Shown here one piece after another: positions 1 to 64,000 of a stretch of 64,000 bases of DNA. The notes beneath the pieces were generated by a model, which was given only the letters and a program-made list of their open reading frames with translations, ran no database searches and was not told the origin of the DNA. How positions within the stretch are numbered: position 1 is the first letter of the stretch; each line of letters opens with the position of its first letter. The stretch comes from a bacterium (GTDB taxonomy: Bacteria > UBA8248), in contig CBDBBI010000010.1 in assembly GCA_965202625.1 (NCBI GenBank), positions 1,984,001 through 2,048,000 on the forward strand, read 5' to 3'. The translations under genes and the position numbers were made by a program.

Positions 1-1036
1 GCCCCATGGACTTGAGTACATAGCTCGGCTCTAGGCTCGCCGAGGTGCAGGCGGAGCCAGAGGATACGGCCACATCACTCAGCCCCATGATGAGAGATTC
101 GCCCTCCACATAGGGGAAACTCAGGTTGAGGTTGCCCGAGAGCCGCTTAGTCTCATGGCCGTTCACATAAACTTCCTCTAGGCTCTCGAACATGATGGAC
201 TTGAACCTGTCGCGCAAGTTCGTGAGGCGGATGTTTTCCTCATCCATCTCCTGCGCGCACAGCTCGGCCGCTTTGCCGAAGCCAACAATGCCCGAGACGT
301 TCAGCGTGCCAGAGCGCATGCCCCGCTCATGGCCACCGCCGTCGATGATGGCGGAGAGGCGAATGCGCGGCCTGCGCCTGCGCACGTAAATCATGCCTAT
401 ACCCTTGGGCCCATAGATTTTGTGGGCGGTAGCGGAGAGCAGGTCGATGTTCATCTCGTTTACGTCGATGGGAATTTTGCCGTAGCCCTGCGTGGCATCC
501 GTGTGGAAGACGACGCCCCGCTCTCGGCACAACGCTCCGATGTCGGCGATGGGGTTCAGCACGCCAACCTCGTTGTTCGCCGCCATGATGGAGACCAGAA
601 TGGTGTCGTCCCGCAAAGCGGCCTCGACCATCTCCGCCGTCGTGACGCCGTCCTCCGGAGGCTCAATGTAGGTGACGTCGAAACCCCACGTCTCGAGGCG
701 CTTAGCGGAGTCGATGATGGCCTTGTGCTCAATCGCCGAGGTGACAACGTGGTTGCCCCTCTTCTTATACATCTCGGCGACCCCCTTGAGTGCCATGTTG
801 TCCGATTCGGTGGCTCCGCTCGTAAAGATGATCTCGCGCGGGTCGGCACCGATAACTTCGGCGATCTTCTCCCTGGAATCGTCCACGGCTTTCTCCGCCT
901 CCCAGCCAAAGCTGTGGTTGCGGCTCGCCGCGTTACCGAACTTGTCGGTGAAGTAGGGAAGCATCTCCTCAAGAACGCGGGGGTCCATGGGCGTCGTCGC
1001 CTGATAATCCATATAGATGGGGAACTTCAAGCTCAT
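1..1036 (-). CDS. iscS: Cysteine desulfurase IscS (3' end runs off the window)
   Basis: Manual minus-strand translation gives [16 protein letters not shown]...[13 protein letters not shown] and the catalytic [17 protein letters not shown] near base 1. RBS GGAGAG upstream. Absent from the ORF track because there is no stop in the window. Confidence 0.95.
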
Positions 1037-1044
1037 ATAATCTC

Positions 1045-1227
1045 TCCTGCCGGCGCACCCACCATGAGGGTTCATGTCCTCAAGCGCGTCGGTCGCCTTT
1101 TTCTGAATCCTTTACGTGGAATAAAAGACGGCGCGTTTTTCGAATTTCTCACCCTTCGCGGCACCCTCCCGCCCAGCGAGACGGGCCAGCACCATCAAAC
1201 CTTAATCCGCGCGCTTGGTGATCGCAT
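1045..1227 (-). pseudogene. iscR: Degraded Rrf2/IscR-family regulator
   Basis: Minus strand reads ATG (frameshift) ITKRAD*GLMVLARLAG...[14 protein letters not shown]. These match the Rrf2 N- and C-terminal segments, with TAA at the conserved Tyr and the middle deleted. Lies directly upstream of iscS. Confidence 0.7.
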
Positions 1228-1280
1228 CTGCTTGCCGGCCGCCAGTCCCTCGGGAGATGGTGGCACCACCCGCCAAACAA

Positions 1281-1303
1281 ATACGACCAAAATGGTCGCG
1301 AAT
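1281..1303. promoter_or_regulatory. Putative Rrf2/IscR-type operator
   Basis: Palindrome CGACCA-AAA-TGGTCG (1284-1298) upstream of the iscR remnant and iscS. Confidence 0.55.
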
Positions 1304-1402
1304 ACATCTATACGCAGATATACGCCCCAAACGGACTTCTGTCAAACATCACAAACGCAAAACAAAAGCCTGGGGGGAACGCGGGAGTCAAGCGCGCCTC
1401 AC

Positions 1403-2575
1403 CTACTTCTCCACTTGAACGAGCTTCCAGCCGCCTTTTTTGACCCGAATCAGTACTAGGGAATCGACACTCAGTCCATTGTGGTCGTTCTTGGAGAAAC
1501 TGTAGTTTCCGTTCAGCCCCAGAAAATCTCGCGTCTCCTCTATCGCTGGAGGGATTCTCGCTCGATTGCCGCCCACGCCCCGCACCGCCCACGCCAAAAG
1601 GCGCAGCGCGTCGGCCGCCGCCGCCGCCGTCTCTCCCGGCGCGCTTTCGTACTGTTTTTGATACTCGGTGCGAAACGCCATAACGTCCTCTTTGGCGGGG
1701 TGCGACTTGCCCAAAAGATGAGCCGCCGTGAGCCAGGAAGCGGGAAACACCACGTCCTCGGCCGCTCGGCCTCCGCTTTGGGGACCGAACAACTCCGGCG
1801 ACGCGTGTGAAAAATAAAGCGGCATCCTCAAGCTGAGCGCCACGCGCGCGCGCGCCACACCCAGGCGCGAGACGCCGTTCGCCCAGAGCACGAAGCCTCC
1901 GGCGCCACGCACGGAGGAGCGCTTCAGGAAGGGTAGAAAATTGTGCTCGGCCGGCTTGAAGGATTCGTTCAAGAGAATGGACATGCCAAAATCAGGCGCG
2001 AGTGCGGTCATCTGCTCCCGGCCCTCCGTGCCATAGCCATCGGATGAACCCAGAATGGCAGCGCGCCTGATCCCCCTTCTCCTCAGATGGCCTAATATCA
2101 ACCGAGTGGGCAACGAAGCCGGCCTTGCGGTGGAAAACACCCACTTGAGAGTCGGGGCAAGAATCTCCTCGGGAGCGGACAACGAAAAAAGTGGGACTTC
2201 TTCCTCTGCCGCCGCCCGCGCCGAGGCAATAGCAGCGTAATGCTCGACAGGCCCTATCACGGCAACGACCTTATGGGCGCGCGCGAGCTTCCGCACGGCG
2301 GCGGCGGCGGCCTTCGGACTTCCCTTCGTGTCAAGGGTGAGGAGGAACACGCGCTCGCCAGCGACGCCCCTTCGGTTGACCCGCGCCCTTTCGAGCAAAA
2401 GCGCGTTGCGCGCCTCCGCGCCTGCGGCCCCGCCCGCTCCCGATAGATTCAACACCAAGCCGACGGCGACTCTTCCCGAGGGTGCCGCCTGCGCCGCTTG
2501 CGCCCCAACGCACCAACAAACCATCAGCACCGCCATCCATCTCACGCGCCATTCGCTTTTGATTAGAACGTTCAT
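1403..2575 (-). CDS. Branched-chain amino acid ABC-type substrate-binding protein (LivK-like), orphan
   Basis: Signal peptide (AQAAQA), LDTKGSP, AVIGP, DGYG and GLNGNYSFSKNDHNGL motifs. Confidence 0.85.
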   Translation of the reverse strand: MNVLIKSEWRVRWMAVLMVCWCVGAQAAQAAPSGRVAVGLVLNLSGAGGAAGAEARNALLLERARVNRRGVAGERVFLLTLDTKGSPKAAAAAVRKLARAHKVVAVIGPVEHYAAIASARAAAEEEVPLFSLSAPEEILAPTLKWVFSTARPASLPTRLILGHLRRRGIRRAAILGSSDGYGTEGREQMTALAPDFGMSILLNESFKPAEHNFLPFLKRSSVRGAGGFVLWANGVSRLGVARARVALSLRMPLYFSHASPELFGPQSGGRAAEDVVFPASWLTAAHLLGKSHPAKEDVMAFRTEYQKQYESAPGETAAAAADALRLLAWAVRGVGGNRARIPPAIEETRDFLGLNGNYSFSKNDHNGLSVDSLVLIRVKKGGWKLVQVEK

Positions 2576-2656
2576 GTTCTATGATCCAGCCCTGGAGCGG
2601 AGAGCGACATTGGGGGCGGACGCCCCATACCCGCTAGATAACGGCTGATCTGCTAC

Positions 2657-3886
2657 ATGTCAAACAAACCGAAACACAAACCAGCGAACCCGCGAATCGT
2701 CCGGCCAGAGCCAAGACGATTCCGGAGGCGCATTCTTGAGTGGTATGACCGAGAAAAAAGGGCGCTACCCTGGCGCGGGGAGAAAGACCCATACCGAATC
2801 TGGGTCTCGGAGACGATGCTTCAGCAAACCCGGGCGAATGTCGTCCAGCGTCGCTACCCCGCCTTCATGGAGCGATTTCCCACCCTGGCCATCCTAGCGG
2901 ACGCGCCTCTTGATTCGGTTTTAGCCGAATGGCAAGGACTCGGCTATTACGGCCGCGCGAGAAACCTGCACCGCGCCGCCCGGGAGGTTATGGGCCGAGG
3001 CGAGGGCGCGTTGCCGAAAACGCGCGATGCGTTGTTGGCCCTGCCGGGGATAGGTCCCTACATGGCGGGGGCAATCGCCAGCATCGCCTTCGGGGAACCC
3101 CACCCGGCGGTTGACGCGAACGCGCTGCGAATCATGAGCCGCGTCCTCAACCTCTCGATTCCCGTCAATTCTCCGCCCGGCCTACGGATCATCACCGATG
3201 CAACGCAAGTACTGATTCCATCGTCAAGACCCGGCGACTTCAACCAGGCGTTAATGGAGCTGGGCGCTCAAATCTGCGCGCCAAGAAAACCCCGTTGCAC
3301 GCGATGCCCCATAAGCGAGTTGTGCGCGGGACAGGAGGCGGGAACCCAAGGCGCTCTGCCAGTGAAGACCAAGAAAAAACCGCCCACTCCGGTCACTATC
3401 TTTCAGTTCTGGGCGCGGCGGAAAGGCCGGATTCTTTTGACACAAAGGGAGAAAAACGGCCTTTTCGGCGGCATGTGGGAGCTGCCCGGCTTCATGGAGG
3501 ATGGACGCTGTGAGCGCATAGACCCACGACGCCTGGACGAGGAGTGCGCGAAGGTGCTCGGACGGGGCTGGCGACCCGGGCGCGAGCTCGCCCAAATCCA
3601 GAGAACGCTCACGCACAGAAAAATTTTGTTCGTCGTGCTCTTAGTGGAAATTTCCGATGAAAAAACGCTGGAGACGAGTCGGGACGGCTTCATCTGGGCG
3701 TCGGAGGAAGATATGGACATCCTAGCCATTTCCTCCGCCCAGCGGGCCGCATGGCGCGCGGCCAAACGCGCGCTTTCCCACGCGGAGGAGAAAGCGGGCG
3801 GGCGCTATAGGGGAGACGCCGCCGCTCTTTGTTGCTTACCTCCGACGCCCCCTCAGGACGCTCCGCCGAAACGCTCTTTCAAATAA
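2657..3886 (+). CDS. mutY: A/G-specific adenine glycosylase
   Basis: WVSETMLQQT, WQGLGYYGRARNLH, HhH LPGIGPY, Fe-S motif CAPRKPRCTRCPISELC, C-terminal NUDIX-like domain. Confidence 0.93.
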   Translation: MSNKPKHKPANPRIVRPEPRRFRRRILEWYDREKRALPWRGEKDPYRIWVSETMLQQTRANVVQRRYPAFMERFPTLAILADAPLDSVLAEWQGLGYYGRARNLHRAAREVMGRGEGALPKTRDALLALPGIGPYMAGAIASIAFGEPHPAVDANALRIMSRVLNLSIPVNSPPGLRIITDATQVLIPSSRPGDFNQALMELGAQICAPRKPRCTRCPISELCAGQEAGTQGALPVKTKKKPPTPVTIFQFWARRKGRILLTQREKNGLFGGMWELPGFMEDGRCERIDPRRLDEECAKVLGRGWRPGRELAQIQRTLTHRKILFVVLLVEISDEKTLETSRDGFIWASEEDMDILAISSAQRAAWRAAKRALSHAEEKAGGRYRGDAAALCCLPPTPPQDAPPKRSFK

Positions 3887-4761
3887 TCCTCAAGCGCTCT
3901 CGGCTTGAAACCAAAGGTCTCTTTTAGGGGAGCGGGGTCGCAGACGTTGTCCTCCTCCAGCATCGTGATTTGATCCTCGGTGAAGGGGGGCTTCATCGGA
4001 AGCAGGTTGAACGCCTTGGCTTGCAAGCGTGCGATGGGCATGGGCAGGCGCAAGAACATCCTCTTCTTGCCCATCGCCGCCGCCAGCATAGCGAGAATGT
4101 CTTTGAGCGCATACGCGGTGTCTCCGCCCACGTTGTAGGTGCGCCCGACGGTATTCGGCATATGTAGACACTCCATGAAACAGCGGCACACATCCTCCAC
4201 CCAAATAGGCTGGAGCTTTCCCTTTCCCGAGCCGATGAGGGGAAGGACGGGCGCGAGGCGCGCGATGTCGGCGAAGGTGTTCAGGAATTCGTCGTTCTCG
4301 CCGAAAACGATGGAGGGCCTAAATATCGTCCAATCCAAATCGCTTTCACGGACAAACTGCTCGGCCGCGAATTTCGTTTTATGATAGCGGGAGACGGCAT
4401 TCTCCTTCGTTCCCAGGGCACTCATGTGCGCGAAGCGCCGCACCCCCGCCTGCTCGGCGGCGGCGACCATGCGGCGCGTGCCCTCCACATGAACGGCCCC
4501 AAAGCCTGGCGTTCCCTTCTCGATGATGATGCCCACCAAATGGATGACGGCGTCTTGCTTCTTCATCAACTCGGCAAGCTGATCGACCGAATACGTTGTG
4601 ACGTCCCCCCGCACAGGATAGACGCCGCTCATGGAGGTGAGTCGCTGCCTCGCCGGCTCCGGGTCTCGGGAGAGCAACCTGATCTCATGGCCCGCCAACG
4701 AGAGATGGGAGAGGAGAGAGCTTCCAACATACCCCGTTCCGCCCGTCAGAAAAACTTTCAT
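3853..4761 (-). CDS. NAD-dependent epimerase/dehydratase (NDUFA9-like atypical SDR)
   Basis: TGGTGYVG, HMSALG, YHKTK, RPSIVFG, QPIWVEDV. Confidence 0.88.
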   Translation of the reverse strand: MKVFLTGGTGYVGSSLLSHLSLAGHEIRLLSRDPEPARQRLTSMSGVYPVRGDVTTYSVDQLAELMKKQDAVIHLVGIIIEKGTPGFGAVHVEGTRRMVAAAEQAGVRRFAHMSALGTKENAVSRYHKTKFAAEQFVRESDLDWTIFRPSIVFGENDEFLNTFADIARLAPVLPLIGSGKGKLQPIWVEDVCRCFMECLHMPNTVGRTYNVGGDTAYALKDILAMLAAAMGKKRMFLRLPMPIARLQAKAFNLLPMKPPFTEDQITMLEEDNVCDPAPLKETFGFKPRALEDYLKERFGGAS

Positions 4762-4795
4762 TGCTCAGCCTCCTCCAAGAAACGGGACGATTCGT

Positions 4796-6067
4796 TCAGC
4801 CCGCGCCACCGATGCGCGCGACGGCACCCACCGGAGGTTCGCTCTTCATCACCTCACGCAAGACCTCGCTCGCATACGCTCCGGGAGGCAACGTGAACCC
4901 AATGCGCAACCCCCCGCCTTCCACCTTAAGGCTCACCTCTTTCACCTGCGCACGATACGGACGCCGGGCACCATAAAGCCGCAGCCTCTCGAGTCCATCA
5001 AGAACGCCCGGCGCATCGACGCCCAGAGATTCTAGCACGCTCCGCTCCAGTTTTTCCGCCCCCGCGCGCGCTTCGAGCATTTTTCGGCCAAGGAGAGGTC
5101 CAGCCGGACTTACCTCAAAACGAGACAAGGCGCCGTTTTCCCCATCAGGCGCGCCCACTCTTCTGACCTTGCTCGTTTCGTGATGAAAAAGCACATCGCC
5201 CGCCCAGACGCGGTCGTGGGCACACACCTCAAGCCTCCTCGCTAGGCACGAGTTAAAAACGGCCGCCTGAAACGCGCCGCCATACAAAGTCCTCTCCCTG
5301 GGAGGAATGGAAGCTACCGCCTGCTCCGGTGAGGCGCCCTTCTCCAGGCGAGAGAGAGCGCGCCACTCCGCCATCCAAGAGGCGGGATACAATCGCCTCG
5401 CCCGTCCAAATTCGCCCGCCTCATACCTGCGAGCCGCCTCCAGCAGACGCTCGTCGGCGTCGTTTCGCGCGGAGGAGAATCGAGCGGTGCCCAATAGCGC
5501 GCACAAAGCACCCCTCCAATCTCCCTTCGCAAGCGCAAAGCCGATGCGCGCCGTATGGCCATGAACGCCGAATCTCTGATCGCCATACGCATTGGGAAGC
5601 CCCCGCGCGGCGAGACAATCCAAAACCGCGCGTGCCTTTCTCTCCGCCCCCGGCACGACTTCTCGAACGAATATCTCGAACCGATTGCCCAAAAGCGCGC
5701 TTCGTCTGATTTTTGTCCGACTCCACGTTTTCTCCAAAACCCGGACGCCGCCCGCATCCTCCGCCCTCAATATGGCCTCCGAAACCCCCCGTTCTCTTGT
5801 CCTGAAGGAGAACCACTGCCTCGCCACCGCATTGGCGTCCTTAAGTCCCGCGTAGCCCGCCTCCGCCTCCGTAAGGTTTAGCGAGCGACACAAGGCGCGC
5901 ATCGCCTCAATGGTCGAGATTCCCCGCTTCTCCACCCACAAATACAGATGCTCCCCATCCCCGCTTGGACACACGAGGGGTATTTCCTCCACGCGAAAAT
6001 CCTCGAATCTCACACGCAGACGCCCACCGGCACCGGCAACAGGATCCGTGAGATACGCTCCCCCCAT
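4796..6067 (-). CDS. truD: tRNA pseudouridine(13) synthase
   Basis: EDFRVEE, YAGLKDANAVARQW, GNRFEI, PNAYGDQRFG, FTLPPGAYASEVLRE. Confidence 0.92.
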   Translation of the reverse strand: MGGAYLTDPVAGAGGRLRVRFEDFRVEEIPLVCPSGDGEHLYLWVEKRGISTIEAMRALCRSLNLTEAEAGYAGLKDANAVARQWFSFRTRERGVSEAILRAEDAGGVRVLEKTWSRTKIRRSALLGNRFEIFVREVVPGAERKARAVLDCLAARGLPNAYGDQRFGVHGHTARIGFALAKGDWRGALCALLGTARFSSARNDADERLLEAARRYEAGEFGRARRLYPASWMAEWRALSRLEKGASPEQAVASIPPRERTLYGGAFQAAVFNSCLARRLEVCAHDRVWAGDVLFHHETSKVRRVGAPDGENGALSRFEVSPAGPLLGRKMLEARAGAEKLERSVLESLGVDAPGVLDGLERLRLYGARRPYRAQVKEVSLKVEGGGLRIGFTLPPGAYASEVLREVMKSEPPVGAVARIGGAG

Positions 6068-6176
6068 TCTCTCTCCCTCGCCGATCCCGCTACGCCAAAT
6101 CGCCCAATTAACGCTATACTCCTGTTTCTCATCGCGCGGGATCGACTCTCGGTCCTCTCTCTCACAGGGAATACTC

Positions 6177-6695
6177 ATGTCCAGCCTTCTCGACAAGACC
6201 ACTTTCGTTCTTCTGGCCATGGCGGTGGGGCTGGCGTTGCTGGCGTATCAGAAAACCGGAGAGCTGCCCCTGGGCGCGGCGGGCCGGGCGGGAAGCCTGA
6301 TCGTGAGCATCCTTCCCAAAATCGTGGTCGGCATGTTCATCGGCGCGCTCATGGCTGAAGTCCTTCCGCAGGAAATTCTGCAAAACTGGTTCTCCGATCG
6401 CTCGGGCTGGCGCGGCATTCTCATCGGCTGGGCGGCGGGGTGCATGCTGCCCGTGGGCGCGCCCTTCGTTTTGTATCCGATTGTAGCCGGGCTACTTCAG
6501 GGAGGAGCGGGTTTTGGGCCGATGGTGACGCTGCTCACGGCGTCAGCGCTGATCGGCCCGGTGCGCACCTTCGTGTATGAAATTCCCCTGATTGGAACGG
6601 AGTTTTTCCTGTTCCGGATTCTCGCCGTCTTCTGGGTTCCGCCCGTGGCGGGTGTGCTCTCGCAACTGGTCGTGCGGGTTCTGCGAGGAGGGTGA
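6177..6695 (+). CDS. Small permease (DUF318/ArsP-like membrane protein)
   Basis: Several hydrophobic helices with the SGWRGILIGWAAG and PFVLYPIVAGLLQGGAG patterns. Confidence 0.65.
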   Translation: MSSLLDKTTFVLLAMAVGLALLAYQKTGELPLGAAGRAGSLIVSILPKIVVGMFIGALMAEVLPQEILQNWFSDRSGWRGILIGWAAGCMLPVGAPFVLYPIVAGLLQGGAGFGPMVTLLTASALIGPVRTFVYEIPLIGTEFFLFRILAVFWVPPVAGVLSQLVVRVLRGG

Positions 6696-6796
6696 GACGC
6701 GCCGCGCAAAACCCAAAAACGCGCGCCTGGTCCTCGGGCGGGAAGCCCTCATCCCCATCAACCACGCAGCGAGCCATCGCTCGCTCGGCGCGGACT

Positions 6797-7696
6797 CTAC
6801 CCGCCTCGCCTAGGCATCCCTATGGGCAAATCCTCCCTGTCGCCCCATTCTTTCCAGGAGCCGAGATAGTTTCTAATTCTCGGATAGCCGAGCAGGCGAT
6901 AGACGAGATAGGCGTGCGCCGATCGATAGCCGCCCTGACACAGCGACACCATCTCCTTGTCGGGCGTCAGCCCCATGGATTCGAGCATTGCAGTCAACTC
7001 AGGCGCCGACCTGAGCGAACCGTCGCTCGCAAGGGCGCTCGTCCACTCGAGGTGAATCGAACCCGGAACGGCACCACCGCGCGCGGCGCGGACGTTCTCG
7101 GCGAAATACTCGCCCTCCGAGCGCGTGTCGTGAATGTTGACGTCCGAATCCCCAAGACGTTTCAAAACATAATCCACCGTGGCGATGCGGTCCGCCGCAT
7201 ACGGCTTGAGACGGCTTGCGAACGAGGTTCTCAGAATACGTTTATGGCCTTGGGCGGTCGCCTCGTATGGACCACCCGCCATCGGCCACGCCTCGCGCGT
7301 GACAGGCAGGCCCTCGGCCTTCCATGCGTTGAGGCCACCGTCCAAAATACACGCGTCCTCATGGGCCAGATACTCCAGAAACCAAAACCCGCGCGCCGAA
7401 CGAAACCCCGAATTCTCTTGATAGAAAACCACCGTCTTTCCGTAATCAACGCCGCGTATCTCCATGAGATACGCGAGCATCCAGGTGAAGGCGGCCAGCG
7501 GACGAGGACGGGTGTCGTTGAGTGAGATTCCATATAAATCTAGATGCGCGGCGCCTTCAATGTGGCCCGCGCAAAACTCCGGCGCCGGGCGGGTATCAAT
7601 GATGACAAGATCATCGCCCTTCCGATCACCGATGCGCTCCTTGAGCTGCGCGGGCGTGAGGACAAGGTCCGGGTTCGCGTAACCCTTCTCGTTCAT
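6797..7696 (-). CDS. Two-domain rhodanese / sulfurtransferase
   Basis: GHIEGA, LDGG, active-site CQGGYRS, NYLGSWKEW. Confidence 0.92.
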   Translation of the reverse strand: MNEKGYANPDLVLTPAQLKERIGDRKGDDLVIIDTRPAPEFCAGHIEGAAHLDLYGISLNDTRPRPLAAFTWMLAYLMEIRGVDYGKTVVFYQENSGFRSARGFWFLEYLAHEDACILDGGLNAWKAEGLPVTREAWPMAGGPYEATAQGHKRILRTSFASRLKPYAADRIATVDYVLKRLGDSDVNIHDTRSEGEYFAENVRAARGGAVPGSIHLEWTSALASDGSLRSAPELTAMLESMGLTPDKEMVSLCQGGYRSAHAYLVYRLLGYPRIRNYLGSWKEWGDREDLPIGMPRRGG

Positions 7697-8175
7697 CGGC
7701 GAAACTCACGCGGACTGAGCGGCTCCAGCCTGTCCGTGATCTCTCTCGTGAAGGGAGACGACTGCAACGAAAGCACGTACACTTTCGCGCTCCCATCGGG
7801 ATTGACGAAGCGATAAATCAGATTGGTGACTTGGTCGTAGTTATACCAGACATGCGTGTTGCGCTGCCCGCCGGCGACCAAAATCAGATGAATCAGCGCA
7901 ATGGCCCCGCCGGGTCGAGTGATGATCTCGACCCGGTCTATCTGGCGGGCAAAGGTTTCCGATTTTCCCGTCGCCAGCGTGATGGTGGCGATCAAATCCA
8001 GGGGGTGCTGCGCCGCCGCAGGCTGAACGGGAGCTATGCGAGGCAAGTCCGGCTGCGCTTCGGGGGCGGGTAGCCGAGGTGGCGTCAGGTTCTGCGCCCC
8101 GGCACCCGAGATGAAAAGAACCGCCAAAAACCCGGAAAGCAGGAGTCGCAAAAGCATTTTTTCTCTCAAAGGCAT
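7693..8175 (-). CDS. Hypothetical exported protein
   Basis: Signal peptide and Pro-rich linker; 4-bp overlap with the rhodanese gene. Confidence 0.6.
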   Translation of the reverse strand: MPLREKMLLRLLLSGFLAVLFISGAGAQNLTPPRLPAPEAQPDLPRIAPVQPAAAQHPLDLIATITLATGKSETFARQIDRVEIITRPGGAIALIHLILVAGGQRNTHVWYNYDQVTNLIYRFVNPDGSAKVYVLSLQSSPFTREITDRLEPLSPREFRR

Positions 8176-8237
8176 ACCCTCTCCTTTTTCAAGAAGTTCC
8201 GTTTGACGCGTTCGCAATTTTTAGCGCGTATCATACC

Positions 8238-9662
8238 TCATTTTTGTGCGTCCGCAGCGCAACGAAAGCCGTACACGGGCAACCGACTGTCGGGAACGTC
8301 GCCTGTTCTGCTCGTGGAGGCTAATGCCCACCATCCATTCACCCAGGAGCCGCCTTTAAGCGTTCGATGCACCTTGCCGTTTCGGGTGACGAGATGGGCG
8401 TCTTTCGGCTTTTTCTTGAACGTGTCCTCCACCCATTCCCAAACGTTTCCGGCCAAATCTTCCACTCCATGGGCACTGGCACCGCCCGGGCGTCTTCCCA
8501 CGGCCTTAGGGCCTCCGGCCTCGGGATTCAGACCAAATACGGCGTTTCTGCCGCGCGCCGTGTCCCCCCACGGATATCGCCTCCCCTCTCCGGCGCCCTG
8601 GGCAGCGTATTCCCACTCCGCCTCTGTGGGCAAACGCTTTCCCGCCCACGCGCAGTAGGCGCGCGCCTCCCACCACGTGATGCCGACCACGGGCAGGTGA
8701 GGGCCGGCAAAGTGTGGCTTGCGCCAAAAAGGGGGTGCCGGTGCATTCGTCGCCCTCATGAACTTCACATACAAAGAATTGGTGACCTCAAACTTATCCA
8801 AACGAAAAGAGCTAACCTGAACGGGATGCCCGCCCGTCGCCTTGAGAAGCGCGCGTCCTTTGGGGCGGCCGCGCTGCCAGCCCTTTTGGGGGGCGACGAA
8901 CTTCACGCCCATTCTAAAACGCCCGCCGGGAACCCGAACCATGTTCTCAAAAGAGGGCTTCCGAATGGGCGACGGCCGTTTTCCGATTCGGTACCTTGGC
9001 TTTCGGGGAGGGGCCGTGCGCTTGGGCAAGTGTTTCTCCCGTTCCGCCACCCGCGTCTCGCCCGGAAGCCGAGGGGCCGGCAAGCCCTTGAGGGCGCGGA
9101 CCCGCAGCTCGTCCTCGATATTGGCGAGCTCTGGCCATCTCTCCTTGTCGAGCGATCCAAGTAACGTCTCCGCGTCCTTCAGCCGCTCGTATCGAAACAG
9201 CAAATACGCGAGCCCGCGCCGGGCGCTCCCATCCTGCGGATAACGCTCGTTCGCCTTGCGAAAAAAGAGAAGCGCCTCATCCGGGCGCTTCGCGTCATAA
9301 AGGGTCCAACCAAGGCCCGTAAGAGCGTGAAGGTGTCTCGGCTCAAGGGCAAGCGCCTCCCGAAACCTCTTCTCGGCGAGATCGTAATTCTCTCGCCGAT
9401 AGGCCCTCTCTCCCCTTTCGCTCAAAACCGAGGCGCGGCTCGATGTCGGCGGAGGGAGAGACTCTGGAGGGCGCGCGGATTGCGCCGAAGGCGGAGCGGG
9501 GATGGAGGCGGCCTGAACCGACTTTCGCTCAGGCACCGCCACCCCCATGGGCGGCTCCACACCAGCGCACCCGAGAACGATGAGCACCAGAGTGAGAGAA
9601 CGCGCCAGCCCTAGAGGAGGCCGGCGCGACGCCACCTCGTTTTTACCTATCCATCCACTCAT
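8238..9662 (-). CDS. Putative lipoprotein with TPR repeats and an FGE-sulfatase (SUMF1) domain
   Basis: Lipobox-like VLGC, TPR helices, EVTN, RLPTEAEWEYAA, LAGNVWEW, GFRC. Confidence 0.88.
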   Translation of the reverse strand: MSGWIGKNEVASRRPPLGLARSLTLVLIVLGCAGVEPPMGVAVPERKSVQAASIPAPPSAQSARPPESLPPPTSSRASVLSERGERAYRRENYDLAEKRFREALALEPRHLHALTGLGWTLYDAKRPDEALLFFRKANERYPQDGSARRGLAYLLFRYERLKDAETLLGSLDKERWPELANIEDELRVRALKGLPAPRLPGETRVAEREKHLPKRTAPPRKPRYRIGKRPSPIRKPSFENMVRVPGGRFRMGVKFVAPQKGWQRGRPKGRALLKATGGHPVQVSSFRLDKFEVTNSLYVKFMRATNAPAPPFWRKPHFAGPHLPVVGITWWEARAYCAWAGKRLPTEAEWEYAAQGAGEGRRYPWGDTARGRNAVFGLNPEAGGPKAVGRRPGGASAHGVEDLAGNVWEWVEDTFKKKPKDAHLVTRNGKVHRTLKGGSWVNGWWALASTSRTGDVPDSRLPVYGFRCAADAQK

Positions 9663-12088
9663 GGAGAGCCGTTTCCGTTCTCCTCAATACGGGCGAGGGC
9701 GGCGACCCGGTCGCCCTCCTTGACGCCGATCAGGCGCACCCCCTGCGTGGCGCGGCCAATGACGGAAACGTCCTGGACGCGGGAACGAATGAGTTGTCCT
9801 CCGCTCGTTATAAGCATGAATTCGTCATCCTCCGTTACACGCCTGATGCCGACGACCGGCCCGTTCCTCTCCGTCACCCTGATGTTGATCACCCCCTTGT
9901 TGCCCCGATTCATGAGCCTGTAGTCGTTGACACGGCTGCGCTTGCCGTATCCGAACTCCGTGGCAGTGAGAATAATGTCTCCCGGCGAGACGACCTCCAT
10001 GCCCACCACGCAATCTCCCTCCGCCAGATGGATTCCGCGCACGCCTCGCGCGCTCCTGCCCATGGCGCGAACCCTACTCTCCGAAAAGCGGATGGCTTTG
10101 CCGTTTCTCGTTCCGATAAACACGTCAAGAGCGCCGTCCGTCTGGCCCACGCTAATGAGCTCGTCGCCCTCGTCAAGGTTGACCGCGATGATGCCGCCCG
10201 CCTTCGGGCGACTGAAGGCCATGAGTTGCGTTTTTTTGATCACGCCGTGCCGGGTCGCCATGATGACGTAACGATCGGGCTCGAACTTGCGAATCGGCAT
10301 GACGGCGGAGACAGTCTCTCCCGCCGTCAGCTGGAGCAGATTCACGATGGCCTTGCCGCGCGCCGCGCGGCCCGCCTGCGGAATCTCGTGGACTTTCAAC
10401 CAATGACAGCGGCCGCGCGAGGTAAAGAACATCATGTAGTCGTGCGTGGAGGCGATAAAGAGCTGCTCGACGAAATCCTCCTGTTTTGTCCCCATGCCCA
10501 TGACGCCCTTGCCGCCGCGGCGCTGGGAGCGATAAAGGCTGACGGCGTTTCGCTTGACGTATCCCGAATTAGATATGGTGACCGCCATATCCTCCTCGAC
10601 TATCATATCCTCAAGAGATATTTCGCTCGTCTCGTCCACGATCCGCGTCCTTCTCTCATCCACGAACCTCTCCTTCACTTCCAGTATCTCTTCCTTGATG
10701 ATGGCGGTCTGGAGTTTTTCGTCCACGAGCACCCTCTGGAGGTGTTCGATGATCTGCAAGAGTTCCTTATATTCGGCTTCTATCTTGTCCCTCTCGAGTC
10801 CCGTGAGACGCTGAAGCCTCATCTCCAGAATGGCCTGCGCCTGGGCCTGGGTGAGCCGAAACTCCCGCACGAGGCCCTGGCGCGCCTCATCGGGCGTCTT
10901 GCTTACCCGAATAAGTGCGATGACCTGATCGATGTTGTCCAGAGCAATTCGGTAGCCCTCGAGTATGTGCGCTCTGCTCTTGGCCTTCGCCAAGTCGAAG
11001 CGGCTACGCCTGAGGATCACCTCCCGGCGATAGCGAAGGAAATGAAAAAGCATCTCCTTGACGCCCATCACGCGCGGCTGGTTGTTCACGAGCGCGAGCA
11101 GGATGACGCCGAAAGTCGTCTGCATCTGGGTGTGCTTGTACATCTGATTCAGTACTGCGCCGCCAACAGCGTCTCTTTTTAGGTCGATGACGATGCGCAT
11201 TCCGTTCCTGTCACTTTCGTCCCTAATATCGGAAATTTCCTTAATTTTCTGATCGCGCACCAAGCCCGCGATCTTCTCGATCAGCCTCGCCTTGTTCAGC
11301 GCGTAGGGGATCTCCGTGACCACGATGGACTGGCGGTTGCTCCTCGCATTAATTTCCACGACCGCCTTGGCACGTATTCGCAACGAGCCGCGGCCCGTCT
11401 CGTAATAGCTCTTTATTCCGGCACGTCCATAGAGGACACCCGCGGTGGGAAAATCAGGCCCCGGCATCCTCTGGAGTATCTCCTCGGTCGTGGCATCCTC
11501 TTTCTCCAGAAGGTGAATGAGGGCGTCGCAAATCTCGCCGAGGTTATGGGGTGGAATGTTCGTGGCCATGCCGACGGCGATGCCGGTCGACCCGTTCAGC
11601 AGGAGATTGGGCACGCGAGAAGGGAGCACGGAGGGCTCCGTTCTGGTATTGTCGTAGTTGGGCGTGAAATCGACTGTTTCCTTTTCGATGTCAGCCAGCA
11701 TGTTCTCGGCGAGCTCCGTCATCCGCGCCTCGGTGTAGCGCATGGCCGCTGGCGGGTCGCCGTCCACGGAGCCGAAGTTTCCCTGTCCGTCTATCAACAT
11801 GCCACGCAAGGAGAAATCCTGCGCCATGCGCGCCAGTGCCGGATAGACCACCGCCTCTCCGTGCGGGTGATAGTTTCCGCTCACGTCGCCCGCTATTTTC
11901 GCGCACTTGCGAAACGGTCTGTTGTGTGCAAGCCCTAAATCGTTCAACGTGGTGAGAATGCGCCGCTGCACGGGCTTGAGACCGTCCCGAACATCGGGCA
12001 ATGCACGCGCGATGATGACGCTCATTGCGTAATCCATGAAAGACGCACTCATCTCCTGCTCTATGCTCACTTCTTGAAGGTCACTCAT
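9659..12088 (-). CDS. gyrA: DNA gyrase subunit A
   Basis: [28 protein letters not shown], GyrA box QRRGGKG, C-terminal beta-pinwheel repeats. Confidence 0.98.
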
Positions 12089-12333
12089 TTTCTCGAAACT
12101 CTCCTAATGGCGGCGTGAAACAACGGCCGCCACAACGTTCTCAACACGAGATAGGGGCGAGCTTGCGGGGGCAAATGAAAATATCATCCTTTATACCATG
12201 AAAATATCACTTACGATGATTTTTCGTGGCCGTGACCCTCCGCGCTTCACAAGGCTGGCGAGGTAGAGCTCACTTGGAGATAATAGGGACGTCCAAAAAA
12301 ACGCCCAGCGTCTTCTCATAATTGAGGAAGCTC

Positions 12334-12783
12334 ATGCGATTCGCTCCCGAGTCAGGCAGCCGCGTTCCTCCCGCCTTGGCGGTCGTTCTCCTCCTGTGCT
12401 TCTCCGTCTTTCCGTTGGGCGGCAAGGCCCACGCTCCCGAAGTCCATACGGCCGAAGTGGGAGATTTGATGGTGCGGATGGACGCCGACTTCGCCCCCTT
12501 GGTAAAAACCGTGTTGATCGATTCGGTTCAAAATCTCGTGAGTGAAACGCCATACGAAACCATCCGAAAGCGCGCAGAGACCATTACCGCGACAGCAAGA
12601 ATCCTACCAAACGCGGAGAGATTTCAGGGAGATGGCACGATGCTCGCCTTCTCTCGCCAGATAGAGAGTACCGCTTTAGAACTCGCCAAAGCAGCGGAAA
12701 CAAAAAATGTAGAAGCGATCACGAGAGCACTTTTCCATCTACACGCCGCATGCGTGCGCTGCCATCAGGAATCGCGCTTCTAA
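12334..12783 (+). CDS. Class II (c'-like) cytochrome c
   Basis: Signal peptide, helical body, C-terminal haem motif CVRCH. Confidence 0.75.
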   Translation: MRFAPESGSRVPPALAVVLLLCFSVFPLGGKAHAPEVHTAEVGDLMVRMDADFAPLVKTVLIDSVQNLVSETPYETIRKRAETITATARILPNAERFQGDGTMLAFSRQIESTALELAKAAETKNVEAITRALFHLHAACVRCHQESRF

Positions 12784-12820
12784 GAGAACGCAGGAGGCGC
12801 GCACATTCGCCGAAAGTGAG

Positions 12821-16461
<3,641 letters not shown>

Positions 16462-16469
16462 GGGGTATC

Positions 16470-16690
16470 CTCAGTCCTTAAGCTCTTTTATAAATTTAGT
16501 ATACTAATTTAAGTAATGGTAGTAGGGGTTGTGGAATTGTGAAGAACCTCCCAAGGCATTGAAAAAAAATTCTTTTTTAAGATAAAGATTGTGGATTTTT
16601 GTGTGGGCGCGCGCGTTTTTCTGGTTGTTTTCTCGTGAGGCGTGACGCGGCTGAAGATTTTAACACGGTTATCCACAAACCTTTCCTGCT
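16470..16690. other. oriC: Replication origin oriC (unwinding region)
   Basis: Minus strand reads TTCTTCACAATTCCACA-ACCCC-TACTACCATTAC followed by AT-rich sequence: tandem DnaA boxes, GC tract, DnaA-trios, DUE. Perfect box TTATCCACA at 16669-16677. The + strand visibly switches from C-rich to G-rich across this region. Confidence 0.88.
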
Positions 16691-16694
16691 TGTT

Positions 16695-18020
16695 TTAAGA
16701 AATATCTATCTTCTGTTGGATGGTTTGAATCGTGGCGGAGAGGGAGTGATCCTTCTTGAGCATGTCCTGGATTTTGTTAGCGGAGTGAATCACCGTGGAG
16801 TGATCCTTTCCCCCGAAGCGTCGCCCAATTTCTGTGGTCGAGGCGCGCGTGAGTTTTCTTGCGAGGAACATGGCGATCTGCCGGGGGACGGTGAACGAGC
16901 GCGAGCGGTTTTTTGATTTAAGTTCGGCCATTCGTATTCCGAAATGCTCGGCGACGATTCTTTGGATGTTGTCCACTGAGGAATTGCGCGCTGGATCCCG
17001 AATCATGCCCTGCAGTACCTCTTGCGCCACGGGCAGGTCAATCTCGATATTGCGCAGGGAGGCGTGGAAGTTGAGTTTTATGAGGCATCCCTCAAGCTCC
17101 CTAATGTTGGAGCGTACATGCTCCGCGATATAATGTGCGACCTCTCTGGATAAAGGGAGCCCCTGCTCGTTCGCCTTTTTTTGGAGAATAGCCACCTTGG
17201 TTTCAAAGTCCGGCGTGCCAATATCCGCCATCATTCCCCATACGAAGCGAGCCCGAAGGCGCTCCTCCAGTCTTTGTGTGTCTTTTGGCATTTTGTCGCT
17301 CGTGATGATAATCTGTTTTCTGCCCTCATAAAGGGTGTTAAAGGTGAAGAAGAACTCCTCCTGCGTGCGCTCCTTTCCCGCGATGAACTGAATGTCGTCT
17401 ACCATCAGGGTGTCCACTTTTCTGTATTTGCTTCTGAATGCAGCCATCTGGTTTCGTTTGATCGAGGTGATGAGGTCGTTGATGAAATTCTCAGCTGAGG
17501 TGTAGAAGATGCGCGCAGTGGGACGTTGTTCAAGAATGCGGTGTGCGATGGCGTGCAGGAGATGGGTTTTTCCGAGCCCCACGCCACCGTAGATGAAAAG
17601 CGGATTGAGCGTGACCCCCATTCCGTCAGCGACCCGAAGGCTGCACGCGTGTGCGAATTCGTTCGAGCTGCCCACAACGAAGTTATCGAAGTGATATTTG
17701 GGATTCAGAAAATCCGGACGCGCAGGCTCACTCGGGAGGTTCTTTGGCACCTCCTTCGCTGCGTTCGCCGCCACGTTTGGCATTGCGTTCGCCGCGAGGG
17801 CTATGGTGGCGTCCGGTCCAGCCTCTTGCTCGAGAATGTCGGTCAGTATTCCCCAATATCGGGATCGCAAGGTGTTCGCTGTGAACGGGTCAGGCGCTTG
17901 GAGTGTCAAGGAGGATTCGCTCGCGCTAATCTCTTTTATGCCGGCGAACCAGCGGTCAAACGTTTGAGGAGAGACCTCCTCCTGAATTTTCTCCTTACAA
18001 CGCATCCATAGCTTCGTCAT
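16695..18020 (-). CDS. dnaA: Chromosomal replication initiator DnaA
   Basis: LNPKYHFDNFVVG, YGGVGLGKTHL, DDIQF, SNIRELEG, GGKDHSTV. Confidence 0.98.
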   Translation of the reverse strand: MTKLWMRCKEKIQEEVSPQTFDRWFAGIKEISASESSLTLQAPDPFTANTLRSRYWGILTDILEQEAGPDATIALAANAMPNVAANAAKEVPKNLPSEPARPDFLNPKYHFDNFVVGSSNEFAHACSLRVADGMGVTLNPLFIYGGVGLGKTHLLHAIAHRILEQRPTARIFYTSAENFINDLITSIKRNQMAAFRSKYRKVDTLMVDDIQFIAGKERTQEEFFFTFNTLYEGRKQIIITSDKMPKDTQRLEERLRARFVWGMMADIGTPDFETKVAILQKKANEQGLPLSREVAHYIAEHVRSNIRELEGCLIKLNFHASLRNIEIDLPVAQEVLQGMIRDPARNSSVDNIQRIVAEHFGIRMAELKSKNRSRSFTVPRQIAMFLARKLTRASTTEIGRRFGGKDHSTVIHSANKIQDMLKKDHSLSATIQTIQQKIDIS

Positions 18021-18079
18021 GGAGCGACTCGATGGGTGATAACGTCGCATGGGCATTTTGGTTTGAGCATGAGCGGATT

Positions 18080-18161
18080 TTATCCACAGGGATGAGAGAT
18101 AAAATGAATTTAATTATGGATTTTTCCACAAAACGCCCACCGAGAGCAAGCGTTTTCCACA
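18080..18161. promoter_or_regulatory. DnaA-box cluster upstream of dnaA
   Basis: TTATCCACA at 18080-18088; TTTTCCACA at 18122-18130 and 18153-18161. Confidence 0.75.
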
Positions 18162-18301
18162 AAAAGAAGAGGCTTTATGAAACTTTCGTTAGTTTATAAA
18201 CAAAAAGTGCTTTTTCTGTGAAACCATAACGGGAAATCAGCGGGGAGCGTCGCTCCGTCCATGAGAAACAAGCGAATACGCGCGCGGCTTTATCGGGGTT
18301 C

Positions 18302-18330
18302 TTGACAACGGGAGTTTTAGCGACTACCTT
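18302..18330 (+). promoter_or_regulatory. Sigma70-type promoter of the rpmH operon
   Basis: TTGACA-17 nt-TACCTT. Confidence 0.6.
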
Positions 18331-18391
18331 GCGTTCAGCGAGTTGGAGAGGCATTTTTTGCCCCGTAGCGGGGATGATGTGGAGCGTATCA

Positions 18392-18532
18392 GTGAAACGG
18401 ACGTATCAACCGAACAGAAGAAAGCGGGCGAAGACGCACGGGTTTCGCCGTCGGATGAAGACGACCGGAGGCCGCGCGATCATCAAGCGGCGTCGGGCGA
18501 AGGGCCGCAAGCGTCTCGCCGCCACTCCCTAG
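18392..18532 (+). CDS. rpmH: 50S ribosomal protein L34
   Basis: (M)[21 protein letters not shown]...[10 protein letters not shown]; GTG start. Confidence 0.97.
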
Positions 18533-18583
18533 GCAGGCGTCTCGCCGGTCACGGTCCTCCAGATAAGAGTGAGGGGTCCGAAT

Positions 18584-18919
18584 ATGGGTGAGGACTTTCC
18601 GACAGAGCGCCGTATTTGCAAGGGACGTGAGTTCGCCATCGTCCTCAAGAAAGGGCGCAAGAGCAGGTGTCCGCATTTCACGCTCCACGTTTTGTTCACG
18701 CTTTCAGAAAACCGCGCGCGGCTCGGCGTCGTTGCGTCGCGTCGCGTAGGGGGTTCTGTTGTGAGGAATCGCGCCAAGCGGCTTCTTCGGGAGGCGTTCC
18801 GCCGTCATCGTCCCTGTTTTCCAAAAGGGGCAGATCTCGTGGCCGTTGCGCGGCGCTCGATCTCCAAGGCGAGGCTAGAAGATGTTGAAAGGGCGTTTCG
18901 CTACGCTTTCAGTGAATAA
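18584..18919 (+). CDS. rnpA: Ribonuclease P protein component
   Basis: RLGVVASRRVGGSVVRNRAKRLLRE; synteny with rpmH. Confidence 0.95.
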   Translation: MGEDFPTERRICKGREFAIVLKKGRKSRCPHFTLHVLFTLSENRARLGVVASRRVGGSVVRNRAKRLLREAFRRHRPCFPKGADLVAVARRSISKARLEDVERAFRYAFSE

Positions 18920-18971
18920 ATCGCGTCATAGAAATAGAAAAGGAGCTGGCCCCGTCTCTCGGACGGCAAGC

Positions 18972-19175
18972 ATGATGGCGACGACCCTGGTTCGGGGATA
19001 TCAGCTCGTCCTGTCTCCCGTGATGCCGGGCAACTGTCGCTTCTCGCCCTCTTGCTCTCATTACGCGCTTGAAGCGTTTCGCCGCCACGCGCCCATGTGG
19101 GCTTTATGGCTCACCGTCCGCCGGATAGGACGTTGCCATCCATTTCATCCAGGGGGAGACGACCCGGTTCCCTGA
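18972..19175 (+). CDS. yidD: Membrane protein insertion efficiency factor
   Basis: YQLVLSP...CRFSPSCSHY...RIGRCHPFHPGGDDPVP. The start could instead be GTG at 18912. Confidence 0.93.
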   Translation: MMATTLVRGYQLVLSPVMPGNCRFSPSCSHYALEAFRRHAPMWALWLTVRRIGRCHPFHPGGDDPVP

Positions 19176-19198
19176 ATATCCGGCAGAGGCGCTTTCTG

Positions 19199-20830
19199 AT
19201 GGAAAAAAACGCGATTCTCGCCGCCGTTTTGTCGATGGCGATACTGATTGGCTGGCAATATCTCGTCGTGAAGCCGATGGAGGACGAGCAGGTCCAGAAG
19301 CAGAAAGACGATAAAGCGCGAGAGGCCGCGCGCGGCGTAGGGCGGACGAGCACTCCTCTACGTGCGCCGGCGGCCGGGCCCTCCTCAGCGCCTGCTGTCT
19401 CTACGTCCACCGCTTTCGCGCCCCACAGGCGCATTCGAGTGGACATGGGCGAAGCGGTGTATGAATTAACGAATCGGGGGGCGGGTTTTTTGTCCGCGCG
19501 CCTTCTGAAATACAAACAGGGAGAGAAGAACTTCGTCGAGCTCGTGCCTGCAAGTCGCCCGGACGTGCGCCCCCTCTTTTTCTGGGGCGGGCAAACGGCA
19601 CAGCGGCTGAACGAGGCGGTCTATCAGGTAGAAGGGGGGGATATGTCTCTTTCCCGGACAAACCCCGAGGGGACGGTTCGGTTCCTCTATCGAGGCGCGG
19701 ACGGCCTCCTGGCGGAGAAGACGCTCGCCTTTCGCTACAAAGACTTCAACGTTCGGACGAGAATTCGCATCGTCCGGCCTTCCGGGGCCATAAACGAAAC
19801 CATTGGAGTCGTCTGGGGCCCACGCGTGGGTGGAAGCGACGGCAACACCTATGGCGGCGTCATTGAAGGGCCGATGAGCTTCGTGGAAGGGAAGCTTGAA
19901 TACGACTATCCTGAGGAGGGAAAAGCCGTAACCCACGGAGCGAGTCTTAGCTGGACCGCGCTTCAGTCGAAGCACTTCATCGCGGCGCTCGTCCCTCGAA
20001 GCGGTGCGGGCGGCGCGGAGGTTCGTCTGCTCGGCAAAACGGGCGACCTCAGCGAATACGCCGCCATCGTTCCCCTCTCTAGGGGAGAAGACGTCGAAGC
20101 CACGTTCGACGTCTATGTGGGGCCGAAGTCGGTGGAGCACCTCGAGAGGCTCAAGGTTAGCCTGGAGGATTCTCTCGACTATGGAATGTTCTCCTTCATT
20201 GCCAAGCCGCTCATGTCGGTTCTGCGCGCTTTTCACGCCGTTTCGGGCAACTGGGGCGTGGCCATCATCCTGCTTACCATTCTGGTGAAAATTATTTTCT
20301 ATCCCCTCACCCACGTCAGCATGCGCAACATGAAAGAGATGCAGAAGCTCCAGCCCCGCGTCGCGCAGCTGCGCGAGATTTACAAGGACGACAAGGCTAA
20401 ACTGAACGAGCTGACCATGGGCCTATACAAGGAGCATAAGGTGAACCCGATGATGGGTTGCCTGCCCATGATTATACAGATACCTGTCTTCTTTGGGTTG
20501 TATGAGGCACTTCTCGTGTCGATAGAGCTGCGCAATGCGCCCTTTTTCGGCTGGGTGACGGACCTTTCGGTGCAGGACCCTTATCACGTGTATACGATAC
20601 TCATGGGCGCGTCGATGTTCTTGCAGCAGAAGATGACGCCCGTCGCTGGCGATCCCACCCAGGCGAAAATGATGATGTTTATGCCCCTCATCTTCACGGG
20701 CATGTTTATATTCTACCCCGTTCCCGTGGGGCTGGTGATCTACTGGCTGGTGAACAATCTGCTCTCCATCGCCCAGCAGTTTTACGTGAACCGCTCGGTG
20801 CAGCCCCCGAAGCTGGCCGAGGAGAATTGA
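19199..20830 (+). CDS. yidC: Membrane protein insertase YidC
   Basis: YVGPK, NWGVAIILLT, GCLPMIIQIPVF, GLVIYW. Confidence 0.97.
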   Translation: MEKNAILAAVLSMAILIGWQYLVVKPMEDEQVQKQKDDKAREAARGVGRTSTPLRAPAAGPSSAPAVSTSTAFAPHRRIRVDMGEAVYELTNRGAGFLSARLLKYKQGEKNFVELVPASRPDVRPLFFWGGQTAQRLNEAVYQVEGGDMSLSRTNPEGTVRFLYRGADGLLAEKTLAFRYKDFNVRTRIRIVRPSGAINETIGVVWGPRVGGSDGNTYGGVIEGPMSFVEGKLEYDYPEEGKAVTHGASLSWTALQSKHFIAALVPRSGAGGAEVRLLGKTGDLSEYAAIVPLSRGEDVEATFDVYVGPKSVEHLERLKVSLEDSLDYGMFSFIAKPLMSVLRAFHAVSGNWGVAIILLTILVKIIFYPLTHVSMRNMKEMQKLQPRVAQLREIYKDDKAKLNELTMGLYKEHKVNPMMGCLPMIIQIPVFFGLYEALLVSIELRNAPFFGWVTDLSVQDPYHVYTILMGASMFLQQKMTPVAGDPTQAKMMMFMPLIFTGMFIFYPVPVGLVIYWLVNNLLSIAQQFYVNRSVQPPKLAEEN

Positions 20831-20900
20831 TGGACGTGTATAAGAGCAACTGCTGAAAACTGAGTAAGCCCTCCGGGGAGGTTGTGGAGACAAGGGAGAC
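20830..20900 (+). pseudogene. Possible N-terminal remnant of jag/eloR
   Basis: ATG overlaps the yidC stop, the usual position of jag. Frameshifted fragments MDV / IRATAEN / E*ALRG resemble the Jag N-terminus. Very short. Confidence 0.3.
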
Positions 20901-20906
20901 AAAAAG

Positions 20907-21998
20907 ATGAATCTTGGTGGCTATAGATGGATGGACGGCGGGCCGGAAATTCCGGGGGGTCGTTTCTTCTCTCCAGGCGAGAACCCCGACCTGACGCCTT
21001 TTGTGGAGATGTCCGGCCGCGCACTCAGGCGCGTCATTGAGCGGGTGGACCTCGACGTCCTTGCCTTAGCACTTCGGGATGCGGAGGCGCGGGTGGTGAA
21101 GCGGGTGCTTGGAAACGTCTCGTCGAAGAGTGCGGCGCGGATTCGGGAGGAAATCGAGCGAGCGGAGGCTGAAGAAGACGCCCCTGGCGTTGAGGCGCGC
21201 CAGTTCTTGATGGAGACCGCCTATGTCATGAAAAATCATGGCGACATCACCTTTGATGGTCCGGCGGATGACTCCATTCCTCCTATGGATCGCGCATTAG
21301 AGGAGGAGCTCGCTACGTTTCACTCCTCAGGGAGCGCTGCCGAACAAGCGGTTTCGCTGGCCGTTGCCCTCGCCGCCCGCGCTGAGCAGCAAGGCCTCCT
21401 CTCCTTGGAGCCCGCCCTCGAGAGGATTCCGGACGGAATTTTTTCAACCGGTCTGAAAATGTTGGTGGATCAAACCCCCTGGGATGAGGCAGAAATTATT
21501 CTCACGCGCCAAATCGAATCCTCTCTCGGTGCGATGGAGCGAAATAAGGAAATCGCCATAGAGGGCGCGCTGGCGATATTGGAAGGCGTGAGCAAGGAAC
21601 GCGCACTGGCACGTCTCGTCGCCTTTTTGCCGGAGGGCGAAGCGGATTGCGAACGACTGCCTGGCGTTCGGTTTCCCCCCTCTGTCCAGGCGACGGTCGA
21701 CGTCATTGCCTTTTGTGTGGAGCTTGCGGACCTTGCCCACCGAGAGGGAAGTGGCGCGATTGCGGATCGTCTCGAGGGAATTGAGGAATCCCTCCTCAAA
21801 ACGGGGCTGAAATGGGCGCTTGACGGTGCCCCGACAGACGCCGTGGAAAGACTCTTGGGCCGAAGGGGACAAACGCGCCTCGACAGGGAGCGGCGCAAGC
21901 TCGAGTGCGTGGCGGAGGGCTTCGCCCTCATCAGGGAGGGGCACCCAGAGAGCTTCGTGCGCGAGGCGCTCGCCGGTTATCTTGAGGATGAGGTTTGA
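20907..21998 (+). CDS. Soluble fusion of a FliG C-terminal domain and two MotA cytoplasmic repeats
   Basis: FliG-C: ALRRVIERVDLDVLALALRD...VLGNVSSKSAARIREEIE. MotA-like, twice: AEQQGLLSLE...GLKMLVD...KEIAIEGALAILEG and AHREG...LLKTGLKWALDG...KLECVAEGFALIREGHP. No transmembrane helix. Confidence 0.75.
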   Translation: MNLGGYRWMDGGPEIPGGRFFSPGENPDLTPFVEMSGRALRRVIERVDLDVLALALRDAEARVVKRVLGNVSSKSAARIREEIERAEAEEDAPGVEARQFLMETAYVMKNHGDITFDGPADDSIPPMDRALEEELATFHSSGSAAEQAVSLAVALAARAEQQGLLSLEPALERIPDGIFSTGLKMLVDQTPWDEAEIILTRQIESSLGAMERNKEIAIEGALAILEGVSKERALARLVAFLPEGEADCERLPGVRFPPSVQATVDVIAFCVELADLAHREGSGAIADRLEGIEESLLKTGLKWALDGAPTDAVERLLGRRGQTRLDRERRKLECVAEGFALIREGHPESFVREALAGYLEDEV

Positions 21999-22591
21999 GC
22001 GAAACGCGCGAGCGTGAGGAGTGGACATTTCCCGTTCGCCTGCGCCGCCTTCTGCTCACCCCCCAAAGACGTCGAATCATGCCGCCTGCAAAGACGCTGC
22101 GTGGTTTAGGGCTTCGCCGCGGCATGCGTTTTCTAGACGTGGGATGTGGCCCCGGCTATTTCGCGATTCCCGCCTGTGGCGTGGTGGGAAAATATGGGCG
22201 CGTGCTCGCTTGTGACGTCTCGCCTGTGATGCTGAAGGAAGTTCGGACGGGGGCGAGCGAGCGCGGCTACGCTCACCTGACCGCGCGGCGATGCGAAAAC
22301 TTCGCTGTTCCCTTTCCGGATGAGATTGCTGATTTCGCCCTTCTCGCGTTCGTCGTCCATGGAATGGCCGACCCCCAGGCCTTACTCAGGGAGTCGCGCC
22401 GCGCGATGCAAAAGCGGGGCGCGATCGTCCTGATCGAGTGGCACAAGAAGCAAATGGAGGTGGGGCCACCCTTTCGCTCTCGGTTTCGGCCGGAGGCGCT
22501 CACCGGTGAGTTGCGCAAGGCGGGTTTTTTGAACGCGCGATGGTGGAATTTTGACGGTAACACCTATTTTGCGTCTGCGCACGCTCCATGA
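21995..22591 (+). CDS. Class I SAM-dependent methyltransferase
   Basis: FLDVGCGPG, CDVSPVML, IVLIEW...GPP. Confidence 0.88.
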   Translation: MSETREREEWTFPVRLRRLLLTPQRRRIMPPAKTLRGLGLRRGMRFLDVGCGPGYFAIPACGVVGKYGRVLACDVSPVMLKEVRTGASERGYAHLTARRCENFAVPFPDEIADFALLAFVVHGMADPQALLRESRRAMQKRGAIVLIEWHKKQMEVGPPFRSRFRPEALTGELRKAGFLNARWWNFDGNTYFASAHAP

Positions 22592-22775
22592 CGCGGTGGG
22601 GAGACCGCCTCTGTGCAAGGTAGCGGATGATTGGATGGCGTCGTTGGGGCGTCTGTTCGTCCTTTTTGCGCCCAGAATTGCTCGCTCAGGATGGCGGCCT
22701 GGAGAGCGCATCCTGCGGCTGGCTCTGGCACCGCACGCTAGGTGATAGTTTCGCGCGAGCGAGGGAGTGCTAGGA

Positions 22776-23537
22776 ATGAGAGGCAGATCCTCGATTCAAG
22801 GACATGTGGCGGTCGTTACGGCGGGAGCGGCGGGAATTGGCGCGGGCGTCGTGGAGCGTCTCGCGCAAGAGGGCGCGCGTGTCGCCTTGCTGGACGTGGA
22901 CGAGAATCTGGGCGAGGCGACCGCGCGGCGCGTGCGCGAAGGAGGGGCGGAGGCACGCTTCTTCAGGGCGGACGCCACGTGGGCGAATGCGATCAAGGTG
23001 GTGATGGGAGAGGCGCTCCTCGCGTGGGGCCGTCTCGACGTTCTGGTCAACTGCGTGGGCGGCTTCGTGGAGAATCCCCGTCTTGAGGATTTGGATGAGG
23101 CGCACTGGCGCCAGATTGTCGATCTGAATCTGAAAAGCGCCTATCTGTGTGCGCGTGAAGCGGCGCCTATCATGAAAAAGGCGCGCTACGGGCGTATAGT
23201 GAACGTCTCCTCCCTGTCGGGCCGAGACGGCATTCTGGAGACGGGCCTCGCCTACAGCGCGGCCAAGGCCGGTCTGTTCGGCCTTTGCAGGCGCCTGGCG
23301 GTGGAGCTCGCGCCTCACGGCGTCACGGTGAACACGGTGGCGCCCAGCGTCGTCCTCTCCCCTCGAGTGGCCGCCCTGCACAGGGAGAGGCTGCCCGAAA
23401 TCATCTCGAAAATCCCGTTGGGCCGCGTGGCGGAGGCCGCGGATATCGCCGACGTCGTGTGGTATCTCGCCAGACCGGAGGCGAGGTACGTGACGGGTGT
23501 GACGCTCGATGTTAACGGCGGCAGGTACGCCCACTAG
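22776..23537 (+). CDS. Short-chain dehydrogenase/reductase
   Basis: TAGAAGIG, NVSS, YSAAK, LDVNGG. Confidence 0.92.
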   Translation: MRGRSSIQGHVAVVTAGAAGIGAGVVERLAQEGARVALLDVDENLGEATARRVREGGAEARFFRADATWANAIKVVMGEALLAWGRLDVLVNCVGGFVENPRLEDLDEAHWRQIVDLNLKSAYLCAREAAPIMKKARYGRIVNVSSLSGRDGILETGLAYSAAKAGLFGLCRRLAVELAPHGVTVNTVAPSVVLSPRVAALHRERLPEIISKIPLGRVAEAADIADVVWYLARPEARYVTGVTLDVNGGRYAH

Positions 23538-23549
23538 AGGGGCTTTCCC

Positions 23550-24308
23550 ATGCGCGATCGATCTTCAGTGAAAGGCCGCGTCGCCATCATCACGGGCGCG
23601 ACCGACGGCATCGGGCTGGCGACGGCGATGCGCCTCGCTGATGAGGGCGCGAAGGTGGCCATTATGGGGCGCGATACGCGGCGTGGCGGGGAGGCCCTCG
23701 CCAGAGTGAGCGAACGCGGTGAGGCGTTGTATTCTTCCGGCGACGCCGCCCTGAAGCGGGATGTCGACCGTCTTTTTGCCCTTACGCTTGACGCGTGGGG
23801 CCGCCTCGACGTTCTGGTGAACTGCGCGGGCGGCTTTTTGGAGACGTCCGACATCGAAGGCCTTGATGAGGCGGAATGGCGAAAGATTATGGACTGGAAC
23901 CTCACGAGCTGCTATCTCGCCAGCCGGGCGGCGACGACCCCGATGAAGGAGAGGGGTTATGGCCGCATCGTGAACGTTTCCTCCATCTCCGCGCGCGCCG
24001 CCCTGCCGAGCGTCTCGCTCGCCTACAGCGCGGCGAAATCTGCGATGCAGGGCTTCACTCGAAGGCTCGCGGTGGAGCTCGCTCCCCACGGCATCACGGT
24101 GAACGCCGTGGCTCCGGGCGTGACGCTCACCAAGCGTTTCCACCTAGTGCATGGAGAGCGCGTTCCGGCGATAGTGGCGAGCCTGCCCGTGGGCTTCGGC
24201 GGTGCACCCGAGGATGTAGCCGACGCGATCTGGTATTTTTCCACTCCAGGCTCGGGCTACGTCACGGGCGTGACGCTTGACGTGAACGGCGGACAATATA
24301 TGCATTAG
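23550..24308 (+). CDS. Short-chain dehydrogenase/reductase (tandem paralogue)
   Basis: TGATDGIG, YSAAK; shares RRLAVELAPHG and YVTGVTLDVNGG with the upstream SDR. Confidence 0.92.
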   Translation: MRDRSSVKGRVAIITGATDGIGLATAMRLADEGAKVAIMGRDTRRGGEALARVSERGEALYSSGDAALKRDVDRLFALTLDAWGRLDVLVNCAGGFLETSDIEGLDEAEWRKIMDWNLTSCYLASRAATTPMKERGYGRIVNVSSISARAALPSVSLAYSAAKSAMQGFTRRLAVELAPHGITVNAVAPGVTLTKRFHLVHGERVPAIVASLPVGFGGAPEDVADAIWYFSTPGSGYVTGVTLDVNGGQYMH

Positions 24309-24437
24309 CGCGAGGGTGCCCGTAGGATTTACAGGATATGCGCGGAGGAACAGGCGCGAGCGGGTCCGCCATGTTATAATGCCGAGAGCGCAAGGGAGTT
24401 TTGGGGTTATTTTTGGACAGTGAGAGGAGGTATGTGA

Positions 24438-24836
24438 ATGCGACGCCTTATGCGCCTCGCCGCTTTGACGTTGTTTGCGGCTGCCTTGATTTTTCCTCAA
24501 GCCTCGTTCGCCGAGAACCAATGGCGCGCTTATGACGGCAAGGCGTTCGCCCAAGCCCAAAGGGACGGAAAAACGATTTTCGTGCATGTTCACGCGCACT
24601 GGTGAAGCACGTGCCAGCGGCAGTTGCCGCTGCTCCAGTCCCTGATTGGGGAGAAGAGATTCAAGGACGCCGCCGCTTTTCAGGTGGATTACGATTCCCA
24701 GCGCGACTTTCTTCGCGTGCATCGCGTACGCTGGCAATCGACGCTCATCGTTTTCAAGGGCGTGCACGAGAAGGGGCGCTCGGTCGCCGACCTGGAGGAG
24801 GCAAGCGTCATAAGGCTTCTGGAGCGCGCGCTTTAG
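24438..24836 (+). CDS. Exported thioredoxin-fold selenoprotein (WUSTC, Sec56)
   Basis: RBS GAGGAGG and signal peptide, then FVHVHAHW-TGA(24603)-STCQRQ in frame, continuing to FQVDYD...QSTLIVFKG and TAG at 24836. Confidence 0.88.
24606..24637 (+). promoter_or_regulatory. Putative bacterial SECIS element
   Basis: Hairpin CAGCGGC-AGTT-GCCGCTG (24615-24632); 16 nt between UGA and loop. Confidence 0.7.
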
Positions 24837-25030
24837 GGCGCGCGTTCTTGTCACTCGTTTTGCGCGGTGGGACGGCCACCTCCCCGTCCTTGATGCATAT
24901 ATCCGTGCCATAGTGGGCGGAGAGTTTTTTCATCCCTTTGGTATTCGTGCGCCTCGCGTCTCATATTCCTCCCCCCAGTGGTTGATAAAAGGCGAGGTTG
25001 GCCCACCGCTTGAGGCGTCTGACGTCCCGC

Positions 25031-26062
25031 CTAGCGTCCTTTGTGAAAACGCGGAGGGGCTGCGGGCGGCTCCCTGAAGTCCGCGCGCCGTAACGCATCC
25101 GCGGCGTGCTCGGGCGTCACCTCGTTGACGTGTACCCCCAGTCCCGCCTCAAGGCCCGCCAGCGGAGTCAGGCGGGGGAAGAGCTCGATGTGCCAGCGGT
25201 GCGCGCCGGAGTTCTCGTCTCTTTCCTCCGTCGCCAGAAAGAGAAAGACGTTGACGGGCGGATCGTTCAGGCGCGCCTTGTAGCGTCGCAGCGTTCGTGC
25301 CAGCGCGCCTCCCACCGAGGCGATGGTGCGGGGCGCGCTGCTCAGGAAGGAGGCTTCCGTCGGCCAGGGGGTGATGCAGGCGAGATAGGGAAAGCGCGAC
25401 CCCCAGGGACAGAACACGGCGGCACCCTCTTCTCCTGGCTCCACCATCCTCTCTTTTTTCTCGCGCTCCGCCGCGAGTGTATAGTCCAGAAGCGCGGCCT
25501 TGCACTCTTTATGGAAGGCGGCTTCGTTTCGTCGCTTTCTCTCGGCGTTGCCCGCATGGGCGGGCAGGGCGAGAATCTGCATGTGCGAGTGGAGGATGGA
25601 GGCGCCGGCCATCGCGCCATGATTCTTGAAGGCGAAGACGCAGCGGACGCCGGAATGCTTCACCAGGGCGCGTGTCCTGTGTTGGAGAAGGCCCAGCACG
25701 CGCCCCGCGTGCGTGTCGCTCAAGTCCGCCAGCCCCTTTGTGTGTCGGGCGGAGTCGATCAGTACCTCGTGGCGTCCCCCGCCTTTGATAGAGGAGAAGA
25801 CGTCGCTCCCGCCCCGGGCGCGCTCCCCTTCGCCGACTGCGGGGTATTTGTTCGCTACGCATCGGGCGTGCCAGCCCCCTCCCTTCCGGATAGCGGCGAT
25901 CTCAGCCGACGTTTCGTTCTCCCTACCCGGACAGAAGGGACAGACCGGGTCTTCTTTTCGGGGGGTGGCGCGCGCATGGTGCGCGGGATGCGGCCGTGCG
26001 CGTCGCTCGGGCGCGATGAGCGTCCATTCGCCAAGATGGAGGTCGTATCTGAGTTCAGGCAT
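25031..26062 (-). CDS. galT: Galactose-1-phosphate uridylyltransferase family protein
   Basis: EWTLIAPERRARP, CPFCPG, NKYP, FKNHG...GASILHSHMQ, HWHIE-like motif. Confidence 0.85.
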   Translation of the reverse strand: MPELRYDLHLGEWTLIAPERRARPHPAHHARATPRKEDPVCPFCPGRENETSAEIAAIRKGGGWHARCVANKYPAVGEGERARGGSDVFSSIKGGGRHEVLIDSARHTKGLADLSDTHAGRVLGLLQHRTRALVKHSGVRCVFAFKNHGAMAGASILHSHMQILALPAHAGNAERKRRNEAAFHKECKAALLDYTLAAEREKKERMVEPGEEGAAVFCPWGSRFPYLACITPWPTEASFLSSAPRTIASVGGALARTLRRYKARLNDPPVNVFLFLATEERDENSGAHRWHIELFPRLTPLAGLEAGLGVHVNEVTPEHAADALRRADFREPPAAPPRFHKGR

Positions 26063-26279
26063 GAACGACACTCGTTTCGGGGCGGGAGAGCGGTGAAGCG
26101 ATGGTAGCACAGATGGGCGTTTTTGAGGCGGTGGGAGGTTGTGCTTTCCCGCCAATGTGCAATAATGTCGTATAGGCTCCGAGAAAGAATATTTTTGACC
26201 GCGCGTATTCTTTCGGTAGCGACTTATACTTGTTGTTTATTTTGCGCGGCGTTTCAAGGAAGGAAAGGGGGGTTTGGTC

Positions 26280-27314
26280 ATGAAAGTCAAGGCTTTTGCA
26301 GTTTCCTCTATACTCGCTCTTGTCATGACGGCGTTTCTCGTCGCACCCGGCAAAGCGGAATCTGCCTGCCAGGTTCACCTCGGCGATCTGAACTGGAACA
26401 GCGCCAACTTTCACACTCAGGTGGCCGCCTTCATTCTGAGGCATGGCTACGGCTGTGAAGTGGAGAGGACTTACGGCGGCACGCTTCCGATCATGGCGGC
26501 CCACTACGAAGGGAAGGTCGATCTGGTCATGGAGCTCTGGTACGACAACGTGAAGGATCAATATGATCCCTTCTTGAAGGCCGGCAAGGTGGAGATGTTG
26601 GGCGTCAACACGCCGGACGTTGTGGAGGCCTGGTATATTCCACGCTTCGTCCGGGAAGCGAACCCGGGGCTCAAGTCGGTTTATGACCTGCCAAAATACA
26701 AACACCTTTTCAAGGATCCCGAGGAGCCCTCCAAGGGCAGGTTCGTGAACTGCCCCCCCGGCTGGGGCTGCGAAGTCATTAACACGGTGAAACTGCGCGC
26801 CTACGGATTGGAAGAGCACTTCACCAACTTCCGGCCTGGATCAGGCGGTGCGCTTAAGGCGGCGATCAAGGGTGCCTATCTCAAGAAGAAGGCGGTGCTC
26901 GGCTATTACTGGTCGCCGACGACTCTCTTCGCCCAGATTGACTTGGTCGCGCTCGAAGAGCCCGTTTGGAACGTGAAAGACTGGGACGAGATGATGAAAC
27001 ATGTGGGGATGGTCAAGAAGGAAGGCGTGCAGGCTATGGGTAGTCCCAAGAAGGCGACCGCCTACCGGACGACGATATTGCCGAAAACGGTCACGACGAA
27101 ATTCGCAGCCGAGAACCCCAATATCGTCGAGTTCATCAAGCAATATACGATGCCTTCCAAGGTTGTCTTGAAATCGTTGCTCTACATGGAGGAGAAGGCG
27201 GGCGGAGAAGCCAAGGCCGCCGCCATCGACTTCCTCAAGACCAACGACGTGTGGAAGAGCTGGGTTCCGGCCGATGTCGTCAAGAAGGTTACAGCGGCAC
27301 TCGCCGACGCTTGA
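26280..27314 (+). CDS. proX: Glycine betaine/proline ABC transporter substrate-binding protein
   Basis: Signal peptide, LNWNS, ELWY, CPPGWGC, YYWSP. Confidence 0.88.
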   Translation: MKVKAFAVSSILALVMTAFLVAPGKAESACQVHLGDLNWNSANFHTQVAAFILRHGYGCEVERTYGGTLPIMAAHYEGKVDLVMELWYDNVKDQYDPFLKAGKVEMLGVNTPDVVEAWYIPRFVREANPGLKSVYDLPKYKHLFKDPEEPSKGRFVNCPPGWGCEVINTVKLRAYGLEEHFTNFRPGSGGALKAAIKGAYLKKKAVLGYYWSPTTLFAQIDLVALEEPVWNVKDWDEMMKHVGMVKKEGVQAMGSPKKATAYRTTILPKTVTTKFAAENPNIVEFIKQYTMPSKVVLKSLLYMEEKAGGEAKAAAIDFLKTNDVWKSWVPADVVKKVTAALADA

Positions 27315-27393
27315 GTCGCGCTCGCCCGGCGTCCTTCTCCCGGGGGGGACGCCGCATGCCGCAGTTCTTGAGAATTGAGAGGGTCCGCTCAGT

Positions 27394-28299
27394 ATGGAGA
27401 TTGTGCACAGGCTGCTTCCTGAATGGACGGTCGAGTGGCCGAAGGGCCTGAACCTTCCGCTCAGCCAATGGACCAACGATTTCGTGGGATGGCTGATAGC
27501 CGAGTATGGCGTCGTTTTCGAGGCCGTGGCGGCTTCCATCCTCACGATGTTGGTCGGGCTGGAGCATTTCCTTCGCGATCTCCCCTGGGTCGTCGTGTTT
27601 TTGGGTTTGAGCGCGCTAACCTACTTCTCCAGCGGCCACAAGCGCGGCCCGACCGCGCTTGTGGCCGTTTCCCTGTTCTGCATCGGGCTGATCGATCCCA
27701 AACTCTGGGACTACGCGATGATAACCCTCTCGGTGATGCTGGTCTCCACCACGATTTGCATCGTCTTGGGCATTCCGATCGGCGTCGCGATTTCAAGAAG
27801 CGATCGAGTGCGGAATGTGCTTTTGCCGCTGCTGGACCTCATGCAGACCATGCCAAGTTTCGTCTATCTCATTCCGGCGATCATGCTGTTTGGCCTCGGC
27901 GCCGTGCCGGCCGTCTTCGCCACGGTGATCTATGCCCTCCCGCCGGTGATTCGCTTGACCGATCTCGGCATCCGCCTGGTTGACGAGGAGGTTGTGGAGG
28001 CGTCGGACGCCATGGGCGCCAACAGGAGGCAGAAGCTCCTTGGCGTGCAGATACCGATGGCGTTGCCCAACATCATGCAGGGGGTCAACCAGACCACGAT
28101 GATGGCGTTGTCGATGGTGGTGATCGCCTCGATGATTGGAACCCGGGGCCTCGGCATTGAGGTGCTCATTGGCCTCCAGCAACTCAACGTGGGGCGCGCG
28201 CTTGAGGCTGGCGTGGCGATCGTGCTGCTCGCCATCGTTATGGATAGAGTGACCCAGGCCTACGGCAATCGACTTATCAAGACAGGCGATGAGGACTGA
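27394..28299 (+). CDS. proW: Glycine betaine ABC transporter permease
   Basis: PLLDLMQTMPSFVYLIP, EAA loop, NQTTMMALSMVVIASMIG. Confidence 0.92.
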   Translation: MEIVHRLLPEWTVEWPKGLNLPLSQWTNDFVGWLIAEYGVVFEAVAASILTMLVGLEHFLRDLPWVVVFLGLSALTYFSSGHKRGPTALVAVSLFCIGLIDPKLWDYAMITLSVMLVSTTICIVLGIPIGVAISRSDRVRNVLLPLLDLMQTMPSFVYLIPAIMLFGLGAVPAVFATVIYALPPVIRLTDLGIRLVDEEVVEASDAMGANRRQKLLGVQIPMALPNIMQGVNQTTMMALSMVVIASMIGTRGLGIEVLIGLQQLNVGRALEAGVAIVLLAIVMDRVTQAYGNRLIKTGDED

Positions 28300-28303
28300 C
28301 CCG

Positions 28304-29326
28304 ATGTCGCTGATTGAGATGCGAAACGTCTATAAGGTATTCGGCCGCGCCGAGGAGGCCGCGCTCGCCCTCGCCTATGACGGCGCCGACAAGGACGCCG
28401 TGCTGGCGGAAACTGGCTGCACGCTCGGCCTGAAAGACGTCAGCCTCTCCATCGAGAGCGGGGAGATATTCGTGGTTATGGGTCTTTCGGGTTCCGGAAA
28501 ATCGACCCTGCTTCGCCACGTCAACCGTTTGATCGACCCGACCGCCGGCCAAGTGTTGATCGAGGGCAAGGACATCCTTCATCTCTCTCCAGAGGAGTTG
28601 CTCGCCTTCCGCCGCCGCACCACGAGCATGGTCTTTCAGCGCTTCGCGCTCTTTCCGCACATGACGGTGACACAAAACGCCGGCTATGGCCTTGAGGTGC
28701 GGGGAGTGCCGCACAGAGAGCGGACCGCGCGCGTGAGGCGATGGATTGAGAACGTAGGGCTCTCGGGCTATGAGAACACCTATCCGGTCCATTTATCAGG
28801 GGGCATGCAACAGCGGGTGGGATTGGCGCGCGCTCTCTGCACCGATCCCGAGATTCTGCTTTTGGATGAGCCTTTCAGCGCCTTGGACCCCCTCATTCGC
28901 AAACAGATGCAGGAACACCTCCTCGTCCTTCAGCGCGAACTCAAGAAGACCATGGTGTTCATCACCCACGATCTGGACGAGGCGCTCAAGATTGGCGACC
29001 GCATCGCCATTCTGAAGGACGGCGTGGTGCACCAGATAGGGGTCCCGGAGGATATCCTGCTGAATCCGTCTACCGCCTACGTGCGCGTGTTCGCGAGGGA
29101 CGCGCGCCGGGGCCGTGTGGTGACGGCAAGCGCCATTATGACGCCGCCAGACGCCGCGACGAACGGGCCAACCGTAGCGCGCGACACTGTGCTTCAGGAC
29201 ATGTTGCCGAAGTGCTTGGAGAGCGATGCGCCGCTGCGGGTGGTGGACGCCGCCGGCGCCGTGGTGGGCGCCGTCTCCCGTGAGACTCTCCTACGCGGCC
29301 TCACCGACCATATGGGAGCGGCCTAG
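28304..29326 (+). CDS. proV: Glycine betaine ABC transporter ATP-binding protein
   Basis: MGLSGSGKST, LSGGMQQRVG, DEPFSALDPLIR. Confidence 0.92.
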   Translation: MSLIEMRNVYKVFGRAEEAALALAYDGADKDAVLAETGCTLGLKDVSLSIESGEIFVVMGLSGSGKSTLLRHVNRLIDPTAGQVLIEGKDILHLSPEELLAFRRRTTSMVFQRFALFPHMTVTQNAGYGLEVRGVPHRERTARVRRWIENVGLSGYENTYPVHLSGGMQQRVGLARALCTDPEILLLDEPFSALDPLIRKQMQEHLLVLQRELKKTMVFITHDLDEALKIGDRIAILKDGVVHQIGVPEDILLNPSTAYVRVFARDARRGRVVTASAIMTPPDAATNGPTVARDTVLQDMLPKCLESDAPLRVVDAAGAVVGAVSRETLLRGLTDHMGAA

Positions 29327-29624
29327 GCCCCGACGACCCTCCGGCTTGAAGCCCGTCTTGCGCCTGTGAACGCCACTCTTCACCATCCGCTAACCTCCGC
29401 GCTAGCTCCATAAAAAGCCCGCATTGGAGAGTTTCAACGGCCCCATCATCTTGTCGGTCGATGTTTTTAGATTTGTGGGATCGCTCAAACCCCAAGGTTC
29501 TGAAAGCACAACGCGCGCGCCACCCGATGGGCGGGGAGGGGCTGGATCATTCTCCTCGAGTGTGGCATTTCCATGACTCGGGATATGCGGCTGCGCGCTT
29601 GATGATCAAACGATGAGGGAGCGG

Positions 29625-31049
29625 ATGAGCGATTTCGGAAGAGAGACCATCGTCGCGCTGTCCACGGCCCCCGGGCCCGGAGCGATCGCGGTCGTTCGTA
29701 TGAGCGGAAAGGGTTCGCTCCCGATTCTCACGGAAATTTTTGCGTCGCGCAAAAAAAGAAGCCTCTTTCCTTCGGGGCGGCCCGTGTTGGGGTGCTTTTT
29801 GGACGGCGGACAGGCGTTTGACGAGGGCGTGACGATTTATCATCCAGGCCCCCACTCCTTCACCGGTGAGGACGTGGTCGAGATGTATTGCCATGGCGGC
29901 CCGGCGATAGTGCGGACGATCCTGCGCCTTGCCCGAGAGATGGGGGCCAGGCCCGCAGAGCCGGGCGAGTTCACCAGACGCGCTTTTTTGGAGGGGAAAA
30001 TCGATCTACTTCAGGCGGAGGCGGTGGCGGACCTGGTGATGGCGCAAACCCAAAAGGCGGCGAAGGCCGCGCTCCACCACCTGGAGGGACGTCTCTCCTC
30101 AGCACTGGAGGGCGTGTGGGAGAACCTGGTGGAGGTGGGTGCGCACATCGAGGCGGCAATCGATTTTCCTGAGGAGTTCGAGCCGGGCGCCGGGCCGTTG
30201 GTTTCGGGCGCGCCCATGGAAGGTGCCGCGCTCGCGCCCCTCTTCTCGGAGGCGGAAGGCGCGCTCGAGCGGCTCATAGCGAGCTACGCCTCCGGCAAGA
30301 TACTCAGGGAGGGCGCGCGGGTAGCCATACTTGGAAGGCCCAACGCGGGAAAATCCACTCTTTTGAACGCGCTTCTGGGGATCGATCGCGCCATCACCAG
30401 CGCGACACCGGGCACCACGCGGGATACGGTAGAGGAGGTTTGCGACATGGAGGGCGTGCCGGTGCGGATCATCGACACGGCGGGGCTGAGAGACGCCGGA
30501 GATCCGGTGGAGACTGAAGGCGCCGCGCGCGCGCGCCGCGCCGCTGCGGGAGCCGACCTCTGCCTGATAGTGGTGGACATCGCGCGAGGGGATGGAGAGA
30601 TGGCGTGGGCTGCGCAGGAGTCGCGCGCCATAATATGTCATAAAATTTTTATTTTCAATAAGATAGATGATTGCTCTCTCCAAGAAATAGAAGTGGCGCG
30701 TGCTCTTTGGGGCGAGCGGGAGCTCGACGCCGGGGCGCCGGTTTTCATCTCCGCCTTGACAGGCGAGGGGCTTTCCTCGTTGCGGGAAAGGACCGCGCGT
30801 GTTTTGATTGATGAGGATGAAATGTCGGGTGCCGAGTCGGTGCTCACGCGCGAACGGCATCATCAGCAAATCTCTATGTGTCTGAAGGCGGTGAGGCGCG
30901 CCAGAGAGGGAACGCGGAGGGCGATATCGCCGGAGCTGGTGGCGGTGCATCTGAACGAAGCGCAATCTGCGCTCTCCGCGCTTTTGGGGAGAGATTATGG
31001 ACAGGCACTGCTCGATAAAATTTTTTCGACGTTTTGTATTGGAAAATAA
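29625..31049 (+). CDS. mnmE: tRNA modification GTPase MnmE
   Basis: SFTGEDVVE, GRPNAGKS, PGTTRD, DTAG, FCIGK. Confidence 0.97.
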   Translation: MSDFGRETIVALSTAPGPGAIAVVRMSGKGSLPILTEIFASRKKRSLFPSGRPVLGCFLDGGQAFDEGVTIYHPGPHSFTGEDVVEMYCHGGPAIVRTILRLAREMGARPAEPGEFTRRAFLEGKIDLLQAEAVADLVMAQTQKAAKAALHHLEGRLSSALEGVWENLVEVGAHIEAAIDFPEEFEPGAGPLVSGAPMEGAALAPLFSEAEGALERLIASYASGKILREGARVAILGRPNAGKSTLLNALLGIDRAITSATPGTTRDTVEEVCDMEGVPVRIIDTAGLRDAGDPVETEGAARARRAAAGADLCLIVVDIARGDGEMAWAAQESRAIICHKIFIFNKIDDCSLQEIEVARALWGERELDAGAPVFISALTGEGLSSLRERTARVLIDEDEMSGAESVLTRERHHQQISMCLKAVRRAREGTRRAISPELVAVHLNEAQSALSALLGRDYGQALLDKIFSTFCIGK

Positions 31050-31100
31050 CGATAAATTTTCATAAATTTATGTTTTCGCTAGATTTTGGAGGTCTTGATT

Positions 31101-33026
31101 TTGGGTTCTCCGTATGACGTTGTTGTCGTAGGCGGCGGACATGCCGGATGCGAGGCGGCCTTGGCCGCCGCGCGCATGGGTGCTCGAACCATGATGCTCA
31201 CGATGAACCTTGATACCGTAGGTCTGATGTCGTGTAATCCCGCAATCGGCGGGCTGGCCAAGGGTGTTTTGGTTCGAGAGGTGGATGCCCTCGGCGGCGA
31301 GATGGCGCGCGCCATAGACGCCACGGGGATTCAATTTAGAATGCTAAACACGAAAAAAGGCCCGGCCGTGCAAGCCTTGCGCGCCCAGGCGGACAAGCAG
31401 AGATACCGTGCCTACATGAAAAATGCGGTGGAAAGCCAGAAAAACCTCCACCTCAAGCAGGGCATGACGCAGAGGCTCCTGGTGAAGAACAGGGTGATAT
31501 CCGGTCTGCAGGATCATTTCGGGGAAGTTCACGCGGCCAGGGCGGTCATTCTGACGCCGGGCACTTTCGCACGCGGGCTCCTTCATTATGGTGACAAAAA
31601 GGTAAGGGGCGGGCGCGCCGGAGAGGGTGCAGCGAACGAGCTGACCGAACAACTCATTGCATTCGGCTTTGCCCTTGGGCGCATGAAGACGGGAACGCCC
31701 CCGAGGGTGGACTCTAAATCCATTGATTTTCAAATGCTTAGCGCTCAGCCCGGAGATGATCCCCCCATTCCGTTTTCTTACCGCACCCCCGCTATCGAGC
31801 AGGAGCAGACGCCTTGTTGGATCACCTATACCAACTCCGGAACCCACGCCGTAATTCGTGAGAACATCGAGCACGCACCGATGTACAACGGCCAAATTAA
31901 CGCTGTAGGCGTTCGGTATTGCCCGAGTATCGAAGATAAGATCATGCGATTCGAGAGCAAGAAAGAACACCAGATATTCCTGGAGCCGGAAGGACGAGAG
32001 ACTTGTGAAATCTACGTGAATGGACTCTCCACCAGCCTGCCGGTGGACGTTCAAATTCGTATGCTTAGAACTATCAAGGGACTAGAGAGAGCCGAGGTGA
32101 TGCGCGCGGGCTACGCCGTGGAATATGACTACGTGAAGCCCACCGCGCTTCACGCCAGCCTGATGGCGAAAAGGATGCCCGGACTATTCCATGCTGGCCA
32201 GATAAACGGGACAACTGGTTACGAGGAGGCTGCGGCCCAGGGAATCATGGCGGGCGTCAACGCCGTGAGATACGTTCGGGAGGACGCGCCCGTCATTCTT
32301 GGCCGAGAAGAGGCGTATATCGGCGTTTTGATTGACGATCTCGTAACCAAGGGGGTAGCCGAGCCATATCGGATGTTCACAAGTCGAGCTGAGCACAGGC
32401 TCTTGCTTCGCCATGACAACGCGGATTTTCGGTTGATGGAATGTGGCTATCGGATTGGCGCGCTGGACAAGGAGACGTATCGCGCCTTCCAGGCGAAAGC
32501 GGGGCGCGCGCGCGAGGCCATCAAGTATGCCGAAAACACGACGGTGAACCCGAAGCCGAACGTTCGAAGCGCCATGGAAGCGGCGGGTTTCAGGGCGCTG
32601 AAAAAACCCTCGACCCTTGGCGATATTCTCCGCAGGCCAGAGGCGGGGCCGGAACTGGCGAAACAAATTGACTCTATAGGCCAAGGCCGCTTTCGAGAGA
32701 TTTGGGAGGGGCTGGACAGGGAGTCTCGTCGATATGTGTTGGCGGAAATAAGATATAAGGAATACTTTGAGAGAGAGCGTCAGCAAGTCTCCCTTCTGAG
32801 AATGGCGAACAGGGTGAGAATACCCGAAAGCATCTCGTATGACGACGTGAGCCACCTAAGCGCCGAAGTAAGGCAAAGACTTCAAGAGATACAACCAAAG
32901 ACGCTTGGGCAGGCGAGCCGCATTTCCGGAGTGACGCCCGCCGCAATCGCGGTTCTAGAAGTTTATGTGCGAAAACGGAACGAGAAAGCCAGGCAGACTC
33001 CTTCGCCCACCACCGATCAGCAATAG
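31101..33026 (+). CDS. mnmG: tRNA uridine 5-carboxymethylaminomethyl modification enzyme MnmG
   Basis: [44 protein letters not shown]. Confidence 0.98.
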
Positions 33027-33076
33027 CCCAAGTGTTCCATTTTAGGCCGCTTCTCTTTAATCTTCGAAATTCCGGT

Positions 33077-33128
33077 TGTTCCACGTGAAACATGTGACCT
33101 TGAGAGAAATTTTGTTCCACGTGAAACA
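33077..33128. promoter_or_regulatory. parS: Two parS centromere sites
   Basis: TGTTCCACGTGAAACA at 33077-33092 and 33113-33128, directly upstream of parAB. Confidence 0.93.
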
Positions 33129-33204
33129 TTTTGTTGAATTTTCTGGTACGATATGAGAATCTTTGACTGTTGGAAATTGTCTTGATCCGCCCTGAAAAAG
33201 ACAC

Positions 33205-34044
33205 ATGGCGACAACGTTTAATGTAGCGGCCTTATCCGATGGCCAAAAATTCGTTGCAAATAGAAACGCGTGCACAGTTGTCGCCGTCGTGAACCAAAAG
33301 GGAGGCGTCGGCAAAACGACGACGGCCGTTAATTTGGCGGCCTGTCTCGCCGTGGCGAATGAACCAACCCTGTTGGTCGATATGGACCCGCAATCGAACG
33401 CAACGAGCAGTTTTGGTGTATTTTCGCAACGTTCTTCACTTTACGAGACGCTGGCGTTGGGCGTTCCGATTGACGATGAATCCTTGTATGATACTGAAAT
33501 AAAAGGGCTAACGCTTATTCCTTCTTCCATTGACTTGGCCGGTGCGGAAGTTGATCTCGCCGATCTACCACAAAGGGAGAGTCGTTTGCGAAACGCTCTT
33601 GAGCCGCTCAAAAGGCGGTTTCGCTATATTTTGATCGACTGCCCCCCCTCTCTTGGTTTTCTCACCATCAACGGCTTGCGTGCGGCGGATGAGGTGCTCA
33701 TTCCTATTCAGGCGGAGTATTTTGCACTTGAGGGTTTGGCTCGACTGATGGATACCGTGGAGCGGATACGCCGAAACGTTCATCCTAGCCTCCGGATAGG
33801 CGGGGTTTTGTTGACTATGTATGATACGAGAACGAATCTTTCTCGTCAGGTGAACGAGGATTTGAAGTCGCACCTTTCGGAGTTGGTGTATCAGGTCTTG
33901 ATTCCAAGAAACGTGCGCTTGGCTGAGGCCCCAAGCCACGGAAAACCGGTGATTGCGTATGATATATCCTCGCCTGGTGCCCAAGCGTATCTTGCACTGG
34001 CGAGTGAGTTTCTGGCCCGATCAAAACGAAGGATGAAAACCTGA
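33205..34044 (+). CDS. parA: Chromosome partitioning ATPase ParA/Soj
   Basis: NQKGGVGKTT, DMDPQSNAT, IDCPPSLG, IPRNVRLAEAPSHG. Confidence 0.96.
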   Translation: MATTFNVAALSDGQKFVANRNACTVVAVVNQKGGVGKTTTAVNLAACLAVANEPTLLVDMDPQSNATSSFGVFSQRSSLYETLALGVPIDDESLYDTEIKGLTLIPSSIDLAGAEVDLADLPQRESRLRNALEPLKRRFRYILIDCPPSLGFLTINGLRAADEVLIPIQAEYFALEGLARLMDTVERIRRNVHPSLRIGGVLLTMYDTRTNLSRQVNEDLKSHLSELVYQVLIPRNVRLAEAPSHGKPVIAYDISSPGAQAYLALASEFLARSKRRMKT

Positions 34045-34046
34045 AC

Positions 34047-34973
34047 ATGGCGGCCGCAAGAAAAAAAGCGCTTGGCCGAGGGCTGGACGCTCTTTTGTCG
34101 TCCACCGAAACGGCGGAGCCTCTACCGTTGGACGTATCGTCCCATCAGGAAGCCGCCGAGACCGCAGGGATTTTGACGCGCGTCTCTCCATCTCGCCTTA
34201 GGCCCGGCGTTCACCAGCCGAGAGTTGATTTTGACGAGGCAGACTTGGCCGAGCTTGCCGAGTCTGTGAGGCGTCACGGCGTGCTTCAGCCTATTTTGGC
34301 AAGGCGATCCTTGGACGGGGTATATGAAATTGTAGCCGGAGAAAGGCGCTGGCGAGCCGCTCGGCAGGCGGCTGTTGATGAGATCCCCGTCATTCTCGTT
34401 GACGCCGGAGGGGATGAGGCGCTGGAGTTGGCGATCGTCGAAAACGTTCAACGCTCAGACCTGAGCCCGATGGAAGAGGCGGCCGCGTATTCCAGCATGA
34501 TGGAACGTCTGCATCTGACGCAAGAAGAGGTGGCTGCGCGCGTGGGCAAGGATCGCTCGACTATAGCAAACTATATGCGGCTCTTGAAGTTGCCCGCCTC
34601 CATTCAGGAGGGCGTGGCGGCTGGATTGCTATCCATGGGACACGCCAGAGCGCTTTTGTCGTTGCGCACGAATGAAGAGATGGCGAGTTGCGGAGAGGCC
34701 GCCATCAAAAGCAGGCTCTCTGTGCGTCAGCTGGAAGCGCAAGTCAGAAGGGTGCTTGAGGGCAAGGGCCAAGAAGGGAAGACTTTCAGGCGTCCCGTTC
34801 TGCAGGAAGGGCCGTCGGGTCGGCAGGCGTTGTATATTCGGGAGGCGAGAGAACGATTGCGGAGTGTGCTGGGGACGAAAGTCTCGATTTTGGGAGATGA
34901 GAACAAGGGCAAGATTGAAATCGAGTATTATTCGACGGAAACGCTTGATGGGCTGATTGAGCGGCTTTCTTGA
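34047..34973 (+). CDS. parB: Chromosome partitioning protein ParB/Spo0J
   Basis: LGRGLDALL, GERRWRA, ENVQRSDL, HTH GKDRSTIAN. Confidence 0.96.
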   Translation: MAAARKKALGRGLDALLSSTETAEPLPLDVSSHQEAAETAGILTRVSPSRLRPGVHQPRVDFDEADLAELAESVRRHGVLQPILARRSLDGVYEIVAGERRWRAARQAAVDEIPVILVDAGGDEALELAIVENVQRSDLSPMEEAAAYSSMMERLHLTQEEVAARVGKDRSTIANYMRLLKLPASIQEGVAAGLLSMGHARALLSLRTNEEMASCGEAAIKSRLSVRQLEAQVRRVLEGKGQEGKTFRRPVLQEGPSGRQALYIREARERLRSVLGTKVSILGDENKGKIEIEYYSTETLDGLIERLS

Positions 34974-35014
34974 ATGCGGACCTTCTTTATCGGGGCTGGT
35001 GCGGAGGTCTGCGG

Positions 35015-35360
35015 ATGGCGAAAAATTACAAGAAAAGCGTTCGCGCATTCTTGGGATAAGCTACAGAGGACACATTCATCATTGGAGCCGCATCAAAGAT
35101 GAAGTTCCACGTCAAGGCCGGCGTTGTCATCGTGATGGGACAGATGGATGAAAAATAGAGGTGAAGGAAAAACGTGAAGTGCGGGACCGCTCTCGACTGA
35201 AAGGTGAAATTCTTTTACACCAAGCATATACATGGAGGAGAGGGATGTGTGCGAGGGAATCTGTCGTATGACGAACGAACGAGGAGAGATGGAGAGAACC
35301 CTCGACAGGGCGGCCCGGAACTACTATAAGAGCGAATCGAGCCCCTCCGAGGAGGGTTGA
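35015..35360 (+). pseudogene. Bactofilin (polymer-forming cytoskeletal protein) pseudogene
   Basis: Fragments in shifting frames: MAKNYKKSVRAFLG*, EDTFIIGAASKMKFHVKAGVVIVMGQM, IEVKEKREVRDRSRLKGEI, TPSIYMEERDVCEGICRM. These follow the bactofilin beta-helix pattern. Confidence 0.75.
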
Positions 35361-35529
35361 ACGTGACGCCCGTCCCGAGAACGCAGAATGCCAAACCTAC
35401 GTTCTGGAAACCTCGTCGCTGAAATGAAAAGCGTGATATACTGCGTCCAAGCTTGAGGTGGAGACCTTCGCTGCGGGGCCGCTGGTTCGCCACAGAGGCT
35501 CGGGACGATGGGAAAGAGGTGGGTTGGCG

Positions 35530-35799
35530 ATGGAGGAAGGTCGCTCGGTTCTGGGCGTCTTTGTCGGGTTTTTTTTCTGGTTTGGAGTTGCGTATTATTT
35601 TTATCATCGAGATTTTATAGGAGCTTTTTGGTTCGCTGTGGCCAGTGGCCTTTTGTATGGCGTCTATCTTTGGTTTCGCCATCTTTGGGCGGCGCGCCCA
35701 AGGCCTCTGCATATGCAGGATGAAGATGTTGATTTACCGTCCCGATCAGATTTGCCGAATTACGATTTTGAGAACGCTAAACCGAAAGACTTTGAATGA
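35530..35799 (+). CDS. Small two-TM hypothetical membrane protein
   Basis: Two aromatic-rich hydrophobic helices and an acidic tail. Confidence 0.6.
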   Translation: MEEGRSVLGVFVGFFFWFGVAYYFYHRDFIGAFWFAVASGLLYGVYLWFRHLWAARPRPLHMQDEDVDLPSRSDLPNYDFENAKPKDFE

Positions 35800-35864
35800 C
35801 GCGAATTTGATTTTCATTTCTTCTCACGACTTTCTCGGCTGGTTGCGGCGCGATTGGGGCTGAC

Positions 35865-36275
35865 GTGTCTCAGTTCGTGATATATGCCCACAGCGGCGAA
35901 TACGATCGCCTCTACCAAGTAGCGACCATGGCGGTGAGCGCCGCCGCGAATGGAGACGAGGCGCACGTGATTTTATTTTTTCATGCGTTAAAACGATTCG
36001 TGGACGATGACCTAGAAGGCGTCTTCGCGCCTTCCTCTCCTGAAGGGAGCGCCACTCCCGGAAAAGAGGGCGTTCGGGGCGCCAAACCCTCCTCTATCAG
36101 TGAGCTGATAGATTCCGCCAGGCAGCTTGGCAAGCTAAGGTTGTATGCTTGCGCCGCGCAGCCGAGGTTGATGGGCCTCGCGTCCGAGGACTTAGCGGAT
36201 ATTGTGGATGAAATCATTAGTCTGCCCGATTTTATGAGGAAAACAGAGGGGGCAAAGACAAAACTCTTCATTTGA
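35865..36275 (+). CDS. DsrE/DrsH-like family protein
   Basis: AVSAAANG...ILFFHAL...LRLYAC...C-terminal LFI. Confidence 0.75.
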   Translation: MSQFVIYAHSGEYDRLYQVATMAVSAAANGDEAHVILFFHALKRFVDDDLEGVFAPSSPEGSATPGKEGVRGAKPSSISELIDSARQLGKLRLYACAAQPRLMGLASEDLADIVDEIISLPDFMRKTEGAKTKLFI

Positions 36276-36376
36276 GCGCGTTCGTCTCGGCTTTCTCGCG
36301 GTGATTTTGCGATCGTGTTGAACGCGCGGAGAGGACGGCTTTGCTTTTGTCCCTGAATCATTTTCGAGAAAAGCGC

Positions 36377-37237
36377 ATGAAATTTCTGGCGGCGGCGGCG
36401 CAAATTGGACCGACATTGGGGAACCTCGACGCGAATCGCGAATTGCTCGTCAAGGAGGTGAAAAAAGCGGAGGAGAGGGGCGTCGATCTCCTCGTTTTTC
36501 CCGAGCTTTCGTTGACGGGTTATTTTCTGAAGGACATGGTTCCTGATGTGGCCGTGAGGCAAGGAGACGAGTGCCTGCAAGAAATCGCCGCTCTCAGTCG
36601 GCGTGTCTCCCTTGTGGTTGGTTTTGTGGAGGAGTCCGCCCAATACGGGTTTTTTAATTCCGCAGCCTATTTCGAGAACGGGGAGATGCTGCACGTTCAT
36701 CGCAAGGTGTATTTGCCAACCTATGGACTGTTCGACGAGAATCGCTACATGGGCGCAGGAGACAAGATTCGCGCTTTTGACACCCGATTCGGCCGGTCGG
36801 CCGTCCTCATTTGCGAGGACGCTTGGCACCCGAGCCTGGCCGGAATCGCGTCGCTTGATGGCGCGGATTTACTTATTGTTCCCTCCGCCAGTCCTGCGCG
36901 CGGCGTCAGAAAGGGAAACGGCGAGGGAGGCCTCGCGATTCAGCGCGTTTGGCGCGCCCTGACGAGAACCTATGCCGCGGCCTACAATCAGCACGTCATT
37001 TTCAGCAACAGGGTGGGATACGAGGATGGAATCCATTTTTGGGGTGGCTCGGAAATTCTCTCACCCAGCGGCGAGCCGATCTCTCGGGCACGGCGCGCTC
37101 GAGAGCAATTTTTGGTCGCCTCTATTGACACGGCGAACGTGCGGCGCGCGAGAATCTCATCCCCCACGACAAGAGACGAGGACATGCATCTCACCCTCCG
37201 CGAACTCCGCCGCATCCAGAAGTCGCGGGAGAGGTAG
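36377..37237 (+). CDS. Nitrilase-fold carbon-nitrogen hydrolase (likely glutaminase partner of NAD synthetase)
   Basis: FPELSLTGY, HRKVYLPTYGLFDENRY, LICEDAWH, NRVG. Confidence 0.88.
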   Translation: MKFLAAAAQIGPTLGNLDANRELLVKEVKKAEERGVDLLVFPELSLTGYFLKDMVPDVAVRQGDECLQEIAALSRRVSLVVGFVEESAQYGFFNSAAYFENGEMLHVHRKVYLPTYGLFDENRYMGAGDKIRAFDTRFGRSAVLICEDAWHPSLAGIASLDGADLLIVPSASPARGVRKGNGEGGLAIQRVWRALTRTYAAAYNQHVIFSNRVGYEDGIHFWGGSEILSPSGEPISRARRAREQFLVASIDTANVRRARISSPTTRDEDMHLTLRELRRIQKSRER

Positions 37238-37386
37238 GTTCTCGTATCGCGCCCCGGTTCTTGAATTGTACCCGGAATTCCTTTTTGCAGTTTCCGCGTC
37301 CCGAACCGTCTTAGGCGATTCTGCCCACGCTTCTGGAGTCTCGCTGACAACACGGGAGTGAGGCGGCCATGGGGATGGCCGTCGCT

Positions 37387-38166
37387 CTATTCGTCTCGCC
37401 ATTCGGTTTTTGAGGGCAGTGCGCCGCCCCTGAAGTTGAACAATAGCACTGAAGCGTCGCTCGCGTTTTCCACCGTATGCCAAGCGCCGCCGGGCGTGTG
37501 CACCAGATCGCCCGAGGACGCTTCGATGGTTTCGCCCTCCATGATGAAGTTCATGCTCCCTTTCAATACGAGAGTCGCCTCGTCCATCGTTTTCTGATGC
37601 CGATGAACGTGCGGTCTCGCGCCCGGAGGAAAGAAGACCACCTGGCACTCCAGGTATTCTGTGGAGAAGGCGCGCTTGAGACTATTTTCCTTCACTGTTT
37701 TCGGGTCGAAAGTCGTCGTTAGGTCGTCGAGGTCGCCCTTGATGTGCATCACGGGAGGCGCAAGAGGGTTTTTTACAGATTCCGGATCGGGATTCGGGGG
37801 TGGATCGCCTTCAGGCAGGAAGAAGCCCGATGGCATGACGCCGCCCCTGAAATTGAATTCTATCAATTCATCCTCGTCGATGTTTTTCATGTGGTGCATC
37901 GCGCCGCGCGGATTGAGGAGAAGGTTTCCCCTCTCGACGCTGAACGTCGCGCCGTTGCTGTGAATCAACCCGTTTCCACTGTAGATGAGGTAGCCCTCGT
38001 CCATCTCTTCATGGTGTGCATGATAAGGAGGATAAACGCCCGCGCCGAGGGCGATCACCCGCACTTCGAGATTGGGCGTGTCAACGCAGAGGGGAGATCC
38101 CTTTGTCCGCGCTTCTTCTTCATCGTAAACCCATTTTAGATTTTCGATGTTTCCTACGTAAGGCAT
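37387..38166 (-). CDS. Bicupin protein
   Basis: Two cupin repeats, each HxHxxxDE...H...FNFRGGxxPS. Confidence 0.8.
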   Translation of the reverse strand: MPYVGNIENLKWVYDEEEARTKGSPLCVDTPNLEVRVIALGAGVYPPYHAHHEEMDEGYLIYSGNGLIHSNGATFSVERGNLLLNPRGAMHHMKNIDEDELIEFNFRGGVMPSGFFLPEGDPPPNPDPESVKNPLAPPVMHIKGDLDDLTTTFDPKTVKENSLKRAFSTEYLECQVVFFPPGARPHVHRHQKTMDEATLVLKGSMNFIMEGETIEASSGDLVHTPGGAWHTVENASDASVLLFNFRGGALPSKTEWRDE

Positions 38167-38312
38167 GTGAACTCCGTATTATAGGCCTATGGGGCAAGAT
38201 ATACTTGGCGTCCCATAGGGTCAAACGCCTCAATCCATTGCGGAGAGAGTCCTCAAGGGGCATGATAGAAGGCGAATCGCCAGAGAAACATCTCTCATAA
38301 TGGAGATTCCGC

Positions 38313-39164
38313 ATGTTGGATGAGGGGCTTATTCGCCACGCGATGGCGGAACTCGCACTGGACAGCAAGCTCGCCGTCGGCCTGCTCTCCGGGTTCATTC
38401 GGGATGAGGTCTCCAAGGTGGGCGTGAAAAAGTTGGTTCTCGGCCTCTCGGGCGGAATCGACAGCGCGCTTTCCGCTTTTTTGGCGGCGGACGCCATGGG
38501 CCCCAATAACGTAACGGGCTTGATAATGCCCTATCGGCTCTCCAGCCCCCAAAGCGAAGAAGATGCGCGTGCGGTGGCCAAGGCCAGCGGCGTCCAGTTG
38601 AGAGTGGTGGACATTTCGCCGCAGGTGGACTCGTATTTTGGGCGGTTCCCCGATGCCGACAATCTTCGTCGAGGAAACAAGATGGCTCGGGAAAGGATGA
38701 CCATTTTGTATGATCACTCGGCCATGCTCAACGCTTTGGTGGTGGGCACGAGCAACAAAACCGAGCTTTTGCTCGGATATGGGACCTTGTTTGGAGACAT
38801 GGCCAGTGCCGTAAATCCCATCGGGGACTTGTTCAAGACGCAGGTGCGTCAGCTCTCCCGTTATGTTGGTGTGCCGGCGCAAGTGGTGGAGAAGGCCCCG
38901 AGCGCGGACCTTTGGGCAGGGCAAACCGACGAGCAGGAGCTCGGTTATGGCTACGAGGTAGCCGACGCCGTTTTGTATCATATGATAGACTGCCGCTATA
39001 AGCGCGAGGAGCTTTTGGGCGAAGGTTTTGCACCTGGGCTCGTAGATGGCATTCAAAAACTCGTGCAACGCAGCCAATACAAAAGACGCTTGCCGCTGAT
39101 CGCGAAACTCAGCCACCGAACGATCGACAGGGATTTCCGCTACGCCAGAGACTGGGGATTATAG
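38313..39164 (+). CDS. nadE: NAD+ synthetase (synthetase-only form)
   Basis: [37 protein letters not shown]. Confidence 0.95.
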
Positions 39165-39286
39165 TCCCGCCCGCCCCCCTTGATGCGAACCCGGAACTAT
39201 GGCAATATGGAACTTTACATCCTTGCTCCATCTTCGATTTCGTTGGGCGCGCGTGATTTTTTGATTCTCAGGGGGGGGGCAAAATC

Positions 39287-39739
39287 GTGTTGAAAGAAGG
39301 ATCGAAAGCCCCTGCCTTCGCCCTGCGCGATGAAAACGGCAAGGTTCACCGACTCTCGAAATACAAGGGACAGAAGATCGTTCTCTATTTCTATCCGAAA
39401 GACAACACGCCTGGATGCACGACGGAGGCGCGGGATTTTAATAAAAACCTGGGGAAGATACAGAAGAAAAATGCCATTGTCATCGGCATCAGCCCGGACA
39501 ATGAGGTCAGCCACAAGAAATTCTCAAAGAAGCTGGAGTTAGACTTCACTTTGCTGGCGGACCCGGATGGTCTTATCTCGTCAAAGTATGAGGCGTATGG
39601 CGAGAAAACGCTGTTTGGCAGAAAGTTTAACGGAATTTTCCGCACAACCTATATTATTGATGAAAAGGGCGTCATCGAAAAAGTTTTCGAGAACGTCAAG
39701 GTGGATGGGCATACGAAAGACGTGCTGAAGGCGTTGTAG
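39287..39739 (+). CDS. bcp: Thioredoxin-dependent thiol peroxidase (BCP)
   Basis: LYFYPKDNTPGCTTEA. Confidence 0.93.
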   Translation: MLKEGSKAPAFALRDENGKVHRLSKYKGQKIVLYFYPKDNTPGCTTEARDFNKNLGKIQKKNAIVIGISPDNEVSHKKFSKKLELDFTLLADPDGLISSKYEAYGEKTLFGRKFNGIFRTTYIIDEKGVIEKVFENVKVDGHTKDVLKAL

Positions 39740-39889
39740 GCGTTCGGTCGCGTCCTTTCTCTGTTTTTCAGAATCTCCAATCAAAGAACGTGAGCGGCGA
39801 TTTGTCCGGAAAGACAACCTGGGCTTGAAGCGGCGGCCCGCCGCCTAGATTCCATTCAAGGGAAGCGAGAGACGGGAGGTAGCGCTAAA

Positions 39890-40360
39890 ATGACGATTCG
39901 ACCGAAAGAACTGCCGGAGACTACGGAGAATTGGGCCGAAGCCGACTGCAAGGGCCATGCGAAGAGCATCGTCACCGTCAAGGGTGGCCATACCGTGATT
40001 GTGGATGAACCCAAACGCTTGGGCGGCTCGGACGAAGGCCCCTCGCCTATGGGGTATCTCGTGACTTCGCTCGCCGGCTGCACCGCGGTGATTTTGGAGA
40101 GGTGCGCGAAAGAGGCGAAGCTCGAGATCGGTTCCCTGAAGGTGAAGTCCACCATCGTCTATAGCCCGAGAGGCATTGCGGGCCAAGAGGGATACCAGTC
40201 GAATCCGAGCGAGGCGCATAGCGAAATATGGCTTGAGATCGAGGCGAGCGATGAGCAGGTGGAGGCGTTGAAGGCGGATTATTTCCGAAGATGCCCCGTA
40301 TACAACCTGTTCAAGGCCAGTGGTTGCGTCGTGCGCGACGTTTGGCGCATCAACGAATGA
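39890..40360 (+). CDS. OsmC/Ohr family protein
   Basis: DEPKRLGGSDEGPSP...LAGC...RCPV. Confidence 0.88.
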   Translation: MTIRPKELPETTENWAEADCKGHAKSIVTVKGGHTVIVDEPKRLGGSDEGPSPMGYLVTSLAGCTAVILERCAKEAKLEIGSLKVKSTIVYSPRGIAGQEGYQSNPSEAHSEIWLEIEASDEQVEALKADYFRRCPVYNLFKASGCVVRDVWRINE

Positions 40361-40461
40361 TGATTGTTGCCTCAGAAGTCGCCTCTTGGGGTGCGGAGGG
40401 GTTTTTCGTTTATGACCCTCTTTGGCTCATGCGAGGATGCGGATAGGTTGTCGTCTCGTTT

Positions 40462-40995
40462 TTATTCTGGGCGCAAGACGCTTTTTGCCTTGTCTCCCGC
40501 CGGCTTGAGAACGAGCGCGTCCAGGGCGGGGCGCGCCGGGCTTCTTGAGAGGATGAGTTCGACGGGCCCATCCAAAACCATGATCTCGTGGACGTCTCCA
40601 GGGGGGAACTGAAGCAAATCTCCTGGCCCCGCCTCCAGTATCTCTCCTTCAACGGCGGCGCGAAGCCTCCCCTTGAGAAGATAAAGAAATTGCTCGTCCC
40701 GGTGGTAGTGTGGGCTGGAATGTGCATTCTCCTCCATGCGGAAATAGCCGATGGTGGTATGCACTCCATCGACCCAGGCGGCGTTTGCGGACACGTAGTC
40801 GGCGGCTTTTCCCTGGTCTTGATTGGCGAGGTCCTTATAGATGGGCATGAAGTCGGCTCCTGTAGAGAACGTGGAAATTCCACCCGGGCGCATTCTAACT
40901 CCAAGGGCTCGCAATCTGTCTAGCTCCCATGTATATTTGGCGTGATTGACGGCGAGCGTATCCGCATCCCGTCGGATGTGTGCCTTGCCAGACAT
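40462..40995 (-). CDS. Cupin domain protein
   Basis: PHYHRDEQFLYLLKG...GPGD...PPGDVH. Confidence 0.82.
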   Translation of the reverse strand: MSGKAHIRRDADTLAVNHAKYTWELDRLRALGVRMRPGGISTFSTGADFMPIYKDLANQDQGKAADYVSANAAWVDGVHTTIGYFRMEENAHSSPHYHRDEQFLYLLKGRLRAAVEGEILEAGPGDLLQFPPGDVHEIMVLDGPVELILSRSPARPALDALVLKPAGDKAKSVLRPE

Positions 40996-41035
40996 GTCGC
41001 GCCCAACCCATCCGTGTTTCGGGAGGAACCTGAAC

Positions 41036-41476
41036 GTGAAGATCGCAGCCCCTTTTTTCGTCTTGCTCCTTGGTTCGGCCTTGTACGCTTCGGCATACGA
41101 TCCTGCGAAACATCCCTTACCGGCGAATCCGGACTCCGCGTATGAGTTGGGCCGCGTCCAGATTCATCGTGGAGACATGCGAAGCGCGTTTTTGCATTTT
41201 CGCCAAGCGGTTGTACATGACTCTCAAGATTTCAGAGCCCATACCTTGATGGGTTATGCCCTCCGGCACCTCGATCGCCTGGATGAGGCCGTTGCCGCAT
41301 ACGACAAAGCCTTGCGCGTGAACCCCAAATACGCCGAGGCTCTCGAATACCGAGGCGTCGCCCATCTCTTGCGAGGAAACCGCGCCGCCGCTATGCGTGA
41401 TTACCAGAAATTGGTTCTCCTGCGCTCGCCGTTGGCGGAAGACTTGAGAAAGCGGATCGACGAAAGCGGAAAATAA
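41036..41476 (+). CDS. Exported TPR-repeat protein
   Basis: Signal peptide followed by three TPR motifs. Confidence 0.82.
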   Translation: MKIAAPFFVLLLGSALYASAYDPAKHPLPANPDSAYELGRVQIHRGDMRSAFLHFRQAVVHDSQDFRAHTLMGYALRHLDRLDEAVAAYDKALRVNPKYAEALEYRGVAHLLRGNRAAAMRDYQKLVLLRSPLAEDLRKRIDESGK

Positions 41477-41551
41477 AGCGAGTGCTTATGCGCTTGCCCC
41501 TTCTGTTCGCGTCGTTTCACCTTCACTTGAACGCCTGTCCGGAGAAAGTTC

Positions 41552-42583
41552 GTGAGCGAGCCTTCCGTGGATGCGTTTGAATACTTCTTTGACAAGCCTT
41601 GGTCAGACGGCCTGCCAGTCATTCCCCCAACGGAGGAGCGCTTGGCGCTTATGCTGGCGGGTGCGCGCCGCGCTCCGGGCGACGTCATAGGCGACGTCCC
41701 TCCGTTGTTGGGGCAGGCGCGCGTCGAGACGATCGCGGTTCACGCCGTCATGGCGGGATGCAAACCAGAGTATATGCCTGTCCTCATCGCGGCGATGGAG
41801 GCCATTCTTGAGGAGAAATTCAACATGGGCGGCGTGCAGGCGACGCTCTCTTGCGCGGCCCCCCTTTTGATCGTGAATGGCCCCTACGCCAAACAAATCG
41901 GACTGAGCGGCGGACTTGGCTGTTTCGGCCCCGGCAATCGCGCAAATGCGACAATCGGTCGCGCCATCAGGCTTTTGCTTCTCAACACGGGTGGCGGAAT
42001 ACCGGGCATCACTTCCATGAGCACGTTCTCTCAGCCGGCGAGATTCACTTTCTGCATAGCGGAGAACGAGGAGGAAAGCCCTTGGGCGTCTTTTGCGGAG
42101 ACGAGAGGCTTTGACGCGAATGACAACGTTGTCACAGTGGTGAACGTAGAGGGCCCCTGCATGGTCTGGGACGACGTGAGCGACGACCCGGAACGAATGT
42201 TTCCCTCCATTGCGGACGCCATGTCGCATTTGGGAGCGTGGAATTGTTGGGCCAGCACGGATTTGGTGGTGGCGATGAGCCCGCAGCAAGCGGCGATTTG
42301 CGCCAAGAATGGATACTCAAAGGCCGACGTTCATAGGCGTCTTTGCGAAATTGCGGGCCGCACCGTGGGCACGCTCAAGACGGGAGGGCATTTCAGGGAA
42401 AACCGCATTCGGAGCTTCCCGATCCCCGTTGATCTGGATGATGAGGATGCGTTCGTGCCGACGATCAAGGAGGCCGAAAGACTGTTCTTGATCGTGGCGG
42501 GCGGAGTTCCGGGGCCGATGACGGCCGTGATGCACGGTTGGAACGGAAACAGCCGTTCCGTATCCCGGGCGTTTGCGTCCTGA
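41552..42583 (+). CDS. Uncharacterised UGSC-associated protein, paralogue 1
   Basis: WSDGLPVIPPT, AVMAGC, IVNGP, GPGNRANATIGRAIRL, ENEEESPW, IVAGG. Confidence 0.75.
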   Translation: MSEPSVDAFEYFFDKPWSDGLPVIPPTEERLALMLAGARRAPGDVIGDVPPLLGQARVETIAVHAVMAGCKPEYMPVLIAAMEAILEEKFNMGGVQATLSCAAPLLIVNGPYAKQIGLSGGLGCFGPGNRANATIGRAIRLLLLNTGGGIPGITSMSTFSQPARFTFCIAENEEESPWASFAETRGFDANDNVVTVVNVEGPCMVWDDVSDDPERMFPSIADAMSHLGAWNCWASTDLVVAMSPQQAAICAKNGYSKADVHRRLCEIAGRTVGTLKTGGHFRENRIRSFPIPVDLDDEDAFVPTIKEAERLFLIVAGGVPGPMTAVMHGWNGNSRSVSRAFAS

Positions 42584-42611
42584 CGTTGTCCACATATTTT
42601 CTGAGGGAGCG

Positions 42612-43646
42612 ATGGCTTTGAACGGCCCTCAGGACGAATTCGAGTTTTTCCTGGAAAAGCCGTGGTCGGATGGATTGCCCGTCGTCACCCCATCGCAAGA
42701 GCGCGTAGAGCGGATGCTCTCGGGGACGAAGAGGAATCCTGCCGAGGCGATAGGCCGCGTTCCTCCCGCCATGGGCGAGGCCACGGTCCACAGCGTGGCG
42801 GTTCATGCGGTGATGGCCGGTTGTAAGCCGGAGTATTTGCCGGTCGTTCTCGGCGCAGTTTCCCTCATGCTTCGTGATGCGTTCAACGTGAACGGCGTGC
42901 AAGGCACGATGCACGGCGTAGCGCCCCTTATGATCGTCAATGGCCCCTATTCGCAGAAGATCGGCATTCACGGAGGCAATGGTTGCTTTGGCCCCGGTTT
43001 TCGGGCGAACGCCTCCATCGGCCGCGCCATTCGCCTGATCTTGATGAACCTGGGCGGGGGCATACCGGGCGTCTCTTCGATGACGATTTTCGGCACCCCG
43101 CTGCGTTATACCGCGTGCGTCACGGAGAACGTAAAGTTTCACCCCTGGAAGACGCTCGCGGCATCCAGGGGATACGGGGCGGATGAAAACGTGATCACCA
43201 TGGCCATGGTGGAAAGCCCGCGCCTGACCTTTGATGACGTCAGCGAGGAGCCCGAGCGTCTGCTCAGGGGCATCGCGGATGCGATGACGGGCCTGGGCTC
43301 CTGGAACATGCACGCGCCCAGGACGGATATGGTCGTCGCCATGAATCCCCAGCACGCGAAAATTTGCTCTGATGGCGGGCTTTCGCGCGCGGACGCGCAT
43401 CGGCGTCTATGCGCGCTGGCGGGCCGCAAGGTGAAGGAGCTCAAGCGCGGCGGCAACTGGCGACGCGCGCGCGCCCTGGATATGAAAATTGACGTGGACC
43501 CCGACGATGATGAGTGTTTCGTCCCCGTCATCAAAGACCCGAGCGACCTCCATCTTATCGTCGCCGGCGGCTGGGGTTCGGGCAGCGCGGTTTGCCATGG
43601 GTGGAGCGGCGGCAGTCGCGCCGTTCATGGGGCGTATGCGGTTTGA
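42612..43646 (+). CDS. Uncharacterised UGSC-associated protein, paralogue 2
   Basis: Same motif set and collinear with paralogue 1; RBS GAGGGAG. Confidence 0.75.
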   Translation: MALNGPQDEFEFFLEKPWSDGLPVVTPSQERVERMLSGTKRNPAEAIGRVPPAMGEATVHSVAVHAVMAGCKPEYLPVVLGAVSLMLRDAFNVNGVQGTMHGVAPLMIVNGPYSQKIGIHGGNGCFGPGFRANASIGRAIRLILMNLGGGIPGVSSMTIFGTPLRYTACVTENVKFHPWKTLAASRGYGADENVITMAMVESPRLTFDDVSEEPERLLRGIADAMTGLGSWNMHAPRTDMVVAMNPQHAKICSDGGLSRADAHRRLCALAGRKVKELKRGGNWRRARALDMKIDVDPDDDECFVPVIKDPSDLHLIVAGGWGSGSAVCHGWSGGSRAVHGAYAV

Positions 43647-43687
43647 CGCCTGGCGCGCCATGCGCGACGAAACGAAGTCGTATCTCC

Positions 43688-44704
43688 ATGGATGAGTTCG
43701 AGTTTTTCTTTCAAAAACCCTGGTCGGATGGCCTTCCGGTGGTTCCGCCTACCCGAGAACGCATGGCCGCCATGCTCTCGGGCGCGAGGTTGCGCGAGGC
43801 CGAGGTCATCGGTCTGGTGCCGCCCCTCATGGGGGAGGCGACCGTCGGGGCGGTTGCCGCACACGCGGTGATGGCGGGGTGCGCGCCCTCGTTTTTACCC
43901 CTCGTCATCGCAGGTCTCGAAGCCCTTCTCGCACCGAACCTCAACCTGAACGGCGTCCAGGGAACGATGCACGGTGCGGCACCCTTGCTTATCGTGAACG
44001 GACCGTATGCGCGGAAAATCGGTCTGCATGGCGGCACGGGATGCTTTGGCCCGGGCTTTCGTGCGAACGCGGCCATCGGCCGCTCCCTCCGCCTCATTCT
44101 CATGAACCTGGGCGGCGGCGTGCCGGCTTCCGCCTCCATGAGCACGTTCGGCTCGCCCGCCAGATATACGTTTTGCGTCGCCGAGAACGAGGCGGAAAGC
44201 CCCTGGGCACCGCTTTCCGTCACGAGAGGATTTCGTCGTGACGACGACGTCGTGACGGCCGTGATGGTGGAGGCACCCCAAGGTTACATCGACGATTATT
44301 CAAAAGAGCCGGAATCTTTTTTCGTGGGCCTGGCGGATAAAATATCCACGTTGGGCGCGCTCAACGTTTGGCTGAAGACCCAGGTCGTCGTCGCCCTGGG
44401 GCCGGATCATGCGCGGATGTGCGCGCGCGCGGGACTTGGCAAAGAAGACGTTCGCCGCAGAATGATGGCACTTGCGCGCAGACCTCTGGGGGAGCTCAAA
44501 AAATCGGGTTACTGGCGTGAGGAGATGGTGGCCAAATGGCCGTTTGACGCAGATCCGCAAGACGATTCGTTCATGGTTCCGGCTATCAAGGATGAAGACG
44601 ACCTCATCCTTGTCGTGGCGGGCGGAACTCCCGGCCCCGTGACGGCCGTCATGCCCGGCTGGGTGGACGGCAGCACGGCGGTCTCCATGGGTTATCGCGC
44701 ATGA
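43688..44704 (+). CDS. Uncharacterised UGSC-associated protein, paralogue 3
   Basis: MDEFEFFFQKPWSDGLPVVPPT and the same motif set. Confidence 0.75.
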   Translation: MDEFEFFFQKPWSDGLPVVPPTRERMAAMLSGARLREAEVIGLVPPLMGEATVGAVAAHAVMAGCAPSFLPLVIAGLEALLAPNLNLNGVQGTMHGAAPLLIVNGPYARKIGLHGGTGCFGPGFRANAAIGRSLRLILMNLGGGVPASASMSTFGSPARYTFCVAENEAESPWAPLSVTRGFRRDDDVVTAVMVEAPQGYIDDYSKEPESFFVGLADKISTLGALNVWLKTQVVVALGPDHARMCARAGLGKEDVRRRMMALARRPLGELKKSGYWREEMVAKWPFDADPQDDSFMVPAIKDEDDLILVVAGGTPGPVTAVMPGWVDGSTAVSMGYRA

Positions 44705-44747
44705 ATCGGGGACGTTTCAGACGGGGGATACTTTTGGAGGCGTGCGC

Positions 44748-45767
44748 ATGGATGGGTTCGAGTTTTTCTTTGAGAAGGAATGGTCGGACGGATTGCCCGT
44801 GGTGCCGCCGACCGAAGAGAGAGTCGCTTGGATGCTCTCTGGAACCACGCGGGCACCAGACGAGGTCATAGGCTACGTCGCTCCGGCGGGGGGTGCGCTC
44901 AGCGTCCACGGCGCGGCGGTCCACGCCGTGATGGCGGGGTGCAAGCCTGCGTATATGCCGGTGTTGACGGCGGGTCTGGAGGCGCTTCTTGATGCGCGTT
45001 TCAACGTCAATCTCATTCAGGCCACGACGAGTGCTGGTGCTCCTTTCATGTTGGTGAACGGCCCCTACGCCAAGGAAATCGGGCTGCACGGCGGAGTGGG
45101 CTGCATGGGTCCCGGCTTTCGCGCGAATCTCACCATCGGCCGCGCCGTGAGGCTCATCATGATGAACGTAGGCGGCGGCATCCCTGGCATCACCTGTCTC
45201 GGTGGTTTCGGAGGTCCCTGGCGCACCACTTTTTGCATCATGGAGAACGAGGAGGAGTCGCCTTGGGAGTCGTATGCGGAATCAAAGGGGTTTTCGGGGG
45301 ACGACAACGTGGTGAGCATGATTCCCCTTGAGGGGCCGGCGCAGGTATGGGACGACGCGAGCCTGACTCCCCAGCGATTGCTCACGACCGTGGCCGACAT
45401 GATGTCCGCTTTGGGCGGACCCAACATGTATCGGCAAGCGGATATGGCGGTTGTCCTGGGCGCGCAACATGCGCATCTTTGCGCCGACGCCGGCCTCGGC
45501 CGCGCCGACGTTCACCAAAAATTGCTGGAGATGGGCGGTCGCACCGTTCGGGATATCAAACGCGGCGGCATCTGGCGCGACGAGAAGGGCGCGAATCGTT
45601 GGCCGTTTCCCGTGGACGTGAACGATGACGATTTTTTCGTGCCCGCCGTTGGCGATCCCGACGATCTGCATTTGATCGTCGCCGGAAGCAGGGGTTCGCC
45701 CTCCAGCATGGTGATGCACGGAATTACAGTGGCGTGCCGGGCGGTGACAAAGAAATTTGACGTGTGA
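44748..45767 (+). CDS. Uncharacterised UGSC-associated protein, paralogue 4
   Basis: MDGFEFFFEKEWSDGLPVVPPT and the same motif set. Confidence 0.75.
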   Translation: MDGFEFFFEKEWSDGLPVVPPTEERVAWMLSGTTRAPDEVIGYVAPAGGALSVHGAAVHAVMAGCKPAYMPVLTAGLEALLDARFNVNLIQATTSAGAPFMLVNGPYAKEIGLHGGVGCMGPGFRANLTIGRAVRLIMMNVGGGIPGITCLGGFGGPWRTTFCIMENEEESPWESYAESKGFSGDDNVVSMIPLEGPAQVWDDASLTPQRLLTTVADMMSALGGPNMYRQADMAVVLGAQHAHLCADAGLGRADVHQKLLEMGGRTVRDIKRGGIWRDEKGANRWPFPVDVNDDDFFVPAVGDPDDLHLIVAGSRGSPSSMVMHGITVACRAVTKKFDV

Positions 45768-45790
45768 GCACCCGCCTTCCGGCAGGCAAT

Positions 45791-45830
45791 GAGGCGTGAA
45801 GCCTCCGGATTTCCACGCCTCTACTTCCCC
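45791..45830 (+). terminator. Possible terminator hairpin after the paralogue array
   Basis: GAGGCGTG...CACGCCTC inverted repeat; weak U-tract. Confidence 0.35.
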
Positions 45831-46099
45831 TTCAAAACTGACAACCTCACAACCTTGACGGTCATAGGTCCAAAGCCTGTTCCCGCAACCACGCCAAACC
45901 ACTGAAAAATCTGGTATTTTTGATTTTTGGCGACATCTATTAGAAATCACCGGGATTCAGAAAAACCACCGGAACAAACATTCAATGTTGTAATTTTAGG
46001 GATCGCGTAGAGAGGTACCTGGCAATGTGTTCGTACTGAACTTCCACGATTTCCATCCGCGAACGATTACGTGATTTTAACAATTAGCGCTAACAGGCC

Positions 46100-47341
46100 C
46101 TATTCCTCGTCTGAGGGTTGCCACTCGATATCCGAATCCTCTTCAAGGGCGTAGGAAAAATCTTTCACCTCCGTTTCCGGCTGGTAGTCCGGGTACAGTC
46201 GGTGCAAGTCCCACTCGTTGATCGCGGTGCGGATCTTGTGGCGCATTCGACGATGAATGCCGGCACCCGCGACGACCTGTGGTGCCGGTGGCCGCGCACC
46301 GTAAGCCTGCTCATAGATGCCGCGCAACTTTTCCAGCACCGCAACGAGCTCGTCATCACCCGGTTGCTCCAGGATGACGCATTCGCGTTCCAGTAGCTGC
46401 ATACCAATTTCGGCCTGTTCGACAATGCCTTTGTATCGGCTCTGCCCTAGCCTCAATCCTATCTTGTCCTTGTCACGCTTATGTCCGTCGGGGTTGATGA
46501 CATGGAAGGCGAAATCGTCCGTCACCGCACCGACCACGACCAAGCCAGGTAAGGCCTCGTCCGCGACGCGTCCCATCCAGCGCGCAAGCTCTGCATAGGC
46601 GCGACCCCGTTGCAAGATCGAATAAGAAGCGACCAGTTCAATCTCGTCGAGAAGAACGACCCAACCTCGATAACCAGCGGCCTTGATAAGCTCGACGACA
46701 AAGCGCAGCCGCTTCGGGGGCAACTCCGCCGCCCTTGGTGCGGAAAATGGATAGTATTCGGCTTTGTGGATTTCCTTCAAACCTCTGCGGAGATTCGCTA
46801 CTGCCATACGATCGCCGGACCAGAAGGCTTCGATTTCCTCTTCAAGACTGAAATCATCGTTGTCTTGATGCACGATGAGGCTCGCTGGGAATATTGGATG
46901 CAGGTCTCCGCGCGACGCGGCATCGTGGACCCATTGGATGAACACTTCATACCGCTCCGAGGATGGATTCAACCGCAAGCTCAACTCTTCCATCAACCGC
47001 CCGTCGTGTCCGGGCAACCTGCCGCTCTCCATAGCGGCGGCAAACACCTTCTCTAGGTTGTAAAGTGGCGTCTCCTTGCTGATCGCCACCCTACTGCACA
47101 CGAAGTCTTCGGCCAACGCCCGCTGTTCCAGATGCGACAAAAGGTGCGATTTGCCGGTTCCAAAGCCGCCTGAAACCAGCATCGCCCGCGAATTCCCAGT
47201 ATCCCCTGGGACCTCCGCCAACATATGTGCAAAACGTTCTTCCACCTCCGGCTGATTACAGCCCAATTCGCGCACCGCATCTCGGTTGGGTACGCCGTTG
47301 CGCAACGCCTCCACCGCCTGCCGGGCAGCGACCTCTGGCAT
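46100..47341 (-). CDS. BrxD/DUF2791-like P-loop ATPase
   Basis: EALRNGVP N-terminus, Walker A SGGFGTGKS, Walker B VVLLDE. Confidence 0.82.
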   Translation of the reverse strand: MPEVAARQAVEALRNGVPNRDAVRELGCNQPEVEERFAHMLAEVPGDTGNSRAMLVSGGFGTGKSHLLSHLEQRALAEDFVCSRVAISKETPLYNLEKVFAAAMESGRLPGHDGRLMEELSLRLNPSSERYEVFIQWVHDAASRGDLHPIFPASLIVHQDNDDFSLEEEIEAFWSGDRMAVANLRRGLKEIHKAEYYPFSAPRAAELPPKRLRFVVELIKAAGYRGWVVLLDEIELVASYSILQRGRAYAELARWMGRVADEALPGLVVVGAVTDDFAFHVINPDGHKRDKDKIGLRLGQSRYKGIVEQAEIGMQLLERECVILEQPGDDELVAVLEKLRGIYEQAYGARPPAPQVVAGAGIHRRMRHKIRTAINEWDLHRLYPDYQPETEVKDFSYALEEDSDIEWQPSDEE

Positions 47342-47353
47342 AGCATCTTCTCC

Positions 47354-48310
47354 TTAGCTCAACCGCACTAAAGCCGAGACTGGATTGACAATATTCCGGT
47401 CTCGCACATCGTCCATTATTCTCACCTTCAATGCTTCGTATATCCCCCAATCCCTTCCCGATTCCTGCTCAAAGAACTGATAGTTGGTCCTCACTATGAG
47501 CAATGTTCCTGTTAGTAGATCTGTGTCGTCGATGATCTCTCGTAACAGTTGATAGTGATCCATAGTCATCGCCCTGTTGTAATAGTGCTGTCCGTCCTTC
47601 GGGTTGCGGGCGACTGTCAATCGCGCATTGTCGAGCATGACCACCGTGCCCGACCATCCCGCCTGCTGCACCCAATAAAAGATCGACCTGAGGAAGTATC
47701 GCGCCGTGGCACGGTTGATTGTTGTGCAAATCTGAAACGTTCTGACTCTGCCAATTCTTGGGTCGGTACCATTGAGCCAATCTATGACTGGCTGGCGTGT
47801 TGTCCTTCCCGCTGCTGAACTATCAGCCTGCTCCAGGCAAATTTGGGTCATAGCTATCCGAAACGCTTTCACCATGTTTTTGTTCTTCGTGACTTCCTTT
47901 TCAATTTTTTGCCTCAATCCAAGAAGGACCGATCTATGTTCCAAGCCGTTAAGTTGTGCTACGGCATCAATAACGTTTTCTACTGTTCCCGGATCAATGT
48001 CTTTGATTTGATAATTCAATGACTCCAGAGAGCGCAACATAAATTGGCGGGCAAGGAGCCGCCAATCGATCTGTGCTGCAATGCCGAAGAAGATTTTCTG
48101 TGGCATGTGGACGCGATGTTCCTCAGCGTCCAGATTCAGGAAAATATAGCCTTCCTTCTCGCAACACGACCTCAAGGTTTCCAACAATTCCCATTTCCGG
48201 TCATCATCAATAACCGAGAATTTTACTGCCGCGCCACCATCCTTGACGAAGGTAGATAGATATTCTTGCTTAAGAATGTCCATCCATTCCGCAATGGCAA
48301 TGTTCGTCAC
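47354..48310 (-). CDS. Degenerate BrxD/DUF2791-like protein (no Walker A)
   Basis: GGAAVKF lead-in strand without a GxxGxGK motif; GWSGTVVMLDN; LLREIIDD; GIYEALKVRI. Confidence 0.7.
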   Translation of the reverse strand: MTNIAIAEWMDILKQEYLSTFVKDGGAAVKFSVIDDDRKWELLETLRSCCEKEGYIFLNLDAEEHRVHMPQKIFFGIAAQIDWRLLARQFMLRSLESLNYQIKDIDPGTVENVIDAVAQLNGLEHRSVLLGLRQKIEKEVTKNKNMVKAFRIAMTQICLEQADSSAAGRTTRQPVIDWLNGTDPRIGRVRTFQICTTINRATARYFLRSIFYWVQQAGWSGTVVMLDNARLTVARNPKDGQHYYNRAMTMDHYQLLREIIDDTDLLTGTLLIVRTNYQFFEQESGRDWGIYEALKVRIMDDVRDRNIVNPVSALVRLS

Positions 48311-49119
48311 GAAGGATTCTTCCTAAAACTAATCCCGCAATATTTTACATTATTTCCACTTGGGTCGGTAAAAAACAGTAAGTTTTTTGATGGCTGCCTA
48401 GTTCCGGTGGACGACGGAAAGGAGACGGCAGCCCCATCTCTGGTCTCTCGGGGGCCGTCGCGGTCGAGTAAATACACATCCCGAGCGAAGTCCTGTTGTG
48501 TATAGTCCACCGCACTGCCTGGTAGAGCGGTTATGAGCTTGTATATCCTGATTAACAGAATGATCCGCCCGGCATTCAGTGGACCATTCGGCGCATTAGA
48601 GGTGATGTCTTTGTAGACTCTGTAAAGCGTCTCGATAAACTGCTTCGGCTTGAAGCCACTCTGTCTGTTCTGATTGTGAATGAGAAAATTAACAAGATGG
48701 GATGGCCTTATATCCGAAACTTTTTTTCTGTCGACCTGCACAGCCCGATCCTTCGGGACGATCTTGACGACAGAGGGATAGGAAACTAGGATTCGATCCT
48801 GTTTATGAATGTTCAAACGTTTCTTTTGGGCCACTTGTAGAAGCTCGTTTATATACCTGTCCCTGAGAAACTGAACCTCTTCTTCTTGCGAAAATGGCCA
48901 GAAGGAGGTGATGGAAAAGTCTTCCCGTTGCAGCGCGGCCAAAGCCTCCCCGATCTTTTCCTGCTCGCGCCTAATGGTTGCAATCCGGCCCGTGTGAGCA
49001 GCTTTCTTGAGTGCCCTTGCCCTCGCCGCCAATTCCTTCGCGGCTTGCAACGCTGCCTCGGCGGCACGTTCTGTGTCAGCGCAGGCTTTTTCGAAACTTG
49101 TCATCTCAACTGATCCCAA
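48307..49119 (-). CDS. Hypothetical protein (N-terminal coiled coil), first gene of the BrxD-like operon
   Basis: 270-aa ORF with RBS and a 4-bp overlap with the next gene. Confidence 0.7.
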   Translation of the reverse strand: MGSVEMTSFEKACADTERAAEAALQAAKELAARARALKKAAHTGRIATIRREQEKIGEALAALQREDFSITSFWPFSQEEEVQFLRDRYINELLQVAQKKRLNIHKQDRILVSYPSVVKIVPKDRAVQVDRKKVSDIRPSHLVNFLIHNQNRQSGFKPKQFIETLYRVYKDITSNAPNGPLNAGRIILLIRIYKLITALPGSAVDYTQQDFARDVYLLDRDGPRETRDGAAVSFPSSTGTRQPSKNLLFFTDPSGNNVKYCGISFRKNPS

Positions 49120-49429
49120 CTGATCCCTCCAAGGACTCTCCAGGAAGAGTCATGCTAAACATCCATCCGGTCGTTCGTCAAGTTTGGCGCGGGTCAGGGA
49201 CAGAGTTATTGCATTTGGCCTATGATCGACCTTGTGAGGGCATCGGAGTTTCCGATGTGTAGATGCTTTCGATGAACGGAGATACCGGGGAGATCGACGT
49301 AACCTTATGGTGCCACTCCCGGACGTTTTGTCCCCCATGATTTGCCCATCGCATGTTGTTCCTTTCACGGAAGTTAAGGGATGGAATTGCTTACATGCCA
49401 TCGCCGTTTCGGGGTGGTTCCGGATGAGG

Positions 49430-49460
49430 AAGCCCCGGCAAGATGCCGGGGCTTTGCTTT
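49430..49460. terminator. Rho-independent terminator-like hairpin
   Basis: AAGCCCCGGCA-AGA-TGCCGGGGCTT just beyond the Mo-enzyme stop codon. Confidence 0.7.
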
Positions 49461-49469
49461 TCCTGGACG

Positions 49470-51731
49470 TCAACCGCCCCCGTTCTCGCCGTTTTTCTGC
49501 ATCACCGCCCGGCAGACGCGCTCGGGGGTGATGGGCAGGTCGTGGAGCTCCGCGCCTATCGCGTCGTTGACGGCGAGGGCGACGGCGGCCGGTGCGTTGT
49601 TGCACGGCGGCTCTCCAACGCCGCGCGCGCCGTATGGACCCGCCCCCTCGCCGCATTCGAGGACGAGGGACGCAAACTCGCCGACGTCCGATGAGGTGGG
49701 TATCAGGTACTCGTGAAAACTCTGGGAGCGGCAATCTCCCTCCACCATGGTGATTTCCTCGTGCAGCGCGTAGCCGATTCCCATCACCGCGCCTCCTTCG
49801 AATTGCCCTTCCACGCTCGTGGGGTTGAGCGCGCGCCCCACGTCATGGGCGGCGACGTGCTTCAGAAGGTTCACCTCGCCGGTCTCTACGTCCACTTCCA
49901 CCTCGCTCGCGTGAACGCCGAAGGTGTAATCCGACCAGCCGCCCATGCCGTTCATGTAGCGTTGCGGATTCTCATAGTCGTGCCCCGGCATGTTGTAGCC
50001 GTGCGTGCAGTGGAGCGACTCGCCCATTCCCTTGGCTTCGCCCGCCGCGGCTCCAATCCCCACCCTTCTCTGGGGAGCGGAGGAGACCCAGGCCTCGCCG
50101 CCCCCGAAGCGAACGTCCTCCTCCGCGGCTTCGAGCAATGATGCCGCGCCTTTGGCCAACGCCTTGCGAACTTCCTCTGCGGCGAGTTGAACGGCGTGTC
50201 CCGCCATCAACGTTTGGCGCGAGCCTGCGGTGATGCCCGATAGCGGGGTGGTGGCGGAATCGGACAAGCGGGTGGAGACCTGATCGAGCCTGAGCCCCAA
50301 GGTTTCGGCCGTGATGCTTTGAAGCGTAGCCCCCTGGCCCGCGCCTATGTCCGGAGCGCTCACGCGGACCACGGCGCTGCCGTCCGGCTCCAGGTGAACC
50401 GCCGCGTTCGCGTCGTCGTGCGGTCTTCCGTAGCCGGTGATGTTCGCCGCCGCCGCCCGGCCGATGCGCTTTCCCGGGCCCGGCTTCGCGGGCGTGCCCA
50501 AAGCCTGAAGCGCGCTGTCCAGGCACCCCTCCAGGTTGGGCTTGTAAGGAATTTTCTGGCCGGTGGGCAGCTTTTGCCCTTTCTGAATGAAATTTTTTCG
50601 CCTGAACGCGTATTTGTCCATGCCGATGGCGTCCGCGATCAGGTTTATCTGGTTCTCGTAGGCGAAGCAGACCTGGTTCGACCCGACGCCCCGCATGGCG
50701 TTGGTGATGGGGTTGTTCGTGAGATAGCCGTGCGCGCGAATTTGCGCGTTGGGAACGTCGTAAGGGCCTGCGGCGATGCACATGGCGCCCAGGAGGAACA
50801 AGTTGGACTTGTATGGATAGGCGCCCGCGTCGCCCACGATGTCCGCCTGTAAGGCGAGAATTTTTCCGTCCTTGGTCGCTCCCGTCTTGTATCTCATATA
50901 GAAGGGGTGTTTCTTTGAAGTGTTTCGGATGCCTTTCTCGCGGTTCAGCACCATCACGGCGGGCCTTCCCGTATGCCAGGTGAGCAGCGCCAGGTAGGGT
51001 TCCACCGTCAACATTCCCTTGGCGCCGAACCCGCCGCCGACGTAAGTGCCGAGGTGGCGGACGCGGCTCTGGGATATCCCCAGAATCGCCGCGATGGCGC
51101 GATAGTATTCAATGAGCTGCGTGCCGACGCGGATGGTGAGGACGCCGTCCTCCTCCATCCAGGAGGCGCCGGAGGCGGGCTCCAGAAAGGCATGTTCCGC
51201 AAGCTGCGTCGTGTATGTTTTCTCGATGACCACGTCGGCTTCGGCGAACGCGGCTTCCACGTCCCCCCGGGCGACTTCAAAATCACACGCCTGCCGCTTC
51301 TCCGCGCTCGCCTCGTCGTGGCGCGTCGTCCACACGCCTTCTTCCGCGTCAATTTCCACCTCAATGGCCGCGATGGCGGCGTCGAGCGCGTCTCTCGTTT
51401 CGGCGCCCACGATCGCCAGGGCGTCTCCGGTATATTCGATCTTCTCTTCGACCAAAACGGGTTGATGGGGAAGACCCGGCGTGCCCGAGCCGAACCGCAC
51501 GTTTTTGCCGGGAATGTCCTTCGCGGTCAGAACGGCGACGACGCCTGGAATTTTCTCGGCCCTCGAAGCGTCAAGTTTTTTTAGGCGGCCCACCGGAGTG
51601 GGTGTGAACAACACGCCGCATTGCAAGGCGCCAGGGGGTATCGCGTCTTCTCCATAAGGCATGGAGCCGTCCGCTTTTGGTATGGAATCGTATCGAACGT
51701 TCGACTTGCCGATGATGTCGTAATCGGCCAT
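49470..51731 (-). CDS. Xanthine dehydrogenase family molybdopterin-binding subunit
   Basis: True start MADYDIIGK after an AAGGAG RBS; HAFLEP, VGGGFGAK, AMRGVG, GQFEGG, GVGEPP. Confidence 0.92.
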   Translation of the reverse strand: MADYDIIGKSNVRYDSIPKADGSMPYGEDAIPPGALQCGVLFTPTPVGRLKKLDASRAEKIPGVVAVLTAKDIPGKNVRFGSGTPGLPHQPVLVEEKIEYTGDALAIVGAETRDALDAAIAAIEVEIDAEEGVWTTRHDEASAEKRQACDFEVARGDVEAAFAEADVVIEKTYTTQLAEHAFLEPASGASWMEEDGVLTIRVGTQLIEYYRAIAAILGISQSRVRHLGTYVGGGFGAKGMLTVEPYLALLTWHTGRPAVMVLNREKGIRNTSKKHPFYMRYKTGATKDGKILALQADIVGDAGAYPYKSNLFLLGAMCIAAGPYDVPNAQIRAHGYLTNNPITNAMRGVGSNQVCFAYENQINLIADAIGMDKYAFRRKNFIQKGQKLPTGQKIPYKPNLEGCLDSALQALGTPAKPGPGKRIGRAAAANITGYGRPHDDANAAVHLEPDGSAVVRVSAPDIGAGQGATLQSITAETLGLRLDQVSTRLSDSATTPLSGITAGSRQTLMAGHAVQLAAEEVRKALAKGAASLLEAAEEDVRFGGGEAWVSSAPQRRVGIGAAAGEAKGMGESLHCTHGYNMPGHDYENPQRYMNGMGGWSDYTFGVHASEVEVDVETGEVNLLKHVAAHDVGRALNPTSVEGQFEGGAVMGIGYALHEEITMVEGDCRSQSFHEYLIPTSSDVGEFASLVLECGEGAGPYGARGVGEPPCNNAPAAVALAVNDAIGAELHDLPITPERVCRAVMQKNGENGGG

Positions 51732-51861
51732 TTGTTTGCTCCTTACGATGTAAGAGGGTTTTTGAAAATCAATCTTCATTCTGCCAAACTTCGACGCAAC
51801 TGAGAAGGGGAAATACGCTTGCGCCCGCGTTTTCCAGGGGACAATCCAGCGGGCGACATTC

Positions 51862-51890
51862 TGGACAAGGGATGCTTTGCGAGATATGAT
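51862..51890 (+). promoter_or_regulatory. Putative sigma70 promoter of the UGSC operon
   Basis: TGGACA-17 nt-TATGAT. Confidence 0.5.
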
Positions 51891-51932
51891 GTGGATAGGG
51901 CTCAATTCACATACCCTACATTGGAGGGCGCC

Positions 51933-52463
51933 ATGGCGAACGAAATGGGATTCATCGACCCGACTGCGGGGGGGACGGCCGAGAAAATAGAACTTGCGCA
52001 ACGGCCCGTCGATCTTTCTGGCAAGGTGGTGGGACTTCTCGACAACACGAAAGAGCAGGCGGACATTATTCTCGAAACTCTGGGAAACGCTCTCCGAGAA
52101 CAATATGACGTGGCGAAGGTCGTCTCGCAGCGCAAGGAGCATTACTCGAAGCCCGCCACGGATGAGATGATTGCGGAAATGGCCCAGGAGGTGGACGTGG
52201 CGATAGCCGCGCTGGGGGGCTGAGGCTCGTGTACGTTGTGCAGTGTGCACGACACGGTGGAATTTGAGAAACGAGGCGTTCCTTCGACCACCATCATCAC
52301 CGAGGCGTTCAAGAACGCAGCGGACTTTCAGTTTCGGGGCAAGGGCATGGAAGGGCACCCATACGTGCAGTTGCCCCACCCGGTCAGCAATTTGCGACCC
52401 GAGGAGATGCGGGAGACGACGCTGAGGTTCGTCGAGGAAGTGGCCAGCCACCTGAAAACCTGA
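51933..52463 (+). CDS. UGSC-family selenoprotein (Sec97)
   Basis: DVAIAALGG-TGA(52221)-GSCTLCSVHDTVEFEKRGVP is one continuous frame; the ORF track splits it into two ORFs. Confidence 0.9.
52224..52258 (+). promoter_or_regulatory. Putative bacterial SECIS element
   Basis: Hairpin GTTGTGC-AGTGT-GCACGAC (52235-52253); 18 nt between UGA and loop. Confidence 0.7.
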
Positions 52464-52496
52464 TGGGGGCTGAGGAGAAAAGGCGTCTTCCAGGAG

Positions 52497-53285
52497 GTGC
52501 CCGTGCGCGGGTTCGAGACGATATCCTATGAAGAAGAGGACGGATTGGCGGTAGTGAAGCTCAACCGCCCGGAGAGTTTGAACGCGATCAGTTTCAAGAT
52601 GGCGGAAGAATTCGTGGAGCTGGCGCGGGCCTTGGTTGATTCGAGAGACGTGCGCGTTGTGGTTCTCTCTGGCGAGGGACGCGCTTTCAGCACGGGTCGA
52701 GACCTCAAGGAAAGCGCTACGCACACCAAGGAGATGGCCGACCAATATCAGCGTCATGTGATGGCGACGACGACGCTGTGGGAGTGCTTGCCCATGCCTA
52801 CCATCGCCGCCATCAACGGCCATGCGTTTGGTTGGGGTGTGGAAATTACTCTGGGGTGCGACGTCAGGCTCGCCGCGCAAGAAGCCACTCTTTGCCTGCC
52901 GGAGTGCAGCTTGGGAATTTTTCCGGGGGCGGGCGGCGTGGTCAGGCTGCAAAGAATCATGCCGGCTGGACAGGCGAAAGAGCTCGTGTTCACGAGCAAA
53001 CGAATTGACGGGAAGGAGGCCGAGCGCATCGGCCTGGTGAACAAGGCGCATCCCCTGAATGCGCTCATGGGCGAAGCGAGGGGTATGGCGGAGAGGATAA
53101 GGGACAATGGCCCTCTGGGGGTTCGCGGCGCGAAAAAGGTGATCGACCAGACGCTCGACATGCCGCTCGCCCAGGCGGTGGAGTTTTCCAACGCTCTGAG
53201 GCTGCCGCTCAACCACACCAAGGATTTTGCCGAGGCACTGGCCGCTTTCAGGGAGAAGAGGAAACCTGTTTTCACAGGAGAATAG
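52497..53285 (+). CDS. Enoyl-CoA hydratase/isomerase
   Basis: AFSTGRDL, AAINGHAFGWGVE, LPECSLGIFPGAGG, AFREKRKPVFTG. Confidence 0.92.
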   Translation: MPVRGFETISYEEEDGLAVVKLNRPESLNAISFKMAEEFVELARALVDSRDVRVVVLSGEGRAFSTGRDLKESATHTKEMADQYQRHVMATTTLWECLPMPTIAAINGHAFGWGVEITLGCDVRLAAQEATLCLPECSLGIFPGAGGVVRLQRIMPAGQAKELVFTSKRIDGKEAERIGLVNKAHPLNALMGEARGMAERIRDNGPLGVRGAKKVIDQTLDMPLAQAVEFSNALRLPLNHTKDFAEALAAFREKRKPVFTGE

Positions 53286-53360
53286 AAGACGCCGGCGGCT
53301 TTGCCCGAAATGCCCATCCTGTCCTCGAGAGGATGGGCGTTTTGTTCATCGTGGCGGAAC

Positions 53361-54062
53361 ATGAACGAAGACCTCCTCGTCAAACGTGTGCAATCGGGGG
53401 TGGCGCGCCTCACCCTGAATCGCCCGCAGGCCCGAAATGCGGTGAACACGCCGCTTATGGAAGCCATCTGCGAAGCGATGGATGAGATGGGAAGCCGAGA
53501 AGACATGAAGGCGCTGATCGTTGCGGGCGCGGGAAGCGCTTTTTGCGCAGGCCGGGATTTGAAAGAGAGCACCTCCCACACACGGGCGCAGGCGGCGCGC
53601 TTCATGGTGCTGGGCGAGCGATGGAGCGCGGCGCTTCGTGAATTCCCCGTTCCCACGATCGCGGCTGTGAACGGCCCCGCATTGGGATGGGGCATGGTGT
53701 TGATGCTCGAGTGCGACCTTCGCATCGGGGCGAATAACGCCGTTTTGGGATACCCGGAGACCACGTTGGGGGTGTTTCCGGGAGCCGATGCCACCGTGCG
53801 CCTTACGCGGCAGACTTTTGTTCCATCCGCGAAAGATTTGGCACTCACCGGCAGGAGGTTGGACGCGCGCGAGGGGCTTCGCTTGGGGTTGCTGAATCGC
53901 GTTGTGCCCAAAGGCGACTTGATGGCCGAAGTGGACGCCCTGGGCGCCGAGATTGCCCAGCGTCCGCTGGAAAGACTCAGGGCGATGAAGGCGAGTTTCC
54001 TGAAAGTGGAAGCGATGTCGCGCTTCGGGCATTTGTCCCTGGCAGAGAGAATGGAGCGATGA
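53361..54062 (+). CDS. Enoyl-CoA hydratase/isomerase paralogue (C-terminally short)
   Basis: AFCAGRDL, AAVNGPALGWG, YPETTLGVFPG. Confidence 0.88.
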   Translation: MNEDLLVKRVQSGVARLTLNRPQARNAVNTPLMEAICEAMDEMGSREDMKALIVAGAGSAFCAGRDLKESTSHTRAQAARFMVLGERWSAALREFPVPTIAAVNGPALGWGMVLMLECDLRIGANNAVLGYPETTLGVFPGADATVRLTRQTFVPSAKDLALTGRRLDAREGLRLGLLNRVVPKGDLMAEVDALGAEIAQRPLERLRAMKASFLKVEAMSRFGHLSLAERMER

Positions 54063-54469
54063 GGGTTCGGGAGTGTTTTTTGCAAGCGGTGGCGATTGTG
54101 GGAGCGGAAGAAGACGTCAGGGACGCTTGGGCGGCCATGAACAGGATCAACGCGCCTTGGGCGGCGGTTTTCGATGCCAAGCGGCTGGTTGGCGTCTTGA
54201 ACAAGGAAGATATCGATGCGTTGATTCGCACGCCTGAGACGTTTCAAAACGCGGGCGATGTCGCCCATGGAGGAGCACCCGCCAGGCGGGCGATGTCGTT
54301 GTCTCCAAACGCGGATTTGAACGAGGCCGTCCTTCAGCTTGAAATGGCGGAAGCCGATGCCGCTTTTGTCGAAGGCGTTGGCGGACCGCCCAGCGTCCTG
54401 GAGGCGGATGTGGCCAATCGTGCGCTGTCGCGCTCTTCGCGTTGTTCTCCTCGTTTTCGGAGCTGGTGA
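54059..54469 (+). CDS. Divergent CBS-domain protein
   Basis: VRDAWAAM...AVFDAKRLVGVLNKEDI; second repeat degenerate. Confidence 0.55.
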   Translation: MRVRECFLQAVAIVGAEEDVRDAWAAMNRINAPWAAVFDAKRLVGVLNKEDIDALIRTPETFQNAGDVAHGGAPARRAMSLSPNADLNEAVLQLEMAEADAAFVEGVGGPPSVLEADVANRALSRSSRCSPRFRSW

Positions 54470-54483
54470 GTGGAGGGATGTCC

Positions 54484-55680
54484 ATGGAATTCACGTTGAA
54501 TGAAGAACAGTTGCGAATTCAGCAGATTGCCAGAAAATTCTCTTATGAAGAATTGGCCCCGGTGGCTCCTGAGCGCGATCAAATTCAAAACTGGGAGGAG
54601 CGAATGCCGTGGGACTTGACGGAAAAGGCGAGCGCCCTGGGGCTCAGGCAGCTGCCTTACCCCAAAGAATATGGCGGCATGGATGCCGACGTGCTTTCGT
54701 GCTGTCTGGCGGGAGAGGAGCTTGCCGCGGGCGATCTGGGTTTTGCGGTCAACCTGGATCAGACGTGGAAGCTGTCCCATATACTGCAAAAAGTAGAGCC
54801 TGCGCTCAGAGACGTCTGGATGAAGCGCTTATGTGAGGAGCCGAGATTCCTGGTCGCGATTTCCATGACCGAGGAAGGAGCGGGGAGCGATCATCAAGGA
54901 TATTACGACGACCCCTCCATCGCGCTTTATGCGCGCGCGGAGAGAAAAAACAGCAAGTGGATCATCAACGGGAAAAAGCGCTACATCAGCAATGGTCCTG
55001 TGGCTTCGTTATACGTTTTGGCGGCGAGAACCGACCTCAGCAAAAATTTAAGAGAAGGATTGACCGGTTTTCTCGTTCCCAGAGACGCCCCTGGCGTATC
55101 GATTGGCCGCGTGCATGAGAAAATCGGGCAACGCCTTTCCATGAACGCAGAAATATTTTACGAGGACGTCGAGATTCCCGAGAGTCACGTTATCCTGGGC
55201 GAGGGGAACATGTTTGAGATCAGGGGCAATCTTCTGGCGATGGGAAAGCCAGAAGCCGCCGCCACGGCCCTGGGCGTCGGGCGCGCCGCGTTCGAGAAGG
55301 CACTGGATCACGGCCGCAAGCGCGTCCAGGGGGGAAAGCCCATCGCCCGCCACCAGGCGATAGAAACCATGCTCGCTGACATGGCGATGAATTTGGACGT
55401 CGCTCGTACCTATATCTGGCGCACCGCATGGGCGGTGGATCATCAAAAGCCCTACGATTTCACGCAAGGGTGGAAGTGTAAAATTTTCGCATCAGAGGTC
55501 GCCTTTGATTGCGCGCGCCTGGGCATGGAGATATTCGGTGGGGCGGGCATCATGCGTGATGCGCCGATGGAGAAATATCTTCGCGACGCCAGCACGTTCC
55601 TGCATTCAGACGGCACCAATCAAATCTTGCGGCTGCGGACGGCGCAAGCATATGTGAATGGCGCGGCCACGGCGTTTTAG
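54484..55680 (+). CDS. Acyl-CoA dehydrogenase family protein
   Basis: YPKEYGG, MTEEGAGSD, INGKKRYISNG, RVQGGKPI, IFGGAG, EKYLRDA. Confidence 0.92.
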   Translation: MEFTLNEEQLRIQQIARKFSYEELAPVAPERDQIQNWEERMPWDLTEKASALGLRQLPYPKEYGGMDADVLSCCLAGEELAAGDLGFAVNLDQTWKLSHILQKVEPALRDVWMKRLCEEPRFLVAISMTEEGAGSDHQGYYDDPSIALYARAERKNSKWIINGKKRYISNGPVASLYVLAARTDLSKNLREGLTGFLVPRDAPGVSIGRVHEKIGQRLSMNAEIFYEDVEIPESHVILGEGNMFEIRGNLLAMGKPEAAATALGVGRAAFEKALDHGRKRVQGGKPIARHQAIETMLADMAMNLDVARTYIWRTAWAVDHQKPYDFTQGWKCKIFASEVAFDCARLGMEIFGGAGIMRDAPMEKYLRDASTFLHSDGTNQILRLRTAQAYVNGAATAF

Positions 55681-55703
55681 CGACGCGGAAAGAGGCGTTT
55701 GGA

Positions 55704-56255
55704 ATGACGGACTGGCTGAACGAACGGCGACAGGGTGAATTGTTCCATCAAGCAGGGGAGGCGACGAGGATTCGTACCGCGCGTTGGCTGGAAAGGGTGC
55801 GCGCGGAATTTTCTGTCTTTGCATCGTCTGAGGGCGTTGCGGAAATCAGAATGCTCTACGGCGTAGAGAAACCTCTTGCGGCGCGTTGCGCGAATGAACG
55901 GTCAACGTCATTGGGCACGGAAGCCTCCAAGCAAATAGAAGAATATCTGAGGGGTGCGCGGCGGAGTTTTCGGTTGAAAACGGACCTCTCCTCTCTCACG
56001 CCCTTCATGCGAAAAGTCCTCAGACAGACTGAGAAAATTCTTTACGGGCAGACGCGCTCCTACGGATGGGTGGCGAAGCGGATCGGCAGCCTGAAGGCGT
56101 CGCGCGCCGTTGGGCAGGCGTTGCATAGAAATCCCGTTCCTCTTGTAATACCCTGACATCGGGTCATCGCGAGCTCAGGCGAGCTCGGTGGATTCGCCAG
56201 TGGTCTATCGCTGAAAGCGGCGCTCCTGGCGCACGAGATGGATCACGAAACCTAG
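55704..56255 (+). CDS. ogt: Selenocysteine-containing methylated-DNA-protein-cysteine methyltransferase (Sec151)
   Basis: YGQTRSYG...RAVGQALHRNPVPLVIP-TGA(56154)-HRVIASSGELGGFASG...K..LL.HE. The TGA sits exactly at the PCHR catalytic Cys. Confidence 0.9.
56157..56192 (+). promoter_or_regulatory. Putative bacterial SECIS element
   Basis: Hairpin CGAGCTC-AGGC-GAGCTCG (56170-56187); 20 nt between UGA and loop. Confidence 0.7.
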
Positions 56256-56309
56256 ATGATTTGGCTCGCATCCTGCGGTATGTGAGAGACATATCTGGAG
56301 GAAGAAAAA

Positions 56310-56885
56310 ATGTCGAGGAGCATGGCGGATTTTATCGATCAGGTGCGCGAAATAGTGAAGGCGGGCGGTTCGGAGGAGGAAATCACCGCACGGGTGGCGG
56401 CGGGCCTTGTGCCGCTTTTGGATGACCCCAACCTGCTGAACGCCGATCATCTATTGGTGAAAAAAGAAGGTTTTACGCTCAACCGGATTCACGTCGAGCT
56501 GGACGAGAGCTTCTCCGTGGGCACCGGTATATGGGACGTGGGCCAGACCACCCCGATTCACGATCATGGCGCTTGGGGGGTGATAGGCATTTACCGCGGC
56601 ATGGAGAGAGAAGAAAGTTTTTTGCGCGAAGGCCCCAGGGAAAGCGGCGCCTGCGTGAGGCTCATCCCCAAGGGCGTGCGCGTGGCTGGTCCCGGAGACG
56701 TTTTTGTCTGCTGCACGCAAGATGATGACGTGCATCGCGTCAGTTGCGCTTCGTCCCAGCCCGTGGTGGGCATCCACGTGTATGGCGGCGATCTGGCCAA
56801 GATACCGCGTTTTCAGTATGAGGAATCCACCGGCCAGGTGAAGTCGTTTCAGACGGGGTGGGACTATGCGAAAGTTTCCGCCTGA
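56310..56885 (+). CDS. Cysteine dioxygenase-like thiol dioxygenase (cupin)
   Basis: WDVGQTTPIHDHGAWG...DVHRV...IHVYG (3-His iron site). Confidence 0.82.
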   Translation: MSRSMADFIDQVREIVKAGGSEEEITARVAAGLVPLLDDPNLLNADHLLVKKEGFTLNRIHVELDESFSVGTGIWDVGQTTPIHDHGAWGVIGIYRGMEREESFLREGPRESGACVRLIPKGVRVAGPGDVFVCCTQDDDVHRVSCASSQPVVGIHVYGGDLAKIPRFQYEESTGQVKSFQTGWDYAKVSA

Positions 56886-57029
56886 ATCATAAAAACGGTC
56901 GATTTTCTTTTCAGGGTGCCTGGAAAACTCGTCTCTGGAATTTGACAAGAGGCGGCTGAGACGAGAGCGCGCATCCCGCCTGGCCAAGGGTCGTCGTCGC
57001 TTCTCCTCAGACGTTGATGGGTACGCCAT

Positions 57030-57734
57030 CTACCACGCCATGGGCTTTCTGTCCTGAAAATAGCCTCCAGTCGGTCCATCATCGGGTAAAAGGGCGAGCC
57101 ACGTGGGCGTGTCCGCTCCCTCGTCGATGGATTTCGAGGCATTCTTGCCTCCCATGTCGGTTCTCACCCATCCTGGATGACAACAATTCACCAACACTCC
57201 GGCATTCCGGAATTCATCGGCGAGGATCTTCGTCAGCGCGTTCAGCGCGGTTTTGGTGATTCGATACGCGGGAGAGCCTCCCCTCATGGTGGCGAGAGAG
57301 CCCATGCCGCTCGAGACGTTCACGATTCTGCCTGTCGCGCTCCTCTTCAGAAGAGGTGCCAGGGCCTGGCACATCATGAGGGGGCCGTATAAGTTCGTCT
57401 CCATCATTTCGCGGACGATCTCGACGGGAACGTCCATTCCCGTCATTCCCCCATCTTTTCTGATGGCCGCGTTATTGACTAAAACGTCCAGCCGGCCAAA
57501 TTCTTTGGTCAGAAACCCCGCCAGCGCGTCAACGCTATGCCGATCGGCGACGTTCAGGGGATGGAACATGACTTCCAGTCCTTCCTTCGCCAATCGCTCT
57601 TTGGCGATTTCACCCTTGCGCGCGTCCCGCGCCGTCAGGATGGTTTTTGCCCCTCGCTTCGCAAGCACTCGGCATATGCCGAGGCCGATGCCTTTGTTTC
57701 CACCCGTCACGACGGCGATTTTCTCCTCAGCCAA
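57030..57734 (-). CDS. SDR family carbonyl reductase
   Basis: TGGNKGIG, NNA, VSSGMG, YRITK, HPGWVRTDMGG. Confidence 0.92.
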   Translation of the reverse strand: MAEEKIAVVTGGNKGIGLGICRVLAKRGAKTILTARDARKGEIAKERLAKEGLEVMFHPLNVADRHSVDALAGFLTKEFGRLDVLVNNAAIRKDGGMTGMDVPVEIVREMMETNLYGPLMMCQALAPLLKRSATGRIVNVSSGMGSLATMRGGSPAYRITKTALNALTKILADEFRNAGVLVNCCHPGWVRTDMGGKNASKSIDEGADTPTWLALLPDDGPTGGYFQDRKPMAW

Positions 57735-57926
57735 CTTTCACCTCCTTTGTCTTTGTGGCTCGCCCCGTATGTTCAAGGCGTTTTAGGTTCTCGTCCTCGT
57801 TACGTCCGCCTGTGGCTCATCATCCAACAGAACCATTCACGAGGACAGCCCGATCGTGCGCGGCGCATCTGTTGCGTGTTATATCATGGGGAGAAATCGT
57901 CTCGCGCTCTCTGGGCGCATTCATCC

Positions 57927-58652
57927 ATGCGTAGTGGAAAGAAGCGATTGAATTCGGTTCATTTGATCTTGTTCGACGTGGACGGGACGCTGCTTTTAAG
58001 CGGAGGCGCGGGCGCGAGAGCGTTGAATCTCGCTTTTGCGGAAGCGTATGGCGCACCGAATGCGATGCGCCATGTGCAGCCCCACGGAAAGACGGATGCA
58101 CTCATCATACAAGAAATGTTTCGCTCTCATCTTGGGCGTTGTGCGAGTGTGCCTGAAGTGAAGTCTCTTTTACGGAAATACCTGGAAATCCTGCCTGCTG
58201 CGGTTTCTGCTTCTCCAAACTTTCAGTTGATGCCCGGAATTTCCGACTTGCTCGCGCACTTGTATGATCGGCAAGATGTCCTCATGGGGCTGGGGACGGG
58301 AAACGTTGAGGAGGGTGCGCGGATCAAGCTTGCGCGCGGCGGGTTGAACCGCTTTTTTTCGTTTGGGGGCTTCGGCTCTGATTCTGGAGAGAGGACGGAA
58401 TTGCTGGAAGCGGGGTTTCGGCGCGGCGAGGGAATCATTCAAAAGAAATTCTCGGGCGCGTCTGTTTCCCGCTGGGTGATAGGTGATACGTGGCGCGATG
58501 TATCTGCGGGGCGCGCGTGTGGGGCGAAGACGATGGCCGTGGCCACCGGTGGCGATTCGCTTTATGCGTTGGCGGGCGCATCTCCGGATTTCCTTTTCGC
58601 TACCCTAGAGAATGAGGAGAGGTTTTGCGAGATTTTGGATGCGGGTGATTAG
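57927..58652 (+). CDS. HAD-superfamily hydrolase
   Basis: FDVDGTLL, TGN, IGDTWRD. Confidence 0.88.
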   Translation: MRSGKKRLNSVHLILFDVDGTLLLSGGAGARALNLAFAEAYGAPNAMRHVQPHGKTDALIIQEMFRSHLGRCASVPEVKSLLRKYLEILPAAVSASPNFQLMPGISDLLAHLYDRQDVLMGLGTGNVEEGARIKLARGGLNRFFSFGGFGSDSGERTELLEAGFRRGEGIIQKKFSGASVSRWVIGDTWRDVSAGRACGAKTMAVATGGDSLYALAGASPDFLFATLENEERFCEILDAGD

Positions 58653-58655
58653 GGG

Positions 58656-59339
58656 ATGAAAGAACCTCCGTGCCCGATTGCGCCGAGCGAAGTTTCCCGG
58701 GCGTATCGGCAAATTCCCATGTGGGCGAGGGGTGAACTCGCCGATTTGTCCGAGGCGCAGCTGGACAGAACGGGCGCGGAGGAATGGGCGCGCTGGTCTC
58801 CAAGAAGACAACTGAGCCACATGGCCTACATCACGACGAGGTGGTTCATGGTTCTCTATGGCGCCACCCGCTTGCCATGGAGCGTCGTGGACATGAGCCA
58901 GTTCGCCACGTTCATCAATACACGAGACGACGACCGTCGTTTTTCGTCGGATCGGTATAGGGATGCCGAATGGTTGCATTTGCGTTTTTTTGAGGCGTGC
59001 GAAGCGGCGGCGACCCAGATTGAAAAACGCGGGGAGGAGGGCGCGACGGACAAAACGCTTCTGTTCGTTTTTACGGATTCATCTCTTGTGGGCGCGAGCG
59101 AGGAGCGTTCAGTTGATTTGTGGAATCGTTGCATGAGGTGCCATCCGGATGGATTTGTGGTCGACTCTGAACATGGGCATGGATTTCGGATTACGCCTTT
59201 TGCGATTTTGCGTCATGTGCTTTGGGACAATTTGATTCATTTGCGCTCCATCAGGTTGCATCGTGAAGCCTTGGGGCTATCGCCCGTCTATCCTGATGCT
59301 CCCCTGGGCGGCTATGCCCCCGCTTATCCAGTTCGTTGA
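58656..59339 (+). CDS. DinB/YfiT-superfamily protein
   Basis: WSPRRQLSHMA...ILRHVLWDNLIHL. Confidence 0.6.
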   Translation: MKEPPCPIAPSEVSRAYRQIPMWARGELADLSEAQLDRTGAEEWARWSPRRQLSHMAYITTRWFMVLYGATRLPWSVVDMSQFATFINTRDDDRRFSSDRYRDAEWLHLRFFEACEAAATQIEKRGEEGATDKTLLFVFTDSSLVGASEERSVDLWNRCMRCHPDGFVVDSEHGHGFRITPFAILRHVLWDNLIHLRSIRLHREALGLSPVYPDAPLGGYAPAYPVR

Positions 59340-59842
59340 TGCGAATCGTCAATCCATCACGGGCGAATTTCCTTTTCTGGTTTTTGTTCGTCTCGTTCGC
59401 ATCCGCAACGGGTGCTCTTTTGTTCTTTTCTGAATCGCTGTTTCTGGGCAGAGCGGGCGTAAAAGCGTCCTTGATGGAGGAGGCAAAGAAATTAAAGGGC
59501 ATGGCGCCAGAGGCGCGCACGAAAAACGTGGGTCGCATTCTCAAGGGGTATTTGGATGCCTCGAAACACACGAGTCGCGCGGTTGTTCGCGTTTCAGAGG
59601 CCACCGCTGATAGATTGTCGCTCGACGTGCGGCTGCCGTGGGCGGAGGTGAGTGCGAAAAAAAGAAGGCAAAGGGCGGAACTCGTTTGCCGCCTGGGCGG
59701 CGATTTGCTTGCGGGGGCGGGGGCAAAGGACGCGGTTTTTCTCGTGAACATCGTCCGGATGAGAAAAGATGCAACGGGCGGCGAGCACGTGGGCGCGATG
59801 AGGTATTCTGCGAGCGATAAAGAGTGCATCTGGAAAGAGTAG
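59336..59842 (+). CDS. Hypothetical membrane-anchored protein
   Basis: N-terminal TM helix; 4-bp overlap with the upstream gene. Confidence 0.55.
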   Translation: MMRIVNPSRANFLFWFLFVSFASATGALLFFSESLFLGRAGVKASLMEEAKKLKGMAPEARTKNVGRILKGYLDASKHTSRAVVRVSEATADRLSLDVRLPWAEVSAKKRRQRAELVCRLGGDLLAGAGAKDAVFLVNIVRMRKDATGGEHVGAMRYSASDKECIWKE

Positions 59843-59940
59843 TTTTTGGGGAAATTCCGGTCGTGTTTCAGGCTAAAAGCGCCTTGTTTCTGCTAGACTG
59901 AACGCCTATGGCTGATCTCTGACGCCGAACGGAAGGGGAA

Positions 59941-60846
59941 ATGGTTGTGGCCTTTGCAACTGTCGCCATTATAAGCCCGGGAGATATGGGACATGCGGTA
60001 GGTCGCGCGCTGGGTTCGCATGGGATTGAGGTGATAACCTGCCTTGCGAACAGAAGCGAGCGAACGAGGCGCTTGGCCTCGAAAGGGGGAATACGGGATT
60101 GTCCGACTTTGGCGGAAATGCTGGAGCGCGCGGACGTTGTGTTGTCCATCGTGCCTCCGGGCGCGGCCGTTCAGACGGCGGATGCAGTGGCGAAATCCAT
60201 GTGGGTTTCTGGCTTTCACCCCCCTTATGCGGATTGCAACGCTGTATCGCCAGAGGCGGCGCGCGCTATCGCAAGGAGAATTGCAGGTGTCGGAGCAGAT
60301 TTTATTGACGGAGGGATATTGGGTCCCCCGCCCGGCGAGGCGAGGAGTGCAACCAGGTTGTATTTCAGCGGGGAGCGGGCGGAGTCGTTGGCGGAATTGG
60401 ATGGAAAGGGAATCGTCGTTCGCATGCTTGGAGGGGAAGTGGGGCGGGCTTCTGGACTCAAGATGTGCTACGCCGCTCTCACGAAAGGAACCCACGCTCT
60501 TCAAACGGCGGTCCTCACCCTGGCGGAAGCCCTTGGCCTCACCGAGGAGGCGAGCCGTGAGTTTCAAACCAGCCAGGAGGCTCTTTATAAACAAATGGTT
60601 TCGAGCGCGCCTCGTCTTCCCGTCGTAGCGTGGCGATACGTTGATGAGATGAAACAAATTGCGCAGACCTTCGAGGCGGCCGGCGTCACCCCGATGTTTC
60701 ATCAAGGAGCGGCGGCCGTCTATTCCCATCTGGCGGGCACGCCCTTGGCGGAACAAACCTTGGAGACCATGAACAAGGCCTTGTCGCCGCATCAAGCCGC
60801 TGCGGTGTATGCGGAGTACTTGCCGATGAAAACGGACGGCAGTTGA
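59941..60846 (+). CDS. 6-phosphogluconate dehydrogenase-like NAD(P)-dependent oxidoreductase (DUF1932 type)
   Basis: ISPGDMG, DCNAVSP, DGGILGPPP, ASGLKMCYAALTKG, AWRYVDEM. Confidence 0.85.
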   Translation: MVVAFATVAIISPGDMGHAVGRALGSHGIEVITCLANRSERTRRLASKGGIRDCPTLAEMLERADVVLSIVPPGAAVQTADAVAKSMWVSGFHPPYADCNAVSPEAARAIARRIAGVGADFIDGGILGPPPGEARSATRLYFSGERAESLAELDGKGIVVRMLGGEVGRASGLKMCYAALTKGTHALQTAVLTLAEALGLTEEASREFQTSQEALYKQMVSSAPRLPVVAWRYVDEMKQIAQTFEAAGVTPMFHQGAAAVYSHLAGTPLAEQTLETMNKALSPHQAAAVYAEYLPMKTDGS

Positions 60847-60864
60847 AGCTTAGGGGAAAACGAC

Positions 60865-61536
60865 GTGCCAGAAGACTTATCCATTCCAGGGCTGGACGTT
60901 TTTCCGGAATACGGAAGCTTGGCGGATTTGTTTAGAGGAGAGACGGACGGACTTGCGCAAGAGTTCTGTGAATGGAGGTTGCCTGAGAAAAGTTGGGGGG
61001 TTTGGTCCATCAAGGAGCAAGTCAGCCATACGGCTTGGATACCGTATCTTTTTTTTCTCGAGCTCTGGCCTCCCGTTTTGTATCCGGATTCTTTGCCGCG
61101 CGATAAATCTTTGGCGGATACGGGGGATGCGGACAGAATGCTGGATCCCGTCCGATTTCCCGAAATGTCCGACGTTCTGGCAGCCCTTGATGATGCTTGC
61201 GCTTTGTGCCGGGAGGTTCTCTCGAAAGAAACGCTTGCGACGTTGAGAAACAAGGAATTGCCCAGGCGATATTCTCCGGATAGGGCGTGGTCGAACGGCG
61301 AGCGGGTGATGGACTATCTACGAAACCTTGTTTTGCCCGCCCACAAGAGCGGTTTTCGTCAAGACGAAAACGATTCGCATCTGTATTACCAGACGCTTGA
61401 ATGCACGTTTCGCCACATATTGTGGGAGGCGTATGCGCACTTGATCACGATTCAGGCATTCAAACGCATCAAAAGCTTTCCGATTCATTCCAATGTGCCG
61501 AGAGACGGATACGCCGCGTTGCTCGCATGGGAGTAG
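60865..61536 (+). CDS. DinB/YfiT-superfamily protein (paralogue of 58656)
   Basis: WSIKEQVSHTA...FRHILWEAYAHL. Confidence 0.6.
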   Translation: MPEDLSIPGLDVFPEYGSLADLFRGETDGLAQEFCEWRLPEKSWGVWSIKEQVSHTAWIPYLFFLELWPPVLYPDSLPRDKSLADTGDADRMLDPVRFPEMSDVLAALDDACALCREVLSKETLATLRNKELPRRYSPDRAWSNGERVMDYLRNLVLPAHKSGFRQDENDSHLYYQTLECTFRHILWEAYAHLITIQAFKRIKSFPIHSNVPRDGYAALLAWE

Positions 61537-61597
61537 CCGCGCTCATTTTCCGGAGTTGTTTTCGTTTTGCCATTCGACTCGAAACGGGAGATAGTCC

Positions 61598-61950
61598 ATG
61601 AATCCCCCTTGACGGGAGAGTGGCGCGTCGCCTGCTGGACGTTCGTTCGTGCAATCCGTCATGTCGGGGGGGCTTCACGCCGCTCAATGGGTTCCGCGCA
61701 TTCCGGGTTCAAAGAGATGATGGCTCCAGGATACTGCAAGTTTCGATGCCCGAGCTAGGCCGTTCGTTTGGTTCCCTCGTTGATCGAGCCTGTGCGGGGT
61801 TACACTTGCCTGCCGGCCAGCCTGGATTTGGAAGTTCAGGCCGCCGCGTTCTATCGGCAGCGGCTGCGCGACGCCCCCGCGCATCCCGACGTCGAGAACG
61901 CGGCGGACACGGACGCCCTCGCCGCCATCACGCTCGACGACCTGCTTTGA
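61598..61950 (+). pseudogene. Degraded coding remnant of unknown identity
   Basis: RBS plus ATG followed by an early stop, an in-frame TAG at 61756, and a codon-biased C-terminal stretch (...DALAAITLDDLL). Confidence 0.35.
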
Positions 61951-62002
61951 ACGACTTTTGCAACGCCCTTGCACGGCCGTTTTACGAGCCGTTTATGCCG
62001 CT

Positions 62003-62053
62003 AAAAACAGCGGATTTTCCAAGGTGTTTTGCCTCCGAAAATCCGCCGTTTTT
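62003..62053. terminator. Long inverted repeat / bidirectional terminator
   Basis: AAAAACAGCGGATTTTC...GAAAATCCGCCGTTTTT; 17-bp arms with one mismatch, between convergent genes. Confidence 0.6.
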
Positions 62054-62120
62054 CCAGGCCATTCGCAATTATTTTTGTTTGGCTACAAAGCGTTTTCGGA
62101 ACGGGCTTTAGGGATAAGCA

Positions 62121-62900
62121 CTAAAATCTGGGTTTGGAATACACCTCAAGGCAAGAAAGAATTTTTTCCGTATTTTCTTTGAGGCCAAAGAGGACGAGCC
62201 CTTCGGCTTTCTCCCCGTTCGCGAGTTTTTTCAGATCAAGAGCGCGACCATCTGGATGATGCGCGCCTCCGCCCACTTCTGCTAAAACCGCCAGGGGTCC
62301 CAGGATGTCCCAGATTTGTGGACTATCGACCAGGGCGGCGATGACGCCTCCGGTGGCTGCATATGCCACGTGAGCGGAAGCGCTTCCGTAGGCGACGGAT
62401 TTTCCCGGGTAGTCCAGCTTGTAAAACCGTTTTCGGGATGAGGGGCCAAGCATCACAGTTTGATTGGTGATTTCCACGGCCTCCAGGAACGGGAGCGTCT
62501 TTCCGTTTCTTGTGGCTCCTGCTCCCTGAATGGCGAGAAACGTCTCATCCACCATGGGCATGTGAAATCCTCCGGCGATGGGTTTTCCATTTTCCATGAC
62601 GCCGATGGATATGCCCCAGGTAGGCAGCCCATGCAGAAATGGATTTGTTCCGTCAATAGGATCGATCGCCCAAAGACGAGAGTGCCTCTGAGGCTGCGTC
62701 TCTCCGCCTCCGAGTTCTTCTCCAATCACGGCGTCTCCCGGAAACGATCCTCTGAGGCGGGAGATGATGAACCTCTCTACTTCAAAGTCGGCTTCGCTCA
62801 CCAGGCTCCGATCCTGTTTTCGGACACCTTTGGCCTTGTCTGTGAATGAGAGGGCCAGTTCTCCGGCATCTTTCAGGATATTTTCTATGAATTCGAGCAT
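62121..62900 (-). CDS. Inositol monophosphatase family protein
   Basis: VSEAD, IGEE, WAIDPIDGT, WDI. Confidence 0.9.
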   Translation of the reverse strand: MLEFIENILKDAGELALSFTDKAKGVRKQDRSLVSEADFEVERFIISRLRGSFPGDAVIGEELGGGETQPQRHSRLWAIDPIDGTNPFLHGLPTWGISIGVMENGKPIAGGFHMPMVDETFLAIQGAGATRNGKTLPFLEAVEITNQTVMLGPSSRKRFYKLDYPGKSVAYGSASAHVAYAATGGVIAALVDSPQIWDILGPLAVLAEVGGGAHHPDGRALDLKKLANGEKAEGLVLFGLKENTEKILSCLEVYSKPRF

Positions 62901-63053
62901 GGAAGCACCGAGCACTCCGATTGCTTTGAACGTGTGGCCATCGCCGAGGGAACAACCTATCCTGTGGAGCGGAAACTTTCCAGCCCGCTGGGGAAAACGC
63001 CCATCCGAGAGGTTGCGGATACCGTTTTGTTTCAATTGAGATAAGATTGGCGC

Positions 63054-64000
63054 ATGACGCGCTTGAGAACGCAAGTCAAAAGATATGATTATACCGAAGG
63101 CGCCATCGGGCGAGGTCTGGTGGTTCTTTCCCTGCCCATTTTCGCAGAACTGATAGCCTGGAACGTTGACACCATCGTTGAAATTTATTGGGTGGGCCGG
63201 TTGGGTCCGGATGCGCTCGGGGCGATGTCGCTGGGATTCATGGTTCCCATGATGGTGAGAGCTGTGGGCATGGGGATTCGCGTGGCGGGACAAGCACTCA
63301 TCGCGCAGAGAATTGGCGCGAACGACGAGGAGGGAGCCGCTCTTCTCGCCGGCCAATGTATTCTGCTTCAAGTGCTTTTTTTTATCCCCCTATGCGGAGC
63401 GGGGTACCTTCTCGCCCCTCGCCTGATGGGATGGATGACGTCCGATCCGCAGCTTTTGCGTTTGGCGACAAGCTACGTGCGCGCCGGATTTCTCATGCTC
63501 TTGTTCATTGATGGCGTATTTACGCTTGCGAATATATTTCGCGGCGCCGGCGAGCCGAAGTATTCGCTTTTCGCCATGATCGTCAATTCATGCGTTACGT
63601 TCGTTGCCATGCCCGCTCTTATTTTTGGTTTTGGGCCGATTCCGCCGTTACACTTAGCCGGCGCGTATCTTGGGTTGGGCGTCGGCAGACTGACCGGATC
63701 CGCCGTCATGCTGCGTATTCTTTTTAAAGGAAACGCCAGGATACGCTTGAAGTGGCGCCATCTCGCCCCACGCTCACAGGAGATGAAGCGCGTGTTGGAG
63801 CTGGGGTGGCCCGCTTGGGGACAAATGTTTTTCGAGCGGGGCGCCAACCTTGTGTTGGTGTGGATGCTTGCTCCGTTTGGCGCGTTGGCGCTTGCGGCGT
63901 GGGGCCTGGGCAGTCGCGTCAACAACATGGGGAGGATGCCCGGATTCTCGCTTCAAGGGGCGGTGCGAACGATGGTGGGTCAAAACATCGGCGCGAGAAA
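63054..64000 (+). CDS. MATE family efflux transporter (runs off the window)
   Basis: Manual translation gives DYTEGAIGRGLVVLSLP, WVGRLGPDALGA, IAQRIGA, IFRGAG, MVGQNIGA. Confidence 0.9.
   Translation, partial: MTRLRTQVKRYDYTEGAIGRGLVVLSLPIFAELIAWNVDTIVEIYWVGRLGPDALGAMSLGFMVPMMVRAVGMGIRVAGQALIAQRIGANDEEGAALLAGQCILLQVLFFIPLCGAGYLLAPRLMGWMTSDPQLLRLATSYVRAGFLMLLFIDGVFTLANIFRGAGEPKYSLFAMIVNSCVTFVAMPALIFGFGPIPPLHLAGAYLGLGVGRLTGSAVMLRILFKGNARIRLKWRHLAPRSQEMKRVLELGWPAWGQMFFERGANLVLVWMLAPFGALALAAWGLGSRVNNMGRMPGFSLQGAVRTMVGQNIGAR

What the first reader, a model, noticed from the sequence alone, without database searches (positions are those of the whole stretch)
41552..52463. Candidate modular selenoenzyme: one GrdB/PrdB-like UGSC subunit and four interchangeable partner paralogues
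Seen: four tandem, collinear ~340-aa paralogues with no assigned function, and ~6 kb downstream on the same strand a Sec protein with U-G-S-C-T-L-C. The segment VDVAIAALGG-U-GSCTLC...EFEKRGVP...LPHPVSN lines up by eye with the catalytic C-terminus of glycine/betaine/proline reductase selenoprotein B (recalled as VDAVILTST-U-GTCTRC...EIERAGIP...IPHPLGN). Recalled knowledge: this large-protein family is often adjacent or fused to UGSC proteins, and neither has a characterised function as far as I know. Inference: the large proteins bind or activate substrate, and one shared selenol subunit performs Grd/Prd-like reductive C-N or C-S cleavage. The BrxD island and Mo-enzyme gene now lie between the two parts.
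Basis: partly seen in the sequence, partly recalled or inferred. Interest (0 to 1): 0.85.

Follow-up and report, generated by a model that had tools for sequence, protein, structure and literature searches.

The report
Selenoprotein module with four partner paralogues
A small selenocysteine protein related to the active end of glycine reductase protein B is genetically tied to a large, uncharacterised protein family present here as four tandem copies, which points to an unstudied two-part redox enzyme that is common in aquatic bacteria.

Summary
Four tandem ~340-aa paralogues (41552-45767, +) match no Pfam or NCBIfam model. A 172-aa UGSC-family selenoprotein (51945-52463, +) has an in-frame TGA at 52221-52223. 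The genome has tRNA-Sec, SelA and SelB, and a conserved hairpin follows the TGA.

UGSC is homologous to the Sec-bearing C-terminal ~125 residues of selenoprotein B (GrdB/GrdF/GrdH/PrdB): hhalign 94.9%, E 4e-8, Sec aligned on Sec. It lacks the GrdB N-terminal domain, and this genome has no detectable GrdE/PrdA or GrdA.

The large family is its regular partner. It is adjacent on the same strand in 30 of 32 genome loci and 64 of 80 metagenome loci. The two are fused in both orders. A complex model of a natural Cys-form pair scored 0.83 against controls of 0.00, with the Sec motif in the interface.

The four-copy array followed by a lone UGSC is conserved in five relatives. The Mo-enzyme gene and the BrxD island are later insertions.

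The large protein has no solved structural relative. Thioredoxin reductase neighbours and fusions suggest a thioredoxin-driven reductase. The reaction, and whether the paralogues are interchangeable or co-assemble, remain unknown.

The parts
40946..41476 (+). TPR-repeat protein directly upstream of the array (context gene)
   Evidence: Pfam TPR families. Matched upstream of the array in 2 of 4 related genomes, G033 and G034, and in metagenome contig L201.
41552..42583 (+). Large-family paralogue 1 (343 aa)
   Evidence: ORF. 54% identical to copy 4. No Pfam or NCBIfam match. Forms a 6-row clade, SH-aLRT 99, with first-position copies of 5 relatives.
42573..43646 (+). Large-family paralogue 2 (start probably ATG 42612)
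   Evidence: ORF. 53% identical to copy 4. Clade support 100. Groups with large genes that sit directly beside window-type UGSC genes in metagenome contigs.
43688..44704 (+). Large-family paralogue 3 (338 aa from ATG 43688)
   Evidence: ORF. 50% identical to copy 4. Clade support 100.
44742..45767 (+). Large-family paralogue 4 (341 aa)
   Evidence: ORF. AlphaFold2 model pLDDT 95.5. No solved relative: Foldseek best TM 0.31, VIA best Z 4.5.
46100..49119 (-). Inserted island: two BrxD-like ATPase ORFs (46100-47341, 47354-48310) and an unknown ORF (48307-49119)
   Evidence: PF10923 and NF033438 below cut-off. No match to these proteins in four related genomes. GC falls to 0.54.
49470..51800 (-). 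Molybdopterin hydroxylase (xanthine dehydrogenase family) large subunit, divergent from UGSC
   Evidence: PF02738, PF20256, PF01315. Best NCBIfam matches are PucD and 4-hydroxybenzoyl-CoA reductase alpha, below cut-off. Present between array and UGSC only in the near lineage.
51945..52463 (+). UGSC-family selenoprotein (172 aa, Sec93)
   Evidence: PF24696 and NF041046 above cut-off. Model pLDDT 92.8, Rossmann/flavodoxin-like. hhalign to the GrdB-like profile 94.9%.
52221..52223 (+). TGA read as selenocysteine
   Evidence: tRNA-Sec, SelB and SelA are in the genome.
52235..52253 (+). SECIS-like hairpin (7-8 bp stem, GUG loop) starting 14 nt after the TGA
   Evidence: fold. Present in 81 of 84 unique Sec forms against 1 of 7 Cys forms; one compensatory G:C to A:U change in L190.
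52497..55680 (+). Co-directional downstream genes: two enoyl-CoA hydratases (52497-53285, 53301-54062) and an acyl-CoA dehydrogenase (54442-55680)
   Evidence: Pfam and NCBIfam. Conserved after UGSC in relatives. In L186 and L190 the order is large-UGSC-ECH-ACAD, with no Mo gene.

Best explanation
The region encodes a two-component selenoenzyme. The small subunit (UGSC) is a free-standing version of the Sec-bearing C-terminal domain of selenoprotein B of the glycine/betaine/proline reductases. It is a Rossmann-like domain with Sec-x-x-Cys at the start of a helix. Its obligate partner is the ~340-aa large family, which has a confidently predicted fold without a solved relative and carries a near-invariant Cys (MAGC motif) and several conserved Arg residues. 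In this lineage one UGSC gene serves a locus with four anciently diverged large paralogues. A Mo-enzyme gene, and in this genome a BrxD island, were later inserted between them. Shown: the homology, the genetic coupling, the fusions and the conserved synteny. Modelled: the complex, with the Sec motif in the interface. Inferred: the large subunit holds the substrate, probably a small carboxylate or CoA thioester. Also inferred: Sec attacks or reduces that substrate, a Se-S bond forms with the neighbouring Cys, and the thioredoxin system regenerates it.
For: Sec decoding: tRNA-Sec, SelB and SelA are present. A conserved hairpin occurs in 81 of 84 Sec forms against 1 of 7 Cys forms. RNA-library contigs of 3 runs bridge the TGA unchanged.

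GrdB homology: 14 of 17 UGSC members hit TIGR01917 (best E 1.2e-5), 13 of 17 hit GrdF and 13 of 17 hit PrdB. hhalign against 7 TIGR01918 members gave 94.9%, E 4.3e-8, over UGSC 46-170 and GrdB 295-424, with Sec on Sec. With the motif masked it was still 82.7%. The reversed control gave 0.9%, and 20 column shuffles scored at most 21.

Coupling: 2 of the 3 UGSC genes in this genome lie directly after a large gene. The same holds for 30 of 32 genome loci across several phyla. Of 80 metagenome loci, 64 have a large gene within 183 nt and 4 more have one across a Mo gene. Of 20 long family members scanned, 13 are UGSC-large fusions, in both orders.

Complex: ipSAE 0.83, 0.84 and 0.83, best control 0.00. 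That mark was reached by 116 of 157 solved complexes and 2 of 215 mismatched pairs. Runs agreed in at least 86% of contacts, and partner pLDDT was at least 86. The interface holds the CGSC motif and the conserved N-terminal FDP motif.

Synteny: four large genes, Mo gene, UGSC, ECH, ECH, ACAD in G023, G030, G033, G034 and L135. Each copy is orthologous by position.

Electron supply: thioredoxin reductase above the TIGR01292 cut-off lies next to the pair in Variovorax and Cupriavidus. There are also a large+Pyr_redox_2 fusion and a UGSC+large+FeThRed_B fusion.
Against: No substrate or reaction is shown. This genome has no GrdE/PrdA (PF09338) or GrdA (PF04723) (positive control), so the pyruvoyl chemistry of Grd/Prd has no visible basis. 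The large family shows no similarity to GrdE-like or GrdB/PrdB profiles.

The complex was modelled for a Variovorax Cys-form pair, not for the window's proteins. Predicted interface columns are no better conserved among the four paralogues than other columns (0.47 against 0.55).

Thioredoxin reductase is a neighbour in only 3 of 32 genome loci and 0 of 80 metagenome loci. Folding energy of the 55 nt after the TGA is not distinct from shuffles (z 0.07).

AhpC and OsmC genes lie just upstream, which would also fit a plain antioxidant role.
Confidence: 0.55

Rival explanations
1. The components are the same, but the tandem large paralogues are not interchangeable alternatives. They assemble together (hetero-dimer or hetero-tetramer) into one complex that uses one UGSC.
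For: Six of the 150 listed family representatives are 709-741 aa with 2-3 matched stretches, that is two large domains in one chain (P0126, P0129, P0130, P0131, P0133, P0141). Two tandem large genes plus one UGSC recur in 9 metagenome loci. All four copies are retained by position in 6 genomes or contigs.
Against: Most loci have a single large gene with one UGSC, so one copy suffices elsewhere. A solo large gene exists in this genome at C10:1296266-1297369. No large-large interaction was tested.
Confidence: 0.3
2. UGSC plus the large protein is a general thiol/selenol-disulfide oxidoreductase for oxidative-stress defence or repair, not a substrate-cleaving reductase.
For: The literature treats UGSC as a UxxC redox protein of unknown function (PMC2398784 and PMC13188914, passages read). 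AhpC (39287-39739) and OsmC (39890-40360) lie upstream, and OsmC is conserved there in relatives. The ESM Atlas automatic name of the nearest cluster is 'Thiol-disulfide oxidoreductase family protein' (a lead only).
Against: The fold is not thioredoxin-like. Neighbours vary by subfamily in the manner of catabolic modules: CoA-transferase III in 10 of 32 loci, aminotransferase III in 9 of 32, EamA in 16 of 32, TctC in 21 of 80, plus ECH and ACAD. The closest relatives are substrate-specific reductase subunits.
Confidence: 0.2
3. The lone UGSC works with the divergently transcribed Mo hydroxylase (electron or selenium delivery), and the four-copy array is functionally separate.
For: UGSC and the Mo gene are divergent, 145 bp apart, in the window and in 4 related genomes. 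Mo-UGSC pairs were seen in 8 of 80 metagenome loci and 1 of 32 genome loci.
Against: The Mo gene is absent from most loci, whereas a large gene is adjacent in 64 of 80 and 30 of 32. L186, L190 and L199 show large-UGSC-ECH with no Mo gene. In every Mo-type locus long enough to see it, the large array is also present (L135, L139, L151, L201).
Confidence: 0.07
4. The pair is a sulfur or selenium trafficking relay (persulfide or perselenide carrier), not an enzyme acting on an organic substrate.
For: Conserved Cys/Sec residues occur on both partners. This genome has many other Sec proteins.
Against: No cysteine desulfurase, SelD or cofactor-biosynthesis genes were seen among the neighbours scanned. 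Natural Cys forms exist.
Confidence: 0.06

Closest known systems
Selenoprotein B of glycine, sarcosine and betaine reductase (GrdB, GrdF, GrdH; TIGR01917, TIGR01918)
   Same: Homologous Sec domain. The motifs U-G-(S/T)-C-T-x-C, E-x-E-(K/R)-x-G-(V/L)-P and P-H-P/V align without gaps. hhalign 94.9% over ~120 columns, with Sec on Sec. Thioredoxin reductase is sometimes encoded nearby; that grd operons also carry trxB is recalled, not tested.
   Different: UGSC is 172 aa against ~434 aa and lacks the N-terminal ~290 residues (PF07355). It scores 11.7-16.3 bits against family cut-offs of 65-602. Its partner is the large family rather than GrdE. This genome has no GrdA and no GrdE.
D-proline reductase PrdB (TIGR04483)
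   Same: A small UxxC selenoprotein that works with a separately encoded large partner. 13 of 17 UGSC members give weak PrdB hits.
   Different: hhalign to the PrdB-like proteins of this lineage reaches only 25.8%. The PrdA pyruvoyl proprotein is absent.
UGSC-containing selenoprotein family (PF24696, NF041046; Zhang and Gladyshev 2008, PMC2398784)
   Same: The window protein is a member above both cut-offs. The paper lists it among the most abundant selenoprotein families of the GOS ocean metagenome survey (255 Sec, 21 Cys forms) and notes a fusion to a domain called 'Unknown_1' (passages read).
   Different: The paper proposes a thioredoxin-like fold, whereas the model here is Rossmann/flavodoxin-like. 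No GrdB link, partner family or arrays are described in the passages I read. Its Figure S1 is a PDF I could not see, so I could not check that Unknown_1 equals the large family.

Membership tests
UGSC family (PF24696 / NF041046) | HMM score above the curated cut-off | tested here: met
   176.5 bits against 25; 149.3 bits against 125.
UGSC family (PF24696 / NF041046) | U/C-G-S-C motif, with Sec encoded by an in-frame TGA followed by a hairpin | tested here: met
   UGSCTLC at residues 93-99. Hairpin found in 81 of 84 Sec forms. Sec machinery is present.
Selenoprotein B family (TIGR01918; GrdB/GrdF/GrdH/PrdB) | Whole-protein HMM score above the cut-off | tested here: not met
   TIGR01918 11.7 bits against 65.45; TIGR01917 16.3 bits against 602.
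Selenoprotein B family (TIGR01918; GrdB/GrdF/GrdH/PrdB) | Sec-bearing C-terminal domain with a UxxC motif | tested here: met
   hhalign 94.9%, E 4.3e-8, Sec aligned on Sec; controls at or below 1.2%. The templates are TIGR01918 members.
Selenoprotein B family (TIGR01918; GrdB/GrdF/GrdH/PrdB) | N-terminal GRDB domain (PF07355) | tested here: not met
   No PF07355 hit on UGSC. The genome's PF07355 hits lie elsewhere.
Glycine/proline reductase system | Pyruvoyl proprotein partner GrdE/PrdA (PF09338) encoded with the selenoprotein | tested here: not met
   0 matches in this genome, which is 99.7% complete. The same search finds it beside GrdB-like genes in G008 and G002. Large family against GrdE-like: 0.1% and 0.05%.
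Glycine/proline reductase system | Selenoprotein A (GrdA, PF04723) | tested here: inconclusive
   0 matches in this genome, but no positive control was run for this family.
Thioredoxin-fold redox selenoproteins | Thioredoxin fold | tested here: inconclusive
   The model has five parallel strands in beta-alpha order. The top 50 Foldseek and VIA matches are flavodoxin, Rossmann and short-chain dehydrogenase-like, none a thioredoxin. This rests on a predicted model only.

The most novel reading that the evidence does not exclude
A widespread and so far unstudied class of thioredoxin-driven selenoenzymes of aerobic and aquatic bacteria. A minimal GrdB-type Sec module is plugged into a catalytic subunit of a new fold that replaces the pyruvoyl proteins GrdE/PrdA. 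Arrays of diverged catalytic paralogues share one Sec module and so carry out reductive bond cleavage (C-N, C-S or similar) on different organic acids or CoA esters.
Probability: 0.3. Interest if true: 0.85.

Novelty: new variant of a known kind. Interest (0 to 1): 0.72.

Why it matters
UGSC is listed among the most abundant selenoprotein families in ocean and freshwater metagenomes, and a 2026 review still lists it among selenoproteins whose functions remain largely uncharacterised (PMC2398784 and PMC13188914, passages read). Three results turn it into a testable two-subunit enzyme: the link to the catalytic Sec domain of GrdB, a near-obligate partner family (7226 cluster representatives at E 0.001), and a likely electron donor. 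Natural Cys-form pairs in cultured Variovorax, Cupriavidus and Nonomuraea can be expressed without Sec machinery. The partner's confidently predicted fold has no solved relative, so a structure would also be new.

Tried and rejected
- Sequence search of PDB: UGSC profile best E 0.22; large profile no hit.
- Foldseek and VIA searches of PDB gave nothing specific for either model.
- hhalign of UGSC against a single PrdB-like sequence gave 3%, though in the right register. Against a 9-sequence PrdB-like profile it gave 25.8%.
- Large family against GrdB-like and PrdB-like profiles: below 1%. Against two partial GrdE-like sequences: 0.1% and 0.05%. That test has low power.
- The 'longer' search for UGSC fusions in the protein collection found only one garbled 348-aa protein. 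Fusions were instead found from the large-family side.
- The homologue search with the PrdB-like protein returned almost only forms truncated at Sec, so it was of little use for a profile.
- ESM Atlas: the large protein's nearest clusters are unnamed. The Cys-form UGSC gave no usable hit.
- Rfam: no match around the TGA.
- Interface columns are not better conserved among the four paralogues.
- RNA-library contigs gave no cover over 44006-46009, which includes copy 4 and most of copy 3. This is no evidence of silence.
- The careful tree search did not finish. The quick tree is reported.
Full report
**What is there**

The window is G000:C10:1984001-2048000. Four + strand ORFs of about 340 aa lie head to tail at 41552-45767. 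Copies 1-3 are 54, 53 and 50% identical to copy 4. Neither Pfam nor NCBIfam gives any real match.

At 51945-52463 (+) a 172-aa frame is interrupted by one TGA (52221-52223). Read as Sec it gives GG-U-GSCTLC. It matches PF24696 (176.5 bits, cut-off 25) and NF041046 (149.3 bits, cut-off 125).

Several genes lie between the array and UGSC:
- Two BrxD-like ORFs and one unknown ORF (46100-49119, -).
- A xanthine-dehydrogenase-family Mo subunit (49470-51800, -). Its apparent 1248-aa ORF running over UGSC is a high-GC shadow extension.

Downstream, on the same strand as UGSC, are two enoyl-CoA hydratases and an acyl-CoA dehydrogenase.

**Is the Sec real**

The genome has tRNA-Sec, SelB (361 bits, cut-off 242) and SelA (565 bits, cut-off 268). 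It holds three UGSC genes, each with one TGA.

In the class, 43 of 51 genomes have UGSC, including 41 of 41 in the window's own family, with up to 9 matches per genome. All 150 listed matches carry one TGA; 89 more were not listed.

A 7-8 bp hairpin begins 14 nt after the TGA. The energy of the 55-nt stretch is not distinct from shuffles (z 0.07). However, an uninterrupted hairpin of at least 6 bp is present in 81 of 84 unique Sec forms against 1 of 7 Cys forms, and L190 shows a compensatory change. Rfam has no match.

Contigs from RNA libraries of three runs of one study bridge the TGA with no differences. A run of a second study covers the 3' part. DNA carry-over in those libraries cannot be excluded.

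**Relation to GrdB/PrdB**

The first NCBIfam scan gave a weak GrdB hit (E 0.0034), with UGSC 68-161 on GrdB 325-409. Across 17 UGSC members that are 32-81% identical to the window's copy:
- 14 hit GrdB (best E 1.2e-5).
- 13 hit GrdF.
- 13 hit PrdB.
- 9 hit TIGR01918.
- 9 hit GrdH.

No other family recurs in more than three members.

I took seven GrdB-size read-through proteins from related genomes. The four of them scanned are TIGR01918 members (448-517 bits, cut-off 65). hhalign of the UGSC alignment against their alignment gave probability 94.9%, E 4.3e-8, over 118 columns. UGSC 46-170 aligned to GrdB 295-424 of 434, with Sec on Sec and the HP motif aligned.

Controls:
- With the seven motif columns masked: 82.7%, E 9.5e-6, same region.
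- Reversed template: 0.9%.
- Twenty column shuffles: scores at most 21.1.

So UGSC is a free-standing homologue of the Sec domain of selenoprotein B. It lacks the N-terminal GRDB domain and fails the family cut-offs.

Its AlphaFold2 model (pLDDT 92.8) is a five-stranded beta-alpha domain with Sec at the start of helix 94-109. PDB matches are generic flavodoxin/Rossmann folds (TM about 0.5; VIA Z 10-12) and none is a thioredoxin. The 2008 suggestion of a thioredoxin-like fold (PMC2398784, passage read) is therefore not supported by the model.

**The partner family**

In this genome the other two UGSC genes each lie directly downstream of a large-family gene that is 37% and 33% identical to copy 4.

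Genome collection: 32 UGSC loci were found in Nitrospinota, Microbacterium, Nonomuraea, Nocardioidaceae, Variovorax, Cupriavidus, Tectomicrobia, Bryobacterales and unnamed MAGs. Of these, 30 have a large gene adjacent on the same strand (28 upstream, 2 downstream). The exceptions are a 2.6-kb contig and a partial match.

Metagenome collection: 80 loci with window-type UGSC (66-90% identical) were examined.
- 64 have a large gene within 183 nt (41 upstream, 23 downstream).
- 4 have three, four, or at least one (the contig is cut) large genes across a Mo gene.
- 1 has enough flank but shows none (a Mo-type locus where the contig ends).
- 11 have too little flank to tell.

The family has 7226 cluster representatives at E 0.001. 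I scanned 20 of the longer listed members:
- 5 are full UGSC followed by large.
- 5 begin with the post-Sec part of UGSC followed by large. These are Sec forms cut by gene callers. One of them also ends in FeThRed_B.
- 3 are large followed by UGSC cut just before Sec.
- 1 is large followed by a pyridine-nucleotide disulfide oxidoreductase.
- 6 have no Pfam domain.

The model of copy 4 is confident (pLDDT 95.5) but has no solved relative. Foldseek's best TM is 0.31. VIA's best Z is 4.5, where unrelated models typically reach 7-8. PDB sequence search found nothing.

Nearly invariant residues include C67 (MAGC), R127, N129, R134, C165, E168 and the DGLP..P motif.

**Do they bind**

The complex tool takes code-11 proteins only, so I used the natural Cys-form pair of Variovorax defluvii (L074).
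- ipSAE was 0.83, 0.84 and 0.83; the best of 3 controls was 0.00.
- That mark was reached by 116 of 157 solved complexes and 2 of 215 mismatched pairs.
- The runs agreed in at least 86% of contacts, and the partner's pLDDT was at least 86.
- The counts hold only roughly, because my own alignments were used.

The interface contains the conserved N-terminal FDP motif of UGSC and residues 102-104 and 106-108 (CGSC, the Sec-equivalent). On the large protein it contains the F/WSDGLPVVPPT motif and residues 64-80, just before the near-invariant Cys. The model supports binding; it does not show it. The window's own proteins were not modelled.

**The window's arrangement**

In G023, G030, G033 and G034 (same genus) and in contig L135 the order is: cupin (preceded by TPR in some), four large genes, Mo gene (opposite strand), UGSC, ECH, ECH, ACAD.
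- In G030 and G033 the array abuts the Mo gene.
- No match to the BrxD-like proteins was found in any of the four genomes.
- L151 and L201 have three copies.
- L186 and L190 have large-UGSC-ECH-ACAD with no Mo gene, and L199 has large-UGSC-ECH before the contig ends.

So the Mo gene, and later the BrxD island (GC 0.54), were inserted into an older large-UGSC operon.

In a quick IQ-TREE tree each window copy falls in a 6-row clade with the same-position copies of the five relatives (SH-aLRT 99-100). Copy 2 groups with large genes directly beside window-type UGSC genes. All array copies are separate from the partners of the other two UGSC types (the careful search did not finish).

The duplications are therefore old and every copy is retained.

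**Interchangeable or co-assembling**

This question is open.
- Large genes outnumber UGSC genes: 7 to 3 in this genome, and 15 to 8, 14 to 7, 11 to 6 and 9 to 4 matches in relatives.
- Six representatives carry two large domains in one chain, and two-copy arrays are common. Both favour co-assembly.
- Interface columns are not better conserved among the four copies (0.47 against 0.55).

**Function**

Genuine GrdB-like genes in relatives sit beside GrdE-like genes. This genome has no PF09338 or PF04723 match. The large family shows no similarity to GrdE-like sequences (low power).

Neighbours differ by UGSC subtype:
- CoA-transferase III in 10 of 32 genome loci.
- Class-III aminotransferase in 9 of 32.
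- EamA transporter in 16 of 32.
- TctC receptors in 21 of 80 metagenome loci.
- ECH in 9 of 80.

Thioredoxin reductase above the TIGR01292 cut-off follows the pair in Variovorax and Cupriavidus.

My reading is a thioredoxin-dependent reductase acting on small carboxylates or CoA esters, with Sec as nucleophile and Se-S recycling. The reaction itself is inference.

**Literature**

Two searches and passages of four papers describe UGSC as an abundant selenoprotein of unknown function. One fusion to 'Unknown_1' is mentioned. No link to GrdB appears in the passages read. The supplementary figure of PMC2398784 is a PDF I could not see.

Noticed in passing
G000:C6:7932-9840 (outside the window): A short contig duplicates window copy 4 at 100% identity, plus part of copy 3. 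It is probably assembly redundancy; genome contamination is 4.69%.
   Followed up: no
G000:C10:2151840-2152739, 1776883-1777764, 1926784-1927482 (loci L086, L128, L129): Three further PrdB-like selenoproteins of about 270-300 aa (U-P-L-C or U-G-L-C motifs; TIGR04483 at 112-168 bits, below cut-off) occur in a genome without PrdA. Related genomes hold up to 8 such matches. Their partners are unknown.
   Followed up: partly
G000:C10:969634-970162 (loci L013, L014): A fragment of a large-family gene with 3 TGA and 1 TAG inside the match. It looks like a decayed copy.
   Followed up: no
window 49470-53216 (-): A 1248-aa ORF extends the Mo-enzyme gene upstream across the UGSC gene on the opposite strand. 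It is a shadow frame of high-GC DNA. The Mo protein starts near 51800 (MADYDIIGK...).
   Followed up: yes
window 39287-40360: AhpC/TSA peroxiredoxin and OsmC genes lie just upstream of the cupin-TPR-array block. OsmC is conserved there in relatives (G023, G033, L151, L201).
   Followed up: partly
L158:1-6479: One metagenome contig carries three consecutive large-UGSC pairs within 6.5 kb, one on the + strand and two on the - strand.
   Followed up: no
L065:5515-6765: The Nonomuraea Cys-form UGSC ORF has a C-terminal extension of about 100 aa containing a C-A-T-C motif.
   Followed up: no
L133 (G000:C10:2537000-2553000) and L047: The second UGSC-large pair (type B) with its EamA transporter sits among defence genes (DndB, GmrSD, restriction-modification methylases).
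   Followed up: no
window 49470-51800 and relatives: The Mo hydroxylase large subunit has no adjacent 2Fe-2S or FAD subunit genes. In G030 and G033 it directly abuts the array.
   Followed up: partly
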